Shown piece by piece: positions 1-64,000 of a DNA stretch of 64,000 bases (the stretch's first letter is position 1; the number at the start of each line of letters is the position of its first letter). Made by a program: the position numbers and the translations under genes. The notes beneath the pieces are model-generated. The model worked only from the letters and a program-made list of their open reading frames with translations. It was not told the DNA's origin and did not search any database. Source of the stretch: a virus (lineage: Duplodnaviria; Caudoviricetes); IMG/VR virus record IMGVR_UViG_3300032138_000007, positions 1-64,000 of that record. One strand, given 5' to 3'.

Positions 1-24
1 GTGATGTTTTTCTAATGAAGTATA

Positions 25-32
25 TATTTATA
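25..32 (+). promoter_or_regulatory. Putative late promoter motif TATTTATA (first of about 13 copies upstream of genes)
   Basis: TATTTAT(A) recurs upstream of genes at 25, 917, 1949, 9049, 16450, 32024, 35773, 39051, 39502, 43882 and 48749 (+), and at 16371-16381 and 48728-48735 (-) ahead of the two minus-strand genes. Confidence 0.6.
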
Positions 33-143
33 TATGAAAGATTTCGACGCTCAATGCGAGGTCGATACATAAACCGAATATCAAGGTTCAAAAGAAGTTG
101 ATATTCATAGTTGACTAACAGTAACTAAAATAGGAGAAATAAA

Positions 144-617
144 ATGACTAAAGTTGCTTTTCGTACAGGAATCCCTTTTTTCGATAGGGATGAATTTTTA
201 ACCCCGTTTGACAAAATGTTTGACTCAATGGTGGAATCACAATTCCCAGAAGTAGTTAAATCAGTTGGAGTCAAACCATATCAAGGTTCAGCATATCCAA
301 AAGTAAACGTATATGAATACGATGATAAAGTTGGTATCGTGGCTGAAATTCCAGGATTGAATAAGAAACAATTAAACGTAGAAGTTGAAGATGGAGTTCT
401 AACTATCTCAGGTGATAAACATAGTACTTTCGAAGATGAAGGTGCTAAGGTTCTTCGTAGAGAGTTAAAACAATCTTCGTTCAAACGTTCCTTTGAATTA
501 GGTGAACAATTAGATGGTGATAACATCAATGCTAATTTTAAGGATGGAGTTCTTTCTGTATCTATTCCAAAAATAGAACCAGAGAAACCGAAGAAAACAT
601 TCGTAAAAATCTCATAA
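144..617 (+). CDS. Small heat shock protein (Hsp20/alpha-crystallin)
   Basis: YPKVNVYE..AEIPGL..FKRSFEL..ANFKDGVLSVSIPK motifs; AGGAG RBS. Confidence 0.95.
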   Translation: MTKVAFRTGIPFFDRDEFLTPFDKMFDSMVESQFPEVVKSVGVKPYQGSAYPKVNVYEYDDKVGIVAEIPGLNKKQLNVEVEDGVLTISGDKHSTFEDEGAKVLRRELKQSSFKRSFELGEQLDGDNINANFKDGVLSVSIPKIEPEKPKKTFVKIS

Positions 618-636
618 TAGAGGTTACATAATATAT

Positions 637-706
637 AAAAGGGGCTCAACCGAATTTTTAGTTTCCACTAAATTAAAACTTAAAAAATCAACCGAGCCCT
701 TTTTTT
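637..706 (+). terminator. Intrinsic terminator-like hairpin with long internal stem/loop
   Basis: GGGCTC...GAGCCC followed by a T7 run, directly after hsp20. Confidence 0.55.
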
Positions 707-712
707 ATTTCA

Positions 713-907
713 ATGGGTAAAATTAATAGGATAATTAAAATTAAAGATGTCCTATACGAGTGCTTAGGAACTATGTCTGTAAAAAGTTCTGAAATAAAAG
801 GAACAGAATATTGGAAAGAAAAGTGGGGATCAGATACAGTTCTTAGAAACGGTAACGATTACTATTATTGTAGAACCGTTATTGACGCAGAATTTGAAGA
901 TATTTAA
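713..907 (+). CDS. Hypothetical protein
   Basis: ORF in tandem gene run. Confidence 0.6.
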   Translation: MGKINRIIKIKDVLYECLGTMSVKSSEIKGTEYWKEKWGSDTVLRNGNDYYYCRTVIDAEFEDI

Positions 908-942
908 GAAAAACGATATTTATAAGTAGGAGAAACAGTATT

Positions 943-1176
943 ATGTCAGATAAACCAGAACACACAACCTATTTTAGAGAACTTATTCGTAAGTTGAAAG
1001 AGTTAAGAATAAGTGCTGATAGTGGTGAAATCATTGTACCAAATGATGATGAAGATGTATTAGCTTTTAATGAATTAGAAATACCATTCCATCCAGAAAT
1101 GTTTGAACGAATGAGTTCTGAAGAAAAAGAGGCTTTGTTTATTTGGTTAAATAAAGAAAATATGCCACAAGCGTAG
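943..1176 (+). CDS. Hypothetical acidic protein
   Basis: AGGAG RBS; TATTTATA upstream. Confidence 0.7.
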   Translation: MSDKPEHTTYFRELIRKLKELRISADSGEIIVPNDDEDVLAFNELEIPFHPEMFERMSSEEKEALFIWLNKENMPQA

Positions 1177-1760
1177 TGAATGATAAGTTATTAGAGTTAA
1201 AACGAAAAAAGTTACAACAACAAATACTTTACTTACGAACAGAACTTGAAGAAACCGAATGGATATTTAAAGATTGTTTAAGAGAATTTGATGTTGAGTT
1301 TAGGAAATATTTTAAAGACCCAACTGAAACAAATAAAGATGATGTAACTTCTAAACCTCCTGAATATGACATACCGGCAAATGATGTCAATATGGTTTTT
1401 AAAAAAATAGCTAAAGAAACCCACCCAGACAAACTTATCAACAAAGACATATCAGACGAGGAGTATGATGCCAAGGTTGATATGTATAAAGAGGCACAGA
1501 GGTCAGTAAAGAATAGGGATTGGTCAAAGGTAGTAGAGATAGCAAAAGAATTAGGAATAGATATTTCCGACATCAAAAATGATGATAGTGAATATTTAAG
1601 TGAGAGTGTTAAGAGATTAACAGAAAAGATTAAACAATTAAAAACAACTTATGCTTGGAAGTGGGGGAATACCCCAGACCAAGACAAAGAGATTATGAAA
1701 GGAATGATTTTACAATCTCTTGGATTACAACAAATAAAGGAGAAAGAAAATGGCAAGTAG
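1176..1760 (+). CDS. J-domain (DnaJ-like) co-chaperone protein
   Basis: FKKIAKETHPDKL with HPD motif in helical context; coiled-coil flanks. Confidence 0.8.
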   Translation: MNDKLLELKRKKLQQQILYLRTELEETEWIFKDCLREFDVEFRKYFKDPTETNKDDVTSKPPEYDIPANDVNMVFKKIAKETHPDKLINKDISDEEYDAKVDMYKEAQRSVKNRDWSKVVEIAKELGIDISDIKNDDSEYLSESVKRLTEKIKQLKTTYAWKWGNTPDQDKEIMKGMILQSLGLQQIKEKENGK

Positions 1761-1932
1761 TAAAGAACTATACAACCAGTTAAATGACTTGTGGGAAGGT
1801 TTTCAAGAGAACCATAGAGCACATGCTGAAAAAGGTAATAAAGCAGCAGGTGGTAGAGCAAGAAAACACATTGGTGAGATAAAGAAACTTGTTACTGAAT
1901 ATAGAAAAGCTTCAGTAGCAGAATCTAAATAA
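1750..1932 (+). CDS. Histone H1-like protein, Hc1 family
   Basis: EKGNKAAGGRARK..KKLVTEYRKASV matches the Hc1 family signature. Confidence 0.8.
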   Translation: MASSKELYNQLNDLWEGFQENHRAHAEKGNKAAGGRARKHIGEIKKLVTEYRKASVAESK

Positions 1933-1972
1933 TATAGGATATATACAATATTTATAATAACAAAGGTAATAT

Positions 1973-2167
1973 ATGTTAAGAAAAGATCAGGTTGAATCAC
2001 AACTCGACCAGTTACAATTAGCAGTGGAAAGGTTAAAATCAAGTTTGGTAGTTCCAACGGATCCAGGTGATGTAGGAACACCAATACAGGTCGTAGTGAA
2101 CTCACTACAACAGATTGAGAATCAGATTGATGCTATAATTAACTTGATTCAATTGGAAGATGATTAA
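1973..2167 (+). CDS. Hypothetical coiled-coil protein
   Basis: ORF with RBS and upstream TATTTATA. Confidence 0.65.
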   Translation: MLRKDQVESQLDQLQLAVERLKSSLVVPTDPGDVGTPIQVVVNSLQQIENQIDAIINLIQLEDD

Positions 2168-2188
2168 TTAGTAACTGGGAGAACTCAT

Positions 2189-3178
2189 GTGGAAACCACA
2201 AGAAGTAGGATATTTCCATATTTTGTAGGATTGGCTGCATTACTCGTAGCGGGTAGTGCGGCATTTTACTCTGTATTTGGATTATCTAAATTATTTAGCG
2301 GGGCTACTCTCGCCGTAATTATTATGGCAGGTAGCTTAGAATTTGCAAAATTAGTTTCAGCATCATTTTTATATAGGTATTGGACTAAAGTAAATACTTG
2401 GTTAAAATACTATATGACAGTTGGTGTAGTAATATTGGTTTTAATAACAAGTGCTGGTATCTTTGGCTTTCTATCGAATGCCTATCAAGGTGCTACGATA
2501 GAGTTTGAAAAAGAATCTACTAAACTATTATACAAAGAAGATAGATTAGGTCAATTAGAAGAAGATAAGCAATATCTTAAAGAAGAGTTAGAACTTGCTA
2601 TATCAGAACTACCAGACAATTATATCACAGCGAAAAGACAACTTCGTGCAGATTATAATCCAAAGGTATTGGAAGTAAATGACCAAATATTAGATATTAA
2701 ACAAGAGATAGGTGATTTAAAAACTGCCTTGATAGAAACTGGTGTTGATGTAGGTCCTGCAATTTATCTCGCAAGAGTTTTTGGGACAGACGTGGATACG
2801 GTGGTAAAATTCTTTATCTTCATTCTTATCTTTGTGTTTGATCCTATGGCCGTAGCGTTAGTTATAGCATATAACATAACTATGGTAAATAGGCAACAGG
2901 GGTCGTCTGGGAAACAGTCAAGTGACAGATCTCCAAAGAAAAAGAAACCAAAAAGACTTGGTTTATATAAAGAAGGTAAGACTATGGTAGAAAAGATAGT
3001 TAAAGAAACTTTTAAACCTGATCCCGATGAGGGAGAAGCAAAAAAAGATAATAAGGTTATAGAAGAAGTTATAGAAGAAGAATCAGGAGGTGGAATTTTT
3101 ATTCCCGAAGAACGAGGTGCTATTAAGTATCCAGACGTAATACTAAAGAAAATGAAAGAAAACGAAAATAAGCCTTGA
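2189..3178 (+). CDS. Multi-pass membrane protein with coiled-coil (DUF4407-like)
   Basis: Three N-terminal TM segments, coiled coil, FIFILIFVFDPMAVALV TM segment. Confidence 0.7.
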   Translation: METTRSRIFPYFVGLAALLVAGSAAFYSVFGLSKLFSGATLAVIIMAGSLEFAKLVSASFLYRYWTKVNTWLKYYMTVGVVILVLITSAGIFGFLSNAYQGATIEFEKESTKLLYKEDRLGQLEEDKQYLKEELELAISELPDNYITAKRQLRADYNPKVLEVNDQILDIKQEIGDLKTALIETGVDVGPAIYLARVFGTDVDTVVKFFIFILIFVFDPMAVALVIAYNITMVNRQQGSSGKQSSDRSPKKKKPKRLGLYKEGKTMVEKIVKETFKPDPDEGEAKKDNKVIEEVIEEESGGGIFIPEERGAIKYPDVILKKMKENENKP

Positions 3179-3204
3179 CTCATATAGTATTTCTTATGTA
3201 AGAT
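3175..3204 (+). promoter_or_regulatory. Putative early promoter TTGACT-N18-TAAGAT
   Basis: One of three CTTGACT..GTAAGATCAA copies. Confidence 0.65.
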
Positions 3205-3251
3205 CAATTAAGATGAGAAAGAAAAAAAGTGAAAAAAAAGTAAAAAAAGCC

Positions 3252-3280
3252 TTGACTTTCTCATTATTTATTCGTAAGAT
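3252..3280 (+). promoter_or_regulatory. Putative early promoter TTGACT-N17-TAAGAT with upstream A-tracts
   Basis: Second copy; precedes the small early ORF cluster. Confidence 0.7.
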
Positions 3281-3289
3281 CAAGTAACA

Positions 3290-3610
3290 ATGAGAGATAA
3301 TACAATGAATTTAAATGAATATTTAATAGAAAATGACAGACATATTGGGGATGTCGTTATTCTTAATAGTGTCGGTACAGCCTTAGATAAGGTTAGTGGA
3401 GATACTTTTCCAATGATGGTTGATAATACTATTGGTGTTGATGAACCGATGAATATTATGGAAATGGAAATTAACGGTGATTCTTATGATTGGTTTGAGG
3501 CATTATCTGATACTGATAAGGAATCTGTTGATGAGGTTATGTTTAATCTATCCTATGAATCTTGGGTAGAAGGTCATATTGGTGAACCTGAATATTTGGG
3601 GGAAAGATAA
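3290..3610 (+). CDS. Hypothetical acidic early protein
   Basis: ORF behind early promoters; start may be 3305. Confidence 0.7.
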   Translation: MRDNTMNLNEYLIENDRHIGDVVILNSVGTALDKVSGDTFPMMVDNTIGVDEPMNIMEMEINGDSYDWFEALSDTDKESVDEVMFNLSYESWVEGHIGEPEYLGER

Positions 3611-3954
3611 TGTCTAATATGAATGAAACAATTTTCGGAACCGCTTATATGGTTGGAAAAGATGAATATGTTGAAGGAAAACATAGAGTTAAAAATATCA
3701 ACCTTATTGATTTAATGGATGATTTAGGTTTTATACCCGATGGTAAAAATGTAAATGAGATTACAGATTTAAATGTTGTATGGTATTCTGATAATGATGG
3801 TGATGTTTATATTACAGAGATATACGACAACGATAGTGGAGAAGTTTATTGGACTGATCCTTCTGAAGATTGGACGGACGCTGATGATGAACTTACAAAC
3901 TCACTTTTAATGTGGGGTGGATTAGAAAATACTATAGGAGATTATTATGTTTAA
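3610..3954 (+). CDS. Hypothetical acidic early protein
   Basis: TAATG translational coupling. Confidence 0.7.
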   Translation: MSNMNETIFGTAYMVGKDEYVEGKHRVKNINLIDLMDDLGFIPDGKNVNEITDLNVVWYSDNDGDVYITEIYDNDSGEVYWTDPSEDWTDADDELTNSLLMWGGLENTIGDYYV

Positions 3955-4321
3955 ATCAGCCGCAGAACTTGGTAGAGAATTTCGTAGTGAAGTAGCACCA
4001 ATGTTAAAATCAAAAGGATTTGATTTACGAATAGCTACATCCAGAAGAAGTTATTATCACGATGGTAAACTTAATGTTTCAATAATTAAAGTTCCAACTA
4101 ATTTTCCTGTATGGACAAGTGAATATAGTCGTTGGGATAGAACTGATAACGCTGACAGACTTTTATCTACTATTAAAGATAGAATTAATATTCTTATTTC
4201 TAATAACAATGTAGAATTAGAAACTGAAGGTGAGGACGGTTTGGATGTAGATGTAGATGTTGAGTTTACATCAAAGATTCCTTACATATCTTATAAAAAG
4301 GATTCAAATGAATCTGATTGA
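3947..4321 (+). CDS. Hypothetical protein
   Basis: AGGAG RBS, overlapping gene run. Confidence 0.7.
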   Translation: MFKSAAELGREFRSEVAPMLKSKGFDLRIATSRRSYYHDGKLNVSIIKVPTNFPVWTSEYSRWDRTDNADRLLSTIKDRINILISNNNVELETEGEDGLDVDVDVEFTSKIPYISYKKDSNESD

Positions 4322-4544
4322 TAAGATTATAGAAGTTTTTGACGGAGAGATTATGGAAGATAATCAATGGCGTGTAGATGGTTCTAATGGAAACAAATAC
4401 ACGGTAGAATGGGATCCGTATCATAAAAATTATAGTTGTAATTGTTTAGGTTATACTTATAGAAGGAAGTGTAAACATACACATTTTATAAGTGAATCAT
4501 TCCGCACTAAGTATAGAGGCCGTGCTGGTGCCAGAGTGGTTTAA
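4308..4544 (+). CDS. SWIM zinc-finger protein
   Basis: GSNGNKYTV...SCNCLGYTYRRKCKH (CxC..CxH); start moved to ATG 4308 after AAGGA. Confidence 0.8.
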   Translation: MNLIDKIIEVFDGEIMEDNQWRVDGSNGNKYTVEWDPYHKNYSCNCLGYTYRRKCKHTHFISESFRTKYRGRAGARVV

Positions 4545-4595
4545 TGGGGTGGATTGCAAATCCATTAGTCGTGAGTTCGAATCTCACCCAGCACT
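4522..4595 (+). tRNA. tRNA-Cys(GCA), CCA not encoded
   Basis: Acceptor GTGCTGG/CCAGCAC, anticodon arm GTGGA-TTGCAAA-TCCAT, T-arm GTGAG-TTCGAAT-CTCAC, U73 discriminator. Confidence 0.95.
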
Positions 4596-4613
4596 CAAAT
4601 TAAAGGAAAAGAA

Positions 4614-4949
4614 ATGAAAAAATCTTGGTTATTAATAATGTCTTTTGACGAACACGATGGTAGTCCTAATGAGATTAAAACATTGTATCATGGAAAGACC
4701 AAACGAAGTATGGTAAAACATATGAATCTTTTACAAGATATGAATGAACATTTAGTATTATCTTTAGTAGAGGTAGATAAGAAATCTACCTATGATGATT
4801 TCATTCGTAGAGATGATTCAGAAGAAATGTTTTTTATGGATTCCAAATCAAATTGGAATAATGGTAAAACTTATGAGGACCTAAAAGAAGAAGCATTAGA
4901 AGAAATGCTTATGGGTTCTTTAATTAATGGCGACATGGGATACGCCTAA
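4614..4949 (+). CDS. Hypothetical protein
   Basis: AAGGA RBS. Confidence 0.7.
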   Translation: MKKSWLLIMSFDEHDGSPNEIKTLYHGKTKRSMVKHMNLLQDMNEHLVLSLVEVDKKSTYDDFIRRDDSEEMFFMDSKSNWNNGKTYEDLKEEALEEMLMGSLINGDMGYA

Positions 4950-4966
4950 ACGAAAGAGAGAAAAAA

Positions 4967-5398
4967 ATGAAAACTGAAATAAGTAATTCATATAAAGTAG
5001 ATGGTATACTTCATATGTGTTGTCATAAATGTGGTAGAGAAGTTAGTAACATTGGTTCAGAAACCGTCAGGGTAACCTGTTCTATGTGTGTTTTAGCTAC
5101 CTGTGGTTTTCCTAAAGAACCTAAATCAACTTATAAACCAACGGGACGACCAGCTGGTTGGCATTGGATGAAAGAGTTCGTTGATAAGGACGGAACAGTT
5201 TATCACTTGGGTAAAGAACAACCTAAGTTAAAGGGAACTAAGAAACCTACTAAGGTTAAACCTGTAACGAAGAAACGTAAAAAGCGTCGGACAAAAGAAG
5301 AAATGCTTCTCGCTATAGACGCTGAGAGAAAGGCTGAATTGAAGAAAGCTCATCAGAAACAAAAAGATTTTATTAATCACAATATAAATAAAGGATAA
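4967..5398 (+). CDS. Zn-ribbon protein with basic C-terminus
   Basis: CHKC...CSMC, GRPAGWHWM, Lys-rich tail. Confidence 0.65.
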   Translation: MKTEISNSYKVDGILHMCCHKCGREVSNIGSETVRVTCSMCVLATCGFPKEPKSTYKPTGRPAGWHWMKEFVDKDGTVYHLGKEQPKLKGTKKPTKVKPVTKKRKKRRTKEEMLLAIDAERKAELKKAHQKQKDFINHNINKG

Positions 5399-5401
5399 AG
5401 T

Positions 5402-5620
5402 ATGGAATTAATGGCATGGTTTATAAAACCATTTAATAAAAGTATGGTGTGGTTAGGTAGTACATTTTTTGATACCACAGTTTTTGGAATTAAAATAGGA
5501 TGGATATTTGTCTATGTTAGTTTTACATATATGTTTTTTAATTTAACAGATATGGTATATAATAAAGCTTTCAATGATGGAGTTAAATCAGTAACAATAG
5601 GAGTCAATGAAAATGGCTAA
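5402..5620 (+). CDS. Small membrane protein
   Basis: Hydrophobic segment; RBS. Confidence 0.6.
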   Translation: MELMAWFIKPFNKSMVWLGSTFFDTTVFGIKIGWIFVYVSFTYMFFNLTDMVYNKAFNDGVKSVTIGVNENG

Positions 5621-5780
5621 AAAGAAAAAGTCTATACCGTTTCATGTGAAACATAATTATAAACAATGGACTTCGGATCAGGGTTATAGTTTTTGGGCAA
5701 AAGATGAAGAAGATGCAAAATTGTATCTTGAGAAAACAGAAGGGAATTTAGGTTCTCTTAAAGAGGTTAAAGATGTTTGA
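5613..5780 (+). CDS. Hypothetical 55-aa protein (not in ORF track)
   Basis: AGGAG then MAKKKKSIPFHVKHNYKQWTSDQGYSFWAKDEEDAK...; fills the gap between genes. Confidence 0.65.
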   Translation: MAKKKKSIPFHVKHNYKQWTSDQGYSFWAKDEEDAKLYLEKTEGNLGSLKEVKDV

Positions 5781-5868
5781 ATTTATGGTTATAGGTATAT
5801 TACTTTACATAGCCTATCAAGTCGCTAAATCTAACGACAATGATTGGTTTAACAATTTTCCATATTAA
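5773..5868 (+). CDS. 31-aa single-TM peptide (not in ORF track)
   Basis: GAGG RBS; MFEFMVIGILLYIAYQVAKSNDNDWFNNFPY. Confidence 0.5.
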   Translation: MFEFMVIGILLYIAYQVAKSNDNDWFNNFPY

Positions 5869-5881
5869 TTAAGGAGTTAAA

Positions 5882-6118
5882 ATGAGCACACATCCAATGA
5901 AACCCATAACTAAACCAGGTGAGGGAAATAGGACACAACAACAGAAGTATCTTTCACAAGATAGATATTTGGAAGAACGATACCAGATTTCAGTTGGGTT
6001 AAAAGGACCCAAAAGACTTGAAGGTGAATCGTATGAAGATTTTTGTATTCGTAGAAAAGCCGAAAATGGTTTGTTAAGAGAATATCTTAGAGGTGTTTGG
6101 GTAAAGAAGGAAGATTGA
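5882..6118 (+). CDS. Hypothetical protein
   Basis: AAGGAG RBS; PKRLEGESYEDF..RRK. Confidence 0.7.
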   Translation: MSTHPMKPITKPGEGNRTQQQKYLSQDRYLEERYQISVGLKGPKRLEGESYEDFCIRRKAENGLLREYLRGVWVKKED

Positions 6119-6381
6119 CAAATTCTCAAGAAAAATTAAAACACTTATCAGCTACAATGTTACATTGGGCGGAAGAACATAAATTCCTAACCAAGAGAAA
6201 AGGTAATTATATAATACCAGCAAGAAATGGTGTTGAATGGAAAGAAGATTTTAAGTTTGTTACGAAGTTAGATAGTATGTTAGCTGATGGTCTTGATGTT
6301 AAATTAAAAAAGAAAGAAATGAAAATGTGTAATGAATTATATAAGTATTATGGGAGTTGTTATGACAGACTTCGAAAATAA
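6097..6381 (+). CDS. Hypothetical protein
   Basis: ORF in gene run; start uncertain (possibly TTG 6115). Confidence 0.6.
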   Translation: MGKEGRLTNSQEKLKHLSATMLHWAEEHKFLTKRKGNYIIPARNGVEWKEDFKFVTKLDSMLADGLDVKLKKKEMKMCNELYKYYGSCYDRLRK

Positions 6382-6622
6382 GGCTTGTAAATTTTTAGGT
6401 GTTATACTATTTGTATTAGTTGTATTTATTGGAACACAAGTAATGGGATGTGCTTGTCCAGTTCCACCACCACCATCAGATTATATTGATGAAGTGGATA
6501 CATCAAATCTTGTTTATATAAAATATATTCCAGATTGGTATATTGTACCAGATAAGTTAGAGGATAGGTTAATACTACCTATACATTTTATCGATGAAAT
6601 AGATATGTCTAATTATGCGTAA
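6362..6622 (+). CDS. Putative lipoprotein or membrane-anchored protein
   Basis: GGAG RBS; hydrophobic stretch ending VMGC, then Pro-rich linker. Confidence 0.55.
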   Translation: MTDFENKACKFLGVILFVLVVFIGTQVMGCACPVPPPPSDYIDEVDTSNLVYIKYIPDWYIVPDKLEDRLILPIHFIDEIDMSNYA

Positions 6623-7268
6623 AGTAATAAACTGTTTTAAAGAACATAATTTAGTTATAAACAAAAAACTGAGAAAGGTTTCAGTAGATGAAGGACTTAA
6701 AATCGCCGAGATTTTATTCACTACACTCAATGAGAGGAAAGACGGAATTGGTCTTGCGGCTAACCAGGTGGGTATTGACGCCGCTGTTGCTGTGGTTAAT
6801 GTTAGGGAACCGCTTATTCTAATTAATCCTGTTATTAAAGAACAATGGGATGAGATAGATTATTATGAGGGTTGTTTAAGTTACCCAAAACGAGGTGTTA
6901 ACACTAAGAGATACAGAAATGTTATAATACAAACCGAACAAGAAGAAAGTGGTTGGTATTTTAGTGGAGCAGAAAGTGGTGAAGAAGGTAAAGGTAGTTG
7001 GGAAGCAGAACAAAAACAAAATGATCAAGAACAAAGATTATTAGAATCTATTTGTGTCCAACACGAAATAGATCATTTAAATGGAGTTACAATAATGGAT
7101 AGAGAACATAAACCAAAACCACTTAGAGTAAAAAAGAAGTGGGGTAGAAACGAACTTGTAGATATAACAGATGGTAAAATATTATCAACAATGAAATACA
7201 AAAAAGCAAAACCACTTATAGATAGTGGTCTATGGACAATTTATATAGGAGGTCCAATAACAGTATGA
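6615..7268 (+). CDS. def: Peptide deformylase
   Basis: GIGLAANQVG, EGCLS and QHEIDHLNG motifs. Confidence 0.95.
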   Translation: MRKVINCFKEHNLVINKKLRKVSVDEGLKIAEILFTTLNERKDGIGLAANQVGIDAAVAVVNVREPLILINPVIKEQWDEIDYYEGCLSYPKRGVNTKRYRNVIIQTEQEESGWYFSGAESGEEGKGSWEAEQKQNDQEQRLLESICVQHEIDHLNGVTIMDREHKPKPLRVKKKWGRNELVDITDGKILSTMKYKKAKPLIDSGLWTIYIGGPITV

Positions 7269-7501
7269 AGAAAAAAGTAGTTAAACCAATCAGAAGAAAA
7301 TGTCATAATTGTGGAAAGATGGCAACTAATCCACTTGTATATCACATTGTTCCATCAATTCCATATGGGGCAGATATACCAGCATATCAAAAGAGTGCAC
7401 CTAAAACCAATCGTGTTGATTTAAAAGGTGATAGAAAAATATCAGTTTATAATTTTTGTGACAATCAATGTTATGAAGAAGGTAAACCTAAAGTTCAATG
7501 A
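7265..7501 (+). CDS. TRASH/zinc-finger-like small protein
   Basis: CHNC...FCDNQC; AGGAGG RBS supports start 7265. Confidence 0.6.
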   Translation: MKKKVVKPIRRKCHNCGKMATNPLVYHIVPSIPYGADIPAYQKSAPKTNRVDLKGDRKISVYNFCDNQCYEEGKPKVQ

Positions 7502-7656
7502 GCAAAAAGGTCAAAACAAAAACTAAAAAAGAAAAACCAAAACCAAAACCGAAAAGTAAGTATTCTAATGCCGGTAAAGGTGATAAGAGTAGAGTATCAG
7601 ATGCTAATAAGTACGCTGAGAATTGGGAAAAGATTTTTGGAAAAAAGAAAAAGTGA
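7498..7656 (+). CDS. Small basic 52-aa phage protein (not in ORF track)
   Basis: ATGA/GTGA coupling on both sides; NAGKGDKSR..YAENWEKIFGKKKK. Confidence 0.65.
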   Translation: MSKKVKTKTKKEKPKPKPKSKYSNAGKGDKSRVSDANKYAENWEKIFGKKKK

Positions 7657-8855
7657 AAAAATACTTAACATATGATGATGTAAATATAGTTCCAAAGTAT
7701 TCGAAATTAAAATCTCGTGAAGATGTAAAACTTAATACACGATTTACAAAGAATACAGAACTCACTATTCCAATAGTTGCTTCACCTATGGACACCGTAA
7801 CTGAATTAGATATGGCTATTGAAATGTTAGAGTGGGGTGGTGTTGGTGTTATACATAGATTTATGTCTATTGAAAAACAAGCCCATATGATGAAGGAGTT
7901 ACATTATGAATGGGATAGATATTTTGATATTTCTAAAAATATGGGTGGTGATGTTGAAGAAAGAACTATAGATAAAGAATGGGATGAATGGTATGAGAGT
8001 GTAAAACATTGGAATAGTCCACCTACCAAATCAGATTGGAAAGATTTAAAGGATAGGTTTTATTGGGCAGATGGTATGATTAAAGATGAAGAGATTTGGA
8101 AGAAAAGACCATTATGTGCAGCAGTAGGAGTTACTGGAGATTATTTAGAAAGAGCGAGAGAATTAGTATGGAACGGATGTAATGTTATACTTATAGATGT
8201 AGCACATGGACATCACAAATTAGTAGGAGATGCTATTGAAGAAATTAAAAATGACATATCAGAAATCGAAGTCGTTGCGGGATCAGTTGCAACAGGAGAT
8301 GGAGCAAAGTTTCTATGTGAAAAAGGAGCTGACGCCCTTAGAGTGGGAGTCGGTAACGGCTCATTATGCGAAACGAGAATCAGAACCGGGGTTGGACTTC
8401 CTTCGGTTACTGCTCTTCTTGATGTTTGTTCCGTTGCTGATGGGTATAATGTTCCTGTCATTGCTGATGGTGGGATTCGTAATGTTGGTGATGTCTGTAA
8501 AGGACTTGGTAGTGGAGCTGACACCATCATGGTTGGTTCGTTACTTTCAGGGACGAAAGAAAGTCCAGGTACAATAGAGAAAAAAGGTCAATGGCCAAAC
8601 GAACAATTACATAAAAAATATAGAGGTTCTGCTTCAAGAGATTCAAAAGGAAACGATAAAAATGTTGAAGGTAATCACAAAGTTATACCATACAAAGGAA
8701 AAGTTAAAAGAATTTTACATGATATTAGAGATGGGATTAGGAGTTCTTGTTCTTATGTTGGTGCATCGAATCTGGAGGAATACAGGTCTTTGGTCGAATT
8801 TGTAGAGGTTACAAGGGCAGGTCAAGTTGAAGCACAACCACATTTATTAACTTAG
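7653..8855 (+). CDS. IMPDH/GMP reductase family enzyme (GMP reductase-like flap, no CBS domains)
   Basis: LTYDDV, SPMDTVT, DVAHGH, GVGNGSLCETR catalytic Cys loop, IADGG; GTG start at 7653. Confidence 0.9.
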   Translation: MKKYLTYDDVNIVPKYSKLKSREDVKLNTRFTKNTELTIPIVASPMDTVTELDMAIEMLEWGGVGVIHRFMSIEKQAHMMKELHYEWDRYFDISKNMGGDVEERTIDKEWDEWYESVKHWNSPPTKSDWKDLKDRFYWADGMIKDEEIWKKRPLCAAVGVTGDYLERARELVWNGCNVILIDVAHGHHKLVGDAIEEIKNDISEIEVVAGSVATGDGAKFLCEKGADALRVGVGNGSLCETRIRTGVGLPSVTALLDVCSVADGYNVPVIADGGIRNVGDVCKGLGSGADTIMVGSLLSGTKESPGTIEKKGQWPNEQLHKKYRGSASRDSKGNDKNVEGNHKVIPYKGKVKRILHDIRDGIRSSCSYVGASNLEEYRSLVEFVEVTRAGQVEAQPHLLT

Positions 8856-8864
8856 GAGAATAAA

Positions 8865-9014
8865 ATGGATATAGGAATATTAAATAGTCTTGGATACATT
8901 GAAGTTATAGAAATATCTATTTGGTTAGGTATAATGTATTTTGGAAAATGTTATATTGATAATTATTTTAAAGATAAACCTAAAAAAGATAAAAAACAAT
9001 TATTGAATGATTAA
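8865..9014 (+). CDS. 49-aa single-TM protein (not in ORF track)
   Basis: AGGAG RBS; MDIGILNSLGYIEVIEISIWLGIMYFGKC... Confidence 0.6.
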   Translation: MDIGILNSLGYIEVIEISIWLGIMYFGKCYIDNYFKDKPKKDKKQLLND

Positions 9015-9055
9015 TTAATTTTTCTATACTTATCCCTAAGAATGGAGATATTTAT

Positions 9056-9217
9056 ATGGATATAGATAAAGTTATTCAGATATTAAGTGAGGCGATAGAA
9101 GATAAAGATTGGGACGTTCTCAAGGAATTATTAGAAGAATTAATTTATGAAGATGAAAATCCAATTAAAGAATACGAACAAGATAAAGATTTAGATGATG
9201 AAAATTTATGGGGCTGA
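9056..9217 (+). CDS. 53-aa acidic protein; stop codon lies inside the tmRNA 5' end (not in ORF track)
   Basis: GGAG RBS; MDIDKVIQILSEAIEDKDWDVLKELLEELIYEDENPIKEYEQDKDLDDENLWG. Confidence 0.6.
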   Translation: MDIDKVIQILSEAIEDKDWDVLKELLEELIYEDENPIKEYEQDKDLDDENLWG

Positions 9218-9647
9218 CAGGTATCGACTGGTATTATTCGATACTAAAGTGCAGTAGAGTTTGAGTAGACTCTTAAATAAAACTCAACCAAACCTAAATG
9301 GCGATAAATCGCTAGACGGGTTAGTAATTGATTGGCATTTAGCCGATACAGAACGGATGTTTAACGATTTCGTTGAACCCGTGATGGATTACGAACCAAC
9401 TTACGCTTACGCATAAGTTACTGAGTTGTCTAACACTCGGTCATAAAATAAGTTAGACAAACGGTGGTTTCGTTGGATTACTACCTATTTGAAATCCAAC
9501 CCTGAGCAACACAGAGATATGTTGTCGGAGTCGAGGTTACGAGCTCGATGGTGTTTTGTTGATTTTAACCTATGAGAAATCAAACAAACTGTAAATGACT
9601 TTGTATAGAAAATAGACAGGACGGGAGTTCGAATCTCCCCAGCTCCA
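9210..9647 (+). ncRNA. ssrA: tmRNA (SsrA), one-piece, about 438 nt
   Basis: GGGGCTGA..TCGAC 5' end; 3' GGACGGGAG-TTCGAAT-CTCCC-CAGCTCC-A; G3.U70 Ala identity pair; PK1-like GAGT/ACTC element; tag ORF 9300-9416 ending YAYA-stop. Confidence 0.93.
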
Positions 9648-9654
9648 CAAAAAT

Positions 9655-11091
9655 ATGGTTATAAAAAAATACTATTACGAAAGAAGTAATCTCTTAGAAT
9701 CCAATGTTAATATAAACTTTGAAGAACTACTTTGGATGGATGATGCTCAAACTGAAGAATGGATTGAGAATCTAAGAAAATTTATTATATCTGAATGGGA
9801 TGAAAAAGGTATTCCACCTACAATTGGTCAAGACACTAAAGACTTAAAAAAGAACTTTATGAAATTGAGAGAATATGATGTTCATCATAAATTCTTGGTT
9901 AGTGATGATGACGGTAATAGGAATGTGATTAAGAATTACAATAAACATGCAAGTGGAGTTAATCAATTCTTTCCAACTATGTTAAAGACTCGTGTTCAGA
10001 ATGGTTCTATTTATGATTGGTTTACAGACGAATATAAAGATAAATTTCAAAAGGTTATATTAAGAATTCTAAAAAGAGATTCAATGTATAATTGGTCTAA
10101 GTGTGTTTTAGTTGGTGAAGGAATACCAGAGAACTTTTTTATAGTTCAACACAAACACAATCAAGTAGAGAGTGAATACAAAACACTTTCAGTTGAAGAA
10201 GTAGAGAAGTTAGATGATAAACATAAAACCAATTTACCAAAAGAACTTGATGGTAAAACATATAAATTCTTAGTTAGAGATTTTCAATTAGGACAAAAGT
10301 TATTTCCAGCAGGCATTCAAGCATTCAGATTAGGACTTGGACAACCAGCAGTAAACTTCCCACCATTAACAGCAAGGTATTTATATGAGAAATATACAGA
10401 ACATATATCACAAGACTTGCTCAATGTGTATGACCCATCAGCAGGTTGGGGTGGTCGTATTCTCGGAGCTATGTCATCACTCAAACGAATTCATTATATT
10501 GGCACAGACCCTAACACGGATAATTATATAGACGAGTTAGGTAAGACAAGATACGAATATGTGGCCGATTTCTTTAATAATGAAGTATTAGAAACCAATC
10601 CATTTTGGGAAGAAGAAAAAAATACCTATCATTTATTTCAAGATGGAAGTGAATTTATTGGGAACAATTCAGAGTTTCAGACGTATAAGGGAACACTTGA
10701 CTTGGTTTTTACAAGTCCGCCATACTTTGACAGAGAGCAATATAGTGAAGATGAAGAACAAAGTTATAAGTTATATCCTAAGTATGATAGCTGGAGAGAT
10801 GGTTTTCTTAAACCGACCTTGGTGAATGCATATGAGAGTTTAAGAGAAAATAGATATTTATTATGGAATATAGCAGATATCAAAATTGGGAAGAATAAAT
10901 ACCACCCGCTTGAACAAGATAGTATTGATATCATTGAATCTCTTGGTGGTGAATATAAAGGTAAATTAAAAATGTTAATGACATCTATGGTTGGAGTTGA
11001 TCAATCTAATGTCAAAAACGCGGTCAAAATAAACGGAACTTATTTAAAATATGAACCAATTTTTATATTTTATAAGCCAAAAAAGACTTGA
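9655..11091 (+). CDS. DNA amino-methyltransferase (N4-C/N6-A)
   Basis: VYDPSAGWGG (motif I) and FTSPPY (motif IV). Confidence 0.85.
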   Translation: MVIKKYYYERSNLLESNVNINFEELLWMDDAQTEEWIENLRKFIISEWDEKGIPPTIGQDTKDLKKNFMKLREYDVHHKFLVSDDDGNRNVIKNYNKHASGVNQFFPTMLKTRVQNGSIYDWFTDEYKDKFQKVILRILKRDSMYNWSKCVLVGEGIPENFFIVQHKHNQVESEYKTLSVEEVEKLDDKHKTNLPKELDGKTYKFLVRDFQLGQKLFPAGIQAFRLGLGQPAVNFPPLTARYLYEKYTEHISQDLLNVYDPSAGWGGRILGAMSSLKRIHYIGTDPNTDNYIDELGKTRYEYVADFFNNEVLETNPFWEEEKNTYHLFQDGSEFIGNNSEFQTYKGTLDLVFTSPPYFDREQYSEDEEQSYKLYPKYDSWRDGFLKPTLVNAYESLRENRYLLWNIADIKIGKNKYHPLEQDSIDIIESLGGEYKGKLKMLMTSMVGVDQSNVKNAVKINGTYLKYEPIFIFYKPKKT

Positions 11092-11116
11092 CTTTTATGA
11101 ATTTATTTCGTAAGAT
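11088..11116 (+). promoter_or_regulatory. Putative early promoter TTGACT-N17-TAAGAT
   Basis: Third copy of CTTGACT..GTAAGATCAA. Confidence 0.7.
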
Positions 11117-11142
11117 CAAGAGTAATTCGAAAGGAAAATAAT

Positions 11143-11682
11143 ATGATATCAACAAACAAGGCAATCGCGGGAGTTGTCCTAATAACATTATTAAATGGAT
11201 TTGTATCTGTAAATATGTTTAAGCAACAAAGTGGTTTCTACTCAGATGAAGTTGATAAACTTTTAACGGACAATCAAAAATTACATACAGAACTTACAGA
11301 GTTTTATAAGTTTGGTGTGGAAGTTGATGTAACTATGTATCAACCAATATATCCACAAACAGATAATTCTCCAGATATAACAGCTGACGGAACAAAAATT
11401 CGTATCAGTAAAGCAAGTGATTACAAGTATGTAGCATTATCTCGTAATCTTTTAAAAAGATGGGGTGGTCCATTTGACTATGGAGATTTCATTCTTATTA
11501 AAGGAACAACAGATAGTCATAAAGATGGGGTATATCAAATAAGAGATACTATGAATTCCAAGTGGGTTAATGTTGTAGATATTTTAGAATCTGTACATAT
11601 TAAACCATATAAGTATGAAAATGTTCACATCTATAAGATGAATTGGACAGATAATTTAGAATTAATAAATAAGAAATCATAA
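11143..11682 (+). CDS. Membrane-anchored 3D-domain (MltA-like) cell-wall enzyme
   Basis: N-terminal TM, coiled coil, VTMY..ITADG..YVALSRNLL..RDTM..VDIL. Confidence 0.75.
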   Translation: MISTNKAIAGVVLITLLNGFVSVNMFKQQSGFYSDEVDKLLTDNQKLHTELTEFYKFGVEVDVTMYQPIYPQTDNSPDITADGTKIRISKASDYKYVALSRNLLKRWGGPFDYGDFILIKGTTDSHKDGVYQIRDTMNSKWVNVVDILESVHIKPYKYENVHIYKMNWTDNLELINKKS

Positions 11683-11701
11683 ATGAAAGTAAGGAAAAAA
11701 G

Positions 11702-11899
11702 ATGATCAAAGAAAAATCTGAAATTAAAGTAGGAGATTGGGTTCATGTTTTAATAGTTGGGTTTAGATCTGGTATTAACTCAAACGAACCAGCATATCAA
11801 ATAGAAAGTATTGACGGTAGTGACTACACCGCAGTTCAGAAAGAAGGTTCTTATGAACATAGAGTAACAGTTAAAAAGGGAAAATTAAGGAAATTATAA
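11702..11899 (+). CDS. Small SH3/KOW-like hypothetical protein
   Basis: IKVGDWVHV; RBS. Confidence 0.6.
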   Translation: MIKEKSEIKVGDWVHVLIVGFRSGINSNEPAYQIESIDGSDYTAVQKEGSYEHRVTVKKGKLRKL

Positions 11900-11910
11900 A
11901 GAGGTTATAA

Positions 11911-12705
11911 ATGAAACAACTTACAGAAACCCAGTTAGTAGATAACTGGAACAAGTTGTTGCAATTAATAGAAGATACATTTGATGGTGAACGGAAAGAC
12001 CGATTACTTGAAATGTATAAGTTCTTTGAAGATAGAATGTTAGTTGCACCAGCATCAGGAAAAGAAGAATACCATTATTGTTATGCAGGCGGTTATGTAA
12101 ATCACGTTCTTCATGTTTGTGAAACAGCACTAAAAGTATCTGAAACTTATGAGTCTGTCGGGGGTCATAAGGATTGGACAGATGAAGAACTTATCTTCTC
12201 TGCCATGCACCACGACTTAGGTAAGGTCGGTGATTTAATTGGGGAATATTATGTTCCACAAGATAATGATTGGAGAAGAAAAACACTTGGTGAGGTTTTT
12301 ACTCATAATACAGATATACAAAATATGAGAGTTACAGATAGGGCTCTATTTCTCTTACAACACTTTGGAGTTAAAGTCAATCTAAATGAAACTCTTGCAA
12401 TCAAACTTTCCGATGGGTTGTATGATGAAGCAAATCCATATTATCTTAAAGTGTTTGATGCAAAACGTTCACTTAAAAATCACTTACCATATATTGTTCA
12501 TTGGGCAGACCATATGGCAACTCAAGCAGAATTTGATGAGTGGAAACTTGGTGATGAAGATTTAAAAGAAGAATTAGAAAGTAAATTAGACAATATCAAA
12601 AGTATTAGTGTTGGTAAAACTGAAACTAAACAAGAACACACGGATGAAGTTTTAGAAAATAAACATAAAGACTTGTTTGATGAGTTATTTGGAGATAAAT
12701 CATGA
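11911..12705 (+). CDS. HD-domain phosphohydrolase (YhaM-like HD region)
   Basis: PAS..YH..GGYVNH...HHDLGK...HWAD. Confidence 0.85.
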   Translation: MKQLTETQLVDNWNKLLQLIEDTFDGERKDRLLEMYKFFEDRMLVAPASGKEEYHYCYAGGYVNHVLHVCETALKVSETYESVGGHKDWTDEELIFSAMHHDLGKVGDLIGEYYVPQDNDWRRKTLGEVFTHNTDIQNMRVTDRALFLLQHFGVKVNLNETLAIKLSDGLYDEANPYYLKVFDAKRSLKNHLPYIVHWADHMATQAEFDEWKLGDEDLKEELESKLDNIKSISVGKTETKQEHTDEVLENKHKDLFDELFGDKS

Positions 12706-12962
12706 TTATAGAAATAGTATTAGGATTATTTGTTCTTGCAGAAGGATATGTAATTTGGAATTTAAATAGAAAAACAGAACTACTTGAAACTTGGGTAGAA
12801 AATTTTAGTGATAAAGTAACACAAGTTCAACAAGAATTAAAAGATATAGATTCTACTGGTCATTTTGAGTCAGATGACGAGATAGGTTCTATATTTAATT
12901 CTATAAAAGAAGTAGTTGATGAATTAAATGACTTAACTGAAGGAGAAGAAATAAGTGAGTAA
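12702..12962 (+). CDS. Single-TM coiled-coil protein
   Basis: N-terminal hydrophobic helix followed by heptads. Confidence 0.65.
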   Translation: MIIEIVLGLFVLAEGYVIWNLNRKTELLETWVENFSDKVTQVQQELKDIDSTGHFESDDEIGSIFNSIKEVVDELNDLTEGEEISE

Positions 12963-13689
12963 GACTACAACACCAGTAAAGAAAAAGAAGAAAACTAAAA
13001 ATTATTATTTTAATCAGACAACTGAAAATGCTATTATTCGTTATAATAAAACAGATGATGCAAGATTAAAAAATACAATTTATAATGAACATATATCATA
13101 TGCATTTGATAAGTTAGCTGAAAATATTATTCACACATTCAAATTTTATTATTTTGATGTTCCATCAGAACAGGTAAAACATGAAGTTGTTTCTTTTCTT
13201 GTTATGAATATGCATAAGTTCAAAGAAGGTAAGGGTAAAGCATTTTCTTATTTCAGTATTGTTGCCAAAAATTATTTGATTCTTCATAATAATAAAAATT
13301 ATAAGAATTATAAGATTCATGATAAAATGGATGTTCTTGATTATAGTAATAATATAAAAGATATGCAAAAAAATTCAGAGGTTGCAAATTTTAATCAAGA
13401 ATATGTAACAGAGATGTTAGATTATTGGGATAACAATCTTACCAATGTTTTTAGACGACAAAAAGATATATTGGTAGCAGATGCTGTATTAGAAATGTTT
13501 AGACGGAGAGAAAACATAGAAAATTTCAATAAGAAAGCTTTGTATATTCTCATTCGTGAAATGACTGGTTCTAAAACTCAACACATAACTCGTATAGTTA
13601 ATCTGATGAAGAAATATAATATGAATCTTATGACAGAGTTTAGAAATACAGGACAAATTGATACTGCAAATACAGGATCATTTCTGTAA
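12955..13689 (+). CDS. Phage RNA polymerase sigma factor (gp55-like, late)
   Basis: KNYYF start, KLAENII, KGKAFSYFSIVAKNYLI resembling the region 2 AYF motif of phage sigmas. Confidence 0.65.
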   Translation: MSKTTTPVKKKKKTKNYYFNQTTENAIIRYNKTDDARLKNTIYNEHISYAFDKLAENIIHTFKFYYFDVPSEQVKHEVVSFLVMNMHKFKEGKGKAFSYFSIVAKNYLILHNNKNYKNYKIHDKMDVLDYSNNIKDMQKNSEVANFNQEYVTEMLDYWDNNLTNVFRRQKDILVADAVLEMFRRRENIENFNKKALYILIREMTGSKTQHITRIVNLMKKYNMNLMTEFRNTGQIDTANTGSFL

Positions 13690-13734
13690 CACTTCAATAC
13701 AAGTGTAACATTTTGATAGAACCAAAGTGTTACA
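13685..13734. promoter_or_regulatory. TGTAACA x2 / TGTTACA direct and inverted repeats (candidate activator sites)
   Basis: 13685-91, 13704-10 and 13728-34; TGTAACACTT/AAGTGTTACA is a perfect 10-bp inverted repeat. Confidence 0.45.
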
Positions 13735-13756
13735 TTCACCATAAAACTTCTAAGAA

Positions 13757-13790
13757 AATAAAAGACTACTCAATCGAGTAGTTTTTTATT
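13757..13790 (+). terminator. Intrinsic terminator after sigma gene
   Basis: ACTACTC-AATC-GAGTAGT followed by T-run. Confidence 0.75.
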
Positions 13791-13857
13791 GCCCCTACAT
13801 CTTCAATAATATAAACACTTAAAAAATAAATAAAAAAAGTTTCAAAAATAGGGTAGT

Positions 13858-13874
13858 TTGGTATAGTTCTTGTA
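13858..13874 (+). promoter_or_regulatory. Sigma54-like -24/-12 promoter for the pilin cassette
   Basis: TTGGTATAGTTCTTGTA = GG-N10-GT against consensus TGGCAC-N5-TTGC; one mismatch at -12. Confidence 0.5.
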
Positions 13875-13935
13875 GTATATAGGTAACGACACAATCACAA
13901 AGGTTGGTCAATCAAACAAATAAAGGAGAACGAAA

Positions 13936-14589
13936 ATGTTCAAAAACCTAATTAAGAAACTAAAGAGTACCAGAGGTAATTCACTTGCTGAATTCGCTGT
14001 TGTTACTGCGATGATGGGTACATTAGCCACAACCGCCGCACCGAAATTTGGTGGAGTTGGTGACAGTGCTAAGGCCAGATCAACTATCGCATCTATTGAC
14101 AAAATTGCGTCAGCAGCTAATAACTACTACAACGCTAAGGTATCTGAAGAAGGTCGTGGAAGATTTCCAGGACAAACTAAGTATGATGAAAAAGTTGGTG
14201 GATTCGATTTACCAGCTAACACACTTACAGATGCAGCAGTGGAAATATATTTAGAAACTATTCTGAATACACAAACCACTTATGAAGCAGACTTAACCGA
14301 TTATGTGTATGTATTCTCACCAGCAGTAGATGATGAAGATGCACTCGCAGCAGATTGGATGAGTTTCGTAGGTGAAACACACCAAGTAGATGTTGGATTT
14401 GATGTAGATGGTGCAAATGATTTTAAAGATAACTTTGGTAACAATGGTATATCTTCACCCTTTCAGGATGGTGCTTACATTTACTTAGTAATCGCTGGAA
14501 GTGGAAGTGGTTCAAGTGCAAAAGCACCTGCTTTGATTATAGCAGACGCTGAAAATCCTTCAGAACTTCACAAGGTATTAACTCCGTAA
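13936..14589 (+). CDS. Type IV pilin/pseudopilin-like protein (atypical Asn+1)
   Basis: Basic leader ..KSTRG|NSLAEFAVVTAMMGTLATTAAP with E+5 and P+22; GRFP motif. Confidence 0.8.
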   Translation: MFKNLIKKLKSTRGNSLAEFAVVTAMMGTLATTAAPKFGGVGDSAKARSTIASIDKIASAANNYYNAKVSEEGRGRFPGQTKYDEKVGGFDLPANTLTDAAVEIYLETILNTQTTYEADLTDYVYVFSPAVDDEDALAADWMSFVGETHQVDVGFDVDGANDFKDNFGNNGISSPFQDGAYIYLVIAGSGSGSSAKAPALIIADAENPSELHKVLTP

Positions 14590-14608
14590 GGAAGAAAGGA
14601 GATTAGTC

Positions 14609-15040
14609 ATGTTAAAAAATCAAAAAGGATTCACATTAATTGAACTCATTATGGTTACGATTATCTTGGGTATCCTTGCAGCCGTGGCTATACCAAGATA
14701 CGCAAGTACATTAAATATGGCAACAGTAAGGACTGAAAAGGCGTTTGTTGACCAATTGTGGGCAGGATGTGAGATAGTAGCAAGTGATAGATTGATTGAA
14801 TTCGGAATTGAAGAGTGGCCGTTTAATCCACTTACAACCGTAAAACGAAGTCGTGGTATAGTATTAAATTTAAATTTAGGAGTACCCGATGAAGATAATG
14901 AATGGCAGTTTAGTTTGGATGCAGTAGATGATCCTGCAGTATTCCATCAAAGAGCAAATGATGAAATTTATTATTACACGTATGATTCAACCAATTTTGA
15001 ACTCTCTGAAACTCCTGTTCTTTACGAACCTACTCAGTAG
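14609..15040 (+). CDS. Type IV pilin (prepilin N-methylation domain)
   Basis: MLKNQKG|FTLIELIMVTIILGILAAVAIPRY. Confidence 0.93.
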   Translation: MLKNQKGFTLIELIMVTIILGILAAVAIPRYASTLNMATVRTEKAFVDQLWAGCEIVASDRLIEFGIEEWPFNPLTTVKRSRGIVLNLNLGVPDEDNEWQFSLDAVDDPAVFHQRANDEIYYYTYDSTNFELSETPVLYEPTQ

Positions 15041-15596
15041 TATATTATTATCACAAGAAAGGACGGCTTCCTTTAGAGGTCGTCCTTGTGATGATACTGA
15101 ATACAGAACTGATAGTGGATTACCTGGATGGAAAAACTATGGTGAATGGTTATCTGAATGTGATTCGTTAGCAGATGCATACGCCGATTCTACATTTGCT
15201 ATTGTGCTTAAAGAACGACATAGACAACAAGTAATAGAAGATAGTCTTGAACAAATTGAAATAGATAATATTGATTTTGATAAAGAATTAGATTTAGATG
15301 TTATGTGGGAAACAACAGTTTGGGAAGAAATTACAGAGATTGGAGAAGAATATATTGGTGAAGTAGAACAAATAACAGCAGTTGCTGGTGTTCGTGGTGC
15401 TGAAGCAGAAGATGAGGCGTTAGCACATCTGTATTACAGAAAGAGTATGAGGGGATTACAAAAAGAAGATTTAGAAAGAGCGTATGGAAAATTGATGAAT
15501 AAGAGAAGTCTTATAATGGAAAAGGATCCAAATAGTTTGGAATTAAAAAAAATTGAAACATACTTATTACAAATAAAACAAAGAATAAATTCATGA
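14958..15596 (+). CDS. Exported acidic protein of the pilin cassette
   Basis: Signal-like LLFFTNLLSSILLS-Q, Cys pair, TAVAGVRGAE motif; start uncertain. Confidence 0.6.
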   Translation: MMKFIITRMIQPILNSLKLLFFTNLLSSILLSQERTASFRGRPCDDTEYRTDSGLPGWKNYGEWLSECDSLADAYADSTFAIVLKERHRQQVIEDSLEQIEIDNIDFDKELDLDVMWETTVWEEITEIGEEYIGEVEQITAVAGVRGAEAEDEALAHLYYRKSMRGLQKEDLERAYGKLMNKRSLIMEKDPNSLELKKIETYLLQIKQRINS

Positions 15597-16015
15597 AAAT
15601 AGAAAATATATTAGAAGTTATAGTTGGTACATTAATGGTTATTATAATCGCCATACTATTAATGCCAAAAGAAGAAGTTAGTAATGAACCTATCATTATA
15701 GAAGAAACTTTTAACGAACATCCTTTAATAGCCTGGCACGATACTGATAAAAAGGGTGATATTGTAAAGATTAGATATAGAGTTTCATATAAAGATACAT
15801 TTATAGAAGTTGTTAATGATAAAGGTAAGGTAGTTCACAAACAACCATTTCAGAGAAGTCCTTGGGAAGATGGAACTCCAAGAGATTTTACATATACTTG
15901 GACGTTATATTATACACAGGATTATGGAGATGAAATACCACCTGGAGAATACGAAATACGAGTTTGTCACATATATTCAAGGAATATTGATTTGAGAACT
16001 CGAATAACAATTTAA
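15593..16015 (+). CDS. Membrane-anchored FlgD-type Ig-like domain protein
   Basis: TM, then IEVVNDKGKVV..YTW..GDEIPPGEYEIRV. Confidence 0.65.
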   Translation: MKIENILEVIVGTLMVIIIAILLMPKEEVSNEPIIIEETFNEHPLIAWHDTDKKGDIVKIRYRVSYKDTFIEVVNDKGKVVHKQPFQRSPWEDGTPRDFTYTWTLYYTQDYGDEIPPGEYEIRVCHIYSRNIDLRTRITI

Positions 16016-16018
16016 AGC

Positions 16019-16047
16019 AAAAAAAAGGGGTGTTTCCACCCCTTTTT
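16019..16047. terminator. Bidirectional intrinsic terminator
   Basis: A8-GGGGTG-TTTC-CACCCC-T5 between convergent genes. Confidence 0.85.
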
Positions 16048-16063
16048 CATTATCCGATAATAG

Positions 16064-16285
16064 CTATTTACGGAATAAACCCACCAACACCAACAAAGCG
16101 ACAAGTCCAGCGAAACCGGATTCGCCGAATTGATTTATGATTGATGTCAGGTTACCAATTACATTAACGCCAAAGATACCACTTCCGAACAATACTTCAC
16201 CAACGGCTCCGATTGCTACAAAAGAGGTAAGTAGGTGAGCTATATCGTCCACCCAACCTTTGACTAATGTGATGACTTCCTTCAT
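16064..16285 (-). CDS. Small two-hydrophobic-segment membrane protein
   Basis: GGGAG RBS on minus strand, own TATTTAT motif, convergent terminator. Confidence 0.8.
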   Translation of the reverse strand: MKEVITLVKGWVDDIAHLLTSFVAIGAVGEVLFGSGIFGVNVIGNLTSIINQFGESGFAGLVALLVLVGLFRK

Positions 16286-16503
16286 TAGTTATCTCCCGAT
16301 TTTTTACTTATCATTTAACAAAAAAGAGATTTTTAACTTCCGTTTTCTGTTGTCAAGAACTGTTCTCGACATAAATAAATATAATATATACGATATTTCT
16401 TATTTTAATATATATAGATAGGAGAATCTGTAATTTTTAGGTTATTTTATATTTATATATGAGTTATAATATCTATTTTTAATACAATACAGGGAATATC
16501 AAA

Positions 16504-16896
16504 ATGAGTCAAGATTACGAATTATTTGAAGGTAAATCACTATCATCATTATTTAAAGATATTTACGATAATTCCAAACACAATAAAGAACAACTTGAAA
16601 TGTTAGTTAAAGAAGTTGCTGGATTTATCAAAGATGGGGATATGGCTATTCAGTTAATTCCTATGATAAAAGAATATTTGGAAATAAATGTGAAGAATGA
16701 TGAACAACTTGTTAAATTAGCCACAGTTGTTCAACGATTAATTGCTGCCGAAGCCAAAGGTGGTGCAGAATCGGAGTTCGGTTTATCAGAAAAAGAAAAA
16801 GAACAATTACTAACGAGTATTGATGAAGTAGTTGTAGACATTCAAAAGAAATCAGACGAAATATCAGAAGATATACAAACAGTTAAGGAAAATTAA
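16504..16896 (+). CDS. Helical hypothetical protein at start of structural operon
   Basis: RBS and TATTTATA upstream. Confidence 0.7.
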   Translation: MSQDYELFEGKSLSSLFKDIYDNSKHNKEQLEMLVKEVAGFIKDGDMAIQLIPMIKEYLEINVKNDEQLVKLATVVQRLIAAEAKGGAESEFGLSEKEKEQLLTSIDEVVVDIQKKSDEISEDIQTVKEN

Positions 16897-18197
16897 TGGG
16901 TTGGTTTAAAGATAAGGCAGAAGATGTTCTTGATGCCTTTACTGGAATAGCAGAGGGTCCAGCTAAAGTTAGTGATATTTTTAATGCAATTAAAGGAACA
17001 CCGACTCCCGAATTTTATGAATTAGAGTTAGCAGAAGTTATTGAGCTTTGGGTGGACGAGGAAGATTTACCTAAAATAAAAAAGGGCTCTGATAAGGGTA
17101 AACCAGATTGGTCAAAGTATGGTTGGATTAAGGCACGATTATTTTATAGTAGTGACGGTGAAGATGATTATCGTTATATGAAACCAATGGATGCCAATAT
17201 AAAAGATTATCCATATCCAGGAGAATCAATTATTGCCGCTCAATATATTTTGGGGGGAGATGAAGATTATTATTATACTCAAAAAATGAATCTAAATGGT
17301 AGAGTAGATATTAATAGTCGGCCAGGAATTAGTAAGTATTTAACTCATTATACTAAAGATACTGTACCCGAAGCATATAAAGAAAATTTACCTACATTAG
17401 TTGATGATAGCGTGACTGTTAGGGAATTAGATGTAGAAGAAGGTGATATAGCATTTAATGGTAGATTTGGTAATACAATAAGACTTGGTAGTAATATTAA
17501 AAAGATAAAGAAAACAACAAAGACTACTACAGGTGGACATACTCGTATTACAACTCTTACGGGAAAAGTTAATTCACCCAATCTTATTATGAGAGTCGGG
17601 CAGGGAGTGGAAGAAACAGTAAATTTTAAACCAGTAAAAGAAGATATAGATTTAGATGGTAGTTCGATATGGATGACTACCGACCAAATAGTTCCACTCA
17701 CTCATTATGAAAGTAAAGTCACTGGTGTGAATCCAAAATTTAAAGAAGAAAGTAGTGGAAAACAAATAGTTTTAACTTCTGATAGATTAGTTTTTAATTC
17801 AAGAAAAAATACTTTTCTATATTCAGATAATGATATAAATTTAGTTAGTAAAAATAGAATTGTATTAGAAGGTCATAAAAATGTATATCTTGGAAGTGCA
17901 CCAGAACAAGGAAAAGCAACTGGGGCTAGACGTAACAGAGCAGCAACAGGAAATACAGGAAAAGAAGCAAGAATTCAACCAGTTTTACTTGGTGATACTA
18001 CGATGAGAATAATTGAAAATTTAATGCAAGCTCTAATTGAATTTAGTGTCACTATGCAAAGTGCAAAGGGATCAGTTGTAGATTTTGTAGTTCCAGTATC
18101 AGGTATTCATGAGGGATGTACTGGATTACAAGGAACTTGTGAACAATTAATTGAAGATTTAGATAAAGCAAAAAGTGATATAGTTAAAACAGTATAG
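16896..18197 (+). CDS. Baseplate hub/spike (gp5/gpV-like)
   Basis: OB-like N-terminus (YPYPGE), GDIAFNGRFGNTIRLGS, beta-helix-like GKQIVLTSDRLVFNSR, PVLLGD; baseplate context. Confidence 0.6.
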   Translation: MGWFKDKAEDVLDAFTGIAEGPAKVSDIFNAIKGTPTPEFYELELAEVIELWVDEEDLPKIKKGSDKGKPDWSKYGWIKARLFYSSDGEDDYRYMKPMDANIKDYPYPGESIIAAQYILGGDEDYYYTQKMNLNGRVDINSRPGISKYLTHYTKDTVPEAYKENLPTLVDDSVTVRELDVEEGDIAFNGRFGNTIRLGSNIKKIKKTTKTTTGGHTRITTLTGKVNSPNLIMRVGQGVEETVNFKPVKEDIDLDGSSIWMTTDQIVPLTHYESKVTGVNPKFKEESSGKQIVLTSDRLVFNSRKNTFLYSDNDINLVSKNRIVLEGHKNVYLGSAPEQGKATGARRNRAATGNTGKEARIQPVLLGDTTMRIIENLMQALIEFSVTMQSAKGSVVDFVVPVSGIHEGCTGLQGTCEQLIEDLDKAKSDIVKTV

Positions 18198-18204
18198 GAA
18201 TATA

Positions 18205-19455
18205 ATGGCACAAAGATGTAAATCAATAGCAGGACAACGAGTAACGTTAGGTCCAGGAAAACCAATAATGGCTGGATCTGAACTTATAGATGGAAGTGCT
18301 ATATGTAATGGAGTAGAAGAATACCCAATTCAGTTTATACACGATGATGGTTGTATTACAGGAGAAGATGGGGCAACTTTAGTTTGGCCAGATACAGGTA
18401 ATGATTTAATTCGGTTTGATGAAAACGATCATGTTCCAGTTGGAACTCAAATATATAGAGGTAGAGTTAATGATGGTGGAAATTGGTTTGATGCCCCACA
18501 TCAAGTAGAGAACGAAGGAGCTTTTGCTGGGGGTGGTGCAGATGGAGATACGGATGGTAGTGGTGATGATGACGGTGAAGATAAAGGATTTTGTGCTGGA
18601 AAGGGTAATGTTGATTTACCTGAAGATGAAGATTGGCTTATAGAATTAGCTAATTTAGAACTTCCTGATTTACAAGGTTGGTTACTATCTGGATTTACTG
18701 CAAAAATACAAGAGTTAATGGGTAAACTTAATAAGGTATTGGGTAAATTAAATGCAGATGTAGATAAGATAATGGAAAGAGCTACTCTTGATCCTGAAAA
18801 AGTTTGTACACAACCTGTAAAAGATACTATTAATTATTTATTAGGAATAATGGCATATATAATGAAAATAGTGCCAATAATGAAAAAGATAGTTCAAATC
18901 ATAAAAATTATTCAAAAGGTTATAAAAATAGTTAGAAAGATTTTAAAGTGGACACCACCATTTGTAGTTCCTATAATTGAAGCATTAATGAATGTATTAA
19001 ATATTATGGGATTAGTTGATATGTGTGTTAGTATGTTAGTAAAAACAGTTGGTAGATTTTCAACAATCATTCCTGTATTACAGGCACAATTAATGAGTAT
19101 TTTAGCACAATGTGCAGGACAAGATTTAACAGACAAAGAAGCCTGTGAAGCAGCAGGGGGAACTTGGATTGATCCAAAAGAGATGGCAAAATTACAAGAA
19201 ATGTATGATGCAATATCAAAAGAAACTGCCGGTATGATAGATGATGACGCGTCAGTTGGATTTTGTGATTTTACAGAACATTTAACTAAAAAAGAGTGTG
19301 AAGCAGCTGGTGGTAAATGGACAGAGTTAGATGTAGATACAAATTTTGATGAAGTAGATACTACTGCATTATCAAAAGAATTGGCAAAACAATTGGAAGA
19401 ATTAAATAGATGTTTTTCCAGTCCAGAATTAAATGATTATTTAAAAGGTTTATAG
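18205..19455 (+). CDS. Virion-associated protein with long amphipathic helices and CEAAGGxW repeats
   Basis: Long hydrophobic/basic helical region; ACEAAGGTW and ECEAAGGKW. Confidence 0.6.
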   Translation: MAQRCKSIAGQRVTLGPGKPIMAGSELIDGSAICNGVEEYPIQFIHDDGCITGEDGATLVWPDTGNDLIRFDENDHVPVGTQIYRGRVNDGGNWFDAPHQVENEGAFAGGGADGDTDGSGDDDGEDKGFCAGKGNVDLPEDEDWLIELANLELPDLQGWLLSGFTAKIQELMGKLNKVLGKLNADVDKIMERATLDPEKVCTQPVKDTINYLLGIMAYIMKIVPIMKKIVQIIKIIQKVIKIVRKILKWTPPFVVPIIEALMNVLNIMGLVDMCVSMLVKTVGRFSTIIPVLQAQLMSILAQCAGQDLTDKEACEAAGGTWIDPKEMAKLQEMYDAISKETAGMIDDDASVGFCDFTEHLTKKECEAAGGKWTELDVDTNFDEVDTTALSKELAKQLEELNRCFSSPELNDYLKGL

Positions 19456-19468
19456 AGGAGATCATAAA

Positions 19469-19987
19469 ATGAAGAAACAAGAGTTAATAAAAATAATTGA
19501 AACCGTAGTTCGTAAGGAAGTTAAAAAACAAATGAATGAGATATTTATTAAAGATAAAGACTCATCTTCACTTACCGAATTAGTTTCAAAACCATTAATT
19601 AAAAAAGAAGAGGTCAAAGAACCTATTAGGAAGAAACAAGTTAAACCTAAAAAGGAAGTAAACTATACATCAAACAAAGCTCTCAATAAAGTTTTGAATG
19701 AAACCGTTGGTGGAGTTCCACAAGGTGAAGGTGGATATGAAACGATGGGTGGTGGAGTTTATGATACCAGTAAGATAAATGATGTACTTGCTGGAGCTAC
19801 AGGTTTAGGAAATACAGAAGGTGCAAAAGAACGAAAACGAGAAATAGCAGCAGTTGATTCTATTAAGAAAGCTGGTGTAAATGTTGACCAAGTTCCTGAC
19901 CATGTAACGGATGCATTAACAAGAGATTATTCAGCTGTTATGAAAGCGATAGACCAAAAAAAGGGTGGAACGAATTATCGTCCATAG
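19469..19987 (+). CDS. Hypothetical virion protein
   Basis: AGGAG RBS; structural operon. Confidence 0.7.
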   Translation: MKKQELIKIIETVVRKEVKKQMNEIFIKDKDSSSLTELVSKPLIKKEEVKEPIRKKQVKPKKEVNYTSNKALNKVLNETVGGVPQGEGGYETMGGGVYDTSKINDVLAGATGLGNTEGAKERKREIAAVDSIKKAGVNVDQVPDHVTDALTRDYSAVMKAIDQKKGGTNYRP

Positions 19988-19998
19988 TGAGGTGAATC

Positions 19999-20826
19999 AT
20001 GGGATTAGATAAAAAGTTTCTAAAATATAAACTTGAAAAAATTAAGAATGATAGAATTTTTAAAGAACAGGATTCAGAAACTAAAAAGAGGATACGAAAA
20101 GAAAATTCTAAATTAGCCCAAGAAGAAGCTGATGCAATACATTCTTATTTAACAGGTGAAGATCCAATAGATGCATTAGACAATAAGTCTTTTTTAGAAA
20201 ATAGATTACCTGGTAGTTTATTTTTAATACCGAGAAGGAAGAAAGTAGGAAATAAAAAATGGGAAAATCAAGGTGAGTTAAATATACGGCGGAATCAATC
20301 TGACCCAACTACTAAAAAGAATAGATTATTAAAAGTATTGAAAAAATTTAAAACGGTAGCTAAATCAAATGCTAATTATGGTAAAGAAATATTAAAACTT
20401 GGAAGAATTTTTGATAGGTTACGTGTAACTTTTGGTAGTGAAGGAATTAAAGTTGATGGTAATATAAATATGAAGTCTATGGATGTACAAGGAGATATTA
20501 ATTTAGGAGGAAAGTTAAATTTTGTAGATACACCCGGCCAACAAGGTCCACCACCGCAAAGTTTAACTCCTAATGGATATGTTGAGTTACCTGGAGGTAT
20601 GATAATGCAGTGGGGAACAGGAACTTCTTCATCAGACGATGAACAAAATTTTGAGTTTTCATTAGAATTTCCGAATGCATGTTTTAATGTTGTTACACAA
20701 AGAATAACTGGAGATGCACGAGATGTACTTCCTGTTCAAAATATTACAACTACTAATTTTGAGATTAATAGAAACTCAGCCATCGATGGTAGTCATGATT
20801 TTTACTGGCAAGCAATAGGAAATTAA
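19999..20826 (+). CDS. Tail fibre-like protein with gp53-like C-terminal domain
   Basis: NGYVELPGGMIMQWG..F..EFPNACFNV..YWQAIGN. Confidence 0.7.
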   Translation: MGLDKKFLKYKLEKIKNDRIFKEQDSETKKRIRKENSKLAQEEADAIHSYLTGEDPIDALDNKSFLENRLPGSLFLIPRRKKVGNKKWENQGELNIRRNQSDPTTKKNRLLKVLKKFKTVAKSNANYGKEILKLGRIFDRLRVTFGSEGIKVDGNINMKSMDVQGDINLGGKLNFVDTPGQQGPPPQSLTPNGYVELPGGMIMQWGTGTSSSDDEQNFEFSLEFPNACFNVVTQRITGDARDVLPVQNITTTNFEINRNSAIDGSHDFYWQAIGN

Positions 20827-20838
20827 AGGAGAATATAA

Positions 20839-21267
20839 ATGGGAGCAAGAGAAAAAGATTTAAATCCAGATACTTACATTGGATTGAAACTCCCTATGGG
20901 ATATTCTGATTCTGGATACTTTAAACAAACCAAAACCACACTTCAACAGGCAAAACATAATATCATAAATTTGTTGAAAACTATTCCAGGTGAAAGACTT
21001 GGACAACCCACATTTGGTTCACAGTTACATTCAATATTGTTTGAACCTATGAATGAAGATTTCGGAGATATATTAGAAGAGTCCATTAGAAGTTCACTTG
21101 CTAAATGGCTACCATATATAAACATTAAAAATATAGAAATTACAATGCCAGATTATAATATTAATAGAGTAAATATATCAATAGATTTTGGATTGTCATT
21201 CGAGCCCGATAGATTTGGAACGGTTTCTGTAAATTTTGACCAATTTGAATCGGCGATTAATCAATAA
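20839..21267 (+). CDS. Baseplate wedge protein (gp25/GPW family)
   Basis: NLLKTIPGERLGQPTFGS..LFEP..WLPYI. Confidence 0.9.
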   Translation: MGAREKDLNPDTYIGLKLPMGYSDSGYFKQTKTTLQQAKHNIINLLKTIPGERLGQPTFGSQLHSILFEPMNEDFGDILEESIRSSLAKWLPYINIKNIEITMPDYNINRVNISIDFGLSFEPDRFGTVSVNFDQFESAINQ

Positions 21268-21278
21268 GGGAGAAAGAA

Positions 21279-23219
21279 ATGGCTACAAAGGGAGTCAGTA
21301 AAGACGTAAAATATTTAAACAAAGATTTCTCTGCATTTAGAGATGGTCTTATAGAATTTGCAAAGACATACTTTCCAAATACATATAATGATTTTAATGA
21401 ATCAGATCCAGGTATGATGTTCATAGAAATGGCATCATATGTTGGGGATACATTGTCTTATTATATGGACGAACAATTTAAAGAAAGTATGTTATCATTT
21501 GCAGAAGAAAAGAAAACCATATATGAAATTGCACAAGGATATGGATACAAACCCAAACAAGGTTCAGCCTCATCTGTAACACTTGATGTATTTCAAGTAG
21601 TACCTGCTGACCCTAATAATGTTAAAGATGAAAAAAGACAACCAAATGAAGATTATTGTCTTACAATACCAGCAGGAATGCAAGGAACATCCGATAACGG
21701 TACTATTTTTAGAACAACAGGAGATGTTATATTTAGAGATTCTGGTTCTATGAGTCCACGACAAGAAGATATTTTTGAAGTAGACGATGATAGTAATATT
21801 ACAAAATGGTTATTGAAGAAACAAGTAAAGGCAGTTAGTGGAACAACTGTTACTGAATATATAACATTTGGAGCAGCAGAAAAATATAAAAGAGTTGCTT
21901 TATCAAATACTCCAGTATTAGAAATAATTTCAGTAACAGATAGTGATGGAAATAATTGGTATGAAGTTCCATTTTTAGCACAAGATACAGTATATGCAGA
22001 TTTTGATAATACTACACAAAATTCTCCAGATTTAGTAGAAGGTAGAAATTTTGCACCATTTTTATTAAAACTTGTAAAGACATCTAAACGATATAAAACT
22101 TATATAAGACCAGATGGAAGAACTGAAATGAGATTTGGTTCAGGAGTAGCAGCAGGATCTGATGAAGAAATAATTCCAAACCCAAATAGTGTTGGTTCTA
22201 ATTTACCAGGAACACCGAGTTTTCTTGATACATCATTTGATCCAGCAAACTTTTTGAATACAGAAACTTATGGTCAATGTCCAACTAATACAACTCTTAC
22301 GATTAAGTATTCGTATGGTGGTGGAATAGATGATAATGTATCATCAGGTCAAATTAATAATATTACATTACAGGCTCCATACTTTGATAGTTCATTGACT
22401 TTGGATTCAACTTTACAAGATGTGTCTTTAAGTTCTACAGCACTAACAAATCCACAACCAGCAACTGGTGGTGGTGGACCAGAAACACTTGAAAATGTGA
22501 GAGTAAATGCATTAGCTTACTTTCAGGCACAAAGTAGAGCGGTAACTAAAGATGATTATATAACTCGTGTTTATTCATTACCACCAAAATATGGTAATAT
22601 AGCAAAAGTTTATATGATTCAAGATGAACAAGTGGCATCAACAGACCAATTTACGGGAGATTCCACATATCAATCTAATCCATTGGCATTGAATATGTAT
22701 ATGTTGGGATATGATCAAAATGGAAAATTGATTAGATTAAATCAAGCTGTTAAAGAAAACATAAGAGTTTATTTAAGTCAATATAGAATGATGACTGATG
22801 CAGTTCAACTTAAAGATGGGTGGATTTGTAATGTTGGAATTGACTTTGCAATTTTAACTAAAAAAGGATTCAATAAAAATGAAGTTTTGTTAAATTGTGT
22901 TAATAAATTAAAAATATATTTTGATATAGAGAAGTGGCAAATAAATCAACCTATAATAACAGCCGATATGGCATCCTTATTGATTACAGTTGATGGTGTT
23001 GCAACAGTAGTTCCACCACCAGGACAACCAAATGATCAGGAACAACAATCGATAATCGTTGTTAATAAACAGGGAATTGGTAAGGGTTATTCTGATAATT
23101 TATATAACATAGCGGGAGCAACATATAATGGAATAGTTTATCCACCTGTTGATCCTACAATATTTGAAGTTAAATACCCCGATACTGATATTCGAGGTAG
23201 GGTATTAGGAGATATATAA
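21279..23219 (+). CDS. Baseplate wedge protein (gp6/baseplate J-like)
   Basis: NKDF..YFPNTYNDF..DPGMMFIEMASYVGD; GGGGPET..QSRAVTKDDY. Confidence 0.85.
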   Translation: MATKGVSKDVKYLNKDFSAFRDGLIEFAKTYFPNTYNDFNESDPGMMFIEMASYVGDTLSYYMDEQFKESMLSFAEEKKTIYEIAQGYGYKPKQGSASSVTLDVFQVVPADPNNVKDEKRQPNEDYCLTIPAGMQGTSDNGTIFRTTGDVIFRDSGSMSPRQEDIFEVDDDSNITKWLLKKQVKAVSGTTVTEYITFGAAEKYKRVALSNTPVLEIISVTDSDGNNWYEVPFLAQDTVYADFDNTTQNSPDLVEGRNFAPFLLKLVKTSKRYKTYIRPDGRTEMRFGSGVAAGSDEEIIPNPNSVGSNLPGTPSFLDTSFDPANFLNTETYGQCPTNTTLTIKYSYGGGIDDNVSSGQINNITLQAPYFDSSLTLDSTLQDVSLSSTALTNPQPATGGGGPETLENVRVNALAYFQAQSRAVTKDDYITRVYSLPPKYGNIAKVYMIQDEQVASTDQFTGDSTYQSNPLALNMYMLGYDQNGKLIRLNQAVKENIRVYLSQYRMMTDAVQLKDGWICNVGIDFAILTKKGFNKNEVLLNCVNKLKIYFDIEKWQINQPIITADMASLLITVDGVATVVPPPGQPNDQEQQSIIVVNKQGIGKGYSDNLYNIAGATYNGIVYPPVDPTIFEVKYPDTDIRGRVLGDI

Positions 23220-24745
23220 TGCATTATTTTGAATACGCAACAAAAGATACAACATTATATGAAGTCAGTAAAAGTATGAATACTGGACTCGATGAAATTA
23301 TTGAGATTAGAAAGGATATGAATGATGATGGTTCAGTAGTAAACGTTTCTCGTGCACTAATTAAATTTGATATAAATTATATTTCAGAATCAGTATCTTC
23401 GGGGTTAATTACGTCTGGATCAAATACTAAATTTTATTTAAATTTATATGACGCAAACTCATATGCATTAGATATTTCACAATCATTATATGGATATCCA
23501 GTTAGTCAATCTTGGAACATGGGTTCGGGTAGAACTGATTCAAATCCTAAAATTGAAGATGGGGCAAGTTGGAAGTATACAAATAATAATGATGATGCAA
23601 CTCCTTGGTATGGAAGTTATTCTACATTACAAGGAAATACTTTTGCAAGTGGAACTTTAACAATTAATAATGGTGATTATGATAATCAAGAAGTTACTAT
23701 TGGTGGAGTTGATTTTGTATTTATAAGTGGTTCAAGTAAAGTATTTGATAATAGTTCATCTGAAATATTTGTAACTTCTGGATCAACAACTGGTAGTTCT
23801 ATTAATAATTTACGAAGTGCTATTAATAATACTGTAAGTTCTTCTTTACATGGATTGGCAATTTCTGCAAGTATAGGAACTAATCCTGGTAGTATATTAA
23901 TATTATCTGGAAGTTCAACAGGAACATCAGCTAATTTATCTGCTGCATCATCTTCGGGATTATTTGTATTTAACGGAAGTAGTGCATATGCCGTAGAAGG
24001 TGGAACTGATATAACATCAACACTATCGGGTGGGGGTGGAACTTGGTATAGTGGAAGTGGATATGAAGCTTCACAATCTTTTACACATGAAGCTGCAGAT
24101 TTGAGAATGGATGTAAGTGATATTACTTGGAGATGGTTACATAGTACAGTTCCAAACGAAGGATTTATATTAAAAAGAAGTGGAAGTATGGGAAATTCAA
24201 ATTCAACTCTTGATGAAGGAAGTACTAAAAAACTTGGCCACTTTTTATTTTTTGGTAGAGATACACATACAATTTATCAACCAAGATTAGAAGTTGTTTG
24301 GGATGATTCCACTTGGGCTACTGGTTCTTTATCGGCACTTTCATCTGCCAATTTAGAAGATATGGTTCTGTATATGAGAAGTTTACGACCTGAATATAAA
24401 GAAAAGTCAAAAGTAAAATTTAGAGTTATTGGTAGAGAAAGATATCCTGAAAAGTCGTATGCAACAAGTGGATATAGTACAGGATATACAACAGTAAAGA
24501 CTTTACCGAGTGGAAGTACTTATTATCAAATTAAAGATGCTTATACAGAAGAAGTGATTATTCCATTTGGGAGTGGTACAAAAGTAAGTTGTGATTCAAC
24601 AGGAAACTATTTTAATTTTTGGTTGAATGGATTACAGGCAGAAAGATTTTATAGAATAGAATATAAAGTTGTAAGTGGTAGTGGAACTGCTAATGAAACA
24701 GTAGAATTCTATGATGAAAAACATTCCTTCAAAGTGGTGAGATAA
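23219..24745 (+). CDS. Baseplate/tail structural protein
   Basis: KDTTLYE..NTGLDEI..SRALIKFD..PRLEVVWDD (DNRLRE-like); context. Confidence 0.6.
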   Translation: MHYFEYATKDTTLYEVSKSMNTGLDEIIEIRKDMNDDGSVVNVSRALIKFDINYISESVSSGLITSGSNTKFYLNLYDANSYALDISQSLYGYPVSQSWNMGSGRTDSNPKIEDGASWKYTNNNDDATPWYGSYSTLQGNTFASGTLTINNGDYDNQEVTIGGVDFVFISGSSKVFDNSSSEIFVTSGSTTGSSINNLRSAINNTVSSSLHGLAISASIGTNPGSILILSGSSTGTSANLSAASSSGLFVFNGSSAYAVEGGTDITSTLSGGGGTWYSGSGYEASQSFTHEAADLRMDVSDITWRWLHSTVPNEGFILKRSGSMGNSNSTLDEGSTKKLGHFLFFGRDTHTIYQPRLEVVWDDSTWATGSLSALSSANLEDMVLYMRSLRPEYKEKSKVKFRVIGRERYPEKSYATSGYSTGYTTVKTLPSGSTYYQIKDAYTEEVIIPFGSGTKVSCDSTGNYFNFWLNGLQAERFYRIEYKVVSGSGTANETVEFYDEKHSFKVVR

Positions 24746-24748
24746 AAG

Positions 24749-25051
24749 ATGCCGTATTCAAAAGATGAATTAGCTAATCTTCCATTTTATCAGGCTCTTG
24801 TGACTAAAGATGAATCTAAATATTTAGAAATAATTGAAAGTAAAACAACAAGTGGTTTTATAAGTGGTGGTATTTTAAGAGATGCTTCATCTAAAAATAT
24901 TATTTTGTTTGAAAAAATAATTAGCGGAGAAGGAACAGACGGAACAAGTCATCCAGAAAATCATACTCTTTCATATGAAGATGGGTATTGGATATATGAA
25001 GAGAATGAAGAACTTAATAAAATAATTAAACGAGAATTTACGGAATTCTAA
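24749..25051 (+). CDS. Hypothetical structural-operon protein
   Basis: ORF coupled to the next gene. Confidence 0.65.
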   Translation: MPYSKDELANLPFYQALVTKDESKYLEIIESKTTSGFISGGILRDASSKNIILFEKIISGEGTDGTSHPENHTLSYEDGYWIYEENEELNKIIKREFTEF

Positions 25052-28000
25052 TGCCAACAAAAAAACAATTAATTAAAGATACAATAACTGGAAAATTATC
25101 AAGATTAAAGGCAAAAGATTTGCCTCTTGTTGGTATTGATGGCTTAAATGATGGTGATATAGTATCACCTTTTGGAACACTTACTACTGATATAATAGAA
25201 TATCATGTATATGATACTGATGATAATTATACAGCTTCAGGTCTAATAGAATATCCACTTCCGACTGATTTGGATGTTGGTTCTCATGTTAGAAATCTTG
25301 GATATGAACGTGGAACTTATAAAATAGTTTATAATTTTTTAAGACAAATTGGTGGTTCTCATAAAGTTGTTTTAACCAAGAAATCAGATAAAAGTATTTA
25401 TACTGGTCAATATATGGTTGAAACTAATGGTAAGATTTTAGCTTCACATTTTCCACTTCCTGATGTAGAACCAAATTTAGAAGTTCCATTAACTGATGAT
25501 AACGGAAATGAAATAGAACTTCTTGTTCAAGATGATAAGTTTTGGTTACAAGAAATATCTCCATCCCGAACAGAAATAAGACTACGACCAAATCCAGCAA
25601 TAAATGATATAGATTATTATGAACAATTTAGATTGTTGGGATATACTTGTTTATCTTATTCTGATGTAAGTGGAACTTCAGATATAACATTTGAGTCCAT
25701 AGATGGTAAAACTGCAACGATAAACAACGGAAGTATATCACTTAATCAAGCAATGGTTGGTGGAACTCTTAAAATAAGAGAAGCTTTTGTTATAGACCAC
25801 GATGAAACTCCAGAAGTAATATCAAGATATTTTCCATTAATTGAAAATACAACTTTAAATGTATCGAATAATATAGTTACCAATGGCCATTTTAGTAATG
25901 GATTAGATGTTGAAGAAAAAGGACAGAGTTCAGTAAGAAATAGTATTGTTGATAATATTGCTAATCCAGGTAATACTAAATTTGTATTAAAAACCCAATC
26001 GGTTGGTTCGGAGGATATGCAAAACAAATATCAACTTTTATTAAAAGGTATCCCTGGTGAAAATTATATAATAAGTTGTTGGGTACATTGGACTCCAGAG
26101 TGGACTAATAATAAGACATTATTTATAGGTGGTATAAATTCTCCATCGGGAGATATACATTTCAATGATGGTATAGCAGGTCAAACACAACCAAGAGCCG
26201 TTTCAGAAACAATAGAAGTAGATGGTAATTTGTGGGAAAGATATTATAAAGTTATAACAATTCCAGAGGATTCTGATGGTAATATAGATTTACAGTTTGG
26301 GCATACAAATGAAGAAACACCAGATGGATATGGTGAACGGTATATTACAAATATTCAAGTTGAACCAGGAAGTTTGGGTGGGATTCCAACTCCATATATG
26401 GAAGTTGAAAGACCTGAAGAAGTTGATGTTCCAATCTCAGGCCAAATTTCATTCATATCAGATCCTGATACTGAAACTAATCAAGTAGTTGAAGCAATCC
26501 TTACTGAAGAAGATGATGGGTTTATTGATTCGATGGTTAGTGGTGAAGGTAGAGGAAGTGGTGTTCTTACTATTAAAGATGCATATGTTGTTGATGAGGT
26601 TTTTAGTGAAGATACAGAACTAATTGTAATAGATGATATTCCATTAAAAAATCCATTAGCTACTGATATTAGAAAATATGAACGAGAGTTTCGTGTAAGT
26701 CCATATCATGGGGGTGGTACAAATAGAATTTGGATTAGAGTTGATAATACTTTTACAATAACTTCTTTTAATTCATTAAATGTTCCAACAGTTATTGGTA
26801 CTACACATGGTGTAGCGGGGGCCTATAAAGAGTCTTATACATATGCCTTACCAGATGATTTGGAAAGATTAGAAATACAAACTCGTAATAATACAAAAGG
26901 AGCTGGATTTCTTGCAAAAATAAAATGGAATGGAAGTATAATTAGAACGGGAGATGGTGAAGGTAGTTATGAAGATGAGAATGAAGATTGGAAACGAGAT
27001 CATTATGGTGATTCAGGGGAAATTGATGTTCCCGAAGTTATTTATACATCTACTAATTCTTCAGGTCCATTTGAAATTATATCAAACTCCACTAATGCAG
27101 AAGATTTAAACTGGAGTGAACAATTAGGTAAAAGTACAAAGACTGCACATAAACAATTAAGAGATTGTGATTGGGTTTGGTCAACTGAAGTAAATAATTC
27201 TCAAGATTTAGTTTGGCAATGGATACCAGAAGGTTCTGTAACCGATTTAATTTGGCAATACCCAGATCCAATTTTATATTCCGATGCAGTAAGACCAAAT
27301 GGTTGGTCAGATGGATTTAATTCATTTAATTGGGGTGGATCCGAAACAGCAAGAATTGATCAAGCAAGATGGCATAGTGGTTGGTTAGGACATCACGCTA
27401 AGTGGATTCAAGGTGAAGGTCAATTTGGTGAAACTTGTATGAAGTTTATTGATAAGAATTCAGAATTCTTATCACCAAATCACGTAAATTATCCAACAAC
27501 AGAGCCACATAGAACAGGACTTTCTTCTGCAGAACATGAAACTTTATCACATAGGTGGATGGGAATTTCACAAACATTACCACATGCAATGGTTGCTCAA
27601 GGAATTGAACCTGGTAATAAAATTACAGTTAGTTGGTGGCAAAAATCAGATACAGTAAATAAAGGTGCAATGGTTGGGTTACATCATTATAGGAAAAGTG
27701 ATGGAAATGTTACTTGGGGAACTTCCATAGGAACTCATCCAGCAACATTAGAAGAAGGTAGTTTATCAGCTGGAGAAAGAGAATTTTTCAAATATAGACC
27801 AGTTTCTAAAATTGGAGAATGGGAACAAGTAAGTTGGACTGGAGTAGTTTACGAAGATTGGGATTTGGCAAAACCAACTACTCTTTATGTTTATGGTCAT
27901 TATGGTCCAGAAGGAATTTTATGGGTAGAGAGCCCTACAATTCAATTAACAGAATCAACTACAGTAGTTAATAGAACTCCTGTCACTGCAGATTTAGTAG

Positions 28001-31000
28001 CACCAATACAATCAATAGATGGTAATAAAATAACTTTATTTAATTCATATGAAAGCTTAGCACCAGAAAATGTTGTATTAGATAATAGTGCAAATATAAG
28101 ATCGTTTACCAAATTTTCAGAATTTTATGTTGATTATACTTCATCTCTTTATAGTTCTGAACCAATATATGGTTCATTAAGAGGAGAAATAGACTCAATA
28201 GATGGAAATAATATTACTCTTGTAAACAGTTATTCTGAACTTGGTCAGGAATCAAATCACGATTTTGATAAATATTCATTAAGTGATATGCAACCATTTG
28301 GTAAATGGTTTGTTCAATATGCAGCAGATAAGAGTGAAAATTTAAGTAAGTTAATTAAGTTAGGGGCAAATGATTTTAGTCTAATAACTAATTTTAAAGT
28401 TGATCAAACTACTTATTCTGAATATCCATATTCAGTAGTTTATAAATTATATGAACCACTACCTGATGAAATTGTAGAAAAAGATTTTGTTACTGTAGTT
28501 AGGGAGATGATTCCACCGATAGAAGAAACTTGTACTTTAATCCCATTTATAGAAGAAGAAGTAAGTGAGATTGTTTTAAGGACACCAGAGTTTGCAAATA
28601 CTAACAGTCCAATAGGACCAGGAACAACAGAATATAAAAATTATACTAAGTTAACTTCCACCGATGGTGGTATAAAGGAAAGTGTAGAAAATGAAGTAAT
28701 TAGTGGTAGTTTAAGTACTGATATTAATGTTGATTATTCTCAATTTGAAAATTTTATTCATTTTAGTTCAGCCGAACAACGACTTAGAAATTTTAAATAT
28801 AAATTAGATTTAATAGAACAATATACTGATAGGAGTGCTTCTCTTGCAGGAACAAGTAGCGGTTCGACTGGAAAACTTCGTATAAAAGCTTCACCAGGAA
28901 CAGGTGCATATTTAAATGTATCAGCTTCAGATGCATATAATCCATCTTTTCAACCAGTAAGTGGATCTTTGGTTCAAATACAATCTTGGGAACAGAAACG
29001 TAGAGATACTATAAATTCTTTTGATAAATTTGAAAAATATATGTTTAATAATAGTTCATCTTATTCAAGTGAATCTATTCAGGTATTCAACGATAACGCA
29101 TGGCCTAAAGAGTATGGTGGAGATACTTATTCAAGTCCATATGTTCTTTACAGAACTTCACAATCAGCAGCAACAACTTGGTACGCAGACCAATTAATTT
29201 CTGCATCTACATATGACAGGTCAAATAAACATAGATTAAAAGGTCATCTTCCAATGTTTGTTCAAGATGATGATGAAAATAACGTATTCTTAAAATTTGT
29301 AGATATGATTGGTCATCATTTTGATGATATGTGGATATTCATTAAAAGTATGACAGATGTTCATGATAAACGAGATAAATTAACAGAAGGTATAGCAAAA
29401 GATTTATTAAAACCAGTAGCACAATCACTTGGTTGGGAAGTTCATGATGGAAAAGATTTAATATCACTTCCAAGATATATGTTTGGAATGGAACAAACTG
29501 GTTCTGAAACTCCTTGGGAATATTCTGGTACTCCTGAACGAGATATATCAAGAGAAATTTGGAGTCGTATTATAAACAATATGCCTTATTTCTTAAAAAC
29601 TAAAGGAACAGTAAGATCACTTAAAGGATTAATAAGTTGTTATGGTATACCATCGAGTATATTACGAGTTATAGAATATGGGGGACCTAAACTATCTGGA
29701 CAAACACAAGAATATTTCTTAACACGAAAATTTACAAAGGCCTTAAATTTTAAAGGATCAACAAATAATACTTATGTTCAAAATGATACTTGGGAAGCGG
29801 TTACACTTGGAGATGCCCCAACAAGTAGACATCCAGATACAGTAGAATTTAGATTTAGAGCGGCAAGTGGTTCGAATCAAGTATTAGTAAGACGAGGTGA
29901 TGATTGGGCAATTAGATTAAAAGATAATGATGCATCAGATAATCGTGGTTATGTATCTTTTATGTTGTCTGGTTCTGATGGAGAATATAAGGAAGTATCA
30001 TCTTCTGAATTTCCTGTATATGATAATGAATTTTGGTCTGTAATGTTGACAAGAACCATGAGTGGTTCATTAAAAAGTTTTGTATCAAGTGATGCATCTA
30101 ATTTAGATGTTGATTATACTTTATATACTAAGAAGTATGATGCTGGTAGAAGTAAAATTATATATGAATCTCAAAATACTTTGACAATAAGTGGTTCATT
30201 TGCAGCATCAGCTTCATATAATTCATCATATACAGGAAGTTCGGATACAATTACATTAGGTGGTCCTGAACATGCAACCTTTGGAGAATCATTAAGTGGT
30301 TCTATGATGGAATATAGAAATTGGACAACACCACTCAATGTAACTTCATTTGATAATCATGTAGCAGCTCCAATAGCATTTGATGGTAATACACCATCTG
30401 CATCTTATTTAGATTTAGTTACTCGATATTCATTTGACGATGATAAAGATTTAAGTGTTTCTTATAATCAATGGTTTCGAGATGCGTCAGCAGATCAATC
30501 TTTTACATCATCAGCCGTTCCGCACAATTATACAAGTGTAATGGGTGATCATTTTTCATCCGTAGTAGATGAAACAAAGATGAAAGTTCCAAATTTGGGA
30601 CCAAGTGGTAGGTCATCAAGAAAAGTAAGAATTGAAGCAGATGAACTAATTGACAAAGTTGGTAGTCCAGCATTACAATTTGGAAAAAGTATAACAGTAC
30701 CTGCCTATGATAAAGCTCCAATAGATTCCAATAAACTTGGTATATTTTTCTCACCATCTGCAGCAATAGATGAAGATATTATATTATCAATGCCTAATCT
30801 TGATTTTGACCAATTCATTGGTGATCCTCGTGACCAATATAAAGAACAATATACGGGATTAGTAGAGGCTAGAAATTTATATTGGCAAAAATATTCAGGA
30901 CCTAATAATTTTTGGGATTATTTGAGATTGATAAAATATTATGATAGTTCTTTGTATAGACAATTAAAATCATTAGTTCCTGCACGTGCAAATGCAACTA

Positions 31001-32001
31001 TTGGTATATTAATTGAACCTACTATTCTTGAACGAGATAAGATTATAACAGGAAAAGAACCTACTGCTACTCCCCACCATCATTTTTCAGAAATTGATAT
31101 TCATACTACTTATGTTTCTGAAAGTGCAGAATATCAAGTATATGAAGATAGGGTGAATTGGTCATCACCATTTGGTATTGATAAACATAAAATGGAAACT
31201 GGTTCATATATTTCATCATCTGCACAATTTGATACTTTTGAGGCAGATTTAACTTTTACTGATCCATTTAGAGTTAATTTTTATACTATGGAGAGTGGCT
31301 CGAGTGAACAGTATGGATCGGGTGCACATAAATCTGGAAGTGGAAAATTTGGTTTTGTATCAGCATCAGCCACCGATATAACTCCGTGGGGACTTGAAAC
31401 AATGCCTTTAAATTTTTATGATCCACATAGATTGAATAATAGAACACAAGATAGTGGTTCTGGTGTAGCTATAACAGCAGCTTTTTCTTCATATGAGGCA
31501 CCGAGTGATACAATAAGTGCAAATGCATCAGGAACGGGTTCATTTGTAATTAAACATATTTTAGAAAGACCAGCATTATATAATATTGGTGATATAGATA
31601 CAAGTGGGTGGTATGGTCAAGATTATTATAATTCAACTATACAAGCAGGAAGTGTTAAAACTATATTTGAAGAAGTAGTTCAACCACGAATAGAAACAAA
31701 TATAATGTCACAATTTAATGATGAAATAGAGTATTATTATTCATCTTCATTAAGTGCTTCAATGCATAAAGCCTACTCATCAAGTTTTGTTCGTAGTGAT
31801 TTGGATAGTAGATGGGATGAGGCAATAGGAACAGATAGATTATTTTATACAGGATGTGTTCAAACTGATAGTTCTACAGTAACAGATCCAGAAGAAAGGT
31901 GGTTAGATGATACACCCGCAGTAGATATAACTATAGTATCACCTACAAAATTAGTAACAACTGATAAAACCACTACTAAGATGGATGTAAAGAATAAATA
32001 A
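25051..32001 (+). CDS. Large baseplate wedge protein (gp7-like) with carbohydrate-binding-like insertions
   Basis: LPMFV..FLKF..; FLKTKGTVRSLKGLISCYG tail-P2-I-like motif; NGHFSNG/YIISCWV CBM-like segments. Confidence 0.65.
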   Translation: MPTKKQLIKDTITGKLSRLKAKDLPLVGIDGLNDGDIVSPFGTLTTDIIEYHVYDTDDNYTASGLIEYPLPTDLDVGSHVRNLGYERGTYKIVYNFLRQIGGSHKVVLTKKSDKSIYTGQYMVETNGKILASHFPLPDVEPNLEVPLTDDNGNEIELLVQDDKFWLQEISPSRTEIRLRPNPAINDIDYYEQFRLLGYTCLSYSDVSGTSDITFESIDGKTATINNGSISLNQAMVGGTLKIREAFVIDHDETPEVISRYFPLIENTTLNVSNNIVTNGHFSNGLDVEEKGQSSVRNSIVDNIANPGNTKFVLKTQSVGSEDMQNKYQLLLKGIPGENYIISCWVHWTPEWTNNKTLFIGGINSPSGDIHFNDGIAGQTQPRAVSETIEVDGNLWERYYKVITIPEDSDGNIDLQFGHTNEETPDGYGERYITNIQVEPGSLGGIPTPYMEVERPEEVDVPISGQISFISDPDTETNQVVEAILTEEDDGFIDSMVSGEGRGSGVLTIKDAYVVDEVFSEDTELIVIDDIPLKNPLATDIRKYEREFRVSPYHGGGTNRIWIRVDNTFTITSFNSLNVPTVIGTTHGVAGAYKESYTYALPDDLERLEIQTRNNTKGAGFLAKIKWNGSIIRTGDGEGSYEDENEDWKRDHYGDSGEIDVPEVIYTSTNSSGPFEIISNSTNAEDLNWSEQLGKSTKTAHKQLRDCDWVWSTEVNNSQDLVWQWIPEGSVTDLIWQYPDPILYSDAVRPNGWSDGFNSFNWGGSETARIDQARWHSGWLGHHAKWIQGEGQFGETCMKFIDKNSEFLSPNHVNYPTTEPHRTGLSSAEHETLSHRWMGISQTLPHAMVAQGIEPGNKITVSWWQKSDTVNKGAMVGLHHYRKSDGNVTWGTSIGTHPATLEEGSLSAGEREFFKYRPVSKIGEWEQVSWTGVVYEDWDLAKPTTLYVYGHYGPEGILWVESPTIQLTESTTVVNRTPVTADLVAPIQSIDGNKITLFNSYESLAPENVVLDNSANIRSFTKFSEFYVDYTSSLYSSEPIYGSLRGEIDSIDGNNITLVNSYSELGQESNHDFDKYSLSDMQPFGKWFVQYAADKSENLSKLIKLGANDFSLITNFKVDQTTYSEYPYSVVYKLYEPLPDEIVEKDFVTVVREMIPPIEETCTLIPFIEEEVSEIVLRTPEFANTNSPIGPGTTEYKNYTKLTSTDGGIKESVENEVISGSLSTDINVDYSQFENFIHFSSAEQRLRNFKYKLDLIEQYTDRSASLAGTSSGSTGKLRIKASPGTGAYLNVSASDAYNPSFQPVSGSLVQIQSWEQKRRDTINSFDKFEKYMFNNSSSYSSESIQVFNDNAWPKEYGGDTYSSPYVLYRTSQSAATTWYADQLISASTYDRSNKHRLKGHLPMFVQDDDENNVFLKFVDMIGHHFDDMWIFIKSMTDVHDKRDKLTEGIAKDLLKPVAQSLGWEVHDGKDLISLPRYMFGMEQTGSETPWEYSGTPERDISREIWSRIINNMPYFLKTKGTVRSLKGLISCYGIPSSILRVIEYGGPKLSGQTQEYFLTRKFTKALNFKGSTNNTYVQNDTWEAVTLGDAPTSRHPDTVEFRFRAASGSNQVLVRRGDDWAIRLKDNDASDNRGYVSFMLSGSDGEYKEVSSSEFPVYDNEFWSVMLTRTMSGSLKSFVSSDASNLDVDYTLYTKKYDAGRSKIIYESQNTLTISGSFAASASYNSSYTGSSDTITLGGPEHATFGESLSGSMMEYRNWTTPLNVTSFDNHVAAPIAFDGNTPSASYLDLVTRYSFDDDKDLSVSYNQWFRDASADQSFTSSAVPHNYTSVMGDHFSSVVDETKMKVPNLGPSGRSSRKVRIEADELIDKVGSPALQFGKSITVPAYDKAPIDSNKLGIFFSPSAAIDEDIILSMPNLDFDQFIGDPRDQYKEQYTGLVEARNLYWQKYSGPNNFWDYLRLIKYYDSSLYRQLKSLVPARANATIGILIEPTILERDKIITGKEPTATPHHHFSEIDIHTTYVSESAEYQVYEDRVNWSSPFGIDKHKMETGSYISSSAQFDTFEADLTFTDPFRVNFYTMESGSSEQYGSGAHKSGSGKFGFVSASATDITPWGLETMPLNFYDPHRLNNRTQDSGSGVAITAAFSSYEAPSDTISANASGTGSFVIKHILERPALYNIGDIDTSGWYGQDYYNSTIQAGSVKTIFEEVVQPRIETNIMSQFNDEIEYYYSSSLSASMHKAYSSSFVRSDLDSRWDEAIGTDRLFYTGCVQTDSSTVTDPEERWLDDTPAVDITIVSPTKLVTTDKTTTKMDVKNK

Positions 32002-32101
32002 TGATAAAAACTTAAAAGGATTATATTTATAAGAGAAGAATAATAAGTTATATTATATCGAATCTTATAATTAAATAAATCCGTATATAGGAGAAAAACA
32101 A

Positions 32102-32974
32102 ATGGGATATTTAAATAATTCAACCAGAATATTAGACGCTATTTTGACAAAGAAAGGTCGTGAAATTTTGTCAAGTGGTGGAGATTTTGAAGTCACTAAA
32201 TTCGCACTTGGTGACGATGAGGTTGATTACGCACTATGGGATACAACCCATACACAAGGAACGGATTATTATGGTGCAGTGATTGATAATCTACCAGCAC
32301 TTGAACCGTTTAATGATCCTTCAGAAATTATGAAGTATAAACTTGTGACAAGACAAGAAGGAACTTCAGCGATGGTTAAATTAAATAATTATACTAATCC
32401 TGGAACTAATACAATAACTTTAAATTGGTATAGTGATATTACTTCAAATTCTGGAATATCAGTTAATCCAAGTTCACCAGATCCAGATAATCCAAATCCA
32501 CCAGAAAATCCAACTAATGCAGTTAGTTTACTTGGTGGGGGTGATAATGCATCTCAAACTTTACATATTTCACGGGCACAAAATAGTACAGATGATGGAT
32601 ATGGAAATTTAGATTTTGATAGTTTGGAACAGGAACCCTATACTGTAACGGTATTGGATTCAAGTGTTGCAATTTTAGCACCTGAACCATCTGGTGGTCA
32701 AATTGATAGAGAGGGTGATATTCAAGTATTAACTCCACAAGATTTATTGTGGGTCCCCTTTGTTGATAATGTACAACATATATCACAAACACTTAAAGGA
32801 TGTAGCCAAAGTGATGCGGAAGTTGGACTTAGATTTCCGTTTTCGAGTGGTCAAAAAGGATTAAGACTTTATCCTAAAAAAATATCATCTTCCACAGAAA
32901 CTTCAGTTATAGTAACTGGGGATTTATCAGGAGCAGTATTAGAATTTAACGTAACAGTTACATATAATTCATAA
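32102..32974 (+). CDS. Structural protein, paralog A1
   Basis: MGYL..DAILTKKGRE..TKFALGDDEVDY. Confidence 0.75.
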   Translation: MGYLNNSTRILDAILTKKGREILSSGGDFEVTKFALGDDEVDYALWDTTHTQGTDYYGAVIDNLPALEPFNDPSEIMKYKLVTRQEGTSAMVKLNNYTNPGTNTITLNWYSDITSNSGISVNPSSPDPDNPNPPENPTNAVSLLGGGDNASQTLHISRAQNSTDDGYGNLDFDSLEQEPYTVTVLDSSVAILAPEPSGGQIDREGDIQVLTPQDLLWVPFVDNVQHISQTLKGCSQSDAEVGLRFPFSSGQKGLRLYPKKISSSTETSVIVTGDLSGAVLEFNVTVTYNS

Positions 32975-32989
32975 GTAATAAGGTAAATA

Positions 32990-33679
32990 ATGGGATTTAT
33001 AAATAATACTTCATATATTTTAAATGCAGTATTAACCAAAAAGGGTAAACAATATCTTGCAAAAAGTGATGGGAGTTTTAATATAACAAAATTCGCATTA
33101 TCAGATGATGAGATAGATTATACTTTATGGGATATTGCACATCCAAAAGGGACTGATTATTATGGTGCTGTATTAGAATCTACACCAATGTTAGAACCAT
33201 GTGTTGATCCTGAAGTTGTGATGAAATATAAATTAATTAATATGCCAGTAGGAACTAAGGCATTACCATATATTGGAAATATGACACCAACTTCGTTTCT
33301 TGGTTCAAATTCACTTAATTCTTCTCTTGTTGGTAATCCACCAAATTGGGCGTTTAATACTGTTGTTCTTTCACCAGAGACACATGGTGCAAGCGAAGCT
33401 TTTTTAAATGAAGATTATAGTTTTTTAGTATTAAATAGAAATGTAGTTGATATAGGAATCGGTGAAGGAAGTACGGTAGATTATGATGTAGGTGCTGTAT
33501 ATAACGAAGAATCTGGTAGATTGAGTAAAAAAGTAGTTTCAAGAGTAGCAACTTTTAAAACAGGAATTGGTACGGTTGCAACATCAAGAGAAACATCAAT
33601 TATTATAACTGGTCAAATGTCAGGAGCAATCTATGTTTTACCAATAAAAGTTGATTATTTGGATAACACACCACAATAA
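32990..33679 (+). CDS. Structural protein, paralog A2
   Basis: MGFI..AVLTKKGKQ..TKFALSDDEIDY. Confidence 0.75.
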   Translation: MGFINNTSYILNAVLTKKGKQYLAKSDGSFNITKFALSDDEIDYTLWDIAHPKGTDYYGAVLESTPMLEPCVDPEVVMKYKLINMPVGTKALPYIGNMTPTSFLGSNSLNSSLVGNPPNWAFNTVVLSPETHGASEAFLNEDYSFLVLNRNVVDIGIGEGSTVDYDVGAVYNEESGRLSKKVVSRVATFKTGIGTVATSRETSIIITGQMSGAIYVLPIKVDYLDNTPQ

Positions 33680-33690
33680 AGAGATAAATT

Positions 33691-34080
33691 ATGGGATTTA
33701 TAAATAAAGATACATTAACTATAGATGCGATACTTACAAACAAAGGTAGAGATTATTTAAGAAAAGCAGTATTTGGTGAAAACCAAAATGGAGAACACGT
33801 TATTACAAAATTTGCATTATCGGATGATGAGATAGATTATTCTTTGTGGGATGTAACACCGAGTGGTTCAAATTTTGTAAAACCATATGGTCAAGTGATT
33901 GATAACCAACCACTAACTGAACCCAATGTTAATTGGAAAACTCCAACTGATAGTGAAATTATGAGACATTTTATATTTAAACATAAAATTGGTGAGACAA
34001 ATGAGGGTAATACCGATTCTTCTACTCCACCACCACCATCAGGTCCAATGGGTCCAAATAGTTCAAATGGAGTGATATAA
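33691..34080 (+). CDS. Structural protein, paralog A3 (N-terminal half)
   Basis: MGFI..DAILTNKGRD..TKFALSDDEIDY. Confidence 0.75.
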   Translation: MGFINKDTLTIDAILTNKGRDYLRKAVFGENQNGEHVITKFALSDDEIDYSLWDVTPSGSNFVKPYGQVIDNQPLTEPNVNWKTPTDSEIMRHFIFKHKIGETNEGNTDSSTPPPPSGPMGPNSSNGVI

Positions 34081-34358
34081 TGATATTACAACATACTCAA
34101 ACAGGACAAGATGGAATAGGACAAAAGAAAGTTTTATCTGGATTATATTCAGTTCGATTAAAAGCTAAAAAAGTTTTATCAGTAAAAAATACTACTTTAA
34201 AGATTGAAGGAGAATCAAGTGGGGCAAGTTGGACAATTGGAGTAGTAGTTAATAGTGGAGATACAGTTTTAGAGTATTATCCACCACCAGTAAATCCAAA
34301 TCCACCAAGTGGACCAGTAGCAGCATTTAGTTGGGTACTTGACGAATTACAGGCATAA
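34080..34358 (+). CDS. C-terminal-half homolog of family A ending in a PKD first-strand-like motif
   Basis: TTLKIEGESSGASWTIGVVV aligns with A1/A2 C-termini; ends PVAAFSW. Confidence 0.65.
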   Translation: MILQHTQTGQDGIGQKKVLSGLYSVRLKAKKVLSVKNTTLKIEGESSGASWTIGVVVNSGDTVLEYYPPPVNPNPPSGPVAAFSWVLDELQA

Positions 34359-34367
34359 GATAAATAT

Positions 34368-34940
34368 ATGGGATATTTAGATAAAACGACACAAACTGTA
34401 ACAGCACATTTTACCAAAAGAGGTAGAGAACTTTTAGCGGACGCTTTGGCAGGTAATACAAGTGGTGATTATATAATTACACAATTTGCACTTGGAGATG
34501 ATGAGGTTGATTATTCTTTATACGATGAAAGTTTATCACCTAATTTACGAGGTAAAGTTATTGAGAATATGCCACTTCTTGAGTCTTTTATTAACGAAGA
34601 AGAACTTATGAATTATTTTTTAAAAGATGCTCCTCCTGTAATGTTACAAAGTCAGTTATCAAATATACCTGCACAGATTACATTGGAAGGACTTGGAGAT
34701 GTAATTGATATAAGTCCAATAACAGAAAATTTTACTTTTTTTAACGAAGAAACACAAGAGAATCAAGATTGGGAAACATATACTTTTACTCTTGGTCATG
34801 ATAATATGGTGGAAATGTATGATATAAATAATCCGCCTACAGCAGAATTTACATATGAAATAGATGTTCAAGGTTCTCCACCAGAAGGTACACCACCAAA
34901 TGCAAATTTTAATTATCAAAATACAAATTTAATATTTTAA
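34368..34940 (+). CDS. Structural protein, paralog A4, ending in two PKD first-strand-like motifs
   Basis: MGYL..AHFTKRGRE..TQFALGDDEVDY; PTAEFTY and PNANFNY. Confidence 0.75.
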   Translation: MGYLDKTTQTVTAHFTKRGRELLADALAGNTSGDYIITQFALGDDEVDYSLYDESLSPNLRGKVIENMPLLESFINEEELMNYFLKDAPPVMLQSQLSNIPAQITLEGLGDVIDISPITENFTFFNEETQENQDWETYTFTLGHDNMVEMYDINNPPTAEFTYEIDVQGSPPEGTPPNANFNYQNTNLIF

Positions 34941-34952
34941 AGGAGATATAAA

Positions 34953-35330
34953 ATGCCATTACCAACAATGAATTACGCACCATTGACAATCAGTTTTACT
35001 GATACATCTGCAGGTGATGGGCTGGCGTATTTGTGGGATTTCGGAGATGGTTCAACTTCAACGTTACGAAACCCAACACATACATTTCAAGCGGGAGCTT
35101 GGAGTGTTACTTTAACTGTAGAAAATGAAAATGGTTCAGACCAAACTTCTGCAACAATAGTTGCTATACCACAAGGTGCAGGTGGTGGAAACGGAAAAGG
35201 TGGGAATGGTAAAGGTGGAAACGGAAAAGGTGGAAATGGTAAAGGTGGAAACGGAAAAGGTGGGAATGGTAAAGGTGGAAATGGTAAAGGTGGAAATGGT
35301 AAAGGTGGAAACGGAAAAGGGGGATTTTAA
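34953..35330 (+). CDS. PKD-domain protein lacking strand A, with (GGNGK)9 tail
   Basis: APLTISFTDTS..YLWDFGDGSTST..NPTHTF..VTLTV; AGGAG RBS. Confidence 0.85.
   Translation: MPLPTMNYAPLTISFTDTSAGDGLAYLWDFGDGSTSTLRNPTHTFQAGAWSVTLTVENENGSDQTSATIVAIPQGAGGGNGKGGNGKGGNGKGGNGKGGNGKGGNGKGGNGKGGNGKGGNGKGGF
35184..35318 (+). repeat. 15-bp coding tandem repeat x9 (GGNGK)
   Basis: ggtggRaaYggWaaa units varying only at synonymous positions. Confidence 0.95.
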
Positions 35331-35752
35331 TCGAACCCAAAGCAAATTTTACTTTTGAACAACCATATAAACCAAATTTATCATCTAATAAGAATATTAA
35401 AAATAAGTTATTTAGTAGTGATAAAATAGAAGTTAAAAAATCCACTTTGGAAGGATATGGAGTTTTTGCAAAAGAAGATATTAAAAGTGGAGAAGTATTA
35501 GAGGAATGTCATTATATAGAAGTTGGTAGTGACGGTGATGTTGATAGATATAAATTTAATTGGCCAAGAGGAACAGAAAACCCTGAAAAAGTTGTGTTAC
35601 CACTTGGATTTGGAAGTATTTACAATACAGTTATTAATGAAGATGAAAAGACTGTAGATTGGAAAACTGATTTAAATAATGATATTTTTATATTTTATAC
35701 TATAAAAAATATAAAAAAAGATGAGGAAATGTTAACGTATTATGATTATTGA
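35330..35752 (+). CDS. SET-domain protein (true start upstream of TTG 35447; non-canonical start or frameshift)
   Basis: Frame open from 35303; KIEVKKSTLEGYGVFAKEDI..GE, GFGSIYN, IKKDEEMLTYY; canonical NHS motif reads NTV. Confidence 0.75.
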   Translation: MEPKANFTFEQPYKPNLSSNKNIKNKLFSSDKIEVKKSTLEGYGVFAKEDIKSGEVLEECHYIEVGSDGDVDRYKFNWPRGTENPEKVVLPLGFGSIYNTVINEDEKTVDWKTDLNNDIFIFYTIKNIKKDEEMLTYYDY

Positions 35753-35797
35753 TACAAAATTAAAGGAATGTATATTTATACATATAGGAGATAAATA

Positions 35798-36850
35798 ATG
35801 AGTAGTGAAACAAGTTTTTTCACCACGTTAAGTGGTGAAGATAAAAGAACTAATATACCGAGTACTATATCTTCTCCAGTATGGACGGGAGGAACAGCAA
35901 CGCTAACTTCCTTCTATTCTGGATCTACACAAAGTGGTAGTAGTGGAAATTATTATTATGATGTGTTTGATAAAGTTGGAAGTGATACTACACGGGTTGT
36001 TCAATTCGCAGTAGCTTATGGCCATTACGATGGAAGTGGTTCGTTATCTACTTCTGCGGGAAATAATCCATCTAAGGCAGTATATCGTCAGTTTAGAAAT
36101 GTATGTATTAGGAATGCTGGAAGTACAGATAAATTTAAATTTCCTGAAACTAATTCAACTGAATTTAAAGATGTTTATGTAATAAATGTAAACAGAGCAC
36201 GATATAGAGAAAAGATAGATCCAGGCAATTGGGAACTTCATTTGAGTGGAAGTTCACCAACCGCACCAAACCATCCAATAAAATTAATTGACGATAGTGG
36301 AGCAACTTCAGATTCATCTGTAAAAGCATCACAGAGAGTTTTTAATATAGTGAGTGGTTCAATTGGAACAGGGGCAACGGATATAAATACACAAGCTTCA
36401 GCAGAACCTATAGCATCTGGTTCATATGGATTGTTTTATCCTGAGTTAGGACTTATAATATTAAATGCAACTCGATTAGATATAGCATCTGATTTAAATC
36501 TTGGTACATCTGAAACTGCTAATACAAATATGAATAACTCATTGAAGTTATTTCGGGCAATACAAAGTGGTAGTAAATTTCAAGCACGTAGAGAAGAACA
36601 GATAAAATCATCTCACTTTTTCTGTAGGGTAAAATCTGATGAATATAATTTTAGTCAGAATCCAACCTACTTTCAAGGTACAAATGCAGAATTAACTAAT
36701 ACTACTTTTATTACTGATCCTAAGGCATATATAACTACAGTTGGTCTTTATAATGAACAAAATGAGTTATTGGCAGTTGCAAAGTTAAGTCAACCTTTAT
36801 TGAAATCGAGAGATAGAGAAGCGGTAATTAAAGTACGATTAGACTTTTAG
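35798..36850 (+). CDS. Baseplate/tail structural protein, paralog B1
   Basis: C-terminal YITTVGLYNEQNELLAVAKLSQP..VRLDF. Confidence 0.75.
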   Translation: MSSETSFFTTLSGEDKRTNIPSTISSPVWTGGTATLTSFYSGSTQSGSSGNYYYDVFDKVGSDTTRVVQFAVAYGHYDGSGSLSTSAGNNPSKAVYRQFRNVCIRNAGSTDKFKFPETNSTEFKDVYVINVNRARYREKIDPGNWELHLSGSSPTAPNHPIKLIDDSGATSDSSVKASQRVFNIVSGSIGTGATDINTQASAEPIASGSYGLFYPELGLIILNATRLDIASDLNLGTSETANTNMNNSLKLFRAIQSGSKFQARREEQIKSSHFFCRVKSDEYNFSQNPTYFQGTNAELTNTTFITDPKAYITTVGLYNEQNELLAVAKLSQPLLKSRDREAVIKVRLDF

Positions 36851-36865
36851 GAAAGGAGATAATAA

Positions 36866-37900
36866 ATGTCTTTTAAAGTCTTTAATCCAAAAGAAAAAGT
36901 CGAGAATTTATATAGTACCGTTTCTGAACCTATGTGGTCTGATGATTCAGGAACTTTGACTACATTTTTTACTGGATCTGTGCAGAACTCTAATAGTGGT
37001 AAATACTATAATGATATATATAAAACTACCGACCAAACCTTAGATGTTCAGTTTGCAGTAACATATGGTCATATGCTCGGTTCTGGATCTGAAGGTTCAA
37101 CAGCGACAGGAACAACAAATCCAACCAAAGGAATATATTCTCAATTAAGACAGGTTTTATTACCTGCTCAAACTACTCGGTTTAATTTTAATGGTGGTGG
37201 AACTGGAAGTTATGCAAGTGATGATGTTTATGCAATAGCTGTAAATAGAGCACGATATAGAGAAAAGATGGATCCAGGAAACTGGGAATTACACTTAACA
37301 AGTGGAAGTAACACCATTAATTTAATTGATGATAGTGAAGCAAATACAAATCCACTACTTGGAAATGCAAAACGAGAGTTTAATGTAGTTAGTGGTTCAG
37401 TAGCAAATGGAGTTTATAGAACTGCAACTTCCGAAGCAACAGCTACCAGTTCTGGTTCGTTGGGTTTATTTTATCCTGAACAGGGAATGATTATTTTAAA
37501 TCCAAACGCTTTAGATTCTGGACCAGATTTTTCATCTTTTGGATATATACAAGCAGTTGTAACAAGTTCTGCTACTAACAATTACAATCATAGAAAATTA
37601 TTTCATTCTATAAAGAGTGGTTCTTATTTTGCAGCACGGAGAGAAGAACAAAAACGTAGTTCGTTTTATTTTTGTAATATACTTGGTAGAGAGTTTAATC
37701 ACAGTCAAAATCCTTCATTTTTTACTGGGTCACATGCAGTTTTAACTCATAATTCATTTATCACAGAACCTAGCACTTATCTAACAACCGTTGGTCTTTA
37801 TAATGATAATAATGAATTATTGGCAGTGGCTAAATTATCTAAACCATTCAAAAAAGATCCAAATACTGAAGCACTTATCAAAGTAAGACTTGATTATTAA
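36866..37900 (+). CDS. Baseplate/tail structural protein, paralog B2
   Basis: Collinear with B1 (NRARYREKxDPGNWELHL; VAKLSKP..VRLDY). Confidence 0.75.
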   Translation: MSFKVFNPKEKVENLYSTVSEPMWSDDSGTLTTFFTGSVQNSNSGKYYNDIYKTTDQTLDVQFAVTYGHMLGSGSEGSTATGTTNPTKGIYSQLRQVLLPAQTTRFNFNGGGTGSYASDDVYAIAVNRARYREKMDPGNWELHLTSGSNTINLIDDSEANTNPLLGNAKREFNVVSGSVANGVYRTATSEATATSSGSLGLFYPEQGMIILNPNALDSGPDFSSFGYIQAVVTSSATNNYNHRKLFHSIKSGSYFAARREEQKRSSFYFCNILGREFNHSQNPSFFTGSHAVLTHNSFITEPSTYLTTVGLYNDNNELLAVAKLSKPFKKDPNTEALIKVRLDY

Positions 37901-37911
37901 AGGAGATTCCC

Positions 37912-39033
37912 ATGTTTAAGGATATATCTCCAGATGATAGATCAATAAAAGAATTTAAAACTTATAAACAATTCACTTTTACAAATTCTGATACTGGAAG
38001 TGGTGTTTTTGGTCTTGAAGGTATAAGTGGAAGTGCACATTATTTCCTAACGGGTTCGGCGGCATCTCAAAGTTTTGGGGTTTTCAACGAAGCTTCTAAA
38101 AGTTTCGGACATTCTTGGGATACTTGGTATAGTTGTGGTACTTTCTTTAAACTTCCTTTATATTTTCAAATAAATAATTCGTATTATGAGTATGATAAAG
38201 TTCCTAATAAGAAGTCTAATATAACGAGATTTCCAGTATACACTCCGAGTAGGTGGGAAAGAAAATGGCCACATGGTAGAGAAGCTTCAGATTGGGGTAC
38301 TATAGTTCCACGAGAATTACATGATACAGTAAATGTTATAACAATTCCACAACAATTTTTTGGTGAAGAAATAAAACCACTTTCAGTTAAAATTCTTGAC
38401 GATAGCGGGGCAACAACTTTAGATATAAGAGATGATGGACACGGACAACTTTATGATTATTTTTATTCTTCAAGTTTTGCAGCAGGAACACCGAGTGGTA
38501 CACCACGAACAGGAGGTTCTATAGGAAATGTTTTTTATGAACACGGAATCATTACAGTTACAGATACAGGTTCAAGATATACGAGTGTTGGACTTGGAAC
38601 TGGTGGTGATGGTTGGTCAGTAAGATTTCAAGCAACAAAAACTTCTTATGAATATCAATATCAATGTAACATAGCAGAATATCAATTTACTGGCACTACA
38701 AATCCAAGTGCAGTTATTGGTAGAAGTGGTAGTATTGCTGTTCCAGCAGGTTCCAGATATAATTATAATGGAAAGTTTGAGGCGGACGAGGCACAATATG
38801 AAAGTGCTTTTGATTTAGTAATGCCACCAGCAAGTAGATCATACGATACGTCATATAGTGGAGATGGTGGATTGTATCATAATTTCACAACACATTCAGA
38901 ATTTGGGACATACGTCACAAATATAGGTTTATATAACGATACAAATGAGTTATTGGCCATCGCAAAACTATCAAATCCAATTAAAAATGATAAAGATTTA
39001 CCAATTTCATTTTTAGTTCGTTTTGATTCGTAA
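37912..39033 (+). CDS. Baseplate/tail structural protein, paralog B3
   Basis: YVTNIGLYNDTNELLAIAKLSNP..VRFDS. Confidence 0.75.
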   Translation: MFKDISPDDRSIKEFKTYKQFTFTNSDTGSGVFGLEGISGSAHYFLTGSAASQSFGVFNEASKSFGHSWDTWYSCGTFFKLPLYFQINNSYYEYDKVPNKKSNITRFPVYTPSRWERKWPHGREASDWGTIVPRELHDTVNVITIPQQFFGEEIKPLSVKILDDSGATTLDIRDDGHGQLYDYFYSSSFAAGTPSGTPRTGGSIGNVFYEHGIITVTDTGSRYTSVGLGTGGDGWSVRFQATKTSYEYQYQCNIAEYQFTGTTNPSAVIGRSGSIAVPAGSRYNYNGKFEADEAQYESAFDLVMPPASRSYDTSYSGDGGLYHNFTTHSEFGTYVTNIGLYNDTNELLAIAKLSNPIKNDKDLPISFLVRFDS

Positions 39034-39093
39034 TTAAAGAATATATATTATATTTATTACTAAACAAAAACAAGATAATATAGGAGAACACAC

Positions 39094-39501
39094 GTGGACA
39101 GCCAACAAACGCTTATGGAACAGTTCATAGGTCATTATGGTTGGATAGCTGTTACATTTGGATTAGGATTCTTTTTTAAAGAATCTATAATGAATATAAT
39201 ACAAGGGATGCAGATTTTTATGGGTAACGATTTTAATAATGATGACGTTATCTATATTAGTGGACGAGAAGCCAGAGTAGTAAGAGTCGGAATGACTAAA
39301 ACTGTATTTTATATGAAAGATAGGGGTACAAAAATGGTAGTACCTAACGAAAAGCTAAAAAACTTAACATTAGAAAAAAGATTACCCGCGGGAAAGAGGG
39401 GGGTAGAAGATGGTTATTTGCCAAAATCAACAGATGAAATATCTAAAGGTAAAAAACAAGGACTTCATGCAGTAGAAAGTGAGATTTCTGTGAAAGACTA
39501 A
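39094..39501 (+). CDS. Minimal MscS-like protein (TM plus beta domain)
   Basis: FFKESIMNIIQG..DFNNDDVIYISG..VVRVGMTKT..VVPNEKL. Confidence 0.65.
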   Translation: MDSQQTLMEQFIGHYGWIAVTFGLGFFFKESIMNIIQGMQIFMGNDFNNDDVIYISGREARVVRVGMTKTVFYMKDRGTKMVVPNEKLKNLTLEKRLPAGKRGVEDGYLPKSTDEISKGKKQGLHAVESEISVKD

Positions 39502-39541
39502 TATTTATAGTTGTACAGTAACGCTAACATGGAGAAAATAT

Positions 39542-40828
39542 ATGAAAAAGTTATTGGTTGGGTTGTTGTTATCAACATCCTTTTTATTTGGACAAGGGTT
39601 AGAAGGGGCATTTTCAAGCTTTTTTAAGTATTCAACAGTTTATGCCGGATTTAATCTAAATTCACCAATGCATCAAGATGATAGATATCATCTTTCAATG
39701 ATAAATCCAGAAACGGGAGAAGAAGATTGGTATGGTGGTGAATTATCTGTACAAAAAGAAGAAAGAGATTTAAAACCTGATTATGATATAGCATTTGGTA
39801 TAAGAAAAATAGCAAGATTCCATTATGAAGCAAAACGAGGTGTAAAAAACGCTGGTGTTGGTGGAGATTGGTATAAAGGTATGGCAGATGCAAGTCCAAA
39901 TGAAGCAGCAACAATCGGTAGAGTTAAAGGATTTGAATATTTAGTCAAGTATATGGAACACCGTCGCTGGGATATGAAACATGCGAGTCAAGAATATCAA
40001 TTGAGGTATCTTGGTGATTGGTTAATTCTTAAATTAAGATATGCGGATTTAGGTTTAGAAGAAATTAGATATGGTCAAGGTGATTTAAGATTACGAAAAG
40101 AATTTAATGGTGGTAATAGTAGTTTTAATGTTTCATTTGGAGTAGGTGCACGAACACATCCAGCATACGGATTCGCACCAACTGTTATTGATAGTTCGTG
40201 GTATACTTCATCTTGGTGGGAATTCGCATCAGATGAGTTTGGTGTAGATGATAGATTATATCAAGGTGATACAGATGGAGATGGAATTGGAGATGGTGGA
40301 ATGGCAGTTTATGACCAACAAACTGGTGAATATATTGGTTATGTAGGATATGATTGGAGATGGTTTGATGCTGATGGTAATGTAATGGCACATAGTGATA
40401 GAGAATTTTATACATATCATTTTCCAGGCATGTTAGATAGTTGGTTTAATAAACAATTAAAAGGATTGGGAAACCAAAGAGAAATATCTATATCACTTGG
40501 AATAGATTGGTATCAATATACAGAGAATTTTTGGTTACACGTTTGGGGTAGTTTATATCCTTATCACTATGGGTTAGATAAGTATTCTTATCATAACGCA
40601 GTAGCGTGGAAAGAACATGATGAAGCAGGAAAAGACCCTGAAACTTTTAAATTTTTAGACAAAGGAACAGAGATTTGGATGGATTATGATATAGGTGCAG
40701 TAATTGGATTTAAATTACAAGAGAATTTAGGATTCTATGTTGAAGGAAAATATTTAGATTATTGGAACAGACCAGCTTATGATTTAAAAGTTGGATTAAA
40801 TTATCAATTTGTAGGATTTGGATTATAA
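39542..40828 (+). CDS. Putative outer-membrane beta-barrel protein
   Basis: Signal peptide, aromatic-rich alternating strands, C-terminal YDLKVGLNYQF; DTDGDG loop. Confidence 0.65.
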   Translation: MKKLLVGLLLSTSFLFGQGLEGAFSSFFKYSTVYAGFNLNSPMHQDDRYHLSMINPETGEEDWYGGELSVQKEERDLKPDYDIAFGIRKIARFHYEAKRGVKNAGVGGDWYKGMADASPNEAATIGRVKGFEYLVKYMEHRRWDMKHASQEYQLRYLGDWLILKLRYADLGLEEIRYGQGDLRLRKEFNGGNSSFNVSFGVGARTHPAYGFAPTVIDSSWYTSSWWEFASDEFGVDDRLYQGDTDGDGIGDGGMAVYDQQTGEYIGYVGYDWRWFDADGNVMAHSDREFYTYHFPGMLDSWFNKQLKGLGNQREISISLGIDWYQYTENFWLHVWGSLYPYHYGLDKYSYHNAVAWKEHDEAGKDPETFKFLDKGTEIWMDYDIGAVIGFKLQENLGFYVEGKYLDYWNRPAYDLKVGLNYQFVGFGL

Positions 40829-40838
40829 GGAATGTAAA

Positions 40839-41240
40839 ATGAAATATTTACTGATAAGTTTAGTATTACTATTTGGACTATCTGATGTAACTTTTGGTCA
40901 AAGTAAATGGGATAAGTTTTTAAAGAAAGTAGAGAAGGCATCAAAAGAAGCACAGAAAATTGACAAACAAGTACAACAATTAAAGAAACAAGCAGAGAAA
41001 AGTGGAAGAAAAAAATCTACAAGTGTTCCACATTTTAAAAGTATTTCTAAAGCCGATTTTATAAGTGGTAAACATAAAAAAATTACTATACCATATGACC
41101 ATAATCTTAGTGTGAAATATGGAGTTGCAGAATACAAAGTTACTCGTGATGGAAAGAAACAATATCAGATTTCGAGTAAAATTTACATGACAGCTGATGG
41201 AGCAACATATGACCGTTGGCGTAAAAGATTAAAACTATAG
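40839..41240 (+). CDS. Exported basic protein
   Basis: MKYLLISLVLLFG signal peptide; start moved to 40839. Confidence 0.65.
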   Translation: MKYLLISLVLLFGLSDVTFGQSKWDKFLKKVEKASKEAQKIDKQVQQLKKQAEKSGRKKSTSVPHFKSISKADFISGKHKKITIPYDHNLSVKYGVAEYKVTRDGKKQYQISSKIYMTADGATYDRWRKRLKL

Positions 41241-41250
41241 GAGAAATATA

Positions 41251-41340
41251 ATGAAAAACGTATGTGACAATCCAAATTGTCAATGTGAAAATTGTCAATG
41301 TGAAAATTGTCAATGTGAGAAGGGGAAGCAAAATGATTAA
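41251..41340 (+). CDS. Metallothionein-like 29-aa Cys-rich peptide (not in ORF track)
   Basis: AGGAG RBS; MKNVCDNPNCQCENCQCENCQCEKGKQND. Confidence 0.7.
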   Translation: MKNVCDNPNCQCENCQCENCQCEKGKQND

Positions 41341-41947
41341 AAAACTATTTTTAGTATTAACTTTATTGTTTACATTTAGTTGTGATGATTTACTTGTGGA
41401 AGATGAATATCCAATGAAGTTATGGTTAAATGGTGAAGAAGTAGATGTAGAAGCAGAATACCAACGAATTACAACTTTTGCTGAAGAAGTTGAATATGCG
41501 GGATATGATAGTTCGATAACATTTATTAAAAAGATATTAGTCATTCATTTTCAAAAAGATGCAGGTAGAGTTGAAATAGACAAAGAACACTACGCCGTAG
41601 TATTTACTGATTGGGAAGGTGATACATCAAATGGATTACCGATTGATGAAGGAAGTTATCAATGGCCAAGTGTGTGTTCAGCGTGTCCAAGAGCTTGTAT
41701 GCATGGAGCACCAAGTAAATGGGTTAGAATGGAAATTCTTGGTGATGAAGATTATGGTGTTTCAGGACAAGCACATATAGAAACAATAAGTGAAAGTGGA
41801 AATACTTGGGTAATAAGTGGTGATGCTGAAGGTATATTCTATAATCCATATTCAGAAGAAAATATGCATGGTGTAATAGAATTTACAAATTTAGAAATTG
41901 AAACAGACGAGGATAATACACCATATTTTAATTATGGAGGACGTTAA
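41333..41947 (+). CDS. Acidic lipoprotein
   Basis: MIKKLFLVLTLLFTFS-C lipobox; start moved from 41264 to 41333; CSACPRAC cluster. Confidence 0.75.
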   Translation: MIKKLFLVLTLLFTFSCDDLLVEDEYPMKLWLNGEEVDVEAEYQRITTFAEEVEYAGYDSSITFIKKILVIHFQKDAGRVEIDKEHYAVVFTDWEGDTSNGLPIDEGSYQWPSVCSACPRACMHGAPSKWVRMEILGDEDYGVSGQAHIETISESGNTWVISGDAEGIFYNPYSEENMHGVIEFTNLEIETDEDNTPYFNYGGR

Positions 41948-42270
41948 TGCCAGGAATGTTTGAAATTATGTTAGTTGGTTTAGTTTGTTTTAATCTTGGA
42001 AACACTCTTGGGTATAAACGACATTCTCATGAACATCATAAAAAACCAACAAAACAAATGATTATTGAAGATTCTACAAAAGTAGTTAATATTTATATTG
42101 ATAGACATGGACATTATTGGTCAGACCCACGATTTACTATGAGTTATAGGTGGGGTATACAACATGGACCAAGAGTAATTGTTTTTCATAAAGGTAGTAA
42201 ATCCTGGAAAAAAGGATTTAATAAAAAGAGATGGAATAAACATCTTAGAAAAAAGAGAAAATGGGGATAA
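41947..42270 (+). CDS. Membrane-anchored His/Lys-rich protein
   Basis: N-terminal hydrophobic stretch; GGAGG RBS. Confidence 0.6.
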   Translation: MPGMFEIMLVGLVCFNLGNTLGYKRHSHEHHKKPTKQMIIEDSTKVVNIYIDRHGHYWSDPRFTMSYRWGIQHGPRVIVFHKGSKSWKKGFNKKRWNKHLRKKRKWG

Positions 42271-42273
42271 GAA

Positions 42274-42873
42274 GTGGCAGAGAATGGACAAAGATTAGGA
42301 GAACTGTTATTAGAAGCAGATGTTATAACTAAAAGACAGCTAGCTAAGGCCTGCCAAAAACAAGTAAAAGGTGATAAAAGAAAATTAGGCGAAATATTAA
42401 TTGAATTAAATTATATTACTGTTGAGGACTTAACGGATGTAATGCTAAATACACACCATGTCGATACAGTAGAGCCTGTAATAGAGGAAAAAGTAGTGGC
42501 ACAACAAAAACCAATAGATATAAGTGAAGATGCTGTAATGAAAACAAAGTTTGCATTAGATGTTAAAACATTGATAGCTGCAGCAGTTGGTATTTCATCA
42601 TTAGTCGGTATGTGGTATGCACTTCAAGCAGACATACAAGAAGCAAAAGAATTACCTAAGATTGGTAACATATATAATCAAGAATATCCATCAAGACCAG
42701 AAGGTTATAACTGGCCAAGGTCGTATGAACAATATAAAGATCAAGTGGGCAATCTTCAAGAAGATATGGATGAGGTATTTGATAAGTTAGATGAATATGA
42801 AGAAAAAATTGAAGATTTGGAAAAAACAGTAACCGACTTGAGAATCAAATTAGCAAACAAGAGGGATAAATAG
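42274..42873 (+). CDS. MshEN-domain / TM / coiled-coil protein
   Basis: RLGELLLEADVITKRQLAKACQKQ-x6-KLGEILIELNYITVEDL tandem motif; TM LIAAAVGISSLVGMWYAL. Confidence 0.8.
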   Translation: MAENGQRLGELLLEADVITKRQLAKACQKQVKGDKRKLGEILIELNYITVEDLTDVMLNTHHVDTVEPVIEEKVVAQQKPIDISEDAVMKTKFALDVKTLIAAAVGISSLVGMWYALQADIQEAKELPKIGNIYNQEYPSRPEGYNWPRSYEQYKDQVGNLQEDMDEVFDKLDEYEEKIEDLEKTVTDLRIKLANKRDK

Positions 42874-42875
42874 TT

Positions 42876-43319
42876 ATGGATAAAGCACAATTAATTAAGT
42901 GGGGTTTTAAATTGCTATGTTTAGTCGGAATAGTAGTTGTAATGTGTGGAAATATTGTTAATGCACAAGATAAACCTAAACCAAAAATAGAAGTTATCAA
43001 TGACGATAATTTCAAAAAGAAAATAGCAAAAGGATTCGTTCTTATTAAATTTACAGCCCCATATCAAATGGCTATGCTTGATGTGAAATTGTTAGATGGT
43101 ATAAAAGGATTTGAAGGATGTGTTGTTTATGTAGTTGACCATTCGAGTGTTAAGAAAGTAGTTAAAAAACTTAGAATTAGAAATTATCCATCGTTAGCAT
43201 TATTTCATAATGGTTCTAAAAAGAAAGTATGGAAAGCAGATATGGATGGTGTTGTTGATGTAACCAATAAACATATTAAAAAATCAATACAAGATGCATT
43301 AGCTGGTGATGTATTCTAA
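42876..43319 (+). CDS. Exported thioredoxin-fold protein without CxxC
   Basis: INDDNFKKKI..VLIKFTAPY..IRNYPSLALFHNG. Confidence 0.7.
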   Translation: MDKAQLIKWGFKLLCLVGIVVVMCGNIVNAQDKPKPKIEVINDDNFKKKIAKGFVLIKFTAPYQMAMLDVKLLDGIKGFEGCVVYVVDHSSVKKVVKKLRIRNYPSLALFHNGSKKKVWKADMDGVVDVTNKHIKKSIQDALAGDVF

Positions 43320-43468
43320 TGCCAAACAGTAAAGCAAAAGATAGAAAGAAAAAAAGAGCAGCATTAAATAAAAAATGGGCTACTGAAGGTAGAACTGCAG
43401 TTCAACACAAAAAGTGGTTAGCTAAAGAAAAAGGTAAAGGTACTCAATTACCTATATATGGTAGATAA
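43319..43468 (+). CDS. 49-aa highly basic protein (not in ORF track)
   Basis: TAATG coupling; MPNSKAKDRKKKRAALNKKWATEGRTAVQHKKW... Confidence 0.55.
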   Translation: MPNSKAKDRKKKRAALNKKWATEGRTAVQHKKWLAKEKGKGTQLPIYGR

Positions 43469-43470
43469 TA

Positions 43471-43863
43471 ATGTTAAAACTCAAAGACTTACTCATAGAA
43501 AGAATTGATTATCATGATACTGCAGAATATTTAGTTAAACAATATAAACTTCGTTCTAAAGTAAAATTTGGTAAAGTAAAAGGTCAAAATAAAGCAGATT
43601 ACGATTGGGTTAAAGATGTAATCAATCTAAAAAAAAGTTATCCTTCAGTTAAAGAATTCATAATAACAGTATTACACGAAATAGACCACGCGAAGATGAG
43701 AAAAGAAATGGGTGCTAAAAAGTATGAGTGGGAATATATTAAAGCTGGGGAAGAAGCTGAACAAAAAGGTCGTGATTTCCACGATGATAACAAATATGAA
43801 GAACAAGCTGAAAGATGGGCTCAAAAAGAATACAGTAGAAAATGGAAGCGAAAATTTAGTTAA
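43471..43863 (+). CDS. HExxH zinc-metallopeptidase-like protein
   Basis: TVLHEIDHA..YEEQAE; MLKLKDLLIE leader. Confidence 0.65.
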   Translation: MLKLKDLLIERIDYHDTAEYLVKQYKLRSKVKFGKVKGQNKADYDWVKDVINLKKSYPSVKEFIITVLHEIDHAKMRKEMGAKKYEWEYIKAGEEAEQKGRDFHDDNKYEEQAERWAQKEYSRKWKRKFS

Positions 43864-43896
43864 TTTGAGAAAACAGAGTTATATTTATTAAAGGTT

Positions 43897-44244
43897 ATGA
43901 AAACACGCTCAGGTAAGGCCAAAGGCCGTAGATTACAAAACAAAGTTAGAGATGTTCTATTAGAACATTTTTCAGAGGAATTAGAACCAGATGACATCCG
44001 TACAGCAATTATGGGTGAAACTGGTGAAGATATCAAGTTATCCCCTGCTGCTCGTAAATTAATCCCATATTCATTTGAGTGTAAAAATCAAGAAAAATTA
44101 AATATATGGTCATCGTTGGAACAAGCAGAAGAAAATAGTGGAGATTACCCACCTGTTTTGATATTTAAAAGAAATAGAAGTAAAACTTATGTTACTATAG
44201 AATTAGAAGAATTTATAAAATTAATAGATGATAGATCAAAATAA
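43897..44244 (+). CDS. PD-(D/E)xK endonuclease / Holliday-junction resolvase-like
   Basis: KAKGRRLQ..GEDI..FECKNQE. Confidence 0.75.
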   Translation: MKTRSGKAKGRRLQNKVRDVLLEHFSEELEPDDIRTAIMGETGEDIKLSPAARKLIPYSFECKNQEKLNIWSSLEQAEENSGDYPPVLIFKRNRSKTYVTIELEEFIKLIDDRSK

Positions 44245-45181
44245 ATTAGTATATCTTATAGATAGAACTATTGGTTCTAAAGGTCAAAAACTCAAGAAAC
44301 GAGATGAGTATATGTATTGGAGTCCATTTATATCTCATCATAAACCTAAATTACAAGTCAATATAGTTACAGGTAAATGGCACTGTTGGGTTTCTAATGC
44401 AGGTGGCCATAATTTATTTCAATTATTCAAAAAATTAAATGCTACACAAGAACAATTTAGTGAACTTCATACCATCATAGGGGATAAACCATTTCGAAAG
44501 CGAAATGATGATAGTGCATTAAAAAATAAAGAAGTAGAATTACCAAAAGAATTTTTGTCTTTGGTATATAAACATCCATCTCCAGTATATAAACACGCAA
44601 TGTCTTATTTACAGATGAGGGGAATTACATACGAAGATATATTAAAGTATAATATTGGTTATTGTGATCAAGGACTTTATACAAATAGAGTTATTATTCC
44701 AAGTTATGACGAAGATGGAGTATTGAATTTTTTTGTAGGACGAGATATATTTGAAAGTAAAATGAAATATAGAAATTCACCTACACAAAAAGACATAATA
44801 GGATTTGATTTATTCATTAATTGGGATGAACCTGTCGTGTTATGTGAAGGTCCATTTGACGCAATTGCAATCAAAAGAAACGCTATTCCATTGTTTGGTA
44901 AGACCATTCTACCAAAATTAAAATTAAAAATTATAGAGAAAAAAGTAAAATCTATATATATATCATTAGACACGGATGCAATAGGTGATTCTATGAAGAT
45001 GGTAGAAAACTTTATGAATCACAATATTGACGTCTACTTTGTTAAATTAACAGAAAAGGATCCGTCAGATTTGGGTTTCGAGAAAGTTACAGAACTTCTT
45101 AAAGAAACTGATAAGATGAAGTTTTCAGATTTGATGAGAATGAAGTTGAATGGTAAGACAAAAAGACATATGGAAATTTAA
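44228..45181 (+). CDS. DNA primase (DnaG-type Toprim)
   Basis: RVIIP..FFVGR..KYRN, LCEGPFDA, LDTDA, KDPSD. Confidence 0.88.
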   Translation: MIDQNKLVYLIDRTIGSKGQKLKKRDEYMYWSPFISHHKPKLQVNIVTGKWHCWVSNAGGHNLFQLFKKLNATQEQFSELHTIIGDKPFRKRNDDSALKNKEVELPKEFLSLVYKHPSPVYKHAMSYLQMRGITYEDILKYNIGYCDQGLYTNRVIIPSYDEDGVLNFFVGRDIFESKMKYRNSPTQKDIIGFDLFINWDEPVVLCEGPFDAIAIKRNAIPLFGKTILPKLKLKIIEKKVKSIYISLDTDAIGDSMKMVENFMNHNIDVYFVKLTEKDPSDLGFEKVTELLKETDKMKFSDLMRMKLNGKTKRHMEI

Positions 45182-45371
45182 TGATGAAGAGTGGAAAATT
45201 CACATTTCAGATGAATCATTAAAAGTTAATGTGCAAAAGAAATTTAATCTTATAGATACAGGTACTATTTATTATGAGAATGGTAATTTTAAAGAAGAAA
45301 CTTCTTGGGATATAATAGTTCCCAACGATTTAATTAATAAAGTAAAAAAATACATCAAGGATAATAGTTGA
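45150..45371 (+). CDS. Hypothetical protein
   Basis: Overlapping ORF in replication run. Confidence 0.6.
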   Translation: MVRQKDIWKFNDEEWKIHISDESLKVNVQKKFNLIDTGTIYYENGNFKEETSWDIIVPNDLINKVKKYIKDNS

Positions 45372-48300
45372 TAAAAAATGTTGTAAAAGTTCCATTTCGT
45401 AAACTTAAACACATTCACCACATATCGGATATTCAAATCCGAAATCTTAAACGACATAGAGAATATGAAGAAGTCTTTAATCGTTTATACGAAAAGGTCA
45501 AATTAAACAAAGAGAATGCTGTAGCCTATATCGGCGGTGATATAGCACACTCAAAAACCGAAATGTCACCTGAGTTGATTGACCAGTTATCAAGGTTATT
45601 CAAAAACTTATCTGATATAGTTCCGACAATTATTATTGCAGGAAACCATGATTGTAATCTAAACAATCGTTCTCGGATGGATTGTCTTTCCCCAATAGTA
45701 GATAATTTAAAACATCCAAACTTACATTATTTAAAGGATACTGGTGTATATAAATGTGCTGATGTTCAGTTCGTAGTGTGGGATGTTTGGGATACTAAGA
45801 AAGATTATATTAAGGCAAAAGATGTAGAGGGAAAGACAAAGATTGTATTATTTCACGGAACAGTAGATAGGTGTGAAACTGATTTAGGATTCAGATTACC
45901 TTCTGATGTGAAGATTACTCAATTCAAAGGTTATGATATGGGATTGTTGGGTGATATTCATAAGAGACAGCATTTGAATAAAGAAGAAACTATATCTTAT
46001 TGTGGTTCATTAGTTCAACAAAATCACGGAGAAGGATTAGACCACGGCTATTTACTGTGGGATGTTCCAAAACGAAAATCTACTTATATTCCAGTTCATA
46101 ATGATTTTGGATATTATACATTAGATGTTGATAATGGTGTAGTTCCTGAAGTGGATGATATGCCACAAAAGGCCAGGTTAAGAGTGAGGGTATCAAATAC
46201 CGACTCCGTACAATTAAAGAAGGCCTTGACCATAATACAGACGAAATACGGTATAAAGGAGATAGCCGTTAATCGTACTGACAGATTGACAGAGAGAGTT
46301 CGTGATGGTCAATTAGTAGATGTTGGTGATATTACAAACCCAGAATATCAATATGAATTAATTGAAGATTATTTAGGTAGAAACCACATTGTAGATGAGA
46401 AAACTCTATTAAAGATAAAAGAGTTAAATGACGATTTAAATGGTAATTTACCCGCAGAAGAAATATCTCGTAATGTGTTTTGGAAACTTAAACGATTTGA
46501 ATGGTCAAATATGTTTAGTTATGGTGAAGATAATATTGTGGATTTTACAAAACTTAATGGTATTATTGGAATGTTTGCACCAAATGCAAGTGGTAAATCA
46601 GCATTATTAGATTCCCTTTCATTCTGTTTATTTGATACATCCGCAAGAGCATTTAAAGCAGACCGAGTATTAAATAATAAGAAGAATAGTTTCAGTTGTA
46701 AGATTAATTTTGAGATAAACGAAACAGATTATTATATTGAGAGAAAAGGTAAAAAATTACGAAATGGTCATGTAAAAGTTAATGTAGAATTTTGGATGAT
46801 TGATGATAATAATGATAAAGTTTCATTAAATGGTGACCAACGAAGAACTACAAATGCAAACATTCGTAGAGTAATTGGTTCTTATGATGATTTTGTTTTA
46901 ACAGCACTTTCTTTACAAAATAATTCTACGGTATTCATAGACAAGACACAGAAAGAGAGAAAAGATTTATTGGCTCAATTTATGGGTATGGGAGTCTTTG
47001 ACCAACTTTATACAGCAGCCCACGAGAATGTAGCTGATATATCTGCAATACTAAGAGATTTTAATAAGACCGATTATGATACAGACCTTGCAGATATAGA
47101 AAAAAGTGATACTCAATACAAGGTCGTTCAGAAAGATTTAAGAAGTCAAAAGAAAACTTTAACTAATAGAAAGAAAGAGTTATCAGATCAAGTATTTGGT
47201 TTAACTAAAAAGTTACGACCAGTTGATGAGTCTATTATGGATATTGATAAGTTAAAGGGTGATAAAGATGAATTTGAAACTCAACTTGATTCCATAGACA
47301 CACGATTAGGGTCTGTAGTAGCAATAACAGAAGAAAATAAAACTAAAATTACTGAACTTAAAAATAGAATACAAGAATATTCTGATAGAAATGTTAATGA
47401 TAAATACCACGAACTTTCTGAATTAGAAGATAAGAAAAAAGAGATAAGAGTTGAAATTGATAAACTGAAAATTGAAGTTCGTAACAAATTAGATAAGATT
47501 GAGAAACTTGGTAATTTAACTTGGAATGACGATTGTGATGATTGTATGACCAATCCATTTACACTTGATGCGATGGAAACAAAAGAGAAATTAAGTGAAG
47601 ATAAAATTCGTACTGGAAAGATAATAGCGAAGTTAGATGAGATAGATGAAAAGATTAATCAAATGGGTGATGTTCATAGTGAAAAGATTGATTTTGATAG
47701 GTCTATTGAAACTTTAAAAACCGTTGAGATAAATCAGAATAAGTTAGAATCAGAAGAAATTTTATTATCAGAAAGAAAGAAAAATACACTTCATCAGATT
47801 TCACTTACTGTAGAAAAAATAGAAAAATATCATGAAAGTAAAAATGATATTGTCTATAATAAACAAATAGAAGAAGAAATAGAAACTTTAAGAAATTCAG
47901 TAGATGATTTAGATTACCAAGTAGATATAATAGATAAAAAGATACAAACTATTCATGGTGAAATTCAAATCAATAGAACTAATAAGAAAAATATTATAGA
48001 AACCATGAACAAGGTTGAGAATTTAGAAACCGAATATGAAGCCTACAATTTTTATATGGACGCTGTTAAACGAGATGGTATTCCATATGAACTTATAGAA
48101 AAGGCATTACCTACGATTGAGGGTGAGGTCAATGATATTCTTGCACAAATGGTAGATTTTGGTATTGTGTTGGAAATGGATGGTAAGAATATCAATACAT
48201 ATTTAGCTTATGATGACGATAATGTGTGGCCGTTAGAATTGTCAAGTGGTATGGAACGATTTATATCTTCTCTTGCAATGAGAGTTGGTTTAATTAATGT

Positions 48301-48529
48301 TTGTAATTTACCACGAGCTAATTTCTTAGCTATTGATGAAGGATTTGGTAATATGGATTCAGATAACCTTAATTCTGTTTATATGTTATTTCAATATCTT
48401 AAAAATCAATTCCAATTCGCATTTATTGTATCTCATATTGAATCCATGAGAGATACAGTTGATTCACTTCTTGAAATTACTAAAGAAAAAGGTTTTAGTC
48501 AATTAAAATTACCTTCTAAGTTTAGTTAG
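45368..48529 (+). CDS. Fused SbcD/Mre11 nuclease - SbcC/Rad50 ATPase (gp47-gp46)
   Basis: SDIQ, GGDIAH, GNHD, LGDIH; Walker A APNASGKS; CDDC hook; SSGME signature; IDEGFG Walker B; VSH. Confidence 0.9.
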   Translation: MIKNVVKVPFRKLKHIHHISDIQIRNLKRHREYEEVFNRLYEKVKLNKENAVAYIGGDIAHSKTEMSPELIDQLSRLFKNLSDIVPTIIIAGNHDCNLNNRSRMDCLSPIVDNLKHPNLHYLKDTGVYKCADVQFVVWDVWDTKKDYIKAKDVEGKTKIVLFHGTVDRCETDLGFRLPSDVKITQFKGYDMGLLGDIHKRQHLNKEETISYCGSLVQQNHGEGLDHGYLLWDVPKRKSTYIPVHNDFGYYTLDVDNGVVPEVDDMPQKARLRVRVSNTDSVQLKKALTIIQTKYGIKEIAVNRTDRLTERVRDGQLVDVGDITNPEYQYELIEDYLGRNHIVDEKTLLKIKELNDDLNGNLPAEEISRNVFWKLKRFEWSNMFSYGEDNIVDFTKLNGIIGMFAPNASGKSALLDSLSFCLFDTSARAFKADRVLNNKKNSFSCKINFEINETDYYIERKGKKLRNGHVKVNVEFWMIDDNNDKVSLNGDQRRTTNANIRRVIGSYDDFVLTALSLQNNSTVFIDKTQKERKDLLAQFMGMGVFDQLYTAAHENVADISAILRDFNKTDYDTDLADIEKSDTQYKVVQKDLRSQKKTLTNRKKELSDQVFGLTKKLRPVDESIMDIDKLKGDKDEFETQLDSIDTRLGSVVAITEENKTKITELKNRIQEYSDRNVNDKYHELSELEDKKKEIRVEIDKLKIEVRNKLDKIEKLGNLTWNDDCDDCMTNPFTLDAMETKEKLSEDKIRTGKIIAKLDEIDEKINQMGDVHSEKIDFDRSIETLKTVEINQNKLESEEILLSERKKNTLHQISLTVEKIEKYHESKNDIVYNKQIEEEIETLRNSVDDLDYQVDIIDKKIQTIHGEIQINRTNKKNIIETMNKVENLETEYEAYNFYMDAVKRDGIPYELIEKALPTIEGEVNDILAQMVDFGIVLEMDGKNINTYLAYDDDNVWPLELSSGMERFISSLAMRVGLINVCNLPRANFLAIDEGFGNMDSDNLNSVYMLFQYLKNQFQFAFIVSHIESMRDTVDSLLEITKEKGFSQLKLPSKFS

Positions 48530-48692
48530 AATGTAAAATATTCTTTGGAGCGGGACGTCCTTCTCGTTCTCTTTTCAAACTTAAAATATGTTGATTAAGT
48601 ATAGCACTCATAGTTGTGCTCTCTTCTCTAACATAGAGCCTAAACCAATCCATCAGTCTATCTTCTATTGTGAATGAATATTTCTTCTTCAT
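48522..48692 (-). CDS. Ribbon-helix-helix DNA-binding protein, 56 aa (not in ORF track)
   Basis: AAGGA RBS; MKKKYSFTIEDRLMDWFRLYVREESTTMSAILNQHI strand-helix-helix pattern. Confidence 0.7.
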   Translation of the reverse strand: MKKKYSFTIEDRLMDWFRLYVREESTTMSAILNQHILSLKREREGRPAPKNILHSN

Positions 48693-48785
48693 ACCGATAT
48701 TATCCTTATTTTATACATACTGTTTAATATAAATATTAATCTTTCTAATATTTATTAAAGAATAAATCTATTCGGGAGAAATTAC

Positions 48786-51700
48786 TTGGCAGTTCCAAAG
48801 CGAGAAGCTGAATTCTTAGGACTTAGAAATCTTGATGTTTTTAAAGAAGATACTACATTTGATTCAACGTATTTTCGTGTCTTAGAGTGCCCACCCATAT
48901 TAACACAAGGTAAGAGTAGTTTTTTAATTGGCGGTTCAAATAGACTTAAATCTGGTATTGATATTAAAATGGAATTAATTAAAGATGATTCTGATGAAAT
49001 ATTATATCTACAACCAGTTCTTGGACATTTAGAAGGTGACTTACGAAGAGTTTCAATAGAAGTTTATGAAGATGTAAAACCTGGACCATATACTTTATAT
49101 ATCGTTGGAGAAATAGATTCTACAGTTGAAAATGTTCCACCAGAATGGCAAGGAGCTTATAATGTAAGGTGGTCTAAACAAATTACAGTAAATGGAATGG
49201 GAACTAATATTCAGCCCATTTATTTTTATAAACAACCAAGTATATCCGTTTCAGAAATATTTACTGGATTTGTAGAAATCCCAAGTAGTTCAGCAACTCC
49301 TATTTATTTAACAGGTAGTGGTGAACCACGACAAGGATTATCATCTATTCCTCCAGTTGAGAATGTAACCGTAGGTGGATCAGGTGTATCTACTTATCCA
49401 ACCTTAGATTTTGCTAACAAAGCAAAATTATCTATTATAGAAGAAAATAAACCTTTAGTTAAACTTAGTGGAAAACATGGACTTATTGGGGCACAAGGTC
49501 AACAAGTCCAAACAATGTCGCCAGTTCCGAATGATTTTGTAATAACTGTTAGTGGAGACTCTTCAGTAAATAGTTTATATGTCGGACATGACATAACAAT
49601 TAATAATCCACAAGTAGATACATCAAAATTTACTTTACAATCATATCATTCAGTTCCAACGGTTTATAGTTCATCTGTAATGAAAGTATTGAATAATACT
49701 TCTTTTGTTCCAAAGGATGTTTTTTATGTTTATGATAATAGAACTTCACCACCTACACTTGAACCTGCACCACTTGATAGTACGTATCCTATTTCTGCAA
49801 GTTATTTAACTCTCCCTACACAAACCACATCATCAATAAATTTATTATCATTTGGTGATATACAGATATCAGATTTAAAAACATTTAGTGGAGATGTCCA
49901 TAAGATAAAAATTTATGCAAAAAGTGAAGGTTCTCTTGGAGACTTTCAATTAATATATGATGCACCAGTAGAAAGTTATCAGGTATTACAGGATAAGAGT
50001 GAAGATACTTTATTAAATAATATGGGGTATTTTTTAGATACGAGTAGATTACAGAATTATTGGGAAATGTATCAGGGGGAAGATGGTGGAGAATCTACTA
50101 CTTTAAATTATGATGCAACATATATAAATGACTCAATGAAAATCTCTGGTTCTAATAAAGAATATGGAGATACGTTAAGAGTTCAAAATAAAACAGCAGT
50201 AGATTTTATAGCAGGAAATTTATATAGTTTTAAGGCAAAAGTATATGGTATAAGTAAAGCCAAAAAAGATATTGATGGGAATATTATATCTGCCGCTTCA
50301 CTTGAGGTTTTAGCCAAAGGAGATGCATTTGAAAAGGTAGAAACTACTTCAACTAATTGGGGAGATGTAAAACTTAGTGTTCCAGATTTCCCTACTGGAG
50401 CAAATCAATATGATTTTGGTATAGTAGAAGGTAGTTTTTTAGCTGATAATACAGCAACAGGGTATCTTCAATTCAAAGTTGATTCTGGTGAATGGTATGT
50501 TTCTGATATATCATTAAAGGCTGCAACTGATACTGCTTTTAATCCAGATTATGTTAGATTAAAAGCTCCAGTGCCACCACTATTACAACGACCAGATAGA
50601 GTAAGATTTTTAGTAGAGTTCTATGATGTAAATAATAATATAGCAGATTCAGTAGTATTTACTGAACCATTTGACTTTCAAGGGGCCAATATAAATATAG
50701 GTGGAACTGATAATATATTAAGTGGTTCTATGTTTATTGGAAATGCACTTGCCGCCGGTATTGAAATGGCAGGTGTAAGTTCAGCATTTGTTCGTTCTAT
50801 GGGATATCACGGATTTTCAAGTGGAAGTGGAAAAGGTAATAATGCAGGAGATGGAACATATTCTGGATTTTTAATGTGGAGTGGTTCTGTTTTAACAGAT
50901 AGTGGAGATGATTATAAAGGTGTTGGATTAGAGTTAGTTGGTCATAGTGAAAGTTATTTTAGGTTTAGAACTGATCCAAGTGAACTTGATATTAGGGCAG
51001 ATTCATTCTTTGTTGGAAGTGAAAATTCTCAATATATAAGTGGTAGTGGTAGTCAGATAGAAATAAGTTCATCTAACTTCCATGTATCGTCAAGTGGTGA
51101 TGTTTCTATGACAGGAACAATTACTGCAGATGCTGGTAACATTGGTGATTGGAAAATTATAGATGGTAAGTTAAGTGGTTCTAATGCAACATTGGATGCT
51201 GTAGGTGCAGCATTGTATCATACTACATTGGGACCAGGTTCGGATACATCAGCAGCATTTGATCAACTTAGGAATGAGTATTATATAGACTTTACACCAA
51301 GTGAAGGTGAGACAGCAACTGCCGGAAAATATTATGTTAAATTCGGCCCAAATTTTTCTGTAAGTGAAAGTGGAGTATTATTTGCAAGTGGGGCAGTGTT
51401 TGAGGGAACTATAACTGCTTCTGCAGGTAGTATCGGTGGGGCAAGTATAGAAAGTAGGTCTTTGGCTTATTCACCATTTTGGAGAATATCTTCTTCAGCA
51501 GACCAAACAGATCCAGCATCGTTTATATCATCAAGTGCTTTTAAAGTTTCTGCTGGTGGTAATATAACTGGTTCGGAGGTATTATTTACTGGTGGAACAA
51601 TTGGTGGGTTTAGTATTAATGAAACACAACTATATTCAGGAACCGATATACTTTTAGATAGTAATAATAAAAGATTATCACTTGCAGATGGAAGTGTATT

Positions 51701-54700
51701 TCTCGATGGTGATTTGAGTGATGGAACAATATATGTTGGACGAAGTGTTACTGCAAACCTTTCAACACCAAGTGGTTTTGGTGCAAGATTTAAAGGAAAT
51801 GGTAATTTTATTCTTGTTAGTGGTTCTGGTCAATATATTAGAAGTGTTGGTGATGGATTAGAATTTGTATCCCAAAATGTTAATATAAGTGGTAGTTCTG
51901 TAAAGATATATACTCCAGAATTTTTCTTAGGTGGTAGTGGACAATATATAAGTGGTTCAAATAGTAATATAGAAATAAGTTCTTCGAAGTTTTATGTAGA
52001 TACAGATGGTAATGTAACTGGTTCAGATGTAAGATTTACTGGTGGAAGAATTGCTGGGTGGGTTATTAGTGGTAATAAACTTCTAAGTGCCAATAATAGT
52101 ATGAGAATAAATGGTCATACATCTACACCGAAGATAACAGTACATTCTCATACTTTTGAAAATGAAGGAGTACAATTAGGTTATAATAGTAGTGGTAAAA
52201 TAGGATTTTATGCAGGTGATGGTGCTAATGATTATATACATTATCACGAGGATGATGGTTTAGATATAAAAACAGCCGTTTTCAAACTTGATACTGCACA
52301 ATTTGATATAGACAGTTCAACTGCTAGTGGTAAGTTGTCTATGGGTTCAACACCACCAAGTGCTTATAATAGTGGAACTGGTATCTATATGGATGGAACT
52401 GGTAAACTTTTAATTGGTGCACATAATGGTGATAGAATACAATTTGATGGAACTAATTTTACAGTTCAAGTTGGTTCATTAGAATTAGATGCAAATAACA
52501 TTGAGATAAGTTCTACAAATGCAAGTATGTCATTGGGTGAGGGTAATATTTTACTTGATGGGGCAAATAGTAGAGTTAAAGTTGGTTCATCGGCCACTAA
52601 ACAGATTACTTTACAAGGTCACGCAGATTATGGATATATAGCAACAGGTAAAACATCTGCAACATCAACAACTGCTGGATTTTGGTTAGCAAATAACGAT
52701 ACAGATCCAGAATTTGCAGTTGGTGATGCAACAAATTATATAAAATTTGATGGTGGTGATTTAGATATAGCTTCTGAGAAACTTGAAATTTCTGCTTCTA
52801 CATTCCAAGTATCTACAGCACAAGCATCTATGAGTCTTGGACACAATTCTACATATCCATTGGGTAGGTTGATGATGGAAGGACTCGGAACACCTACTTT
52901 TAAGATGGGACCTGATGTTGACGTTATCAGTATGACTACTGGTAGTGGTATTTATATGGATGGAGATGGTAATTTTAAATTTGGTGATAATGATGGACAA
53001 GTAAAATTTCAAAATGGCTCATTTAGTATTACTGGTTCAGATGTAGCTATACAAGTTACTGATATAAATGTTAAAGCTAATGGTTTTGAATTATCTTCAC
53101 AACAGGCTTCTATGTCATTGGGGACGAATCAACAATGGAAAGCATATGGTGGAAGTGCAAATCCATACATGAGTATTGGTATGGGTGGAAGTGGAAGTTA
53201 CGGTAGTGATGGACTATGGTTAGCGTATAATGATACAATCGGAAAACCAAGAGTTTCGTTTGTTGGTTCAACTGGACATTTTAAATTTACAGGAACAGAT
53301 TTAGATGTAAAAACAGGAACATTAGCATTAGCCGCATCTAATATACAACTTTCATCTGCACAAGCATCTATGAGTTTAGGTGGTGTACCAGGAGCGGCCG
53401 CTAATATATTATTGGATGGTGGAAATTCTAAGATAGAAGTTGGTTCGGCGAATAAAGTTACAATACAGGGTGGAACGACAGACAATTATATGGTTATGGG
53501 AAGTAAAACTTCTTTTACTCATTTCGACCAGTCTACTCAGGGTATCATTATTGGAATGGATTCAACAGTTCCTAAGATTGAAATAACAAAAAATTCTGCT
53601 AATTATTTATCATTTGATGGAACTAATTTTGATATAAAACTTTCTCAGGGATTTGAATTAGATGCAACTAATATAGAAATTTCATCAACTAATGCATCTA
53701 TGAGTTTGGGTGGTTCAAATGACATTATTCTCGATGGAGCGAATAATAAAATTACGGTTGGTTCTGGAAATTCAATAACTATACAAGGTGGAGCCGCCGA
53801 TAACTATATGGTTATGGGAAGTAAGAGTAGTTTCACACACGAGGGAAGTGGAACTGCTGGTATTATTATTGGTATGGATGCAACCAATCCACAGGCAGAA
53901 TTCGTCAAAAGTTCTACTGATTATTTTATTTTTGATGGTGGAAGTGGTGTAGATATAAAGACTACAAATTTTAATTTAGATGCCAATACAGGAGATTTAC
54001 AAATATCTTCGACACACAAATCAATGAGTCTTGGAGATGGTAAGGTTAAGTTACAAGGAGCATCATCTCCATATATGGTATTAAATTCTGGTAGTAATGC
54101 GATTACATTAAAAACTGATGGTACGGATTCATTTATGGTTATGGGAAGTAAAACTGATTTTGATGAATATGATAAATCTACGGTTGGTATTATTCTTGGA
54201 ATGGACACCGCTGTTCCAAAGTTTGAAATGGCAAAAAGTGGAGATGATTATTTAAGGTGGGATAGCACAGATGGTCTTGATTTAAGAACTACAAAAATGG
54301 AAGTAAGTGCTTCTAATGTTCAAATATCATCTACACAAGCAAGTATGAGTATTGGTGATCCAACTTCAACTGGAGGAGCAATAGTTCTTCAATCTCAAGG
54401 AACGGATAAGATGTTGAAGTTTGGTAATAAAGCAACCTTTGACCAAGATGCAATAGCCGGTTTGATAATGGGTATAAATGGAGATACATCTAACGCTCCT
54501 GAATTTGATTATACAGTTGGAACTGGCAACGACCAATATGTTAGAATGTTAACATCTGGTATTTTTATGAAAGTTCCAAACTTCAAACTTGATACTGCAT
54601 TATTAGATATAGATTCAGCGACAAGTAGAATTGACATTTATGATAATAGTGGTGGAGTTGATGGAAGTGATTTAAGAGTTAGAATTGGTGAAATTGATCC

Positions 54701-57700
54701 TACTGCTGGAAATCAATATGGTTTAGTTGTTTATGATGGAACTGGAAGTGGTTCAGCAGATGAGATAGCTCATTTTGGTAGTGATTATAATAAAATAGCA
54801 AGTTGGTCTATAAGTCCTACTCAAATTTCAAGTGAAAATCTTATATTAGATTCGGGTGGAACTATGCAAACATCAGATTTTGCAAGTGGTGTTCAGGGTT
54901 GGAGAATAACTTCTGCTAATAATGGTGAAGCAGAATTTGAAAAGGTTACGATTAGGGGAACATTATCAACTACGGTATTCGAAAAAGAATCTGTAAATGC
55001 TGTTGGTGGTCAATTATATGTAGCAAATTCAACTATTTATACTGGTTCTGCACAAATTTCAGCAACAGAAACAACTATGAGTGTAGCAAATGTAGGTGGA
55101 TTTGCCGCTGGAGAAATATTATCTGCAAAGAAAGTTTCTGATACTGGTTTTCAAACGGAATATCTCTATGTTCAAAGTGCTTCAAGGGATGTTCCATCAA
55201 GTGATAAGAACTTTATGGGTAAATTATATGTAGTTCGTGGATATAGTGGTTCATTACCAGGAACACATGATACTGGTTCACTTGGAGATTCTGCACAATC
55301 TGCACAATCATATGAAAATGGTCAAGTAATTGTATCTACTGGTAAAGTTGGAACTGGATATGTAAGAATAAATGCAAATCCAAATGATTCCACAACACCT
55401 TATATTGATATTGTTGAAAGAACTGGTTCTGCAATTTATGATATTTCATTAAAGGCAAGACTTGGTGATTTAAGTGGATTGTCAAGTGGATTACTTTATG
55501 GTAATTCAAGTCCTGGTTTTGGATTATTTACAGAGAATGTATTTTTACAAGGTGGTATAACTGCTACAACTGGTTCATTTACTGGTAAAGTTCATATTAG
55601 AACGGATGCCTCAAATCAAATAATAATGGGAACTGATGTTGATGGTGGAACTAATGATGGATTTTATTTAAACGCTAACAATTATTGGTATACTAATGAT
55701 AAATTTAGAATTGGTGATACAAATTATTATTTAAAATGGGATAGTTCTAATATAGAAATTGTTCCACAAAAATTTGAATTAAATGCAGGTAGTGGTGATA
55801 TACAAATTTCATCAACTCAAAAATCTATGTCGTTAGGTAATGGTGATATACATTTTCATTCTCCAAATTCAACTACATCTTATATGAGACTTGGTTCGAA
55901 TACATCCAAGGCAATTTATATTACTGGTTCATCTACTGAGGGTGTAATTCGAAGTGGTAAAACATCTGTAACTTCAAATACTGCAGGATTTTGGTTAGCA
56001 AATACTGATGGTGATCAAGAATTTGTTGTTGGTGATGCAACAGATTATATTAGATATAGTGGAAGTGCCGTAGATGTTCAAACACGGGCATTTGAATTAG
56101 ATGCAAATAATGGAGATTTACAAATTTCTTCTACTCAAAGGTCTATGAGTTTAAATGATGGTAAAATTGTTTTATCGGGTTCCACAGCACCGTTTATACA
56201 AATTGGAAATAGTGCTAATTATTCTATAAAACTCCAGACAGATGGTACAGACCAATTTATGACTATGGGAAGTAAAACAAGTTTTACACATGAGGGAAGT
56301 GGAACTGGTGGTATTCTTATTGGAATGGATAATGATAATCCACAAGCAGAATTCGTATCTGATGATTTACAAACTTATTTTATCTTCGATGGAGATTCTG
56401 GTTTAGATGTTAAAACAACTGCATTTGAATTAGCAGCCAATACAGATGACTTACAAATATCTTCTACTCAAAAATCCATGTCGTTGGCAAGTGGTAAGGT
56501 TTTACTTGACGGTGGTGGGAATTATGGATATATACGAGTTGGTGGTAGTGTATCTTTAGCTGGTGCCATTCATATTAGTGGTTCAACAGCTACAAGTATA
56601 ATAAGAGCGGGTAAAAGTTCATATAGTGATACGACAAATGCTGGATTTGTATTAGAAAAAACTGCAACAGATTCAAAATTTTATGTAGGTGATACAAGTG
56701 ATGGTAGTTTTATAAAATTCGATAGTGATACTGGAATTGAAATAGGAACACAGAAATTTGAATTGGCAGCTAATACAGATGATTTACAAATTTCTTCTAC
56801 TCAAAAATCTATGTCGTTAGCGGGTGGTAATGTATTATTAGATGGTTCACAAACTGCTGGATATATAAGAGTTGGTTCAAATGCAACTACTCGTGATAAT
56901 ATTCAATTAAGTGGTTCTAATACATTAGCAGTAATTAAAGCTGGTGTTAGTGGTTCATATGCAGATGCAGTGTCGAGTGGAGATAATGGATTTATATTAG
57001 AAAGAAATCTAACTTCAACGAAGTTTCATCTTGGTAATGCAACAGAATACATAAGATTCGATGGAAGTGATATAGATATATCAGCAGATTCATTAAGTAT
57101 AACTGCTTCTAATGTTAATATTACTGCAGCAGACGGTATGGAAGTAGATGCACCTGATTTTGAGATAAGTACTGCACATAAGTCAATGAGTTTGGGTTAT
57201 ACTACAAATACTGCATATGGTGTTACTATGGTTGGGGCAGGTAATTCTTATATATCTTTTGGACCAAAGACAAGTCCAAATTTCCAATTATATTCTGCTG
57301 GAGCAACTGAAAATTATTTAAAAATAGGAAGTCAAACCTTTGGTGGTACTCAAGGTGGTATTATACTTGGAGAGGCAAGTAGTGGAGTTTATAAATTTGA
57401 AATTTATAAAGACGCCGATGAGTATTTTAGATTTGCAACTGATGGTGGTGGGTTAGATATACGAACTCTTAGTATGAGTTTGGAAACTCCAGGATTAAAA
57501 ATACATGGATATGAAACATTAGGAGCATCAAATTATATAGCACTTGGAAGTGCAACATCGGCAACGGCTGGTGAAGGATATTGGGCTGACGGTGGTGGTA
57601 GTTTTAGAGTTGGAACAGCAACAAGTGGAGTTGCAAGTCCATCATATATGTATTTCAATTCTGGTGATGATAGTTTAACAGTTAAAACTGATACATTAAT

Positions 57701-60569
57701 ACTTGATACAGCCAAGATAGATATTGATTCACGACATGGTGGAATAATTGCACTTGGAGCAAGTTCAGCATCATTAGCAGATTTAAGTGGAGCTGGTATA
57801 TTTCTTAGTGGTAGTGGTGAATTTAATTTTGAATATGATCAAAATAATTATTTTAGACGCAAAGATACAAGTGTTGATATAAAATCTGGTCAATTTGGTT
57901 TAAAAACAAGTACTTTAATTATTAGTTCTTCTCAAAATAGTGGTATGATAACAATGGGTTCAACACCAAACACAAGTGTAGATGGAACAAACTCTGGTAC
58001 TTATATGGACGGAACTGGTGATTTCTTGTCATATGGAAATGCAGCAAATTATTTCAGAAAAGACGGAACATCCCTTGATATAAAAGCAGGAACATTTGAT
58101 TTAGATGCAACTACTCTTATTATGGACAGTGCACTCAATCACGGTGTTATACGATTAGGAGCGAGTGGAGGACCAGCTAGCGTATCTGCATCTACCGCTG
58201 GTATTTATTTAGACGGACATGGTAATTTACAAGCATATGGAAATGCAACAAACTATATTAGAAAATCTGGAACTTCTCTTGATATAAAGGCCGATACTTT
58301 TGATTTAGACGCAACTACTATCATTATGGATAGTGCTCTTAATCATGGAGTTATAAGATTAGGTGCAAGTGGAGGACCGGCTAACGTATCCGCATCTACT
58401 GCTGGTATTTATTTTGATGGACATGGTAATTTCCAGGCATATGGTGGGGCAGCAGATTATATTAGAAAATCTGGAGCATCTTTAGAAGTGAAAGTTCAAA
58501 ACTTTGCATTAAGTGGTACAAGTGGAACTTTATCACTTGGAACTTTAGCTAACGCAAGTGATACTGCAGATACTTCAACAGGATTTTATGTAGATTCAAG
58601 TGGAAACTTCTTGGCAAAATCAGCTGCAACCAGTGGAACAGGATACATTCAAGCGAGTGGTGGTGATGTTGTTATAAGAGCAGGAAATTTTGGTTTAGGA
58701 ACAGCAACTATGGTTGTTAGTAGTTCCGTTAATAGTGGAACTATAAGAATGGGTTCTAATGGAGGTCCATTAACTGCAACTGCTGCTACTCAAGGTATTT
58801 ACATGGATGGAACTGGGGCGTTTCAAGTTTATGGTGATTCAAAAAATTATTTGAGAATTAATGGTGGAACAGTTGATATATTAACAGATGAAATAACAAT
58901 TGCAACAGCAGGAACTAATAAAGTTAAATTATTAGCAGATGGAACAAACACACCAACATTTGCAATGGGAGCAACTTTAAATACAAGTATTAGTGGAACT
59001 AATAAAGGTGTTTTCATGAATGGTGAAGGTGATTTCTTACTTTATGGAAGTGCCACAAATTATTTTAAATTTGATGCAACTGCAGCGTCCATTGACATAA
59101 AATCAGATACATTTGATTTAGACGCAACGGGTGAAGGATCCGGAATGATTTTGGAATCTGCTACAAATAAGGGTAAAATAGCACTTGGATCAACACCACC
59201 TTCACATGCATCGAGTAGTACAGGGTTTTATGCAGATGGTGCTGGTACTATGATGGTTGGAAATTCAAGTGGTAATAGAATGCAATACTTAGCTGATGGT
59301 ACTATTTATATGAAATCTTCTACTTTCAACTTAGATGCAACCACACTAATCCTTGATTCTGCAGCAAACAATGGTAAAGTTCAATTAGGACCAAGTGGTG
59401 GTCCTGGTAGTCCAACTGGAACAAGTAATGCCGGTGCATATCTTGATGGACAAGGTAGATTTAATTTTGTCGGTAATGCAAACAATTATATAAGATTTAA
59501 TGCAACAGGATTAGAAATAAACACTACTTATTTTGATGTAAATACTGCCGGTGAAATTACTGCAACACAAGGTGCAATTGGTGGATGGTATATTACAAGT
59601 ACTGCAATTCAAACTACTGCACCTGGTGCACCTAAAGCGGCTGCTGATATGACTCTGAGTAATACTGGTTATATTGCAATGGGAAGTACAACTCCACAAA
59701 CATTTGGTTCTGGTGGTGTTCAATTAGGGACATATGGTAGCAGTGCTGCTAAGTTTTTAGTAGCCAATGCAGCGGATACTGCAGGACATATAAAATTTGA
59801 TTCAGCAGATGGACAGTTACATATAAGTTCTTCAACGGTTTTAATTGGAACATCTGGAAGTGCTGTGGGTGGATATCAACCTGCAGGAGCATTTGTAAGT
59901 ATGTCAGCTGAGGGTCAGATGGAAATAAGTTCATCTGGAGTTCATATTAAACCTGGAGGAGATGCAGTTTTTGCTGGTGGAGATATAACTTTTGAACAAG
60001 GTGGAGATATTGCAAGTACAAATTATTTAATTGAACGTTCAAGATTATTCGGGTCAGGAGGTGATTCCCCAACGGTTCAGGCTAGCGGAACGGCTGATAC
60101 ATTAACAACTGGTACTGGTCAAGCAGCAAAATATTCCGCAGAAGATGGAATAGTAATGATAACAAATACTTCAGCGAATATATGGACACTATCACGAGAT
60201 GTTTATATGCAAGATTTAACCGTTAATAGTGGTGTGTATCTTGAAACAGCTGGATATAGAATATTTTGTAGAGGAACTTTAACTAATAATGGATGGATAC
60301 GAAATGATGGCCATGATGGAACTTCTGGAACTGGTAATAGTGCAGGTGCTGGTGGAGATGGTGGCCACGGTGGTTCACTAGCCGCAGGAACAGACGGTGG
60401 AAATGGTGGTCGTGGTGGTTATGAAGCGGGTGGAACTCATGGTGGAGGCGGAGGCGGAGCTGGTGGTACTGGTGGTGCCATATTAATTTCCGCAAGATAC
60501 ATCGCTGGTGACGGAGGAATCCGTGTTACAGGGGGTGATGGTGGTAATGGTGGAACATTACAACCATAA
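48786..60569 (+). CDS. Giant repeat-rich tail fibre / baseplate-attached protein (3927 aa)
   Basis: GGxIGGW/F repeats, about 12 I/QxSSTxxSMSLG repeats, GIYMDGxG repeats, C-terminal Gly-rich domain. Confidence 0.75.
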   Translation: MAVPKREAEFLGLRNLDVFKEDTTFDSTYFRVLECPPILTQGKSSFLIGGSNRLKSGIDIKMELIKDDSDEILYLQPVLGHLEGDLRRVSIEVYEDVKPGPYTLYIVGEIDSTVENVPPEWQGAYNVRWSKQITVNGMGTNIQPIYFYKQPSISVSEIFTGFVEIPSSSATPIYLTGSGEPRQGLSSIPPVENVTVGGSGVSTYPTLDFANKAKLSIIEENKPLVKLSGKHGLIGAQGQQVQTMSPVPNDFVITVSGDSSVNSLYVGHDITINNPQVDTSKFTLQSYHSVPTVYSSSVMKVLNNTSFVPKDVFYVYDNRTSPPTLEPAPLDSTYPISASYLTLPTQTTSSINLLSFGDIQISDLKTFSGDVHKIKIYAKSEGSLGDFQLIYDAPVESYQVLQDKSEDTLLNNMGYFLDTSRLQNYWEMYQGEDGGESTTLNYDATYINDSMKISGSNKEYGDTLRVQNKTAVDFIAGNLYSFKAKVYGISKAKKDIDGNIISAASLEVLAKGDAFEKVETTSTNWGDVKLSVPDFPTGANQYDFGIVEGSFLADNTATGYLQFKVDSGEWYVSDISLKAATDTAFNPDYVRLKAPVPPLLQRPDRVRFLVEFYDVNNNIADSVVFTEPFDFQGANINIGGTDNILSGSMFIGNALAAGIEMAGVSSAFVRSMGYHGFSSGSGKGNNAGDGTYSGFLMWSGSVLTDSGDDYKGVGLELVGHSESYFRFRTDPSELDIRADSFFVGSENSQYISGSGSQIEISSSNFHVSSSGDVSMTGTITADAGNIGDWKIIDGKLSGSNATLDAVGAALYHTTLGPGSDTSAAFDQLRNEYYIDFTPSEGETATAGKYYVKFGPNFSVSESGVLFASGAVFEGTITASAGSIGGASIESRSLAYSPFWRISSSADQTDPASFISSSAFKVSAGGNITGSEVLFTGGTIGGFSINETQLYSGTDILLDSNNKRLSLADGSVFLDGDLSDGTIYVGRSVTANLSTPSGFGARFKGNGNFILVSGSGQYIRSVGDGLEFVSQNVNISGSSVKIYTPEFFLGGSGQYISGSNSNIEISSSKFYVDTDGNVTGSDVRFTGGRIAGWVISGNKLLSANNSMRINGHTSTPKITVHSHTFENEGVQLGYNSSGKIGFYAGDGANDYIHYHEDDGLDIKTAVFKLDTAQFDIDSSTASGKLSMGSTPPSAYNSGTGIYMDGTGKLLIGAHNGDRIQFDGTNFTVQVGSLELDANNIEISSTNASMSLGEGNILLDGANSRVKVGSSATKQITLQGHADYGYIATGKTSATSTTAGFWLANNDTDPEFAVGDATNYIKFDGGDLDIASEKLEISASTFQVSTAQASMSLGHNSTYPLGRLMMEGLGTPTFKMGPDVDVISMTTGSGIYMDGDGNFKFGDNDGQVKFQNGSFSITGSDVAIQVTDINVKANGFELSSQQASMSLGTNQQWKAYGGSANPYMSIGMGGSGSYGSDGLWLAYNDTIGKPRVSFVGSTGHFKFTGTDLDVKTGTLALAASNIQLSSAQASMSLGGVPGAAANILLDGGNSKIEVGSANKVTIQGGTTDNYMVMGSKTSFTHFDQSTQGIIIGMDSTVPKIEITKNSANYLSFDGTNFDIKLSQGFELDATNIEISSTNASMSLGGSNDIILDGANNKITVGSGNSITIQGGAADNYMVMGSKSSFTHEGSGTAGIIIGMDATNPQAEFVKSSTDYFIFDGGSGVDIKTTNFNLDANTGDLQISSTHKSMSLGDGKVKLQGASSPYMVLNSGSNAITLKTDGTDSFMVMGSKTDFDEYDKSTVGIILGMDTAVPKFEMAKSGDDYLRWDSTDGLDLRTTKMEVSASNVQISSTQASMSIGDPTSTGGAIVLQSQGTDKMLKFGNKATFDQDAIAGLIMGINGDTSNAPEFDYTVGTGNDQYVRMLTSGIFMKVPNFKLDTALLDIDSATSRIDIYDNSGGVDGSDLRVRIGEIDPTAGNQYGLVVYDGTGSGSADEIAHFGSDYNKIASWSISPTQISSENLILDSGGTMQTSDFASGVQGWRITSANNGEAEFEKVTIRGTLSTTVFEKESVNAVGGQLYVANSTIYTGSAQISATETTMSVANVGGFAAGEILSAKKVSDTGFQTEYLYVQSASRDVPSSDKNFMGKLYVVRGYSGSLPGTHDTGSLGDSAQSAQSYENGQVIVSTGKVGTGYVRINANPNDSTTPYIDIVERTGSAIYDISLKARLGDLSGLSSGLLYGNSSPGFGLFTENVFLQGGITATTGSFTGKVHIRTDASNQIIMGTDVDGGTNDGFYLNANNYWYTNDKFRIGDTNYYLKWDSSNIEIVPQKFELNAGSGDIQISSTQKSMSLGNGDIHFHSPNSTTSYMRLGSNTSKAIYITGSSTEGVIRSGKTSVTSNTAGFWLANTDGDQEFVVGDATDYIRYSGSAVDVQTRAFELDANNGDLQISSTQRSMSLNDGKIVLSGSTAPFIQIGNSANYSIKLQTDGTDQFMTMGSKTSFTHEGSGTGGILIGMDNDNPQAEFVSDDLQTYFIFDGDSGLDVKTTAFELAANTDDLQISSTQKSMSLASGKVLLDGGGNYGYIRVGGSVSLAGAIHISGSTATSIIRAGKSSYSDTTNAGFVLEKTATDSKFYVGDTSDGSFIKFDSDTGIEIGTQKFELAANTDDLQISSTQKSMSLAGGNVLLDGSQTAGYIRVGSNATTRDNIQLSGSNTLAVIKAGVSGSYADAVSSGDNGFILERNLTSTKFHLGNATEYIRFDGSDIDISADSLSITASNVNITAADGMEVDAPDFEISTAHKSMSLGYTTNTAYGVTMVGAGNSYISFGPKTSPNFQLYSAGATENYLKIGSQTFGGTQGGIILGEASSGVYKFEIYKDADEYFRFATDGGGLDIRTLSMSLETPGLKIHGYETLGASNYIALGSATSATAGEGYWADGGGSFRVGTATSGVASPSYMYFNSGDDSLTVKTDTLILDTAKIDIDSRHGGIIALGASSASLADLSGAGIFLSGSGEFNFEYDQNNYFRRKDTSVDIKSGQFGLKTSTLIISSSQNSGMITMGSTPNTSVDGTNSGTYMDGTGDFLSYGNAANYFRKDGTSLDIKAGTFDLDATTLIMDSALNHGVIRLGASGGPASVSASTAGIYLDGHGNLQAYGNATNYIRKSGTSLDIKADTFDLDATTIIMDSALNHGVIRLGASGGPANVSASTAGIYFDGHGNFQAYGGAADYIRKSGASLEVKVQNFALSGTSGTLSLGTLANASDTADTSTGFYVDSSGNFLAKSAATSGTGYIQASGGDVVIRAGNFGLGTATMVVSSSVNSGTIRMGSNGGPLTATAATQGIYMDGTGAFQVYGDSKNYLRINGGTVDILTDEITIATAGTNKVKLLADGTNTPTFAMGATLNTSISGTNKGVFMNGEGDFLLYGSATNYFKFDATAASIDIKSDTFDLDATGEGSGMILESATNKGKIALGSTPPSHASSSTGFYADGAGTMMVGNSSGNRMQYLADGTIYMKSSTFNLDATTLILDSAANNGKVQLGPSGGPGSPTGTSNAGAYLDGQGRFNFVGNANNYIRFNATGLEINTTYFDVNTAGEITATQGAIGGWYITSTAIQTTAPGAPKAAADMTLSNTGYIAMGSTTPQTFGSGGVQLGTYGSSAAKFLVANAADTAGHIKFDSADGQLHISSSTVLIGTSGSAVGGYQPAGAFVSMSAEGQMEISSSGVHIKPGGDAVFAGGDITFEQGGDIASTNYLIERSRLFGSGGDSPTVQASGTADTLTTGTGQAAKYSAEDGIVMITNTSANIWTLSRDVYMQDLTVNSGVYLETAGYRIFCRGTLTNNGWIRNDGHDGTSGTGNSAGAGGDGGHGGSLAAGTDGGNGGRGGYEAGGTHGGGGGGAGGTGGAILISARYIAGDGGIRVTGGDGGNGGTLQP
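58065..58445 (+). repeat. Tandem 204-nt (68-aa) duplication within the giant fibre
   Basis: GTSLDIKA..FDLDATT..MDSALNHGVIRLGASGGPAxVSASTAGIYxDGHGN occurs twice. Confidence 0.85.
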
Positions 60570-60586
60570 TAGTATAGGAGAATAGA

Positions 60587-61183
60587 ATGAATTTATATTA
60601 TAAAAAAAGAAAAAAACAACAAAGTAAATATAGTGTTGTTTGGAAATCGACTCGAACCTTTCGAATGGCAGAAGGTGGAGCTGCAGGAGCACTTGGTGGT
60701 GGCGGTGGTTCATCTTCCGCAACAACTCGTGTTAATGTTGTTGATCCACACATTCTTTTAATGTGGAGAGATGTTATGCATACAACTGAAACCGCACCCA
60801 GACTCAAAGTAAGTGGTGGATCAGGAGGAGGCGGAGGCGGTGGCCAAGGTGCACAAGGTACAACCAATGGTGAACCTGGTACACCTGGCGCAGCTGGTGA
60901 TGATGTTTCAAATTGTGTAAATTCTACGGCTGGTAAAAATGGTGGTGCTGGAGGAGCTGGTGGTGGTGGTGGATCCGTTGCCGGTGGAGGCGGAGGCGGT
61001 GGAGCTGGTGGTAATGGTGGAATAATAATGATTATTACTACAACCGCATCAACTCCTTGGACAACACATAACGTTGAAGGTGGTGCCAGAGGAACTGGTG
61101 GAGCCGCGAGTGCCGCGGGAGCCGATACAGGAGGTCAGGGAACAGCAGGATCAGACGGCAAAGATTATTGGATACGAGTTTAA
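60587..61183 (+). CDS. Glycine-rich (polyglycine II-type) fibre-tip/adhesin-like protein
   Basis: GGxGG runs and GGAGGNGGIIMI, similar to the end of the giant fibre. Confidence 0.6.
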   Translation: MNLYYKKRKKQQSKYSVVWKSTRTFRMAEGGAAGALGGGGGSSSATTRVNVVDPHILLMWRDVMHTTETAPRLKVSGGSGGGGGGGQGAQGTTNGEPGTPGAAGDDVSNCVNSTAGKNGGAGGAGGGGGSVAGGGGGGGAGGNGGIIMIITTTASTPWTTHNVEGGARGTGGAASAAGADTGGQGTAGSDGKDYWIRV

Positions 61184-61216
61184 TTAATATATATGTATAT
61201 ATAACAAAGGTAATAA

Positions 61217-61681
61217 ATGGCTAATTATATAACAACAGATACAACAGACCCTAATCAAACTAATATTAGGATGACAACCAATCTTATGATTGGGGCAGAT
61301 TCAGATCCTGCTCAAGAGTTACACGTTACGGGTGATGGAGTATTTACAGGTAATATTACTGCATATTATTCTTCAGACATAAGTTTGAAAGATAATATCA
61401 GACCGATAGAAAGTGCCATTTTTAAAGTTAAACAAATTAGAGGTGTTACATTTGATTGGAACGAAAAATCAAATAAGTTACAACAAGAAAAAGGTCATGA
61501 TGTAGGTTTAATAGCACAAGAGGTTGAAAAGGTTTTACCAGAAGTTATTCAGATTCGTAAAGATGGAATTAAAGCAATATCATATGAAAAAGTAGTTCCA
61601 TTATTGGTAGAAGCCATTAAAGAACAACAAACCACTATTGAAAGTTTGGAGAGTAGAATAAAATTGTTAGAGGAAAGATAG
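61217..61681 (+). CDS. Peptidase S74 intramolecular-chaperone domain protein
   Basis: YYSSDISLKDNI..FDW..GLIAQEVEKVLPE..YEKVVPLLVEAIKEQQ. Confidence 0.9.
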   Translation: MANYITTDTTDPNQTNIRMTTNLMIGADSDPAQELHVTGDGVFTGNITAYYSSDISLKDNIRPIESAIFKVKQIRGVTFDWNEKSNKLQQEKGHDVGLIAQEVEKVLPEVIQIRKDGIKAISYEKVVPLLVEAIKEQQTTIESLESRIKLLEER

Positions 61682-62812
61682 ATGGCACTTCAAGACGGAT
61701 TTAAAGTATTAAGTTTGACCATTATAGACGGTGGAGGCGGATGGGGTGGAGATACAACTGGTAAGTTAGTTATGAGATCACCTGGATCACAATCTATTTA
61801 TGTTGGTAGTGGTTTTACAGGAACTTGGGAATCAGACCCAGGTGGAGTAATTGATGGAACTGCAATAACTGCAGCAGGTAAGAATTATTCATCTGGTTCT
61901 TGGGCATTTTCAACACATGGACGGGCAATTCCTGGAGAATTTTGTAGTATTGGAATTATGGGAACAGGATCAGGTTCATTAATAATACCAAAAATAGGAC
62001 AAGATGCTTCAATCTCATTTAATCAATTAAATACAGAAAGGGGAGTTGGGGCTACCAGTGAAGCTTCTATTCACCAACTATATGAAGATTTTTCATCAAT
62101 AGCAGGTTCAGTTCATACGGATGTAACAGGTAAACCTAATTTTGATTGGTTTCAAGGTGGTCCCAGGTCGGCTTCTGGTGTAGATCCAGGAGAAGGCGGA
62201 ATATATCAATCTCATCCAATTAGATTAGATGAATTTTATGGTTCTAATTATTCACAATATGGTGGTTTGGGTTGTCTTGGAATAGGAACACCTATAACAA
62301 TGGCAGATGGTTCTACAAAGAACATAGAAGATATTAATATAGGAGAGTGGGTAAGAGCAGCAACCGTTCCTGGTATGCCATTAGACTTTGATGAAGAAAA
62401 TACTTGGTCAGTTTGGGAAGGAACACCACACGGAAACCCACCCGGTTCAGTATGGGCAACTGCATATTATGATATACAGGAAACTAATCGAGTTACACCA
62501 GCAAGTGCATCAGTTATGGATATATATTTTGATTGGTATGAAAATTATTATTTGATAAATAATTCTTTAAAGGCAACATTTGAACATCCATTTTTTGTGT
62601 TAAGAGATGGTAATTATCATTTTAAAACAACAGCTAGTTTGTTACCTGGTGATAAATTATTTAAAACAGATAATGAATTTGAACAGATAGAAACGATTGA
62701 ATTTATAAATGAACCATTAGAAACTGTCAATTTAAATGTAGAACCTTTAGATGTTTATTTTGGAGGTGGTTATTTAATGCACAATGTACATGGAAAAGAA
62801 GCTGAAAGTTAA
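61682..62812 (+). CDS. Tail-associated protein with C-terminal Hint (intein-like) domain
   Basis: CLGIGTPITMADG..IEDI, TFEHPF, NLNV..YF..LMHN. Confidence 0.85.
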   Translation: MALQDGFKVLSLTIIDGGGGWGGDTTGKLVMRSPGSQSIYVGSGFTGTWESDPGGVIDGTAITAAGKNYSSGSWAFSTHGRAIPGEFCSIGIMGTGSGSLIIPKIGQDASISFNQLNTERGVGATSEASIHQLYEDFSSIAGSVHTDVTGKPNFDWFQGGPRSASGVDPGEGGIYQSHPIRLDEFYGSNYSQYGGLGCLGIGTPITMADGSTKNIEDINIGEWVRAATVPGMPLDFDEENTWSVWEGTPHGNPPGSVWATAYYDIQETNRVTPASASVMDIYFDWYENYYLINNSLKATFEHPFFVLRDGNYHFKTTASLLPGDKLFKTDNEFEQIETIEFINEPLETVNLNVEPLDVYFGGGYLMHNVHGKEAES

Positions 62813-63354
62813 TGTATAAGTATTTAGAGGGTAATGTTAATCCTACTTATGAAAGGTTTAATAGTTTTTTAAATGAATACTTTTTAGATAATTTAATTGA
62901 TGGTTATGAAATTTATTTATTTGGAGCATTCCCTGATACAATAGAAACTAAAGATGTTGATATTAGATTGATTGGTAAACCATCAGATTACAATGAACTT
63001 GGTAATTATATGAAGGAAGTTTCTGAAGTTGGATTAAAAAAATATAATATGTATATTGATATTTTTTGTGATGAGGAAGGTAAACTTATAAAATATATTG
63101 ATGAATTTAATAGAACTCTAAAGGGTCCACGTTTTTTTAGTATACAATATGTTCATTATTTAAGATTATATCAAGATGGTGTTTTGTTAAGAGATTCAAG
63201 AGAATCTCATACTAATAAAAAAATTGAAAAAGTTGGGGATAATTTATGGAGAATACAAAGAACAATGCAATTAACAAAATGGGTAAAAAAAGATGGTTTA
63301 CCAAAACCTTATAAGTTAGAAGAATATTTAAATAGTAATTATTATAGAGAGTAA
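62812..63354 (+). CDS. Pol-beta superfamily nucleotidyltransferase-like protein
   Basis: IYLFGAF...TKDVDI...IDIF. Confidence 0.55.
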   Translation: MYKYLEGNVNPTYERFNSFLNEYFLDNLIDGYEIYLFGAFPDTIETKDVDIRLIGKPSDYNELGNYMKEVSEVGLKKYNMYIDIFCDEEGKLIKYIDEFNRTLKGPRFFSIQYVHYLRLYQDGVLLRDSRESHTNKKIEKVGDNLWRIQRTMQLTKWVKKDGLPKPYKLEEYLNSNYYRE

Positions 63355-63357
63355 AAT

Positions 63358-64000
63358 ATGAGTTATGATGTTTATTACAGTACAGGAGGTGGTTCTTTAG
63401 TTTATGGTGGAAGTGATGTTTGGGTTAATAATTGGTTACGAGAAGTAGCCCCCAAACTTAATCATCCATCTAAGTTATTGATTCATCGCCGTAATCCAGA
63501 TAAAAGAGTAAAGTTTGATAGTCCAATAGAAGTTATATGGCAAGGTGATAACCCAAAAGAATTTGAAAAACTAGCAAAAAATGCTCGTAAGATTCATATT
63601 TTACACGGATATTATACACCACATAAGATAATAGAAGATAATCAAGATAAAATAGATTCGGTATGTATTCATGTATCAGTTCAATTAAGTTTAAATGCTG
63701 GTTTTCACTTGGGATTACCTAAATTAATGCATTTTTCAGCAAATAGAGCATGGGAACGAAGAATTGCTCAGATATCAAAGAAGGTGATTTGGATTGGGTT
63801 AGATAAGATTCCATTACATGACCAAGTAGACATAATTGATATACCTAACTATTATGAATTTACACAAAATAAAAAAGTATGTATGAGTAATAGAGTGGGA
63901 TATGCGGCACGCATGGAAACCCGTAAATCACCACATTTTTTAGAAGGTGTAGATAGTTACGTATTTACCGATTTAGAGGATTGGAAGTGGTGGAAAGAAA
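63358..64000 (+). CDS. Glycosyltransferase-like (GT-B) protein, truncated by window end
   Basis: MSYDVYYSTGGG..GGSDVWV..IPNYY..VGYAARMETRK; open to window end. Confidence 0.55.
   Translation, partial: MSYDVYYSTGGGSLVYGGSDVWVNNWLREVAPKLNHPSKLLIHRRNPDKRVKFDSPIEVIWQGDNPKEFEKLAKNARKIHILHGYYTPHKIIEDNQDKIDSVCIHVSVQLSLNAGFHLGLPKLMHFSANRAWERRIAQISKKVIWIGLDKIPLHDQVDIIDIPNYYEFTQNKKVCMSNRVGYAARMETRKSPHFLEGVDSYVFTDLEDWKWWKE

What the first reader, a model, noticed from the sequence alone, without database searches (positions are those of the whole stretch)
34953..35752. SET-domain gene directly behind a histone-H4-tail-like (GKGG)n repeat protein inside the virion operon
Seen: nine GGNGK units giving nine GKGG motifs, with only synonymous variation, followed immediately by a SET-domain ORF that carries a candidate PKD docking strand. 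Known: SET domains are protein-lysine methyltransferases; the H4 tail (GRGKGGKGLGKGG) carries lysines in the same GKGG context. Inference: an enzyme-substrate pair that methylates a virion-surface Lys/Gly tail, for example for protease shielding or adhesion tuning. Caveats: the NHS motif reads NTV, so it may be an inactive binder, and the phage Hc1-like protein (1750) is an alternative substrate because chlamydial SET has been reported to act on Hc1.
Basis: partly seen in the sequence, partly recalled or inferred. Interest (0 to 1): 0.8.

Follow-up and report, generated by a model that had tools for sequence, protein, structure and literature searches.

The report
Phage SET methyltransferase behind Gly-Lys tail
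A marine phage's baseplate gene cluster holds a small surface-type protein ending in nine Gly-Gly-Asn-Gly-Lys repeats, followed by a mobile virus-type SET lysine methyltransferase gene; the two tend to occur together in related phages, but here the enzyme gene has lost its normal start.

Summary
ORF 34953-35330 is a PKD domain plus nine identical GGNGK units; the only DNA variation is at three third-codon positions. A SET domain follows. It is above Pfam's cut-off, vSET-like by profile and by fold, and its NHS motif reads NTV.

The enzyme-substrate reading is only partly supported. Among 63 distinct related marine-phage loci, SET is present in 6. Five of those 6 have GK-repeat tails, against 5 of 57 loci without SET (Fisher 2e-4). 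This amounts to only about four independent events. One SET+ locus has a lysine-free tail, five GK tails lack SET, and 67 other phage SET loci have no G/K-rich neighbour.

The SET gene moves between lineages as a cassette: 95-100% nucleotide identity against 60-85% in the flanks. It normally starts at ATG codons in the +1 frame of the repeat. In this window a 14-nt deletion, also seen in an independent contig, puts SET in the other frame. No ATG, GTG or TTG then precedes its first strand.

The PKD domain lacks strand A. Strand-A-like motifs sit at the C-terminus of the upstream gene and at the SET N-terminus.

Verdict: a new variant of known kinds, moderately interesting, function untested.

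The parts
34368..34940 (+). Gene upstream of the PKD-tail gene. It is one of four paralogues in the window that share an N-terminal 'MGYL/MGFI' domain. Its C-terminus carries two PKD strand-A-like motifs.
   Evidence: ORF list. Alignment of 8 orthologues shows conserved NNPPxAxFxF...PPxANFNYQ just before the stop. No Pfam or PHROG match.
34833..34868 (+). Motif 1, PPTAEFTYEIDV. In the read-through model it occupies the strand-A position of the downstream PKD domain.
   Evidence: In the AF2 model residues 161-167 form a strand with block-mean pLDDT 59-70. Complete PKD domains, for example 4l9d with 77 of 82 residues aligned at Z 11.1, align to model residues 155-269.
34893..34919 (+). Motif 2, PPNANFNYQ, the last conserved element before the stop codon. 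It is the closest match to the SET N-terminal motif.
   Evidence: It is not structured in the model.
34953..35330 (+). PKD-tail gene: a PKD domain lacking strand A (34977-35159), a (GGNGK)9 tail, then GGF and a stop.
   Evidence: Orthologues in 63 loci have hypervariable tails.
35184..35324 (+). Tandem repeat of 9.4 x 15 nt encoding GGNGK. Its +1 frame reads VETEK/VEMVK/VGMVK with five ATG codons. Its +2 frame has TAA stops.
35161..35358 (+). ORF in the +1 frame that runs through the repeat and stops at 35358. It is the orphaned equivalent of the leader from which SET is read in relatives.
   Evidence: In L150, L004, L046, L026 and L022 this frame continues into SET.
35304..35330 (+). Junction between repeat and SET. 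A 14-nt deletion relative to L150 removed the old tail-gene stop and shifted SET from the +1 to the +2 frame. It includes a G5 run at 35319-35323 and the new TAA stop at 35328-35330.
   Evidence: DNA alignment. The junction is identical in the independent contig L192.
35303..35752 (+). SET reading frame, open from 35303. The first canonical start is TTG 35447, inside the domain. Non-canonical candidates are ATC 35330 (behind AAGGGGG), ATT 35396 (aligns with Met1 of short-form homologues) and TTG 35447.
35336..35368 (+). N-terminal extension motif PKANFTFEQPY (pattern P-x-x-x-F-x-hydrophobic-x-x-P-Y). It is found only in SETs that sit behind PKD-tail genes.
   Evidence: only the P0004 cluster covers query residues 3-14. 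The model shows no secondary structure over residues 1-28; block-mean pLDDT is 67 and 60 for residues 1-20.
35426..35749 (+). SET core of vSET type: strand 1 IEVKKS, GYG, YN(TV), and E133...Y138. It ends two residues after the catalytic-position Tyr.
1750..1932 (+).
   Evidence: PF07432 1e-18. Co-occurrence with SET is not supported.

Best explanation
Shown. The region holds two linked accessory genes in the baseplate/fibre module of an uncultured marine myovirus.

Gene 1 (34953-35330) encodes a PKD Ig-like domain that lacks its first strand, followed by a flexible low-complexity tail. In relatives the tail is hypervariable: polyQ, NQ, GGS/GGY, PPG, GK, sometimes with a Hint domain.

Gene 2 is a minimal vSET-type SET domain. 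It moves between related phages as a cassette. It normally starts at ATG codons that the AAT-GGN codons of the repeat create in the +1 frame. In this clade only, it carries an N-terminal extension with a PKD-strand-like motif.

Inferred. The PKD domain is completed in trans by a strand at the C-terminus of the upstream protein. The SET N-terminal motif may use the same kind of contact to sit next to the tail.

Most likely function (inferred, about 40%). SET transfers methyl groups from SAM to the lysines of the neighbouring GK tail during virion assembly, changing the charge, hydration or stickiness of a surface-exposed linker.

In this window a 14-nt deletion has cut SET off from its ATG leader. 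Here the enzyme is probably made poorly, from a non-canonical or internal start, or not at all.
For: SET identity: Pfam above cut-off. A family profile hits vSET 1n3j at 2e-26 and S. pombe Set7 5h6z at 6e-27. The AF2 model has mean pLDDT 89, and Foldseek finds 3kma_A at 2e-8 with target TM-score 0.83.

Catalytic-type residues across 86 homologues: G42 in 83 and G44 in 84, N99 in 86, E133 in 86, Y138 in 85.

Purifying selection in the clade: dN/dS 0.26-0.49 for diverged pairs.

Linkage: SET overlaps the tail gene in the +1 frame by 122-197 nt in L150, L004, L046, L026 and L022.

Co-occurrence: GK-repeat tails in 5 of 6 SET+ loci against 5 of 57 SET- loci, Fisher 2e-4. The SET- sisters of L150 have GGN tails without lysine.

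The N-terminal motif occurs only in the PKD-linked SETs. All 9 lysines of the protein are in the tail.

Split PKD: the profile starts at position 20, the split is conserved in 69 loci, and the model places the upstream motif as strand A.
Against: There are only about 4 independent SET gain or loss events. The phylogenetically paired test cannot reach significance.

L114 has SET behind a lysine-free tail, and five GK-rich or K-rich tails have no SET. None of 67 other phage SET loci has a G/K-rich neighbour.

The association can arise from cassette co-transfer. It can also arise because the GK repeat DNA supplies SET's ATG codons and Shine-Dalgarno-like purine runs.

The window's SET has no canonical start for the full domain, yet the GGNGK peptide is perfectly kept.

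The His of NHS is Thr; His is the commonest residue there (42 of 86) but Ser, Thr, Cys and Ala are frequent in the family. The protein ends 2 residues after Y138, whereas the median homologue has about 13 more.

The strand-complementation model comes from an artificial read-through fusion with overall pLDDT 51. No SET-PKD complex could be modelled.
Confidence: 0.4

Rival explanations
1. SET is a mobile accessory gene whose substrate is something else: a host protein, another virion protein, or a nucleoid protein such as Hc1. It sits behind the PKD-tail gene because that junction is a recombination and insertion hot spot. Its link to GK repeats is hitch-hiking, plus use of the repeat's +1-frame ATG codons and purine-rich Shine-Dalgarno-like sequence as an expression platform.
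For: The SET region is 95-100% identical among WIN, L150 and L004 while the flanks are 60-85% identical. For WIN and L150 the high identity starts inside the repeat.

SET homologues are widespread in other phage contexts: 904 representatives at E<=1e-3 and 102 confirmed IMG/VR loci. Neighbours include tail fibres, a lysozyme and a NUDIX gene, with no G/K-rich ORF nearby.

The same junction also hosts other variable inserts: a Hint domain and a small 'MLSAKQIPKDG' gene. L114 has SET with a lysine-free tail.
Against: It does not explain why the N-terminal extension with a PKD-strand-like motif is confined to the PKD-linked clade. It does not explain why SET- sister lineages of L150 have lost lysine from otherwise similar GGN tails. 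Hc1 specifically is present in only 3 of 7 near-complete SET+ phage genomes and also in SET- relatives.
Confidence: 0.35
2. In this particular phage lineage the SET gene is a disabled remnant. The 14-nt deletion removed its translational start, so it is not made, or is made only as an N-terminally cut, inactive fragment from TTG 35447.
For: No ATG, GTG or TTG lies in the SET frame between the stop at 35300-35302 and TTG 35447. That TTG would delete strand 1 (IEVKKS). No Shine-Dalgarno sequence precedes TTG 35447 or ATT 35396.

All other extension-bearing SETs keep the +1 frame. The same broken junction is fixed in an independent contig. dN/dS against the closest intact relatives is higher (0.56-0.68) than for distant pairs.
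Against: The reading frame is fully intact for 149 codons with every conserved residue in place. A strong Shine-Dalgarno-like AAGGGGG lies 6 nt before ATC 35330, and the same arrangement is kept in L150. ATT 35396 aligns exactly with Met1 of the short-form homologues, and L114 appears to use ATT or TTG there behind AGAGGA. The dN/dS values for close pairs rest on very few changes.
Confidence: 0.3
3. SET is a non-catalytic lysine-tail or SAM binder (a pseudo-enzyme), because the NHS His is replaced and the C-terminal segment is missing.
For: The protein has T100 in place of His and ends at Y140.
Against: Position 100 is Ser, Thr, Cys or Ala in 42 of 86 family members, while N99, Y98, E133, Y138 and the GxG motif stay (nearly) invariant. 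That pattern is expected for a working SAM pocket and catalytic Tyr. Four family members end at the same point.
Confidence: 0.1
4. A PKD-(GGNGK)9-SET fusion protein is made by a -1 ribosomal frameshift, or by slippage on the G5 run, just before the TAA at 35328.
For: The SET frame is -1 relative to the tail gene and open across its last 8 codons. One extra G in the G5 run would fuse the two frames.
Against: There is no X XXY YYZ heptamer; only a single-tRNA GGA-to-GGG slip is possible (read by eye). Relatives have the opposite (+1) frame relation, so no frameshift signal is conserved. The G5 and T4 runs are too short for transcriptional slippage.
Confidence: 0.05

Closest known systems
vSET (PBCV-1 A612L, PDB 1n3j/3kma), the minimal viral SET histone H3K27 methyltransferase
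   Same: It is a stand-alone SET domain of about 110-120 aa encoded by a virus. It is among the best sequence-profile hits and is the best fold hit. It shares strand 1, the GxG motif, G-x-G-x-I-(Y/F)-N, and E...Y with the catalytic-position Tyr.
   Different: The host here is a bacterium with no histones. The gene sits in a phage baseplate/fibre module. His of NHS is Thr. There is no C-terminal segment after the Tyr. There is an extra N-terminal extension with a PxxxFx(hydrophobic)xxPY motif. The start lies in the +1 frame of the preceding gene.
S. pombe Set7 (5h6z) and Plasmodium PFL0690c (4rz0), small eukaryotic SET proteins
   Same: They belong to the same minimal-SET subfamily by profile (6e-27 and 1e-24) and by fold.
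   Different: They are cellular eukaryotic chromatin enzymes and share no genomic context with this gene.
Chlamydial cpnSET acting on Hc1/Hc2 (Murata 2007, as reviewed in PMC3980110)
   Same: It is a prokaryote-borne SET reported to methylate a lysine-rich bacterial histone-like protein. This phage also encodes an Hc1 domain protein.
   Different: No linkage was found. The Hc1 gene lies 33 kb away, and only 3 of 7 near-complete SET+ phage genomes have Hc1. NUE, the C. trachomatis homologue, did not methylate Hc1 (PMC3980110).
Surface-protein lysine methylation in bacteria (Salmonella FliB on flagellin; Rickettsia PKMT1/2 on OmpB); my own knowledge, not tested here
   Same: These show the idea proposed for the GK tail: many lysines of an exposed structural protein are methylated to change adhesion or protect the protein.
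   Different: Those enzymes are not SET domains and the substrates are folded proteins. Nothing comparable is documented for a phage virion in the library searched.
Donor-strand complementation of incomplete Ig-like folds (chaperone-usher pili), and Ig-like/PKD decoration domains on phage structural proteins (Fraser et al. 2006); my own knowledge
   Same: An Ig-like domain lacks one edge strand, and a matching strand sits on the terminus of another polypeptide. PKD/Ig domains are common accessory modules on tailed-phage virions.
   Different: Here the missing strand is the first (A) strand. The donor is the C-terminus of the preceding gene product. The arrangement looks like a conserved gene fission. 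The support is an AF2 read-through model only. No paper combining PKD domain, donor strand and phage was found.

Membership tests
SET domain (PF00856), vSET-like minimal subfamily | Sequence match above the curated Pfam threshold | tested here: met
   32.2 bits against a cut-off of 22.4; 30.9 bits in the six-frame search.
SET domain (PF00856), vSET-like minimal subfamily | SET fold resembling solved minimal SET domains | tested here: met
   The AF2 model has mean pLDDT 89. Foldseek finds vSET 3kma_A at E 2e-8 with target TM-score 0.83, then 4rz0 and 5h6z. The pseudoknot itself was not inspected because no coordinates were available.
SET domain (PF00856), vSET-like minimal subfamily | N-terminal GxG SAM-binding motif | tested here: met
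   G42-Y-G44; Gly in 83 and 84 of 86 homologues.
SET domain (PF00856), vSET-like minimal subfamily | NHS (Asn-His-Ser) motif | tested here: not met
   The motif reads N99-T100-V101. Asn is invariant (86 of 86). Position 100 is His in 42, Ser in 26, Thr in 9, Cys in 4 and Ala in 3 of 86. The Asn is kept and the His is not.
SET domain (PF00856), vSET-like minimal subfamily | C-terminal E-x-x-x-x-Y motif with the catalytic Tyr | tested here: met
   E133 in 86 of 86 and Y138 in 85 of 86. Y138 aligns with the Tyr of the ISYG motif of vSET.
SET domain (PF00856), vSET-like minimal subfamily | Complete gene with a usable start codon covering strand 1 | tested here: not met
   No ATG, GTG or TTG lies between the in-frame stop at 35300-35302 and TTG 35447. 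The cause is a 14-nt deletion relative to L150.
SET domain (PF00856), vSET-like minimal subfamily | SAM binding and lysine methyl transfer | not testable with these tools
   This needs a biochemical assay.
PKD domain (PF18911/PF00801) | Sequence match above the curated threshold | tested here: met
   PKD_4 at 61.7 bits against 27; PKD at 49.1 bits against 23.5.
PKD domain (PF18911/PF00801) | Whole beta-sandwich, including strand A, on one polypeptide | tested here: not met
   The match begins at profile position 20 of 85, at residue 9. The ORF starts 8 residues before strand B. The same holds across 69 related loci.
Donor-strand complementation (Ig fold completed in trans) | A strand from another polypeptide fills the vacant position | tested here: inconclusive
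   In an AF2 model of the stop-read-through fusion, upstream residues about 155-167 align with strand A of solved PKD domains (Z 11-12, 77-87 residues aligned). The chain is artificial, the strand's pLDDT is 59-70 and the overall pLDDT is 51.
Enzyme-substrate gene pair (SET + GK tail) | Conserved co-occurrence across relatives beyond shared ancestry | tested here: inconclusive
   5 of 6 against 5 of 57, Fisher 2e-4. Only 4 independent contrasts exist: about 2 go the same way, 0 the opposite way and about 2 show no change.
Programmed -1 frameshift fusion | Slippery X XXY YYZ heptamer and a frame relation conserved in relatives | tested here: not met
   There is no heptamer at 35313-35330. Relatives have SET in +1, not -1.
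Histone H4 tail-like substrate | Lysines in a GKGG context | tested here: met
   There are nine GKGG motifs. That such lysines are SET targets was not tested. The nearest solved enzymes are described as H3 methyltransferases.

The most novel reading that the evidence does not exclude
A modular strand-tag system on a phage baseplate. An Ig-like PKD domain deliberately lacks one strand, and short PxAxFxF-type peptides on other proteins plug into it. Those proteins are the upstream adaptor, a second small protein, and the SET enzyme. The phage would thereby dock a lysine methyltransferase next to a flexible Gly-Asn-Lys tail and methylate it. That would be the first virion-tethered, phage-encoded protein-lysine methylation system, with the GK repeat doubling as substrate and as the enzyme gene's translation start.
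Probability: 0.15. Interest if true: 0.8.

Novelty: new variant of a known kind. Interest (0 to 1): 0.55.

Why it matters
SET-domain methyltransferases are known from eukaryotes, giant viruses and a few bacterial pathogens. I found no description of them in tailed phages in the library searched. Yet small vSET-like genes are common in marine phage contigs.

This locus offers the most concrete substrate hypothesis for that family: a lysine-bearing low-complexity tail encoded by the overlapping upstream gene. The hypothesis is directly testable with a peptide assay.

The locus also shows a conserved gene fission through a PKD domain. If the halves reassemble by strand complementation, that would be a simple way for phages to bolt accessory proteins onto the virion. 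The hypervariable tails (polyQ, GK, PPG, Hint-containing) mark a fast-evolving surface element in abundant ocean myoviruses.

Tried and rejected
1. Assembly error at the G5 run. Rejected: the independent contig L192 has the identical junction.

2. A -1 frameshift fusion. Rejected: no slippery heptamer, and relatives have the opposite frame relation.

3. Stop-codon read-through or an alternative genetic code joining the upstream gene to the PKD gene. Rejected: 38 of 69 loci are in frame, but most of those have 2-3 stops of mixed type between the genes. The TGA=W gene calls behind P0003 and P0016 appear to come from the gene caller's choice of code.

4. Hc1 as SET's partner. Co-occurrence is 5 of 14 large SET+ records and 3 of 7 near-complete ones. 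Hc1 is also present in SET- relatives.

5. G/K-rich neighbours in other phage SET loci: 0 of 67.

6. SET elsewhere on the contigs of SET- GK-tail loci: none found, but those contigs are only 5-12% complete, so this says little.

7. Extending the Pfam PKD alignment across the stop into the upstream ORF. It reached only profile position 8, and only in L022, so it is not decisive.

8. PHROG and Pfam searches on the neighbouring genes, and an Atlas search on the upstream (34368) gene alone: no functional names.

9. Fused forms of SET with PKD or the upstream family. None appear among the top 150 representatives. Fusions are to a second SET, 2OG-oxygenase-like, class I methyltransferase or glycosyltransferase-like regions, judged by eye from the sequences.

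10. Earlier notes of this scan: none.

11. Literature on phage SET or PKD donor strands: nothing relevant.

12. A SET-PKD complex model could not be run.
Full report
**Context**

The window is the first 64 kb of a 93-kb IMG/VR virus record, estimated about 47% complete. The genes around the finding are syntenic with the baseplate/tail-fibre module of Flavobacterium phage immuto and Microcystis phage Mel-JY01. A baseplate wedge gene (phrog_6) lies upstream at 21279-23219. So 'virion operon' is a fair description, although the small genes themselves have no named family.

**The observation**

ORF 34953-35330 (125 aa) has a PKD domain (PF18911 7e-17) that matches the profile only from position 20 of 85. 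The first strand is therefore missing.

After the PKD domain come nine identical GGNGK units and then GGF-stop. Tandem Repeats Finder reports 9.4 copies of 15 nt. The units differ at three positions only, all third-codon and synonymous. In the +1 frame the same changes are non-synonymous, so the GGNGK frame is the one under selection. All nine lysines of the protein are in the tail.

The SET domain that follows is above Pfam's threshold. A profile of 86 homologues hits S. pombe Set7 (6e-27), PBCV-1 vSET (2e-26) and Plasmodium PFL0690c (1e-24). The AF2 model has mean pLDDT 89 and is closest to vSET, with Foldseek E 2e-8 and target TM-score 0.83.

Across the family, G42 (83 of 86), G44 (84), N99 (86), E133 (86) and Y138 (85) are invariant or nearly so. 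The His of NHS is Thr here. In the family that position is His in 42, Ser in 26, Thr in 9, Cys in 4 and Ala in 3 of 86. The protein ends two residues after Y138.

**The SET start problem**

The SET frame is open only from 35303. It contains no ATG, GTG or TTG until TTG 35447, which would delete the first strand, IEVKKS.

In five related loci (L150, L004, L046, L026, L022) the SET frame is +1 relative to the tail gene and overlaps it by 122-197 nt. It begins at ATG codons that the AAT-GGN (Asn-Gly) codons of the repeat create in that frame.

Aligned with L150, the window has a 14-nt deletion. It removed the old tail-gene stop and moved SET into the +2 frame. The ATG-bearing +1 ORF (35161-35358) is left orphaned.

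An independent assembly (L192) has exactly the same junction, so this is a real variant and not an assembly error.

The remaining start options are all non-canonical or internal:
- ATC 35330, six nt behind AAGGGGG, an arrangement also present in L150.
- ATT 35396, which aligns with Met1 of the short-form homologues.
- TTG 35447.

A -1 frameshift fusion is unlikely because there is no slippery heptamer and the frame relation is not conserved.

**Relatives and the co-occurrence test**

I used the conserved upstream gene as bait in IMG/VR and in metagenome contigs. This gave 63 distinct loci in which the interval from the upstream gene through the PKD-tail gene to the next gene is complete.

The tail is hypervariable. 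Counts from the 63 loci are 14 Q-rich, 10 GK-rich, 8 G-rich without lysine, 6 with a Hint domain, 1 P-rich and 24 mixed. Half end with Phe within the last three residues.

SET is present in 6 loci. GK-repeat tails occur in 5 of these 6 and in 5 of 57 SET- loci, Fisher 2e-4.

On a tree of the flanking proteins SET changes state 4 times. Only 4 independent contrasts exist. In about 2 the K trait changes the same way and in none the opposite way, which cannot reach significance.

One contrast is telling: L150 (GGNGK tail, SET+) against its sisters L161 and L162 (GGN tails without lysine, SET-).

The counter-examples are:
- L114: SET+, with a PPG tail, no lysine and no N-terminal extension.
- L009, L011, L013, L045 and L141: GK-rich or K-rich tails without SET.

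In 67 other phage SET loci no G/K-rich ORF lies within 2.5 kb.

**SET is a mobile cassette**

Between the window, L150 and L004, the SET region is 95-100% identical at the nucleotide level while the flanking structural genes are 60-85% identical. For the window and L150 the high identity begins inside the repeat.

dN/dS is 0.26-0.49 for diverged SET pairs, indicating purifying selection in the clade. It is 0.56-0.68 between the window and its closest intact relatives, based on few changes.

The SET-GK association therefore has three possible sources that I cannot separate by computation:
- An enzyme-substrate relationship.
- Co-transfer of the repeat and SET as one cassette.
- Use of the purine-rich, ATG-containing repeat DNA as SET's translation start.

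**The strand motifs and the split PKD domain**

The upstream gene (34368-34940) ends with two conserved motifs, PPxAxFxF and PPxANFNYQ, just before its stop codon. The PKD ORF begins eight residues before strand B. This split is present in all 69 loci examined. Of these, 38 have the two genes in the same frame, but separated by 1-3 stop codons, so this is a fission and not read-through.

I modelled the read-through translation (TAA read as Gln) with 28 aligned relatives. The PKD part had block-mean pLDDT 74-89. Upstream residues 161-167 formed a strand with pLDDT 59-70.

Complete solved PKD domains align to model residues about 155-269, for example 4l9d with 77 of 82 residues at Z 11.1 and rmsd 1.7. 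The upstream motif therefore sits where strand A should be. This is compatible with strand complementation, but it comes from an artificial single chain with overall pLDDT 51.

The SET N-terminal extension carries a similar motif, PKANFTFEQPY. Variants in other lineages are ESNFEIKIPY and KSSFELRIPY. The motif is found only in the SETs that sit behind PKD-tail genes. In the SET model the extension (residues 1-28) has no secondary structure. Whether it docks to the PKD domain could not be tested.

**The Hc1 alternative**

The 60-aa ORF at 1750-1932 is an Hc1 domain protein (1e-18). Chlamydial cpnSET has been reported to methylate Hc1 (PMC3980110). However, only 3 of 7 near-complete SET+ phage genomes carry Hc1, and SET- relatives carry it too.

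**Verdict**

The enzyme-substrate idea remains the single most attractive mechanism, at about 40%. It is supported only by linkage and a suggestive association, and it has clear counter-examples.

In this window the SET gene has lost its normal start and may be poorly expressed or decaying, at about 30%. That reading is not exclusive of the family-level function.

I rate this as a new variant of known kinds: a vSET-type SET in a phage baseplate module, overlapping a PKD-tail gene, plus a conserved split PKD domain.

Noticed in passing
window 34368-35183 (and 69 related loci): The PKD domain is split between two genes. Strand-A-like motifs end the upstream ORF, and the PKD ORF starts just before strand B. 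A third such motif (PVAAFSWV) ends ORF 34080-34358. Only one PKD domain is found in the 93-kb record.
   Followed up: partly
L160:4044-4754, also L161, L173-L177, L053, L112, L151, L159: In several relatives the low-complexity tail of the PKD protein carries a Hint/intein-like domain (PT-HINT 5e-23, Intein_splicing 2e-10). It starts Gly-Cys-Phe-Ile and ends VHN, followed by Lys or Ile rather than Cys, Ser or Thr. This suggests self-cleavage rather than splicing.
   Followed up: partly
L178:1830-2380: The Hint-like segment lies in the +1 frame relative to the PKD-tail ORF, after a GGN repeat. This could be a frameshift in the repeat, a real variant or an assembly slip.
   Followed up: no
related loci L008, L033, L119, L124, L156 etc.: The tails of the orthologous PKD proteins include uninterrupted polyQ runs of 20-40 residues, NQ repeats and GGS/GGY repeats. 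Copy number differs between near-identical contigs. The window has 9 GGNGK units where contig L192 shows 3.
   Followed up: partly
window 1750-1932: A 60-aa Hc1 histone H1-like protein (PF07432, 1e-18) is encoded by the phage. Homologues occur in 7 of 22 large phage records checked.
   Followed up: partly
window 32102-34940 and 35798-39033: There are two paralogue arrays. Four genes share an N-terminal MGYL/MGFI domain; one of them is split into ORFs 33691-34080 and 34080-34358. Three genes of about 350 aa share a C-terminal ...LLAVAKLS...VRLDF end. None has a Pfam or PHROG name.
   Followed up: no
window 25051-32001 and 48786-60569: Two giant ORFs of 2316 aa and 3927 aa. The 2316-aa ORF has no Pfam or PHROG match; the 3927-aa ORF was not searched.
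   Followed up: no
proteins P0017, P0022, P0058, P0077, P0146: Relatives of this small SET occur as tandem SET-SET proteins. By eye, others appear fused to 2OG-oxygenase-like, class I methyltransferase-like and glycosyltransferase-like regions. This hints at wider protein-modification cassettes in environmental viruses.
   Followed up: no
H1/H2: LR756501.1 692234-692551: The only match to this SET among deposited phage genomes is in a 735-kb uncultured 'huge phage' (43% identity). None of the cultured relatives has it.
   Followed up: no
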